Shown one piece after another: positions 1 to 19,850 of a stretch of DNA of 19,850 bases. Every line of letters starts with the position of its first letter. Position 1 is the first letter of the stretch. The stretch lies in assembly GCA_038851075.1 (NCBI GenBank), contig JAWCLG010000016.1, positions 1 through 19,850 on the forward strand. The letters are read 5' to 3'. The notes under the pieces are model-generated. The model was given only the letters and a program-made list of their open reading frames with translations. It did not search any database and was not told where the DNA came from. Origin of the DNA: Candidatus Hadarchaeales archaeon (lineage in GTDB: Archaea > Hadarchaeota > Hadarchaeia > Hadarchaeales > Hadarchaeaceae). The translations under genes were made by a program, and so were the position numbers.

Positions 1-592
1 TGTCTCCAGGAGCGTTGCAGAAGACAGAGAGCCTGGCGCAGCCGATCCCGTTATTTTTCGCGGTGAGCCTTGCAGTCTCCTTGACTTTAGAAGCCATGAT
101 GTTGATCGCGTCCAGGTTTATTCCCGCCCTCGTGCTTGCCACGTTGACGCTCGAGCACAGCTTTTCCGTCTTTGCCAGCGTTTCGGGTATGGAGTCCATC
201 AGGGCGGAGTCCGCCTGAGTTATCCCTTTTTCCACGAGAGCGCTGAAGCCTCCTATCAGGTCGACGCCCGCCGTGGTGGCTGACCTCTCAAGAGCCATCG
301 CGATTTCCAATGCGTTTTTCCGCGTTGGTGAGGTTCCGAGAAGAAGCGATACCGGAGTCACAGCTATTCTTCTGTTTGTCACGGGCACCCCGAACTCACC
401 GGAAACCGAGTCGACGGCATCCACGAAACCTGAGGCCACATCACGTATCTTTTTCTGAATTTTTGATGTCGTGATTTCATTTCCGGAAACGCAGTCCAGT
501 AGGTTGATTCCAAGGGTTATGGCCCTGATGTCGAGGCTCTCAACGTGGAGCATCCTGAAAGTCTCGAGTATCTCCTCGCTGGTGAACTTCAA
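1..592 (-). CDS. DUF711 / UPF0210 family (PFL-like fold) protein, 3' end truncated by the window edge
   Basis: Not in the ORF track because its stop lies outside the window. The minus strand reads TTG(592) then KFTSEEILETFRMLHVESLDIRAITLGINLLDC...GVPVTNRRIAVTP...GVDLIGGFSALVEKG, the typical UPF0210 N-terminus. A GGTGG SD overlaps the stop of the upstream ACT gene, giving the usual UPF0237-UPF0210 pairing. Confidence 0.88.
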   Translation of the reverse strand, partial: MKFTSEEILETFRMLHVESLDIRAITLGINLLDCVSGNEITTSKIQKKIRDVASGFVDAVDSVSGEFGVPVTNRRIAVTPVSLLLGTSPTRKNALEIAMALERSATTAGVDLIGGFSALVEKGITQADSALMDSIPETLAKTEKLCSSVNVASTRAGINLDAINIMASKVKETARLTAKNNGIGCARLSVFCNAPGD

Positions 593-600
593 GATACCAC

Positions 601-867
601 CTAGACCCGGTGCATGGCCTTGAATATCTCTTCCCTCTGAACCACAACGTTCATTCCGAGCTTTTCACCCGCACAGGTCACCGCTTTCTTCAGCCCCTCG
701 AAGCTGCTCTTTTTAAGGTCGCAGACTATCAGCATCACGAACTTGTCCTCAAGTCTGGATGAGGTCAGATCCTCGATGTTTGCACCGGCCTTTGCGATGG
801 CGTTTGAGATTCCGGCCACTATTCCAACCCTGTCTGTGCCAACGGCGGTTATCACAACTCTGGTCAT
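601..867 (-). CDS. Stand-alone ACT domain protein (UPF0237 family)
   Basis: MTRVVITAVGTDRVGIVAGISNAIAKAGANIEDL...QREEIFKAMHRV has the ACT signature and the UPF0237 C-terminal motif. Start moved from 906 to ATG 867, which lies about 30 nt downstream of a TATA-like element. Confidence 0.9.
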   Translation of the reverse strand: MTRVVITAVGTDRVGIVAGISNAIAKAGANIEDLTSSRLEDKFVMLIVCDLKKSSFEGLKKAVTCAGEKLGMNVVVQREEIFKAMHRV

Positions 868-894
868 TTTCTCTATGAATAATTGGTGCCGCGT

Positions 895-902
895 GTATAA
901 AT
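895..902 (-). promoter_or_regulatory. Putative TATA box for the ACT-DUF711 genes
   Basis: Minus-strand TTTATACA-like element about 30 nt upstream of ATG 867, in the gap after the GMP synthase B stop. Confidence 0.45.
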
Positions 903-912
903 CCATCTGAAG

Positions 913-1857
913 TTACTCGAACTCTATGGTTGCGGGCGGCTTTCCCGTGAGATCGTAGAGGACATGAGTAACGGATGGTATTTTTTCACGTATCCTTTTC
1001 TCCATCCTCTTCATGACATCCCACGGCAGCTCAACAGCATCCGCCTTCATGGCGTCAGCGGACTGCACCACCCGGATCACTATGATCTCTCCGTACTTCC
1101 TCTTTTTTCCTTCGGTGATGCCGGTCCCTCTATCACCCATCAGAACCGCGAAAGCCTGGAAGCACTCAACGTCTCGCGTTTCCTCCTCCACGACGCTTGT
1201 GGCCTCTCTCACCATTTTCACCCTCTCAGGAGTCACCTCTCCCAGAATTCGCACAGAAAGGCCTGGTCCCGGGAAAGGTCTCCTCTCGGAAACTTCACGA
1301 GGTAGGCCCAGCGCTCTTGCTACCTCCCTCACCTGCGGTTTGTAGAGGTCCAGAAGTGGCTCGAGAACCCTGTACCCGTACCTTTCCATCGGACGTATAC
1401 CTATCTGCTCGAGGACGTTGTGCTGCGTCTTTACTCCTCCCCTGGTCTCGACCACGTCTGCCGCTATGGTGCCCTGAAGGAGACACCTCGCCCCGTACTC
1501 TCTGGCCACATCGGCGAATGTCTCGTAAAAAGTCTCGCGGAACGCCTTTCTCTTCTCCTCCGGATCTGTTTTGCCCTCAAGCGCGGCGAAGAACCTGCTG
1601 CTCACGTCATGGATCTTCAGGCCGATGCCCTGGGCCTTTAAAACCTTCTTCACCTGTTCAGGTTCTCCCTTCCTCATGAGCCCGTCGTCGAGAAAAACCA
1701 CGGAGAGACGGTCCCCGATGGCCCTGTGGCCGAGGACAGCGGTGACCATGCTGTCAACACCGCCGGATGTGGCGGCGACCGCCTTTTCATCGCCAACCTC
1801 TCCTCTTATCCATTCGATTTTTTCCTTCAAGAATGAGTTGGGCTCGAATTTTCCCAT
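913..1857 (-). CDS. guaAB: GMP synthase subunit B (ATP pyrophosphatase subunit)
   Basis: PP-loop SGGVDS, DPEEKRK, LLQGTIAAD, KTQHNV, YKPQVREVARALGLP, PFPGPGL and C-terminal KPPATIEFE. No glutaminase domain. Start set at MGKFEP (ATG 1857). Confidence 0.95.
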   Translation of the reverse strand: MGKFEPNSFLKEKIEWIRGEVGDEKAVAATSGGVDSMVTAVLGHRAIGDRLSVVFLDDGLMRKGEPEQVKKVLKAQGIGLKIHDVSSRFFAALEGKTDPEEKRKAFRETFYETFADVAREYGARCLLQGTIAADVVETRGGVKTQHNVLEQIGIRPMERYGYRVLEPLLDLYKPQVREVARALGLPREVSERRPFPGPGLSVRILGEVTPERVKMVREATSVVEEETRDVECFQAFAVLMGDRGTGITEGKKRKYGEIIVIRVVQSADAMKADAVELPWDVMKRMEKRIREKIPSVTHVLYDLTGKPPATIEFE

Positions 1858-1888
1858 TCGGATACCTTTACTACCAGGTTTTTTCCTG

Positions 1889-1896
1889 CTTAAAAA
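1889..1896 (-). promoter_or_regulatory. Putative TATA box of guaAB
   Basis: Minus-strand TTTTTAAG about 35 nt upstream of ATG 1857, in the divergent guaAB/guaB spacer. Confidence 0.45.
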
Positions 1897-1931
1897 TTTT
1901 GAGAAAATTGTGAACTGCACCCACGTCAGGG

Positions 1932-1939
1932 TATTTAAG
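1932..1939 (+). promoter_or_regulatory. Putative TATA box of guaB
   Basis: TATTTAAG about 40 nt upstream of GTG 1979. Confidence 0.4.
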
Positions 1940-1978
1940 CCCGTGAGGATATCTTTAGAAAAAGCCGGGGGAAGAGAT

Positions 1979-3457
1979 GTGGTCCGAAAAAAGGTTGGGA
2001 GGACCGATTTTAGCTCAAAGTTCAGGTCCATGGAGGCCGCCGTTACTTTTCAGGACGTGATAATGCTGCCGGGGCTCTCCGAGGTTGAGCCAGGCACCGT
2101 CGACATAAGGACGAGGGTGTCCAAGAGAAACCGGTTGAATGTTCCTTTTGTTTCCTCGCCGATGGACACGGTGACCGAGAGCGAGATGGCGATTGCAATG
2201 GCCAGAGAGGGAGGACTTGGTGTTCTCCACAGGAACTGCTCAATAGACGAAGAGGTTGAGATGGCAAAAAAGGTCAAGCGGGCGGAAGCGCTGATAATCA
2301 GAGATGTAATAACTCTGACGCCTGATCAGACTGTTGCGGACGCTCTGGATCTCATGAAAAGCCATAACATCTCTGGCCTCCCTGTTGTTGATGGTGAGAC
2401 TCTCGTCGGCATTCTGACCGGCAGGGATGTCAGGTTCGCCGACCACTCGCTCAAGGTGAAGAGCCTGATGACCAAGGACGTCATAGTGGCGAGCGAGGAC
2501 ATTGATCTGGAGAAGGCCAAGGACATCCTTCAGGAGCACAGGATAGAGAAGCTGCCCATAGTTGACCGTAATGGGAAGTTGAAGGGTCTGATAACGTTCA
2601 AGGACATATCCCTCAGGGGGAAGTATCCGAATGCCGTCAGGGACTCGGACGGACAGCTGCTCTGCGCGGCTGCGATATCTCCATTTGACCTCGAGAGGGC
2701 AAAGAAGCTTGACAAACACGTCGATATACTGGTGACCGATGTGGCTCACTTCCACAATAGGAGGGTTATCGAGGCCACAAAGAAGGTGCTGAAGGAGGTC
2801 AGGGCCGACGTGATAGTCGGAAACATAGGGACCTCTGAGGCTGTGGACGATATAATGGCCTCGCTGGAAGACGTGGCCGGGTTCAGGGTAGGCGTTGGCT
2901 CCGGATCCATATGCATAACCACCGAGGTGACCAAGGCCGGAGCCCCGACGCTCTACGCCGTTGCGAAGGTCGCCGACGCGCTGCAGAGGCACAAAGCTGA
3001 CATACCGATAATTGCTGACGGAGGAATCAGAAACCCTGGCGATGCCGCGGTTGCGCTCGCCGCGGGAGCCTCAGCGGTCATGGCTGGCAATCTCTTCGCG
3101 AGGTGCAGGGAGGCCCCAGGAACGCTGATGGCCATAGGGGGCAGATATTACAAACAGTACCGCGGAATGGGGAGCCCCTCGGCGATGGCAAAAAGGTATT
3201 CGCTGGACCGATACAGCGCGCCGAGCAAGGACATCTCTGAGGGCGTTGAGGGCTGGGTACCTTATAAGGGAGAGGTAAGCACTGTTGTGAAAGAGATGGC
3301 GTCCGGATTGAGGGCCTCGATGGGATACGCCGGAGCCAGAAACATAGAGGAGCTCTGGGAGAAAGCAAAGTTTGCAATGCTGACTCCGGCTGGTGGAGAG
3401 GAGACAAAGCCGCACGACATACTTCTCCCTTCAGAAAGCGCTGAAAGGACGAAGTGA
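1979..3457 (+). CDS. guaB: Inosine-5'-monophosphate dehydrogenase with tandem CBS domains
   Basis: SSPMDTVTE, GGLGVLHRN, two CBS domains, catalytic loop GSGSICIT, IIADGGI, YRGMGS, flap DRY and EGVEG. Start uncertain (GTG 1979 or ATG 2030). The 1571 start is an antisense extension over guaAB. Confidence 0.93.
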   Translation: MVRKKVGRTDFSSKFRSMEAAVTFQDVIMLPGLSEVEPGTVDIRTRVSKRNRLNVPFVSSPMDTVTESEMAIAMAREGGLGVLHRNCSIDEEVEMAKKVKRAEALIIRDVITLTPDQTVADALDLMKSHNISGLPVVDGETLVGILTGRDVRFADHSLKVKSLMTKDVIVASEDIDLEKAKDILQEHRIEKLPIVDRNGKLKGLITFKDISLRGKYPNAVRDSDGQLLCAAAISPFDLERAKKLDKHVDILVTDVAHFHNRRVIEATKKVLKEVRADVIVGNIGTSEAVDDIMASLEDVAGFRVGVGSGSICITTEVTKAGAPTLYAVAKVADALQRHKADIPIIADGGIRNPGDAAVALAAGASAVMAGNLFARCREAPGTLMAIGGRYYKQYRGMGSPSAMAKRYSLDRYSAPSKDISEGVEGWVPYKGEVSTVVKEMASGLRASMGYAGARNIEELWEKAKFAMLTPAGGEETKPHDILLPSESAERTK

Positions 3458-3465
3458 ACCGCGCG

Positions 3466-4812
3466 TCAGTGTGAATGTGGCGGCAGCCTTTTCCTTATAA
3501 AGTCGCCAAGGAAGTACCACAGCGGTCTGGTGGGCTCAACCTTTCTAACCTCATGCAGCCGCGGAAGCATGATCACCGAGATAAGCAGCCTGAGCGCTCC
3601 AGAGATAAGGAAGAGCAGTAGAAAGACGGACATGAATCCGGGTTTCACGTACGTCGCGAGCATCCCTCCGATGGTCGCCCCCAGGAAAACGCCGGCCCCG
3701 TTGAGCGCCCCGAAGTACGCGAAGCATATCCCGCGCCTCTGCTTTGAAACAGCATCATAGATGAAATTGCTGGATGCGAGGTTGAACCCTGCCCAGAGAA
3801 AGCCTCCGAGTCCCTCGATGGCTATCAGGTATGGAGGGTCGGTTGAGAATAACCAGAGCACCGGTATAACGGGCACCAGAAGCCCGCAGATTTTCAGCAC
3901 GATCAGGTTTCCCCGCCTGTCCGAAAATTTGCCCCAGACCGGCATGAAAATCACGTTTGCGAGTGACGAGCTGAGTGTGACCGCTACAAACGTGATGTAG
4001 CTGAAGTTCAGCTCCTTCAGCATGTACACGGCAAAGAACGGAGATGCTATGTTGACGGCCAGGGCCATCGCGGTGGCGTATATCGTAAACCTTCCAAAGT
4101 TGTTGTTTTTTGCTTTTCTCACGAAGCTGAAGAAGCCGAAGTAGTACTCGTGCCCGTATTTGAAGGACGGCTCGTACTGCCTGGTGAGGAAGTAGAAAGA
4201 AAAAAGCCTGGCGATCATCGCCGATATGAAAAGCGCGACGAATCCGAGTATGACGAGTTCTCTGCTGAACGCGTCGAGAAACACTCCGCCCAGCAGCATG
4301 GCGCACAGTCCTGCAGTACCGACTATCGTGTTTCTCCTGCCGAAGAATCTGCCTCTTTCACCCTCAGGAACCAGATCCCCCATCCACGATGACCAGGCTG
4401 GAGAAACGAACGATCCCATCAGGAGGTAGAGCGTGTAGAAAATTATCACGAGCATGGGGGCCAGAATTCCGTTTATCCCTAATAAAAGAAATGCGATGCC
4501 GACCATAGAAATAGGGATCCACATCATAGCCTGGGCGAACACGAACATCGTCACTATCCTCTTTCTGCTCATTTTTTCCATCAGTTTTGGGGTTTCGATC
4601 TGCGAGAGGTTGGCGATGAGGTTCGGGACTGATGTCAGGAAACCTACCTGTGCCGGGTTCGCGTTCATGGCCAGGATATAGGGAGTCATATAGGAGTTGC
4701 CGAGTCCGGAGTTTACGGACCAGGCCACCCCGTCTTTGACGCTGTAACTGAGACTTCGCCTTATTTCCTCGTCCATAAATTCCTTGGATGACGTTTTCTG
4801 TGTGTCTTGCAT
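3466..4812 (-). CDS. Major facilitator superfamily transporter
   Basis: 448 aa with about 12 hydrophobic segments. MFS motif-A-like GKFSDRRG, plus WSSWMGDLVPEGERGRFFG. Confidence 0.88.
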   Translation of the reverse strand: MQDTQKTSSKEFMDEEIRRSLSYSVKDGVAWSVNSGLGNSYMTPYILAMNANPAQVGFLTSVPNLIANLSQIETPKLMEKMSRKRIVTMFVFAQAMMWIPISMVGIAFLLLGINGILAPMLVIIFYTLYLLMGSFVSPAWSSWMGDLVPEGERGRFFGRRNTIVGTAGLCAMLLGGVFLDAFSRELVILGFVALFISAMIARLFSFYFLTRQYEPSFKYGHEYYFGFFSFVRKAKNNNFGRFTIYATAMALAVNIASPFFAVYMLKELNFSYITFVAVTLSSSLANVIFMPVWGKFSDRRGNLIVLKICGLLVPVIPVLWLFSTDPPYLIAIEGLGGFLWAGFNLASSNFIYDAVSKQRRGICFAYFGALNGAGVFLGATIGGMLATYVKPGFMSVFLLLFLISGALRLLISVIMLPRLHEVRKVEPTRPLWYFLGDFIRKRLPPHSH

Positions 4813-4829
4813 GAAGATCGTCTCCGGGG

Positions 4830-4838
4830 TTTTAAAAA
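4830..4838 (-). promoter_or_regulatory. Putative TATA box for a leaderless MFS transcript; the T-run may also terminate purH
   Basis: Minus-strand TTTTTAAAA begins 26 nt before ATG 4812, just after the purH stop. Confidence 0.45.
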
Positions 4839-4843
4839 CAAGC

Positions 4844-6364
4844 TCAGTGCCTGAAGTGTCTGGTTCCGGTTAGCACCATGGAAATTCCTAATTTTTCAGC
4901 AGTTTCCACGATTTCAGAGTCCCGTATAGAGCCCCCGGGCTGAATGATTGCAGCGACCTCTGCCGCAGCCGCCTTCTCGACGGTGTCCTTGAAAGGTATG
5001 AACCCGTCGGACGCCATGACGCTTCCCTTCGCCCTGTCTCCCGCCTTCTTTATCGCGATTTCAGCTGAGTCGACCCTGCTCATCTGTCCGGCCCCGATGC
5101 CGACAGACTGCCTATCCTTAGCCAGCACTATAGCGTTCGACCTCACGTGTTTCGCGACCTTCCAGGCAAAGATGAGGTCAGAGAGCTCCGCCTCTGACGG
5201 TTTTCTCTTAGTGACGAATTTCATTTCTCCAGCCGTTATGATGGAATCCCGATCCTGGGCTAGCATTCCTCCGGTTATCTGTCTGTACTGAATACCCTCC
5301 TGGCCCTCAATCATCTTCAGTATGCGCATGTTCGGTTTCCCGCTGAGTACCTCCAGAGCTGTGCTGGAGTAGTCAGGCGACACGACGGCCTCTATGAAGG
5401 TCGAGGATATCTCAGCCGCGGTTCTATCGTCAACAGCGCGGTTTACTCCCACGACGCCTCCATAGGCCGAAACGGGATCACATGCATGGGCCTTTCTGTA
5501 GGCGTCAAGCAGATTTTCTGCGCTGGCGACCCCGCAGGGATTACCGTGTTTTATTATCACCGCGGATGGCTCTTCGAACTCCCTCAGGAGGTCCCATGCG
5601 GCGTCGAGGTCCAGATAGTTGTTGAATGAGAGCTGTTTTCCCTGCAGGCACCTTGCGCCGGCGATTCCGGTCCCGGTGCCGTCTGTATAAATAACCGCCC
5701 TCTGATGCGGGTTCTCTCCGTACCTGAGAGTATCCGCCCTTTTGAAGGAGAGATTGAGGATCTCAGGAAAAACGTCCCCGCCGAAGGCTCTGTTTAGGTG
5801 ACTTGATATCATGGTGTCGTACCTTGCCGTGTGGGAAAATGCCTTGACAGCCAGACGTCTGCGCGAGCTTTCACTTATTTCACCTGTTTTTTTCAGTTCA
5901 TCGATTATCCAGCAGTAATCGTCAGGGTCCACAACGACCGCCACGTCCGAGAAGTTTTTGGCCGCGGACCTAACCATAGCAGGACCCCCTATGTCTATGT
6001 TCTCCACCGCCTCTTCGAGCCCCGCCCCTCTCTTCACGGTTTCCTCGAACGGATAGAGGTTCACGACAACCATGTCTATGAGCGGTATCCCGTGTTCCCG
6101 CGCCGCTCTGATGTGTTCGGACTTTTTCCTGACAGCGAGTATCCCTCCGTGGATTCTCGGGTGAAGCGTCTTTACGCGGCCGTCCATCATCTCTGGAAAT
6201 CCAGTGATCTGAGAGGCATCTATAACACCTATCCCGGCCTCCCTCAGGATCTTTGCGGTACCGCCCGTGGATATTATCTCCACCCCGAGCCCCTGGAGTG
6301 CCCTAACAAATTCTACTATGCCCCTCTTATCAGAAACGCTCACCAGCGCTCTTGAGACCCTCAG
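4844..6364 (-). CDS. purH: Bifunctional AICAR formyltransferase / IMP cyclohydrolase
   Basis: RALVSVSDK, STGGT, GRVKTLHP, NLYPF, IDIGGP, LRYGENPHQ, SFNNYLD, KHGNPCG, GAGQMSRVDS, ASDGF, QPGGS and C-terminal RHFRH. Start placed at CTG 6364 (see findings); the ORF-track alternative is GTG 6415. Confidence 0.96.
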   Translation of the reverse strand: MRVSRALVSVSDKRGIVEFVRALQGLGVEIISTGGTAKILREAGIGVIDASQITGFPEMMDGRVKTLHPRIHGGILAVRKKSEHIRAAREHGIPLIDMVVVNLYPFEETVKRGAGLEEAVENIDIGGPAMVRSAAKNFSDVAVVVDPDDYCWIIDELKKTGEISESSRRRLAVKAFSHTARYDTMISSHLNRAFGGDVFPEILNLSFKRADTLRYGENPHQRAVIYTDGTGTGIAGARCLQGKQLSFNNYLDLDAAWDLLREFEEPSAVIIKHGNPCGVASAENLLDAYRKAHACDPVSAYGGVVGVNRAVDDRTAAEISSTFIEAVVSPDYSSTALEVLSGKPNMRILKMIEGQEGIQYRQITGGMLAQDRDSIITAGEMKFVTKRKPSEAELSDLIFAWKVAKHVRSNAIVLAKDRQSVGIGAGQMSRVDSAEIAIKKAGDRAKGSVMASDGFIPFKDTVEKAAAAEVAAIIQPGGSIRDSEIVETAEKLGISMVLTGTRHFRH

Positions 6365-6394
6365 ACCATCACCAAAAGAGGGACGTCCGAACAC

Positions 6395-6403
6395 AATAAA
6401 AGC
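6395..6403 (-). promoter_or_regulatory. Putative TATA box of purH
   Basis: Minus-strand CTTTTATTG-like element 30-40 nt upstream of CTG 6364, followed by a GGTGA SD. Confidence 0.45.
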
Positions 6404-6758
6404 CTTGGCTCTCACCCTGAAATCGACCTACCGTACTCCACGGTGTGCATGCTGTTGGTTGTGACTGAGCCAGATCCTTCTGAGTCCGGCATCATCTCCG
6501 TCGTATGGCATATGTGTGGGTGAGCAGTAATTTTCTTTCTGCCCATCTTGCCGAGTATGTTCATTGTTTCGAAATTTTATGCTCCGTTGTAGCTCGACGC
6601 CACGATCCTGTAGGCCTTCGAGTGTCGTGGATCAACCATAACCCTGTTTCCGGGATAGGCAGGCGCTGCCCGGACATTTTGACGGGACGGTCGATTGACA
6701 GGTAAGTCACATATGTGGAATGCTTCAAACTTGAAGCCGGCAGCAAGTGAATTGCCGT

Positions 6759-7682
6759 CTATTTTTTAGTTTTGGAGTTTTGTTTTCCGCCGGATATCTC
6801 CTTCAAATTCGTGAAACCGTGGGCCCTCATGTATTGATCCAGCCCCCCGGCAATTTCCTTGAAAACACTGATACCTTTTGTAGCAACAGCAGACCCGATC
6901 TGCACCGCACTGGCTCCGGCAATCATGAACTCCGCCGCGGATTTCCAGTCCTCAACCCCGCCGCACCCAACGACCGGAATGGTCAGGGCCCTTCGCAGTT
7001 CATGAACGCACCTCAGCGCAATCGGGCGAATTGCGGGACCGGACAGACCCCCGTAAACGTTCGAGAGAACAGGAGAGCGAGAGCCAACGTCTATCAGCAT
7101 CGCCCTTATGGTGTTGATGGCAACAACAGCATCAGCGCCGGCGTGCTCCGCTGCAAGTGCGGAGTCGATGTAACTGTCGCACAGGCCGAGCTTAACGAAT
7201 AGAGGAATTTTCAGGTCTTTCTTGGTTCCACGGACTATCGCCGCAACAAGCTTCGGATCGCTCCCCACCTCTATGCCGTGCTTTTTCACGTGGGGGCAGG
7301 AGAGGTTAAGCTCAACCGCATCGGCTCCGGCTTTCTCAGCCTCCAGACATATCATTCTAAACTCTCCGGCCGAGCTTCCGGCAACGCTCACTATGACGGG
7401 CACCTTTCCTCCTTTTGCGATGGGAAGTTCACTGTCCAGAAATTCCCTGTATCCCTGATTCGAGAGCCCAACTGCGTTAACAAGACCTCCTTCAAAGCCC
7501 GCGATTACCGGGGTCTGATAACCAAGACGCTTTTCTGTCGTGAGACTTTTTGTTACAACAGCTCCGGCACCCCCCTCCAGAGCAGCTCTCTTCAGGAGAC
7601 TCCCGTTGCACAGGATCCCAGAGGCCAGAATTAGAGGATTCCTGAGTCTCAGTCCGGCCAGATTAACCGAAAGTCGCGACAT
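6759..7682 (-). CDS. pyrD: Dihydroorotate dehydrogenase family 1B, catalytic subunit
   Basis: NPLILASG, VTKS, NAVGLSN, ELNLSCPH, AINT, GGLSGPAIRP, GCGG and VQIGSA. Last gene of the pyr operon. Confidence 0.95.
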   Translation of the reverse strand: MSRLSVNLAGLRLRNPLILASGILCNGSLLKRAALEGGAGAVVTKSLTTEKRLGYQTPVIAGFEGGLVNAVGLSNQGYREFLDSELPIAKGGKVPVIVSVAGSSAGEFRMICLEAEKAGADAVELNLSCPHVKKHGIEVGSDPKLVAAIVRGTKKDLKIPLFVKLGLCDSYIDSALAAEHAGADAVVAINTIRAMLIDVGSRSPVLSNVYGGLSGPAIRPIALRCVHELRRALTIPVVGCGGVEDWKSAAEFMIAGASAVQIGSAVATKGISVFKEIAGGLDQYMRAHGFTNLKEISGGKQNSKTKK

Positions 7683-8934
7683 TTCTCCCCCACCCTTGCT
7701 CTCCCGTTATCGTCCCGTGATCCATCACAATTTTTCCTCTCACCACCGTGGCTGCGGGAGCTCCGATCACCTCAAAGCCCTCAAAAGGAGAGTACTTGCC
7801 CCTGCTGACAAAAGCCTTTGGGTCTATCCTCCACCTTTTGCTCATATCCACGACGGTCAAGTTCCCGATTTTTCCCTCCTCTATGCTTCCGAGCATTTTC
7901 AGTCCCAGTATTCTGGCCGGAGCCTCAGCACATGCCCTTACCAGATCCTCCAGCTCGATCACGCCGCGATTGACGAGGGTGAGCATGAGAGGAAGCGTGG
8001 TCTCGAGTCCCGGAAATCCGGGTGAGGCGCTCCTGGGGTCTTTCTTTTCCTCGGGGAGATGAGGCGCGTGGTCCGAGGAGACCGCGTCGATTTGTCCGGC
8101 CTTCAGTGCACCCAGCAGAGCCTCCCTGTCCTCCCTGCTCTTGATCGGAGGGTGAACCTTGGCCACCGCTCCAATGCGCTCCACGTCCTCTCTGGTTAGG
8201 AGCAGATAGCACGGGCATGTGTCTGCAGTTATTTTTATTTTTTTCTTCCACAGAGCCAGTTCCCTTGCTCCCAGATAGGACGAGAGATGTGTTATGTGAA
8301 GCCGGAATCCGATCCTCTCCGCGATGGAGGATATCTCCGCCACTGCCGATGCCTCGGCATCTGGAGTTCCGGCCGGCCCCATCCCCTCATCTGCATAGAA
8401 CTTCGGGTTCTCTGCGTGAACCACAACCGTTTTATTATTCTCAGCGGCGTATTTCAGAGTTCTCAGGACCTCGGGCCTCAATTCCGAGTAAAACTCTTTC
8501 TGCATGAAGAGCTTGAATCCAGTGGCCAGCTCCCTGACCTTTTCTCCAAGGTCTGCCGCGCTATGAGGGATTCCGTAGTAAATTCCATAGTCTACCAGGG
8601 CCTTGCTCCCGGCCGTGGCATCCCTCTTCAGCAGAGTCGGGATACTGTTCACGGGAGGCTTGGTGTTTGGCATATCGACCACAGCGGTAAATCCCCCCAT
8701 TGCCGCGGCCATCGTGCCGGACAGGAAATCCTCCTTTTTGCTCTGTTCAAAGTCCCTCATGTGGACGTGCATGTCAATGAGCCCTGGGAGCACGATCTCC
8801 TCGTCCCTGAGCTTCATCGCGTCGGATGGAGACACGTTTCCGCCGACCCTCGTTATCATTCCCTTCTCTATCACAACGCCTCCATCGGTGATTCCATCGG
8901 GCGTGAACACCTTTCCAACAATCGATAGCTTCAT
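7663..8934 (-). CDS. pyrC: Dihydroorotase (amidohydrolase family)
   Basis: PGLIDMHVHMR, DMPNTKP, HAEN, HITHLS and SDHAPH. ATG 8934 has an AGGAGG SD and an ATGA overlap with the pyrK stop. Confidence 0.93.
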   Translation of the reverse strand: MKLSIVGKVFTPDGITDGGVVIEKGMITRVGGNVSPSDAMKLRDEEIVLPGLIDMHVHMRDFEQSKKEDFLSGTMAAAMGGFTAVVDMPNTKPPVNSIPTLLKRDATAGSKALVDYGIYYGIPHSAADLGEKVRELATGFKLFMQKEFYSELRPEVLRTLKYAAENNKTVVVHAENPKFYADEGMGPAGTPDAEASAVAEISSIAERIGFRLHITHLSSYLGARELALWKKKIKITADTCPCYLLLTREDVERIGAVAKVHPPIKSREDREALLGALKAGQIDAVSSDHAPHLPEEKKDPRSASPGFPGLETTLPLMLTLVNRGVIELEDLVRACAEAPARILGLKMLGSIEEGKIGNLTVVDMSKRWRIDPKAFVSRGKYSPFEGFEVIGAPAATVVRGKIVMDHGTITGEQGWGRNVATFG

Positions 8935-9758
8935 GCTTTCCTCCTGCATCCGTGTTCGTCCCGCTTCCACTTTCCAAAGTCCGTCGAGATCAGCAGAGCT
9001 CCGTCGAATACCGGACCCTCGACGCACACCCTTGCCCCTACCGGGTCCAGGACGCATGATCCGCAAATGCCGAACCCGCACTTCATGTACCGCTCCAGAC
9101 TGGCCTGAACGGCGATTCCGGCTTTCAGGCACATCTTCACCACTTCGTACATCATCATCTCAGGTCCGCATGTCAGCACCATGCTATACTTTTCCTCACC
9201 CAGTACGTCCTGCAATAGCTCGGTCACCACTCCTCTGAAGCCGGCGGATCCGTCCTCCGTTGCCGTGATGACCTTCATTCCGAGTCTTTTTGCCTCTTCC
9301 GTGAAAACAAGCTCCCTCGCGCTCTTCGCGCCTATCATGTATGTTCCTTTTTTTCCTGATTCCGAGATCTTTTTCGCGGCGTATATGAGGGGAGCCGCGC
9401 CGTAGCCCCCCGCGACTAGCAGCAGTCTTTTCCCGCTTAGAGAAAACCCGTTGCCAAATGGTCCCCTGAGGAACAGCATGTCGTTTCTCTTCAGGGAGTG
9501 CATCTTGGAAGTGGTGTCTCCCGCTGCAGCGACAGATATCCTCAGTATTCCGTTCTCGAAACCCGATGCGCCGAGCGGCACCTCTTCGGATCCAGGCAGC
9601 CAGACCATGAAGAACTGCCCGGGTTCTGGCACCTTCATCTTCGGAGTCCTAAGATACAGAGAAACTACCTTCGGACTTTCTCGAACAGAGCGAATAACAG
9701 AAGCGGGAGTGAACCCGAATTTTTCGTATCCCGCATCCCGCCGACCCTCGCTCCTCAA
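8931..9758 (-). CDS. pyrK: Dihydroorotate dehydrogenase electron-transfer subunit
   Basis: PGQFFMVW, LRGPFGNGF, VAGGYGAAP, TCGPEMM and 2Fe-2S motif CGFGICGSC...C. TTG start. Confidence 0.93.
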   Translation of the reverse strand: MRSEGRRDAGYEKFGFTPASVIRSVRESPKVVSLYLRTPKMKVPEPGQFFMVWLPGSEEVPLGASGFENGILRISVAAAGDTTSKMHSLKRNDMLFLRGPFGNGFSLSGKRLLLVAGGYGAAPLIYAAKKISESGKKGTYMIGAKSARELVFTEEAKRLGMKVITATEDGSAGFRGVVTELLQDVLGEEKYSMVLTCGPEMMMYEVVKMCLKAGIAVQASLERYMKCGFGICGSCVLDPVGARVCVEGPVFDGALLISTDFGKWKRDEHGCRRKA

Positions 9759-9763
9759 TTACA

Positions 9764-10246
9764 TCAACCGCCCGCCGCGGCGTACTGTGAGATTACCTCT
9801 TCCTGTGATATGTGAGTTCCGCAGTACTTGCATGATAGCAGGAGCGGACTTCTTGAGATGACGCTGAATGTAGGTACAACTGGCTCTCTGGGCTTCACCG
9901 AGATGCAGCTGGGGTTCGTGCAGCTCAAAAGTCCGCGCACCTCGTCTGGAAGTCTCACGGTCGCCTTCTTCATGACTTTGTACTCCCTTATGGTGTTGAT
10001 GGTCGCATCTGGCGCTATGAGGGCTATTCTGTCAACCTCCGAAGGCTTGAGCTCCCTCCCCTCTATCTTCACCATATCCTTCTTCCCGAGCTTTTTGCTT
10101 GCAACGTTCATTATGAGCGCCACGGTGTATCCTTCAGTTCCCCTTACGCCGAGTATCCTGAGAACATTGAGTGCCTGTCCTGCGGTTATGTGGTCTATCA
10201 CCGTGCCGTCCCTTATCCTTGAGACCACGAGCTCCTCAGTATTCAT
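9764..10246 (-). CDS. pyrI: Aspartate carbamoyltransferase regulatory chain
   Basis: [15 protein letters not shown] and Zn ligands CTNPSC...CKYC. ATGA overlap with pyrB. Confidence 0.96.
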
Positions 10247-11169
10247 CCTCTCAGCGCCCCCAGAACCAGCGTAACCAGCGCCATCCTCACAGGAACGCCG
10301 TACGCCGCCTGTTTGAAGTACCTAGCAAACTCTGTGCTATCTACCCGCATGTCAATCTCGTCGACCTTCGGAAGCGGGTGGAGAATTATCATGTTTTTTC
10401 TCGCCTTCTCAAGAAGATCAGGGTCCACTTTGTAGCTGCCCCTCACCTTTTCGTAATCTGCGGGGTCAGGAAATCTCTCCTTCTGAATCCGTGTGACGTA
10501 AAGGACATCTATCTTTTCAATAACGTCCTCCGGCTTTTCAACGACCTTCGTCTCAATCCCGCTCCTGCTCAGAAATTCAAGCACTTCCTTTCGGGGTCTA
10601 AGAAGTGGCGGGGAGATCATGTACAGCGACTCGGGTCGGAATAGGGTTAGGGCGTACATCAGCGAGGCCGCGGCCCTTCCGTACCTGAGATCGCCCATCA
10701 CGGCGTAGTTTAGCCCGTCAATTTTTCCAAATTCTCTCCAGGTTGTGTAGAGGTCTATCATCGCCTGCGTTGGGTGGTGCCTGCTGCCATCCCCGCCGTT
10801 TATGACCGGACAATCCGCAATTTCAGCGGCGAGCTTCGCCGCGCCTTCCAGCTTGTGCCTCATCACTATGATGTCAGCATAGGCGTCCAGCATCCTTATC
10901 GTGTCGGCAAGATTCTCACCCTTTGCTATCGATGTGCCCTCAGCCTCAGAGAAACCTATCACCGAGCCCCCAAGCCTGTGCATCGCAGTTTCGAAGCTCA
11001 GCCTGGTCCTTGTGCTTGGCTCAAAGAAGGCGGTTGCCATGATTCTCCCTTTCAACAGCGGTCTTCCCTTCTTTCCGCTCCTCTCCATGGATAGAGCCGT
11101 TTTGAAAAGCCTCTCCAGATCAGGCCTGGTAAAGTCGAGAATCGAGAGAACATCGCGTCCTTTAAACAC
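10243..11169 (-). CDS. pyrB: Aspartate carbamoyltransferase catalytic chain
   Basis: [31 protein letters not shown] and HPLP. Start at GTG 11169 (MFKGRDV) after a GGTGA SD; alternative GTG 11178. Confidence 0.97.
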
Positions 11170-11776
11170 CCTTATCACCCCTGATGTACCTCACCACCCT
11201 TTCATAATCATCCTTTTTCAGCATCCCTTTTAAGTGAAGTTCCTCCGCCAGCTCGGATGCGGTCGTAATCGAATGGAGCCTCGCGCCGAGTTTTGAAAGA
11301 GCTTCTGCCGCCCCCTGCTCCCTGTCGATCATCACCAGAACTGAATTCACTACTGCACCCTTTTCCCGGAGAGCGGTGATCGCCCTGACGAGACTCCCTC
11401 CGGTTGTGGCCACATCGTCAAGAAGTAGCACGACATCGCCCTTTTTCACAGTCCCCTCGACAAGGTTCCCAGTGCCGTGTGTGCGCTCCTCCTTTCTGAC
11501 GTAAAGGAAAGGCGCTCTCAGCTTGTACGCCACTAGGGAGGCTATTGGAATTCCTGCGGTCGCTATTCCCGATATCCTGCTGTACCTCTCGCCAAGTTCT
11601 TTTATCCTTTCCACATAGGCATCGGTAACAGTTTCAAAAAGGTGTGGATATGAGGGCACAGCTCTCAGGTCTATGTAGTACGGGCTTGTGATTCCAGAGG
11701 AGAGCTTGAATTCTCCGAAGAGGATGCATCCGTGTCTCGCCAGATCCGTTGCGAGTTCCGATACCTCAACGGTCAC
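11162..11776 (-). CDS. pyrE: Orotate phosphoribosyltransferase
   Basis: [27 protein letters not shown] and PRPP-binding [14 protein letters not shown] start with GGAGG SD. Confidence 0.95.
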
Positions 11777-12518
11777 CTCTCATCGCCTCCGCTATTTCCA
11801 TCGCTTTTCTGGCCGGGGATGCATCGTGGGTTATGCTCCTCCCGATTATCTCAAAGTCAGCCCCGGCTGAGATTGCAGATCCGAATGGAGCTCCCTGAGT
11901 GCCAACTCCGGGAGAGAATATCAGCTTTGATCTGTATCTGGACCTTGCCTTCCTTATGAGGTCCGGGAAGGTGGCAGGCAGCACGAACCCGTCGACCCCG
12001 GAGGACTCGGCTGTTGCAAGCAGCCCGTCAAAGTGTTTGTTCAGGTGCTCGGAGGCCCCAGGATGGCTCATAGCGCAGAGTCCCAGCACTCCCCTCCCCA
12101 TGTTTTTCGCGAGATCAACCACCTGGTCCATCCCGTCCTTTTTCCCAACCACGGCGTGAATGATGAGGGCGTCAAATCCGGCGCAAAATATCTGCTCGGC
12201 CACAAGCCTGTTCACGTGTCCTATGTCAGCCATCTTCGAATCGCATATGAAAAAGTAACTTTTCCTGAATGATTTTATCATGTCCTCCACGGCGTCCAGG
12301 CCTAGGGCGAAGATGGCGGGTACTCCTATCTTGACACCGACAACCGTTCCTTCGAGCTCTCTAAGCACCTTATTTATCCAGTCAACAGTTTTTGCTCTTT
12401 CACCAGACCTTTCGCCACGGGGTTTTGAGTATGGGTTGATGGCGGGATCAAAAGCGACCACAATCCTCGGCTTCGATTCAGCCGCCTTCAGCACCTTTTT
12501 GGCAAAGCCCTCGTCCAC
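11766..12518 (-). CDS. pyrF: Orotidine-5'-phosphate decarboxylase
   Basis: VKIG, catalytic DSKMADIG, MSHPG, PAT, SPGVGTQG and IIGRSI. Start at GTG 12518, favoured by TATA spacing and the paralogous remnant at 14196; alternative ATG 12530. Confidence 0.93.
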   Translation of the reverse strand: MDEGFAKKVLKAAESKPRIVVAFDPAINPYSKPRGERSGERAKTVDWINKVLRELEGTVVGVKIGVPAIFALGLDAVEDMIKSFRKSYFFICDSKMADIGHVNRLVAEQIFCAGFDALIIHAVVGKKDGMDQVVDLAKNMGRGVLGLCAMSHPGASEHLNKHFDGLLATAESSGVDGFVLPATFPDLIRKARSRYRSKLIFSPGVGTQGAPFGSAISAGADFEIIGRSITHDASPARKAMEIAEAMRGDR

Positions 12519-12546
12519 AAGCCCTTCCATAGTTTGATATTGGATG

Positions 12547-12554
12547 TTATAAAA
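12547..12554 (-). promoter_or_regulatory. TATA box of the pyr operon (also TATA-like on the + strand)
   Basis: TTTTATAA on the minus strand, TTATAAAA on the plus strand. The 16-mer TTATAAAAGGGTTGCG recurs exactly at 14224-14239. Confidence 0.6.
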
Positions 12555-12607
12555 GGGTTGCGTTATGAAAGCTAAGTGAACTTCATTTCACAGCCGTGGA
12601 TAAACGA

Positions 12608-12840
12608 GCATAACGGAGTGAAAATCATCAGCGATGGCGGATATGTGCCCATCGGTGGCGTACCTCGGGAGAGCTTTAAGGCCAGATCGATCGACTCCGA
12701 CATCCAGCCGCCCTTCAGCCCCTGGTGAAAACGTTCCAGGAGGCGTAGCGCCGACCAAAACAAACTGGGTCCTGATTGCAGGCATAATCGCGATAATCGC
12801 GGCCGTTTTTCATATTGATCGCGAAAGGGGTGAACTCTAG
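12608..12840 (+). pseudogene. Collapsed remnant of a paralogue of gene A (14249-16378)
   Basis: 12608-12660 encodes HNGVKIISDGGYVPIGG, matching gene A HNGLDITGDGRYILVGG (15811-15863; 39/53 nt by hand). It then jumps to the A tail (PGENVPGG..PTKTNWVLIAGIIAII), where an extra T frameshifts the transmembrane anchor. Confidence 0.8.
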
Positions 12841-12855
12841 CTTCCTGGTGCCGGG

Positions 12856-13073
12856 TTTTTATATCAGAGTTTTATAGTGGTCACCGGTGGTATGGGCTCG
12901 CACGGGGCCGCAGCAGGCCTTATCGTTGCTGTCGTGGTGATCGTGGCGCTAGTGGCGTGCCTGGGATACTTTTTCATTCTCCGTCCGGCGGAGCAGGGTG
13001 GCGGGGCACCGCAGGGTGAGAATGAACCCGGTGGTGGGCAGGGGGGAGAGCCGAGCATCTCGCTCACAGTTCA
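12856..13073 (+). repeat. Direct repeat copy 1 (218 nt: TATA-like elements, start, TM anchor, Gly/Pro linker); weaker similarity extends back to about 12701
   Basis: Hand alignment to 16400-16617 at offset 3544 shows 3 mismatches and no indels. Confidence 0.95.
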
Positions 13074-14127
13074 GCCCGCCGATAACGGGGATTCAGTCAT
13101 GCTGGCGTGGTCCGAGTATCCCCGCGATGATTTTGTGAGTTATGTCGTATACCAGTCCGCTGTTTCCGGAGATATTGGGCGCCAGGTGACGACGATAACA
13201 AATAGGGCTAAAACTTCAGAAATTGTGTACATGCTTTTTCCTAACACAACTTATTACTTCACCGTGAGGGTCAACCGAGCTGGAGGAACGTATCTCGACT
13301 CCAATCAAGCTAGCTTCACAACTTCAGGGGGTACCCCCAGCCAACCGGGACTGCCGCATCGAGTACTGAGCGCAGCCTCAGCTGATGGGCTGGTCTGGGT
13401 GAAAGATAACCGTATGGTTTCCGATCGGGCCTCGGTACCTGACGCGGTCTTCGACGGAGAGAACATCAGGGTATACTTTGCCAAGTGGGGCATCAGAGTG
13501 GCGATCTCCCGCGATGGTGTGAACTGGGAGGAAAAGGAGGTAAATATCTTAGGGATCCCCAACGGGAAGGGAGCGGTGGATCCGGACATTGTCCTTCTTC
13601 CTGACGGAAATTACAGGATGTATTACTATGAAAACCCCATGGGTGGGGGTGACCCCGCCATGATCCCCGGACCTCACAGCATTTACGTTGCGGTGTCTGA
13701 GGACGGCATAAATTTCCGCAGAGAACGCGAGGTCTACGCGCGAGAGTGGATCACTGACCCGGATGTAATTCAGATGGGTAACGTCTGGCGAATGTTCGTT
13801 TCCGAAAACGCGGGGACCACTTCTGCGATCTCGTATGATAACGGCTTGAGCTTTACCTTCGAGCGCGAACTGGAAGCGATAGATGGCTCCGTGACGTGCA
13901 CAGTCGCCGTGTCGAACGGATACCGAATGTACTACCATGCTCCGGAAACTCCGCCCCGCATCTACTCCGCGTTTTCCACTGATGGTACAACCTGGGTGAA
14001 GGACCAAGGGGTGAGGATCGAAGCGGGGGCACCGGGCTCTCTCGATGAAAATGGTGCAGAAGCAGCAGCGGTGATCAGGATGCCCGACGGAAGCTATCGC
14101 ATGTACTATGTATCCAGGTATGGGTAA
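12892..14127 (+). CDS. Gene B1: N-terminally anchored surface protein with an FN3-like domain and a predicted five-bladed (glycoside-hydrolase-like) beta-propeller
   Basis: Hydrophobic N-terminus, Gly/Pro linker, FN3 pattern (VMLAWS...LFPNTTYYFTVR), five S-x-D-G-x-x-W/F-like motifs (SADGLVW, SRDGVNW, SEDGINF, SYDNGLSF, STDGTTW) and DP motifs. ATG 12892 follows GGTGG; alternative GTG 12877. Confidence 0.8.
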   Translation: MGSHGAAAGLIVAVVVIVALVACLGYFFILRPAEQGGGAPQGENEPGGGQGGEPSISLTVQPADNGDSVMLAWSEYPRDDFVSYVVYQSAVSGDIGRQVTTITNRAKTSEIVYMLFPNTTYYFTVRVNRAGGTYLDSNQASFTTSGGTPSQPGLPHRVLSAASADGLVWVKDNRMVSDRASVPDAVFDGENIRVYFAKWGIRVAISRDGVNWEEKEVNILGIPNGKGAVDPDIVLLPDGNYRMYYYENPMGGGDPAMIPGPHSIYVAVSEDGINFRREREVYAREWITDPDVIQMGNVWRMFVSENAGTTSAISYDNGLSFTFERELEAIDGSVTCTVAVSNGYRMYYHAPETPPRIYSAFSTDGTTWVKDQGVRIEAGAPGSLDENGAEAAAVIRMPDGSYRMYYVSRYG

Positions 14128-14136
14128 ATTCTCGTA

Positions 14137-14196
14137 TCAGCTTTCACAACAATTTTTCGCCGCTTCCGCTGCCCTTCTGACGAAGGCCTCGCTCAA
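14137..14196 (-). pseudogene. Degenerate copy of the pyrF 5' end
   Basis: GAGGTG SD, then TTG and MSEAFVRRAAEAAK versus PyrF MDEGFAKKVLKAAE (25/39 nt). An out-of-frame KIVVKAD resembles PyrF RIVVAFD. The adjacent promoter 14209-14239 matches 12532-12562 at 26/31 nt. Confidence 0.65.
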
Positions 14197-14223
14197 AGCC
14201 CACCTCTGGTTTGATATGGTGAC

Positions 14224-14239
14224 TTATAAAAGGGTTGCG
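14224..14239. promoter_or_regulatory. Duplicated TATA element, probably the promoter of gene A
   Basis: TTATAAAAGGGTTGCG is identical to 12547-12562 and begins 25 nt before the in-frame TTG 14249. Confidence 0.55.
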
Positions 14240-14248
14240 GCGCATGTT

Positions 14249-16378
14249 TTGGATGGTGCGACAACGAAACCTGGACGTACAGGATGTATAAATTTCGCCG
14301 TGTGCGCATCAGTACTTCTGGTCATAGTTCTTTTGTTCGTGAGCTCAAGAACCGTGAAGGCTCTGCCCGATAATATCACGGCAACGACATCGGCGTTCGA
14401 GGTCACTTTCGATCAGGCCACATATAGGGTGGTGGACCCGCTTCAGCGTGGACACTTCTGGGCCACTGTGAGAAATAAGGGAAATTCCCCGGACAGGATA
14501 ATGTTCTTTGTAGTGGATAACGGAGTTGACCGTGACGCGGGTTATGTTTATCTCGAGCCAGGGGAAACCGGAGAACACAAGGTGGTCCCCGAGCTTCACA
14601 TAATGGGAACAGGGACTATGACGCAGAACTACAAAATAGTGTCCTCCCGCGATCCAACCGCTGTGGCGTACGTCAACGTGACGATAGAGACCGTCCAAAT
14701 AGATATTCAGGAACTTCCAGTGAGTGATTTCACCGTAAATGTGTATGACGCGACCACGCATGAACCAATTGAAAACGCGACCGTATATTACCGTTACAGC
14801 CCCGAGTCCCGTGGGGAACCGGCAGCGATGCTGGGGGGCGGGAGATTCAGTTTTTCAATCATAGACTTTAGCGGGCCCGCCGCTGAGTATGGGATTTCAT
14901 GGCAGGGTTACACCGTTGAGGTCAAGGCCGCTGGTTATCGCACCTACCAGGAGAATGGTCTGATGCCGGAAGACAGCAACACGCTGGACGTTTATCTGGT
15001 CCCGCTGGCAGAGATAGCCAGCTTTCAACCGGTTTGGATGGAGAATCTGGAGTACCCGGGAGTTTGGAGGGTCAGGCCATCCGAGGACTGGGAATATATC
15101 GCGGTGGGGATGGGCAAGCATCCTGATCCGTGGGATGTACCCGTTTCAACTAAGGTTCATCTGTTTAACATCGCGGGCGAAAAGCTCTGGGATTATCCTG
15201 TTGGAGATCAGGTCTGGGGAATAGACATAAGCAGGGATGGGTCAATGGTCGCCGTGGGAAGTCATGACGGCATGCTGTGCGTCATAGGCCGTTCTGGCAA
15301 CCTGCTGTGGTCGGAGAACGCCCACACGCTGCTCCGGGAGGTAAAGCTTTCAGATTCTTACCTGGGAGCGGAAACTGTGCCGATAAAGCTTTACGATCCC
15401 GAAACGGGCGAGGTACTATGGGAGTACGATCCTGGCTTCGTTGTATGGTGGAGAGGCATAACTTTCAGCCCGGACGAGAAATACGTCTTTTACGGCGGCA
15501 GCAATTCGCTGATAATGTTTGACATAGAAAGCGGGACCCAGGTCTGGCACGAATATGTAGGGGGCTTACCCTACGACATAAAGATAACTCCAGACCTCTC
15601 CAGGATAGTGGTTGCGGACAAGGGCAGCGTTCTTTCGTGTTACAACGCCCAGGGGGATCTGCTGTGGCGTGAGCGAGATATTCCAGTCCTCACCGATATG
15701 GACATGAGCAACGATGGTTCCAGGGTGGTAACGCTCAGCCATAACGGAACCGTTCGGATGTACGATGGCGATGGAAATCTGATGTGGGAACGGATGCTTG
15801 GTTCGGGCGGGCATAACGGACTGGACATTACCGGCGATGGCAGGTATATCCTCGTGGGCGGCGGAGTTACCTCGGCCGGTGGCGGGAGATCTTTCCCATA
15901 CGCGGTTTACCTCCTTGACAGCGATGGAAATCTGATGTGGGAGCACAGTCAGCCGGGTCCGATTCCGGAGCCCTATCACCCCTACCACATCTCAGCGATG
16001 TCCGTCGCAATATCCGAGAACGGATCCTACATACTTGCAGGCTACGGCACGGGCAATCCCGGCATACAGCTCTTCAGCGGCGGCATAAGCGGAGATTCCG
16101 ACCACGACATGATGCCCGACGAATGGGAAACCCGATACGGGCTGAATCCGAATGACCCGAACGATGCAGCTCAGGACCAGGACGGAGACGGTTACACGAA
16201 CCTGCAGGAATATCAGGCTGGCACCGACCCGACATTGGCATCCAGCCATCCTGCGCCTCCAGGCGAAAACGTTCCAGGAGGTGGGGTAGGGCCGACTGAA
16301 ACAAACTGGGTCCTGATCGCCGGCATAATCGCGATAATCGTGGTTGTTTTCATATTTATTGCGATGAAAAAGAGATGA
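14249..16378 (+). CDS. Gene A: secreted, C-terminally anchored surface protein (Ig-like domain, carboxypeptidase-regulatory-like domain, WD40/PQQ-like beta-propeller, TSP3-like Ca-binding repeats, TM + KKR)
   Basis: Signal peptide ending SRTVKA/LP; VNVYDATTHEPIENATV...YTVEVKAAGY; repeated G-x-L-L/M-W blade ends and DISRDG/FSPDE-type turns; DSDHDMMPDEWE...DQDGDGYTNLQEYQAGTDP; WVLIAGIIAIIVVVFIFIAMKKR. Start uncertain (TTG 14249 or ATG 14216). Confidence 0.8.
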   Translation: MDGATTKPGRTGCINFAVCASVLLVIVLLFVSSRTVKALPDNITATTSAFEVTFDQATYRVVDPLQRGHFWATVRNKGNSPDRIMFFVVDNGVDRDAGYVYLEPGETGEHKVVPELHIMGTGTMTQNYKIVSSRDPTAVAYVNVTIETVQIDIQELPVSDFTVNVYDATTHEPIENATVYYRYSPESRGEPAAMLGGGRFSFSIIDFSGPAAEYGISWQGYTVEVKAAGYRTYQENGLMPEDSNTLDVYLVPLAEIASFQPVWMENLEYPGVWRVRPSEDWEYIAVGMGKHPDPWDVPVSTKVHLFNIAGEKLWDYPVGDQVWGIDISRDGSMVAVGSHDGMLCVIGRSGNLLWSENAHTLLREVKLSDSYLGAETVPIKLYDPETGEVLWEYDPGFVVWWRGITFSPDEKYVFYGGSNSLIMFDIESGTQVWHEYVGGLPYDIKITPDLSRIVVADKGSVLSCYNAQGDLLWRERDIPVLTDMDMSNDGSRVVTLSHNGTVRMYDGDGNLMWERMLGSGGHNGLDITGDGRYILVGGGVTSAGGGRSFPYAVYLLDSDGNLMWEHSQPGPIPEPYHPYHISAMSVAISENGSYILAGYGTGNPGIQLFSGGISGDSDHDMMPDEWETRYGLNPNDPNDAAQDQDGDGYTNLQEYQAGTDPTLASSHPAPPGENVPGGGVGPTETNWVLIAGIIAIIVVVFIFIAMKKR

Positions 16379-16399
16379 AACCCAGTTCTTGGCACCAGA

Positions 16400-16617
16400 T
16401 TTTTATATCAGAGTTTTATAGTGGTCACCGGTGGTATGGACTCGCACGGGGCCGCAGCAGGCCTTATCGTTGCTGTCGTGGTGATCGTGGCGCTCGTGGC
16501 GTGCCTAGGATACTTTTTCATTCTCCGTCCGGCGGAGCAGGGTGGCGGGGCACCGCAGGGTGAGAATGAACCCGGTGGTGGGCAGGGGGGAGAGCCGAGC
16601 ATCTCGCTCACAGTTCA
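16400..16617 (+). repeat. Direct repeat copy 2 (218 nt); weaker similarity extends back to about 16239
   Basis: 215/218 nt identical to 12856-13073. Confidence 0.95.
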
Positions 16618-17671
16618 ATTTCTTGAAAGTGAGGGCTGCGTAAAGCTGACATGGACAGAGTACTCCGGCACAGATTTCATCAGCTACGGAGTGTACAGGT
16701 CCATGGCTTCAGGAGACATCGGAGAGCTTGAGAACACCATTGCGGACAGCAGGAAGACCTCGACGATGCAGTTTGATCTTTCGCCTGAAGTAACTTACTA
16801 CTTCACCATAAGGGTCAACCGTTCAGGGGCGGCTCCCATCGATTCCAATCAGGTTGGGTTCCAGCTGCCTGAAAAGGAGAAAGAAAACGTGCCCGGAGGA
16901 GGGGAGAATCAACCGCCAGGCAGGTCAGGGCCTTACTACCATCAGATATACTCCGCAACGTCCACCGACGGAATAAACTGGACCTTCAACGAGAACCTCA
17001 TCTTCGACCACGCCTCGGTTCCGGGGGCGGTTTACTTTAACGGAAAGCTCTATGTCTACTTCGTGAATGCTTCGGATCCAGAGCACGAGAAGCTGAGTGT
17101 GGGCATCAGCGAGGACCGCGGCAGGACTTTCACGGTTCATGACATCCACATCAGCGGCTCAAACAGTCCGTATCCTGTGGACCCGAACCCAATAATAGAT
17201 GGAAACAAGATAAGACTCACTTACCTCGGCAACCTCAGAAATCCCATAAATATAGTCACGGCGTCTTCCACGGACGGAATTAACTTCACCGAAGACGCCG
17301 TGATATTCACCGCGCAGGGGAGGACCAGCGTATTCGATCCGGACCTCTTCTACGACGATGTTGCGGGAGAGTGGGTGCTCCTGATGAACCCGGGTCAGGG
17401 TCTGATAAAGGCGGTGGGATCGTCATCTACTTCGACATTTGTGATTGACCCAAGTTTCAGCTGGGTGGAGGGCAGCATATCCTCCACGGTGAAGATAGGA
17501 AACAAGTTCTACACGTACTACGCCTGGGGAGGGACATCAATCGCTGAGTACTCCAACGGCAGGCTCACGGTTGTGGCCAGGATGGTGGTGGACGGTGGAG
17601 ATCCTACCGTTGCGATATTCGGACCGAACGATTACATCATGTTCGTAAAGAGGATTGTTGAGCCTTCCTAA
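16436..17671 (+). CDS. Gene B2: paralogue of B1 (N-terminal anchor, FN3-like domain, beta-propeller)
   Basis: The first ~61 aa are nearly identical to B1, followed by a divergent FN3 (LSPEVTYYFTIR) and propeller (STDGINW, ASVP, SEDRGRTF, VDP, STDGINF, FDPD). Confidence 0.8.
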   Translation: MDSHGAAAGLIVAVVVIVALVACLGYFFILRPAEQGGGAPQGENEPGGGQGGEPSISLTVQFLESEGCVKLTWTEYSGTDFISYGVYRSMASGDIGELENTIADSRKTSTMQFDLSPEVTYYFTIRVNRSGAAPIDSNQVGFQLPEKEKENVPGGGENQPPGRSGPYYHQIYSATSTDGINWTFNENLIFDHASVPGAVYFNGKLYVYFVNASDPEHEKLSVGISEDRGRTFTVHDIHISGSNSPYPVDPNPIIDGNKIRLTYLGNLRNPINIVTASSTDGINFTEDAVIFTAQGRTSVFDPDLFYDDVAGEWVLLMNPGQGLIKAVGSSSTSTFVIDPSFSWVEGSISSTVKIGNKFYTYYAWGGTSIAEYSNGRLTVVARMVVDGGDPTVAIFGPNDYIMFVKRIVEPS

Positions 17672-17681
17672 GTTGGATAAA

Positions 17682-17943
17682 TTATCTTCTTTCAACCTCG
17701 ATCACGCTGATATAGCACTGCCAGTCCGGCTGCTCTCCTCCAGACGCCATAAAGGTGCACACGTCGTAAGAAACATAGATTTTGTTTTCAACTTTAATGA
17801 TCCATGGCCGATTAGCGCTTGACGTGGTGCTGGGCTCCGTGTCCCGGTACTGAGCATATGCCAGACGATGCCCACAGCGGCTCCAAATGCGACGACAACC
17901 AAGACTGGGATCACGCTCTTCGCTTGACTCCCTCCCGACCCGT
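17682..17943 (-). pseudogene. Internally deleted remnant of a membrane-anchored protein gene
   Basis: A TM segment (VIPVLVVVAFGAAVGIVWHML) is joined out of frame to a blade-like C-terminus, SANRPWIIKVENKIYVSYDV...DWQCYISVIEVERR*, ending at TAA 17684-17682. Upstream is a GAGGCGA SD-like site with ACG where an ATG might be expected. Confidence 0.6.
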
Positions 17944-17951
17944 TAATCGCC

Positions 17952-19850
17952 TCAGCTCGGGCTGAACCTCAGCAGTCTGTTGGAAAACTTGAACTCTCCG
18001 ACCCAGAGGTAGCTGCCGTCAAAGGAGAGGCCTGCAGGGTTGTAGAATCTGTTTCTCCCTATGGCGGGCTGATATGCGGTGCCGCTCATCTGCCCCAGAA
18101 TCGCGTCCGGCGGTGCTTTGCTTGAGGCAGATTCAATATCCTCCCATACCAGCACGCGGTTGTATCCTGTATCTGCGATGAACAGGTGCCCGTCTTTGAC
18201 TGCCGCAGCCTGCGGGAGGTTGAATCCCGCGCCGCCGACCGAGAAATCCGGCTGAGCGTTCGCGGATAGATTTGCCACCCTGTAAACATCAACCGAGTGA
18301 CCGTATATCTTATCAACGAGCAGGTATTCTCCATCAGAGTCCAAGCGCCAGGGGTCATTCGTGTTTATCGTGAACTTGGGGAGAGGGTTGAGGTTCTCGT
18401 CCGGCAGTCCCTCCCATATGTAAATCTTATCCGCACCGTAGTCCGACAGGTAGAAATAGCGGCCGTCCATGGCCACCCCCCTCAGTTCCTGAAATGTTAT
18501 CTCGCCTATTCTGTTGTTGATGATGACATCCGGAAAATTGCCGCTGAGCGGGAGGCTCTTCCATATGTAAAAGCTTCTCTCTCCCGCGATTGCGAGAGCG
18601 TTCTCCCAGAGCGCAATGTCGCACGGCTGCACCGGAGGGACTGCATTTTTGAAGTTGTATACTATGTCCGGATATGCGCCGCTCTCGTCCGGAATATTTT
18701 TCCAGACGTACAGCTTCCGGTCGAAGTCGGAGACAACGAAGAGGTTCCTCCCGTTGGAGGCGGGAACTCCGTTCTGTATGAAGTAGTTGGCGTCAAGGGT
18801 GTTCGTCTGGAGGTCTTGAGCTCCTATGATGAAATCCGGCTCCTGGTTCTGCGAGGTCGGAACCGAGTTGTAACCTATGACTCTGTTCATATTGCCCTGG
18901 GAGATATAGATTCGGTTGCCCGCAACAGCCACGCTTTCATAGTCCCCTGCGAAGAGCTGGGCGCTTCTGAGCTCAAGCACCGTGTCTGCCTCATCATCTT
19001 TGCTCTGCGGAAACGAGTTCCATATCCTCAGCTCCGGGCGTTCTCCACCGAGGAGCAGGAGTTTCCCATCGCTTAGAAATGCTCCCCGCAGCCAGCCGAA
19101 TCCCTTTGACATGAAGAAGTCATAGGGTTGATCATCGGTGGTGGGGAATGTGCTCCAGAAGAAGGATCCGTGGCTGTGTTCTCCCTCCACGTTGGCGTTG
19201 TGATCTCCAACTATCAGGCAGTTGCCATCGCTGGTTATGTGCCTTGGCGTCCCCATGTCTCCACCTCCAGTGAGCACTATATCCGCCCGCTGGTTGTCCC
19301 GCGTGGGAAATGTGTTCCAGATCAGTACAGATCCTCCTGCCCATGTGTTGCTCACCACCAGCTTTTGGCCGTTGGTCCACACGCACCAGGACCCTCCCGG
19401 CAGATCGCTCTCCCCCCGTGGTGTCCAGTATGACCCTCCGCCCTCGAGCACGATGTCCGCAGGGGCAGCGTTCTGGGCAGGCATGCTGTTCCATATGAGA
19501 ATGCGGGCGTTGTTGACGTCTGCAACCACTAAATGTGTCCCGTCCGTGGCAACGCCGAAAGGCCAGTTGAGCTGGTTTCTGCCGGTGCCGGGGTTATTTG
19601 ACGTGAAGTCCGGTTGCCCGAGCACGAGGTCTGGCGGCACGTTTCCGGCAGGCAGGGTGTTCCAGACGAGCACCCTGTTGTTGAATGTGTCGGCGAGGAA
19701 AAGCCGCTGACCGTCGGTTGCTATCCCAGACGGGTGATTAAACAGGAGAGGCCCGCCGGTGTTGTTGAAGTCTATCCCTGAGAGCATGATATCCGCATCC
19801 TGACCCGTGTGGAACCAGCCTGAAGTTTCTCCGCCGGTAGTCCTGTATGC
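17952..19850 (-). CDS. NHL-repeat beta-propeller protein, 5' end outside the window
   Basis: Repeated P-x-G-I/V-A-T-D-G...L-F/V-x-AD...N-x-R-V/I-L-x-W units, with PDLVLGQPDF-type motifs. The frame stays open from ATG 19787 to the window edge (AYRTTGGETSGWFHTGQDADI). Confidence 0.85.
   Translation of the reverse strand, partial: AYRTTGGETSGWFHTGQDADIMLSGIDFNNTGGPLLFNHPSGIATDGQRLFLADTFNNRVLVWNTLPAGNVPPDLVLGQPDFTSNNPGTGRNQLNWPFGVATDGTHLVVADVNNARILIWNSMPAQNAAPADIVLEGGGSYWTPRGESDLPGGSWCVWTNGQKLVVSNTWAGGSVLIWNTFPTRDNQRADIVLTGGGDMGTPRHITSDGNCLIVGDHNANVEGEHSHGSFFWSTFPTTDDQPYDFFMSKGFGWLRGAFLSDGKLLLLGGERPELRIWNSFPQSKDDEADTVLELRSAQLFAGDYESVAVAGNRIYISQGNMNRVIGYNSVPTSQNQEPDFIIGAQDLQTNTLDANYFIQNGVPASNGRNLFVVSDFDRKLYVWKNIPDESGAYPDIVYNFKNAVPPVQPCDIALWENALAIAGERSFYIWKSLPLSGNFPDVIINNRIGEITFQELRGVAMDGRYFYLSDYGADKIYIWEGLPDENLNPLPKFTINTNDPWRLDSDGEYLLVDKIYGHSVDVYRVANLSANAQPDFSVGGAGFNLPQAAAVKDGHLFIADTGYNRVLVWEDIESASSKAPPDAILGQMSGTAYQPAIGRNRFYNPAGLSFDGSYLWVGEFKFSNRLLRFSPS

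Follow-up and report, generated by a model that had tools for sequence, protein, structure and literature searches.

The window analysed here is the whole of a 19.85-kb contig (19,850 nucleotides) of one Hadarchaeales MAG (G000), whose host is an uncultivated hot-spring archaeon with a 1-Mb genome; a single congeneric genome (G001) was compared with it. On the left, 12.5 kb of this contig are taken up by a gua/pur/pyr biosynthesis block that has pyrF as its last gene, after which the order is promoter, collapsed A, B1, a 70-nt ghost of the pyrF 5' end, promoter, intact A and B2. In the locus one and the same unit (the first ~24 codons of pyrF, a divergent promoter, gene A and gene B) is present in two versions, diverged and stacked, and every one of these elements lies where the initial annotation had put it. 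A repeat search and self-BLAST recover the match between 12701-13073 and 16239-16617 (89% over 381 columns), and these direct repeats of ~375 nt (89%; core of 218 nt at 98.6%) bracket a 3544-nt segment with one B body and one A. Convergent with B2, a gene for an NHL-repeat surface protein (17952..19850, minus strand; Pfam NHL) runs off the contig end as an open ORF, and its homologues adjoin B1-type genes on metagenome contigs L037-L040. Scans of the window for tRNAs and Rfam families gave no match.

Genes A and B and their relatives

Intact A (14300..16378, plus strand; Pfam PQQ_2, E = 2.2e-17, and TSP3_bac) codes for a protein with a signal peptide, N-terminal beta domains and a PQQ/WD40-like beta-propeller in its first part, followed by TSP3 calcium-binding repeats and a C-terminal membrane anchor with a terminal KKR. 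Its start codon is probably the GTG at 14300, with the TTG at 14249 as a possible one; a longer ORF from 14108 was discarded, as it is not conserved and G001 has an in-frame TAG upstream. In G001, contig C36 carries pyrF directly abutting one intact A, downstream of a syntenic pyr operon (61-90% protein identity), and ends inside A at residue 435, before any B gene would be reached. Intact A is 86-87% identical to this partial A (407-424 residues present) and 75% identical to that of a second relative, P0001 (60% in the tail, 72-87% elsewhere). At third codon positions its identity to G001 is 0.79 overall (0.66, 0.76, 0.85 and 0.83 along the gene), against 0.43-0.57 in the eight genes that flank it and a G000-G001 median of 0.49, with a 95th percentile of 0.77, over 699 coding frames in the table filtered against shadow reading frames. 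About 8-10 other internal genes also reach 0.78-0.88, so that the closeness of A could be due in part to codon bias or to general gene flow. Contigs of sequencing run X3 are 85% (14135-14497) and 90% (15424-16002) identical to A, which shows that a distinct A allele really exists.

Relatives of A are found in 4 of 65 genomes of the class, G000 included, and two of the four are only 40-41% identical; around the A-like genes (38-41% identity) of two genomes of genus g9, neither pyrF nor B is present in the nearest 1.5 kb. The adjacency of A and pyrF is confined to this genus, other genera having neither A nor B beside pyrF, and a metagenome scan with A gave 30 pattern matches, none of them confirmed as a relative. 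For P0001 and for P0118, a B2-type protein, the longest reporting contig is 8616 nt in both cases, suggesting that the two lie on one contig and that a second relative pairs A with B2.

Collapsed A (12605..12840, plus strand) is a pseudogene without the N-terminal part, reduced to two fragments that read in different frames: a blade-like one (12605-12668, 72% identical to 15808-15875) and the C-terminal membrane-anchor tail (12692-12840), in which 12694-12810 codes for 40 residues that are 75% identical to residues 673-712 of A. Between the two tails (~80% nucleotide identity), 31 of 44 third positions and 77 of 85 first and second positions are identical, a codon pattern indicating that the tail evolved as coding sequence before it decayed. 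The A tails appear to have diverged under purifying selection, which fits two alleles from separate genomes that were later united.

B1 (12892..14127, plus strand) codes for an N-terminal membrane anchor, a disordered linker, an FN3 domain (Pfam fn3) and a five-bladed beta-propeller of the GH130/GH43 type, and B2 (16436..17671, plus strand) has the same architecture with FN3 and propeller of a different clade. In the AlphaFold model of B1 (mean pLDDT 87.4) a helix spans residues 6-29, a sandwich 58-143 and the propeller 156-409, and the best Foldseek matches are GH130, GH159 and GH43 enzymes (E ~1e-8, target TM-score ~0.6). The products of A and B are both extracellular beta-propeller proteins tethered to the membrane by an anchor, and the predicted resemblance of B to five-bladed glycoside hydrolases and phosphorylases weakly suggests that it probably binds or cleaves carbohydrate; an NCBIfam search of the A tail and the B head gave no sorting-signal family.

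The identity between B1 and B2 is distributed very unequally along the protein (GTG numbering), with 60 of 61 residues in the head (residues 6-66; 98%), 39 of 81 in FN3 (48%) and 64 of 228 in the propeller (28%). B2 and P0118 share the head-FN3-propeller build and are 78% identical over 99% of the length of B2, the identity rising from head (63%) through FN3 (74%) to propeller (86%), and the B2 propeller is 62-69% identical to proteins of ~300 aa from other genera (62-64% in g2). B1-type relatives occur in genera g9, g10 and g12 at 50-55% identity, and the B1 propeller is 73-85% identical to P0034-P0039 and 82-85% identical to proteins of metagenome contigs (82-84% on L037-L040), on which the other ORFs with any match are only 28-52% like this genome. 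This homology begins at 13318-13333, in the linker between FN3 and propeller and not at the boundary of the head, and a metagenome scan with B1 gave six loci, none of them with pyrF or A. In G001, a search with the bodies of B1 and B2 gave none, its sole match being one of 40% to head residues 6-68 in an ORF upstream of NHL; a donor with the order pyrF-A-B1 was not found. For each B body the nearest proteins are found in other organisms and not in its neighbour, and the two propellers are, as judged by these comparisons, old and separate clades.

The pyrF ghost, the junction and the B heads

The pyrF gene (11766..12530, minus strand) is intact and codes for an OMP decarboxylase of 254 aa (Pfam OMPdecase, E = 1.9e-28) that is 73% identical to that of the congener, with a third-position identity of 0.53, typical of the genome. 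The identity to G001 declines gently towards the 5' end, from 0.79 to 0.64 (64-67% for the 5' end itself). Upstream lies the divergent promoter of unit 1 (12531..12562), with TTATAAAA at 12547-12554. The ghost of the pyrF 5' end (14134..14207, minus strand) retains ~24 codons, lacks 8 nt that the congener has, and reads ALSEAFVRRAAEAAK on the reverse strand; it is followed by the unit 2 promoter (14208..14239), with TTATAAAA at 14224-14231. In a 5.5-kb self-comparison the 69 nt of 12494-12562 are 73.9% identical to 14172-14239 (E = 1.4e-5). Ghost and promoter together (14153-14239) agree with the real pyrF start and promoter of G001 in 83 of 87 nt, and a further 8 nt match past the 8-nt gap; four or fewer mismatches in 87 nt have a probability of 6e-8 at the genome-wide divergence of 27%. 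With 95% identity to G001 and only ~74% to unit 1, the ghost represents the pyrF allele type of the congener and not that of its own genome, which, along with the 0.79 of A at third positions, is suggestive, and not proof, of DNA from another genome.

The end of unit 1 meets the ghost at 14128..14136, directly after the B1 stop codon (14125-14127). Similarity to the pyrF of the congener starts at ~14134 (13 of 20 nt by manual count) and is clear from 14145, the 3' end of B1 being joined to pyrF codon ~24 with no repeat at that place. The junction that formed the tandem, 7-10 nt past the B1 stop and inside pyrF coding sequence, would be an illegitimate join.

The two B heads form a putative gene-conversion tract of 218 nt with one copy at 12856..13073 (plus strand), containing the B1 TATA TTTTTATAT (12856-12864), the ATG at 12892, the membrane helix and a Gly-rich linker, and the other at 16400..16617 (plus strand), containing the promoter, start codon, anchor and linker of B2. 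The 215 identities in 218 nt counted in the initial annotation were reproduced by global alignment, with mismatches only at 12896, 12951 and 12963, and the heads share an exact run of 110 nt. The edges of the tract are sharp, identity falling to about half to the right of 13073/16617 and to ~80% on the left (12701-12855), and three or fewer mismatches in 218 nt against the 80% background have a binomial probability of 2e-17. At the protein level, and with P0118 as the one outgroup, the affinities of the tract follow the genome it lies in instead of orthology. The joint of A tail and B head is the least conserved part between lineages and the most conserved within this genome, which argues for intragenomic gene conversion rather than a shared anchor. 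Both heads are on one MAG contig, and independent contigs bridge B1, ghost and A on one side and A tail, head and B2 on the other. The 22 nt at the end of the head had no exact match in the genome contig collection, from which G000 is possibly excluded.

Origin of the tandem arrangement

These observations are best accounted for by a history, to which slightly better than even chances are given, in which a related population supplied a diverged unit that came to lie next to the resident one by way of an illegitimate junction, one A decayed, and a conversion of 218 nt equalised the promoters and anchors of the two B genes. The original state of the genus would be a single unit, of which pyrF, promoter and A are seen by comparison and the B2-type gene after them is presumed. 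DNA of a related population would have recombined additively, leaving the resident unit in place, with one incoming end inside pyrF or just past the B1 stop, joined without homology 7-10 nt downstream of that stop, and the other end presumably resolved by a crossover in a homologous flank, the pattern of homology-facilitated illegitimate recombination. Unit 2 (ghost, A and B2) is favoured as the newcomer because it resembles the congener, and the reverse, in which unit 1 entered via a crossover within pyrF, is possible. One of the two A genes was then cut by deletions and a frameshift to the two fragments now seen, and both B genes stayed intact because their ectodomains differ. More recently, to judge from the pattern, 218 nt with B promoter, start codon, helix and linker would have been copied onto the other B, the tract ending where pre-existing homology ended, so that promoter and anchor are now alike in both B genes. 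No special enzyme would be required for any of these steps, since end joining and general recombination suffice.

Against import stands the uneven similarity to the congener (95% in ghost and promoter, 80% in the 5' part of A, 93% in its middle), which makes a single transfer insufficient and calls either for constraint on the ghost (e.g. regulatory sites of A upstream of the TATA) or for several exchanges. The homologous crossover that import needs was not located, the right flank being confounded by overlaps of MAG contig ends. A candidate exchanged island of 11 kb, suggested by the 99.55% match of 18954-19850 to the end of G001 contig C13 and by identity climbing to 99% where G000 contig C9 ends, was rejected, as the match belongs to a class of such overlaps. 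Among the 25 HSPs of at least 93% between 799,367 nt of G001 and G000, 14 are terminal in both contigs and 20 reach a contig end on one side or both, and in each of the two bins there are contigs that belong to the other type. At their contig ends the two public MAGs of this genus interlock, and apparent "transfers" at 99% between them call for caution.

An internal tandem duplication (from pyrF codon ~24 to past the B stop) that arose in this lineage by unequal or illegitimate recombination, followed by long divergence, replacement of one propeller by a foreign one, decay of A, drift of the real pyrF start and re-homogenisation of the heads, is rather unlikely, although the head-to-tail geometry and the junction right after a stop codon are as such an event would leave them. 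Regulatory sites in the ghost could hold it congener-like, the real pyrF start being free to change once the first A had died, and PyrF N-termini do differ between genera; moreover, the A tails of the two units (~80% of nucleotides, 0.70 at third positions) are more alike than the genome background between species. However, this course requires a non-coding ghost to stay 95% like another species when synonymous sites are at 0.49 genome-wide, the working pyrF to have replaced over half of the ~20 residues at its start, and two tandem A genes to remain functional until 30% third-position divergence before one was lost, and propellers only 28% identical would still need a separate import. In the ghost and in the B bodies the two units are not each other's closest relatives. 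The view of the initial annotation that one duplication followed by drift would not easily give this mosaic is borne out by the 83 of 87 nt shared by the ghost with the congener allele, by the 0.79 against 0.49 of A at third positions and by the foreign affinity of the B1 propeller.

It is distinctly unlikely that the arrangement is an assembly artefact, in which two co-occurring populations were joined at the heads or in the 3' part of A, B1 and B2 or B2 and NHL then not being on one chromosome. The possibility is raised by the exchange of sequence at contig ends and the mixed bins of these MAGs and by the exact 110-nt run in the heads. The assembly was checked with Logan contigs of four runs (contigs only, no raw reads), and these break at both heads. 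Contigs of run X1 differ from the window at 6 of 969 nt and 6 of 1844 nt in B2 and NHL, against two or fewer per contig leftward, and three of the NHL differences are variants of G001 C13. On the other side, the junction of B1, ghost and A has no misleading repeat and was recovered by a second assembly, in an X1 contig (13044-15013, one difference) that runs from B1 through the ghost into the start of A. An X1 contig (11774-12810) and an X2 contig (11655-12799, 97% identical) cross from pyrF into the A remnant, and an X3 contig (16355-17329, three differences) spans the A tail, the head and the B2 body; the join of A remnant, head and B1 body (12810-13044) is supported by the MAG contig alone. 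The heads retain three distinguishing mismatches, and pairing them the other way leaves a circle of 3.5 kb. Across the locus the X1 contigs have similar depths (9.2-13.4), and no further copy of A, B1, B2 or NHL is present elsewhere in the bin. As for strain-level alternatives, none is legible from the Logan contigs of the four runs, in which uncovered stretches are uninformative.

The initial annotation had gone further and proposed that A and B alleles from related genomes are exchanged as cassettes through conserved anchors, with deletion of older copies. Parts of this proposal hold, since the locus did take up DNA of related or foreign genomes, as seen in the ghost, in intact A and in the B1 propeller (82-85% identity, against 28-52% for the other ORFs), and an older copy was lost, one A being reduced to two fragments. 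The anchors did not fare as well: the joint diverges between lineages (head 63%, A tail 60%) and cannot be a shared anchor, the border that makes the tandem coincides with no repeat or conserved site and looks like an illegitimate join, and the foreign homology of B1 begins at 13318-13333, in the FN3-propeller linker. Nor is there sign of a dedicated or recurrent exchange system, the locus being one instance, with A beside pyrF in this genus only. The remark that recombinases, integrases and reverse transcriptases are absent was upheld by a Pfam scan of the 17 ORFs of the window, and none appeared among five ORFs from the region of G001 C13 that adjoins it. In the repeat search just two inverted repeats turned up, both weak (23 nt, 78-83% complementary) and neither at a unit border as attC-like sites would be, and for a diversity-generating retroelement or shufflon the ORFs scanned hold no reverse transcriptase or invertase and the repeats are direct.

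One form of exchange, in which the 3.5-kb segment (B1 body, ghost, promoter, A, A tail and head) would behave as a mobile cassette, cut out and re-inserted through general recombination at the A-tail/B-head repeat, is very improbable; if true, ectodomain units would move among co-occurring hot-spring Hadarchaeales in a recombinase-free, integron-like surface variation, with conversion maintaining the docking repeat. Least probable of all is a cassette-exchange locus with joint and pyrF promoter as anchors and repeated swaps of A/B ectodomains and deletion of old ones (with the 3544-nt inter-repeat segment looping out and re-integrating as a circle as one variant of it), in spite of the ~375-nt direct repeats around a segment of one B body and one A, the foreign affinities of both modules, the persisting remnants of an older copy and the standing of archaeal surface-protein islands, in the description of PMC4535781, as hot spots of exchange; none of the 15 joints and 24 loose ends listed from the contigs (36 and 547 others being outside that list) falls inside 12481-17671, an uninformative result in itself. 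What the locus seems to record is ordinary recombination with gene conversion, instead of a dedicated swapping of cassettes.

Relation to known systems

De Vries and Wackernagel (2002) and Prudhomme et al. (2002) are said to have described homology-facilitated illegitimate recombination in transformable bacteria. The outcome that seems to be recorded here is of the same type, with a crossover at one end and a non-homologous join at the other as outlined for such bacteria in PMC3240628; unlike there, the process is read from sequence alone and the homologous anchor was not located. The same mechanism is proposed by Kirchberger et al. 2017 (PMC5361080) for arrays of T6SS effector-immunity, Rhs and CDI genes. 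As in the sequential displacement arrays presented there, an acquired module appears to have been added beside the old one, remnants of displaced genes remain, and the proposed route has one homologous anchor and no dedicated integrase. In contrast to those arrays as they are described (PMC5361080), the present locus is archaeal, has no toxin or immunity genes and consists of whole genes with their own promoters, and it has a housekeeping-gene scar, one stacking event and a conserved 5' part that would come from later conversion.

Among archaea, the GI1 island of Haloquadratum walsbyi (PMC4535781) is comparable as a mosaic surface locus formed, by that account, through homologous recombination among co-occurring lineages. 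Replacement islands of this type have alternative versions per site in different clones, and no gene duplications are reported for them (PMC4535781). Here, unlike in GI1 as portrayed there (PMC4535781), two versions are stacked in one genome, beside a biosynthetic operon and over only ~5 kb, and comparison of the site gives a single unit in G001 and neither A nor B next to pyrF in other genera. The conversion tract recalls the archaeal mtrA duplicates, for which PMC4632066 describes how partial conversion keeps a part of neighbouring paralogues near-identical while the rest diverges; it differs from the case described (PMC4632066) in that the tract consists of a promoter and the membrane anchor of a surface protein and looks like a single recent event.

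The significance of the locus lies in a legible scar, a housekeeping fragment of neighbour-species type stranded between surface-protein genes, in which modules would have been gained and lost by general recombination alone. Stacking, pseudogenisation of a redundant gene and conversion of promoter and anchor can all be read within 5 kb, and would extend to Hadarchaeota the pattern of bacterial displacement arrays and haloarchaeal envelope islands.

The pyrF-linked surface-protein locus

The window is the entire contig C16 of the G000 MAG (1.0 Mb, 29 contigs, 88% complete), and the runs that contain its sequence are labelled hot springs metagenomes. Its left 12.5 kb carries nucleotide biosynthesis genes, with domains of GMP synthase, IMPDH, AICARFT/IMPCHase, dihydroorotate dehydrogenase, amidohydrolase, PyrI, OTCase-type, phosphoribosyltransferase and OMP decarboxylase, and the A/B region is bounded on the left by pyrF (11766-12530, minus strand) and on the right by an NHL-repeat gene in convergent orientation, which extends from 17952 to the end of the contig. 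Repeat finding, self-BLAST and global alignment confirmed the two-unit arrangement next to pyrF described in the initial annotation: pyrF, a collapsed A and B1, followed by a ghost pyrF start (14134-14207, minus strand), an intact A and B2. The start and promoter of the real pyrF (12494-12562) match 14172-14239 (69 nt, 73.9%); the A remnant (12605-12840) matches the last propeller blade (64-68 nt, 72%) and the C-terminal anchor (140-nt tail) of the intact A; and 12701-13073 is 89% identical to 16239-16617. The near-identity noted for the B heads (215/218 nt), which comprise promoter, start, membrane anchor and linker, holds as well: 12856-13073 and 16400-16617 differ at 3 of 218 positions, with identity dropping abruptly to the right of 13073/16617 and standing at about 80% left of this core, a background against which three or fewer mismatches in 218 nt have P = 2e-17. 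The remnant also contains a 68-codon ORF (12634-12840) that opens with ATG, keeps the C-terminal membrane helix intact and could encode a small membrane protein; no family or homologue of this ORF was found.

The A product begins with a signal peptide, continues with a PQQ/WD40-like propeller and TSP3 repeats, and closes with a C-terminal membrane helix with a KKR end. In B, an N-terminal membrane helix is followed by a disordered Gly-rich linker, an FN3 sandwich and a five-bladed propeller. This architecture identifies both as membrane-anchored extracellular proteins. B1 and B2 have 416 codons each from a GTG, or 411 from the ATG that relatives use. The structural model of B (mean pLDDT 87.4) has its best Foldseek matches in GH130 mannoside phosphorylases, GH159, GH43 and GH117 (E ~1e-8, target TM-score ~0.6), and a profile search of PDB sequences gave E = 1.8e-4, faintly hinting at a carbohydrate-related role. 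A probably starts at GTG 14300, about 70 nt past the TATA box; its homologue P0001, from a third lineage, has an ATG a few codons upstream of the matching position. At 14108-14299, a long plus-strand ORF reads through the ghost and overlaps the end of B1, and is not conserved, because G001, the only congeneric genome compared, has an in-frame TAG at the equivalent place. An exact 22-nt direct repeat within A (15768-15789 and 15921-15942) was rejected as a mobile-element feature, since it reflects the GDGNLMWE motifs of neighbouring propeller blades. A distant third B paralogue with an N-terminal membrane helix (452 aa) is located on G000 contig C14 (5384-6742, minus strand) in an unrelated gene neighbourhood; its propeller is 31-37% identical to that of B1, and the adjoining stretch (3751-5356) is 91% identical to G001.

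The ghost pyrF and the divergence of A

The pyr operon is syntenic among the 25 relatives examined by a PyrF search, and A stands beside pyrF only in the same-genus G001, whose contig C36 has one intact A directly after pyrF and stops at A residue 435. Of 65 genomes in the class, four, G000 among them, were found to have a relative of A, in two cases only 40-41% identical. The single-unit layout of G001 represents the ancestral state. The ghost matches the real pyrF start and promoter of G001 at 83/87 nt, plus 8 matching nt past an 8-nt gap, while the 5' end of the resident pyrF shares 64-67% with that of G001 and 74% with the ghost. This closer likeness to G001 than to the resident pyrF suggests that the ghost is the allele of that other species, cut at about codon 24 and set 7-10 nt past the B1 stop codon.

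When G000 was compared with 799,367 nt of G001, weighted mean identity was 72.9% across 566,180 aligned nt. Out of 958 ORFs (150 aa or longer, 100 or more aligned codons), 699 frames were kept as true coding, with a median third-position identity of 0.49 and a 95th percentile of 0.77. The intact A reaches 0.79 (0.66, 0.76, 0.85 and 0.83 along the gene) and eight flanking genes 0.43-0.57, placing A in about the top 5% of frames, together with some 8-10 other internal genes at 0.78-0.88. Metagenome run X3 contains contigs that match two parts of A at 85% and 90%, which establishes the diverged A allele as real.

One duplication followed by drift, which the uneven identity of the units had already made doubtful, is ruled out by the data. 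On balance, the probable explanation is an additive gain, in which a related population would have supplied a diverged unit that was placed beside the resident one through one illegitimate junction, the redundant A would then have been lost, and a 218-nt gene conversion would have followed; unit 2 is more likely the newcomer than unit 1. An internal duplication followed by later exchanges could also have produced the two units, although we regard this as unlikely. The closest described parallel comes from Vibrio, where T6SS effector-immunity modules are displaced, as proposed by homology-facilitated illegitimate recombination (PMC5361080); among archaea, Haloquadratum with its mosaic cell-wall island comes closest (PMC4535781). 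In a limited full-text search on Hadarchaeota and recombination, no such locus appears in the titles and abstract openings of the matches listed.

Physical support and contig ends

An assembly artefact affecting the order of the units is improbable. Among Logan contigs of four runs, an X1 contig (13044-15013, 1 difference) spans B1, the ghost and the start of A, and an X3 contig (16355-17329, 3 differences) spans the A tail, head and B2; pyrF is joined to the A remnant by contigs from X1 (11774-12810) and X2 (11655-12799, 30 differences). Both heads interrupt the contigs, an effect to be expected at k = 31, and none among the matches listed from the four runs crosses 12810-13044. X1 differs from the window at 6 positions in 969 nt (B2) and 6 in 1844 nt (NHL), and further left at no more than 2 per contig. 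These contigs confirm the key scar as real DNA, but the complete order depends on the MAG assembly.

The end of G001 contig C13 is 99.55% identical to window 18954-19850 over 897 nt, identity with C13 climbs to 99% at the end of G000 contig C9, and C13 appears to bridge C9 and C16. An 11-kb recently exchanged island at these ends was considered and rejected, since near-identity clusters at contig ends genome-wide: of 25 HSPs of at least 93% identity, 14 are terminal in the G000 as well as the G001 contig (mostly 99.3-100% identical) and 20 touch at least one end, and every frame with third-position identity of at least 0.9 is within 626 nt of an end. G000 C21 duplicates G000 C3 57486-66866 at 68-77%, yet its dovetail with two G001 contigs is 99.8% identical, and G001 C37 is 85.7% identical to G001 C21, yet 99.4% to window 1-649. 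Dovetailing involves C6, C11, C12, C14, C16, C19, C21, C23, C24, C26 and C27 of G000 and C2, C8, C13, C25, C33, C37, C38, C39, C41 and C43 of G001. The two bins interlock and cross-contaminate, each containing contigs of the other type; contig-end matches are therefore no evidence of gene transfer, and the ends of both public MAGs of the genus are unfit for inferring it.

The A-tail/B-head joint and the modules of B

The joint between A tail and B head had been proposed as a conserved anchor, which the comparison between lineages contradicts. B2 and its orthologue P0118 (78% over the full length, with a common head-FN3-propeller build) share 63% in the head, with 10 gapped positions, 74% in FN3 and 86% in the propeller, and A and P0001 share 60% in the tail and 72-87% elsewhere; between B1 and B2 the order is reversed, with 98% in the head (60/61 residues), 48% in FN3 and 28% in the propeller. 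These opposite orders argue for a joint that evolves fast between lineages and would have been homogenised within this genome by gene conversion, as a result of which B1 and B2 have identical promoters, start codons and anchors. The tract is limited on the left by the B TATA box and on the right by the linker/FN3 border, which is the point where prior similarity was too low for recombination.

Three further genera of the family have B1-type propellers with 50-55% identity, and a fourth has B2-type ones with 62-64%. In a large protein collection, the B1 propeller is 73-85% identical to proteins of ~300-330 aa with a similar anchor and without FN3. P0118 and P0001 (75% to A) each report a longest contig of 8616 nt, so the third lineage, too, probably has A next to a B2-type gene. 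On the metagenome contigs L037-L040, a B1-type gene (82-84% aa, 79-81% nt) adjoins an NHL homologue (51-52%; in L040 a 70-residue fragment, 64%), the pair occupying 4952-9068 in L037 and 630-4472 in L039; other L037 ORFs with any G000 match are 28-40% identical. Nucleotide homology of B1 to these contigs runs from 13318-13333 to the B1 stop codon, and therefore starts at the FN3-propeller linker rather than at the head boundary. A dedicated cassette system, bringing in alleles through conserved anchors, is the least credible reading.

B1 and B2 are modular proteins of different origins. In L037, an FN3 domain 56% identical to that of B1 opens a long frame (4952-8029) that also holds the NHL domain. 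The contig end truncates the NHL-repeat ORF of the window (17952-19850). Its counterpart in G001 C13 (18700-19974) stays open in the upstream direction, where the sequence shares 40% identity with B-head residues 6-68; a B-like N-terminal membrane anchor is therefore probable for the NHL protein. Further upstream, C13 encodes a histidine kinase, a FIST protein, a response regulator and a 788-aa Ig-like protein. These surface proteins seem to draw on a shuffled set of anchor, FN3 and propeller modules.
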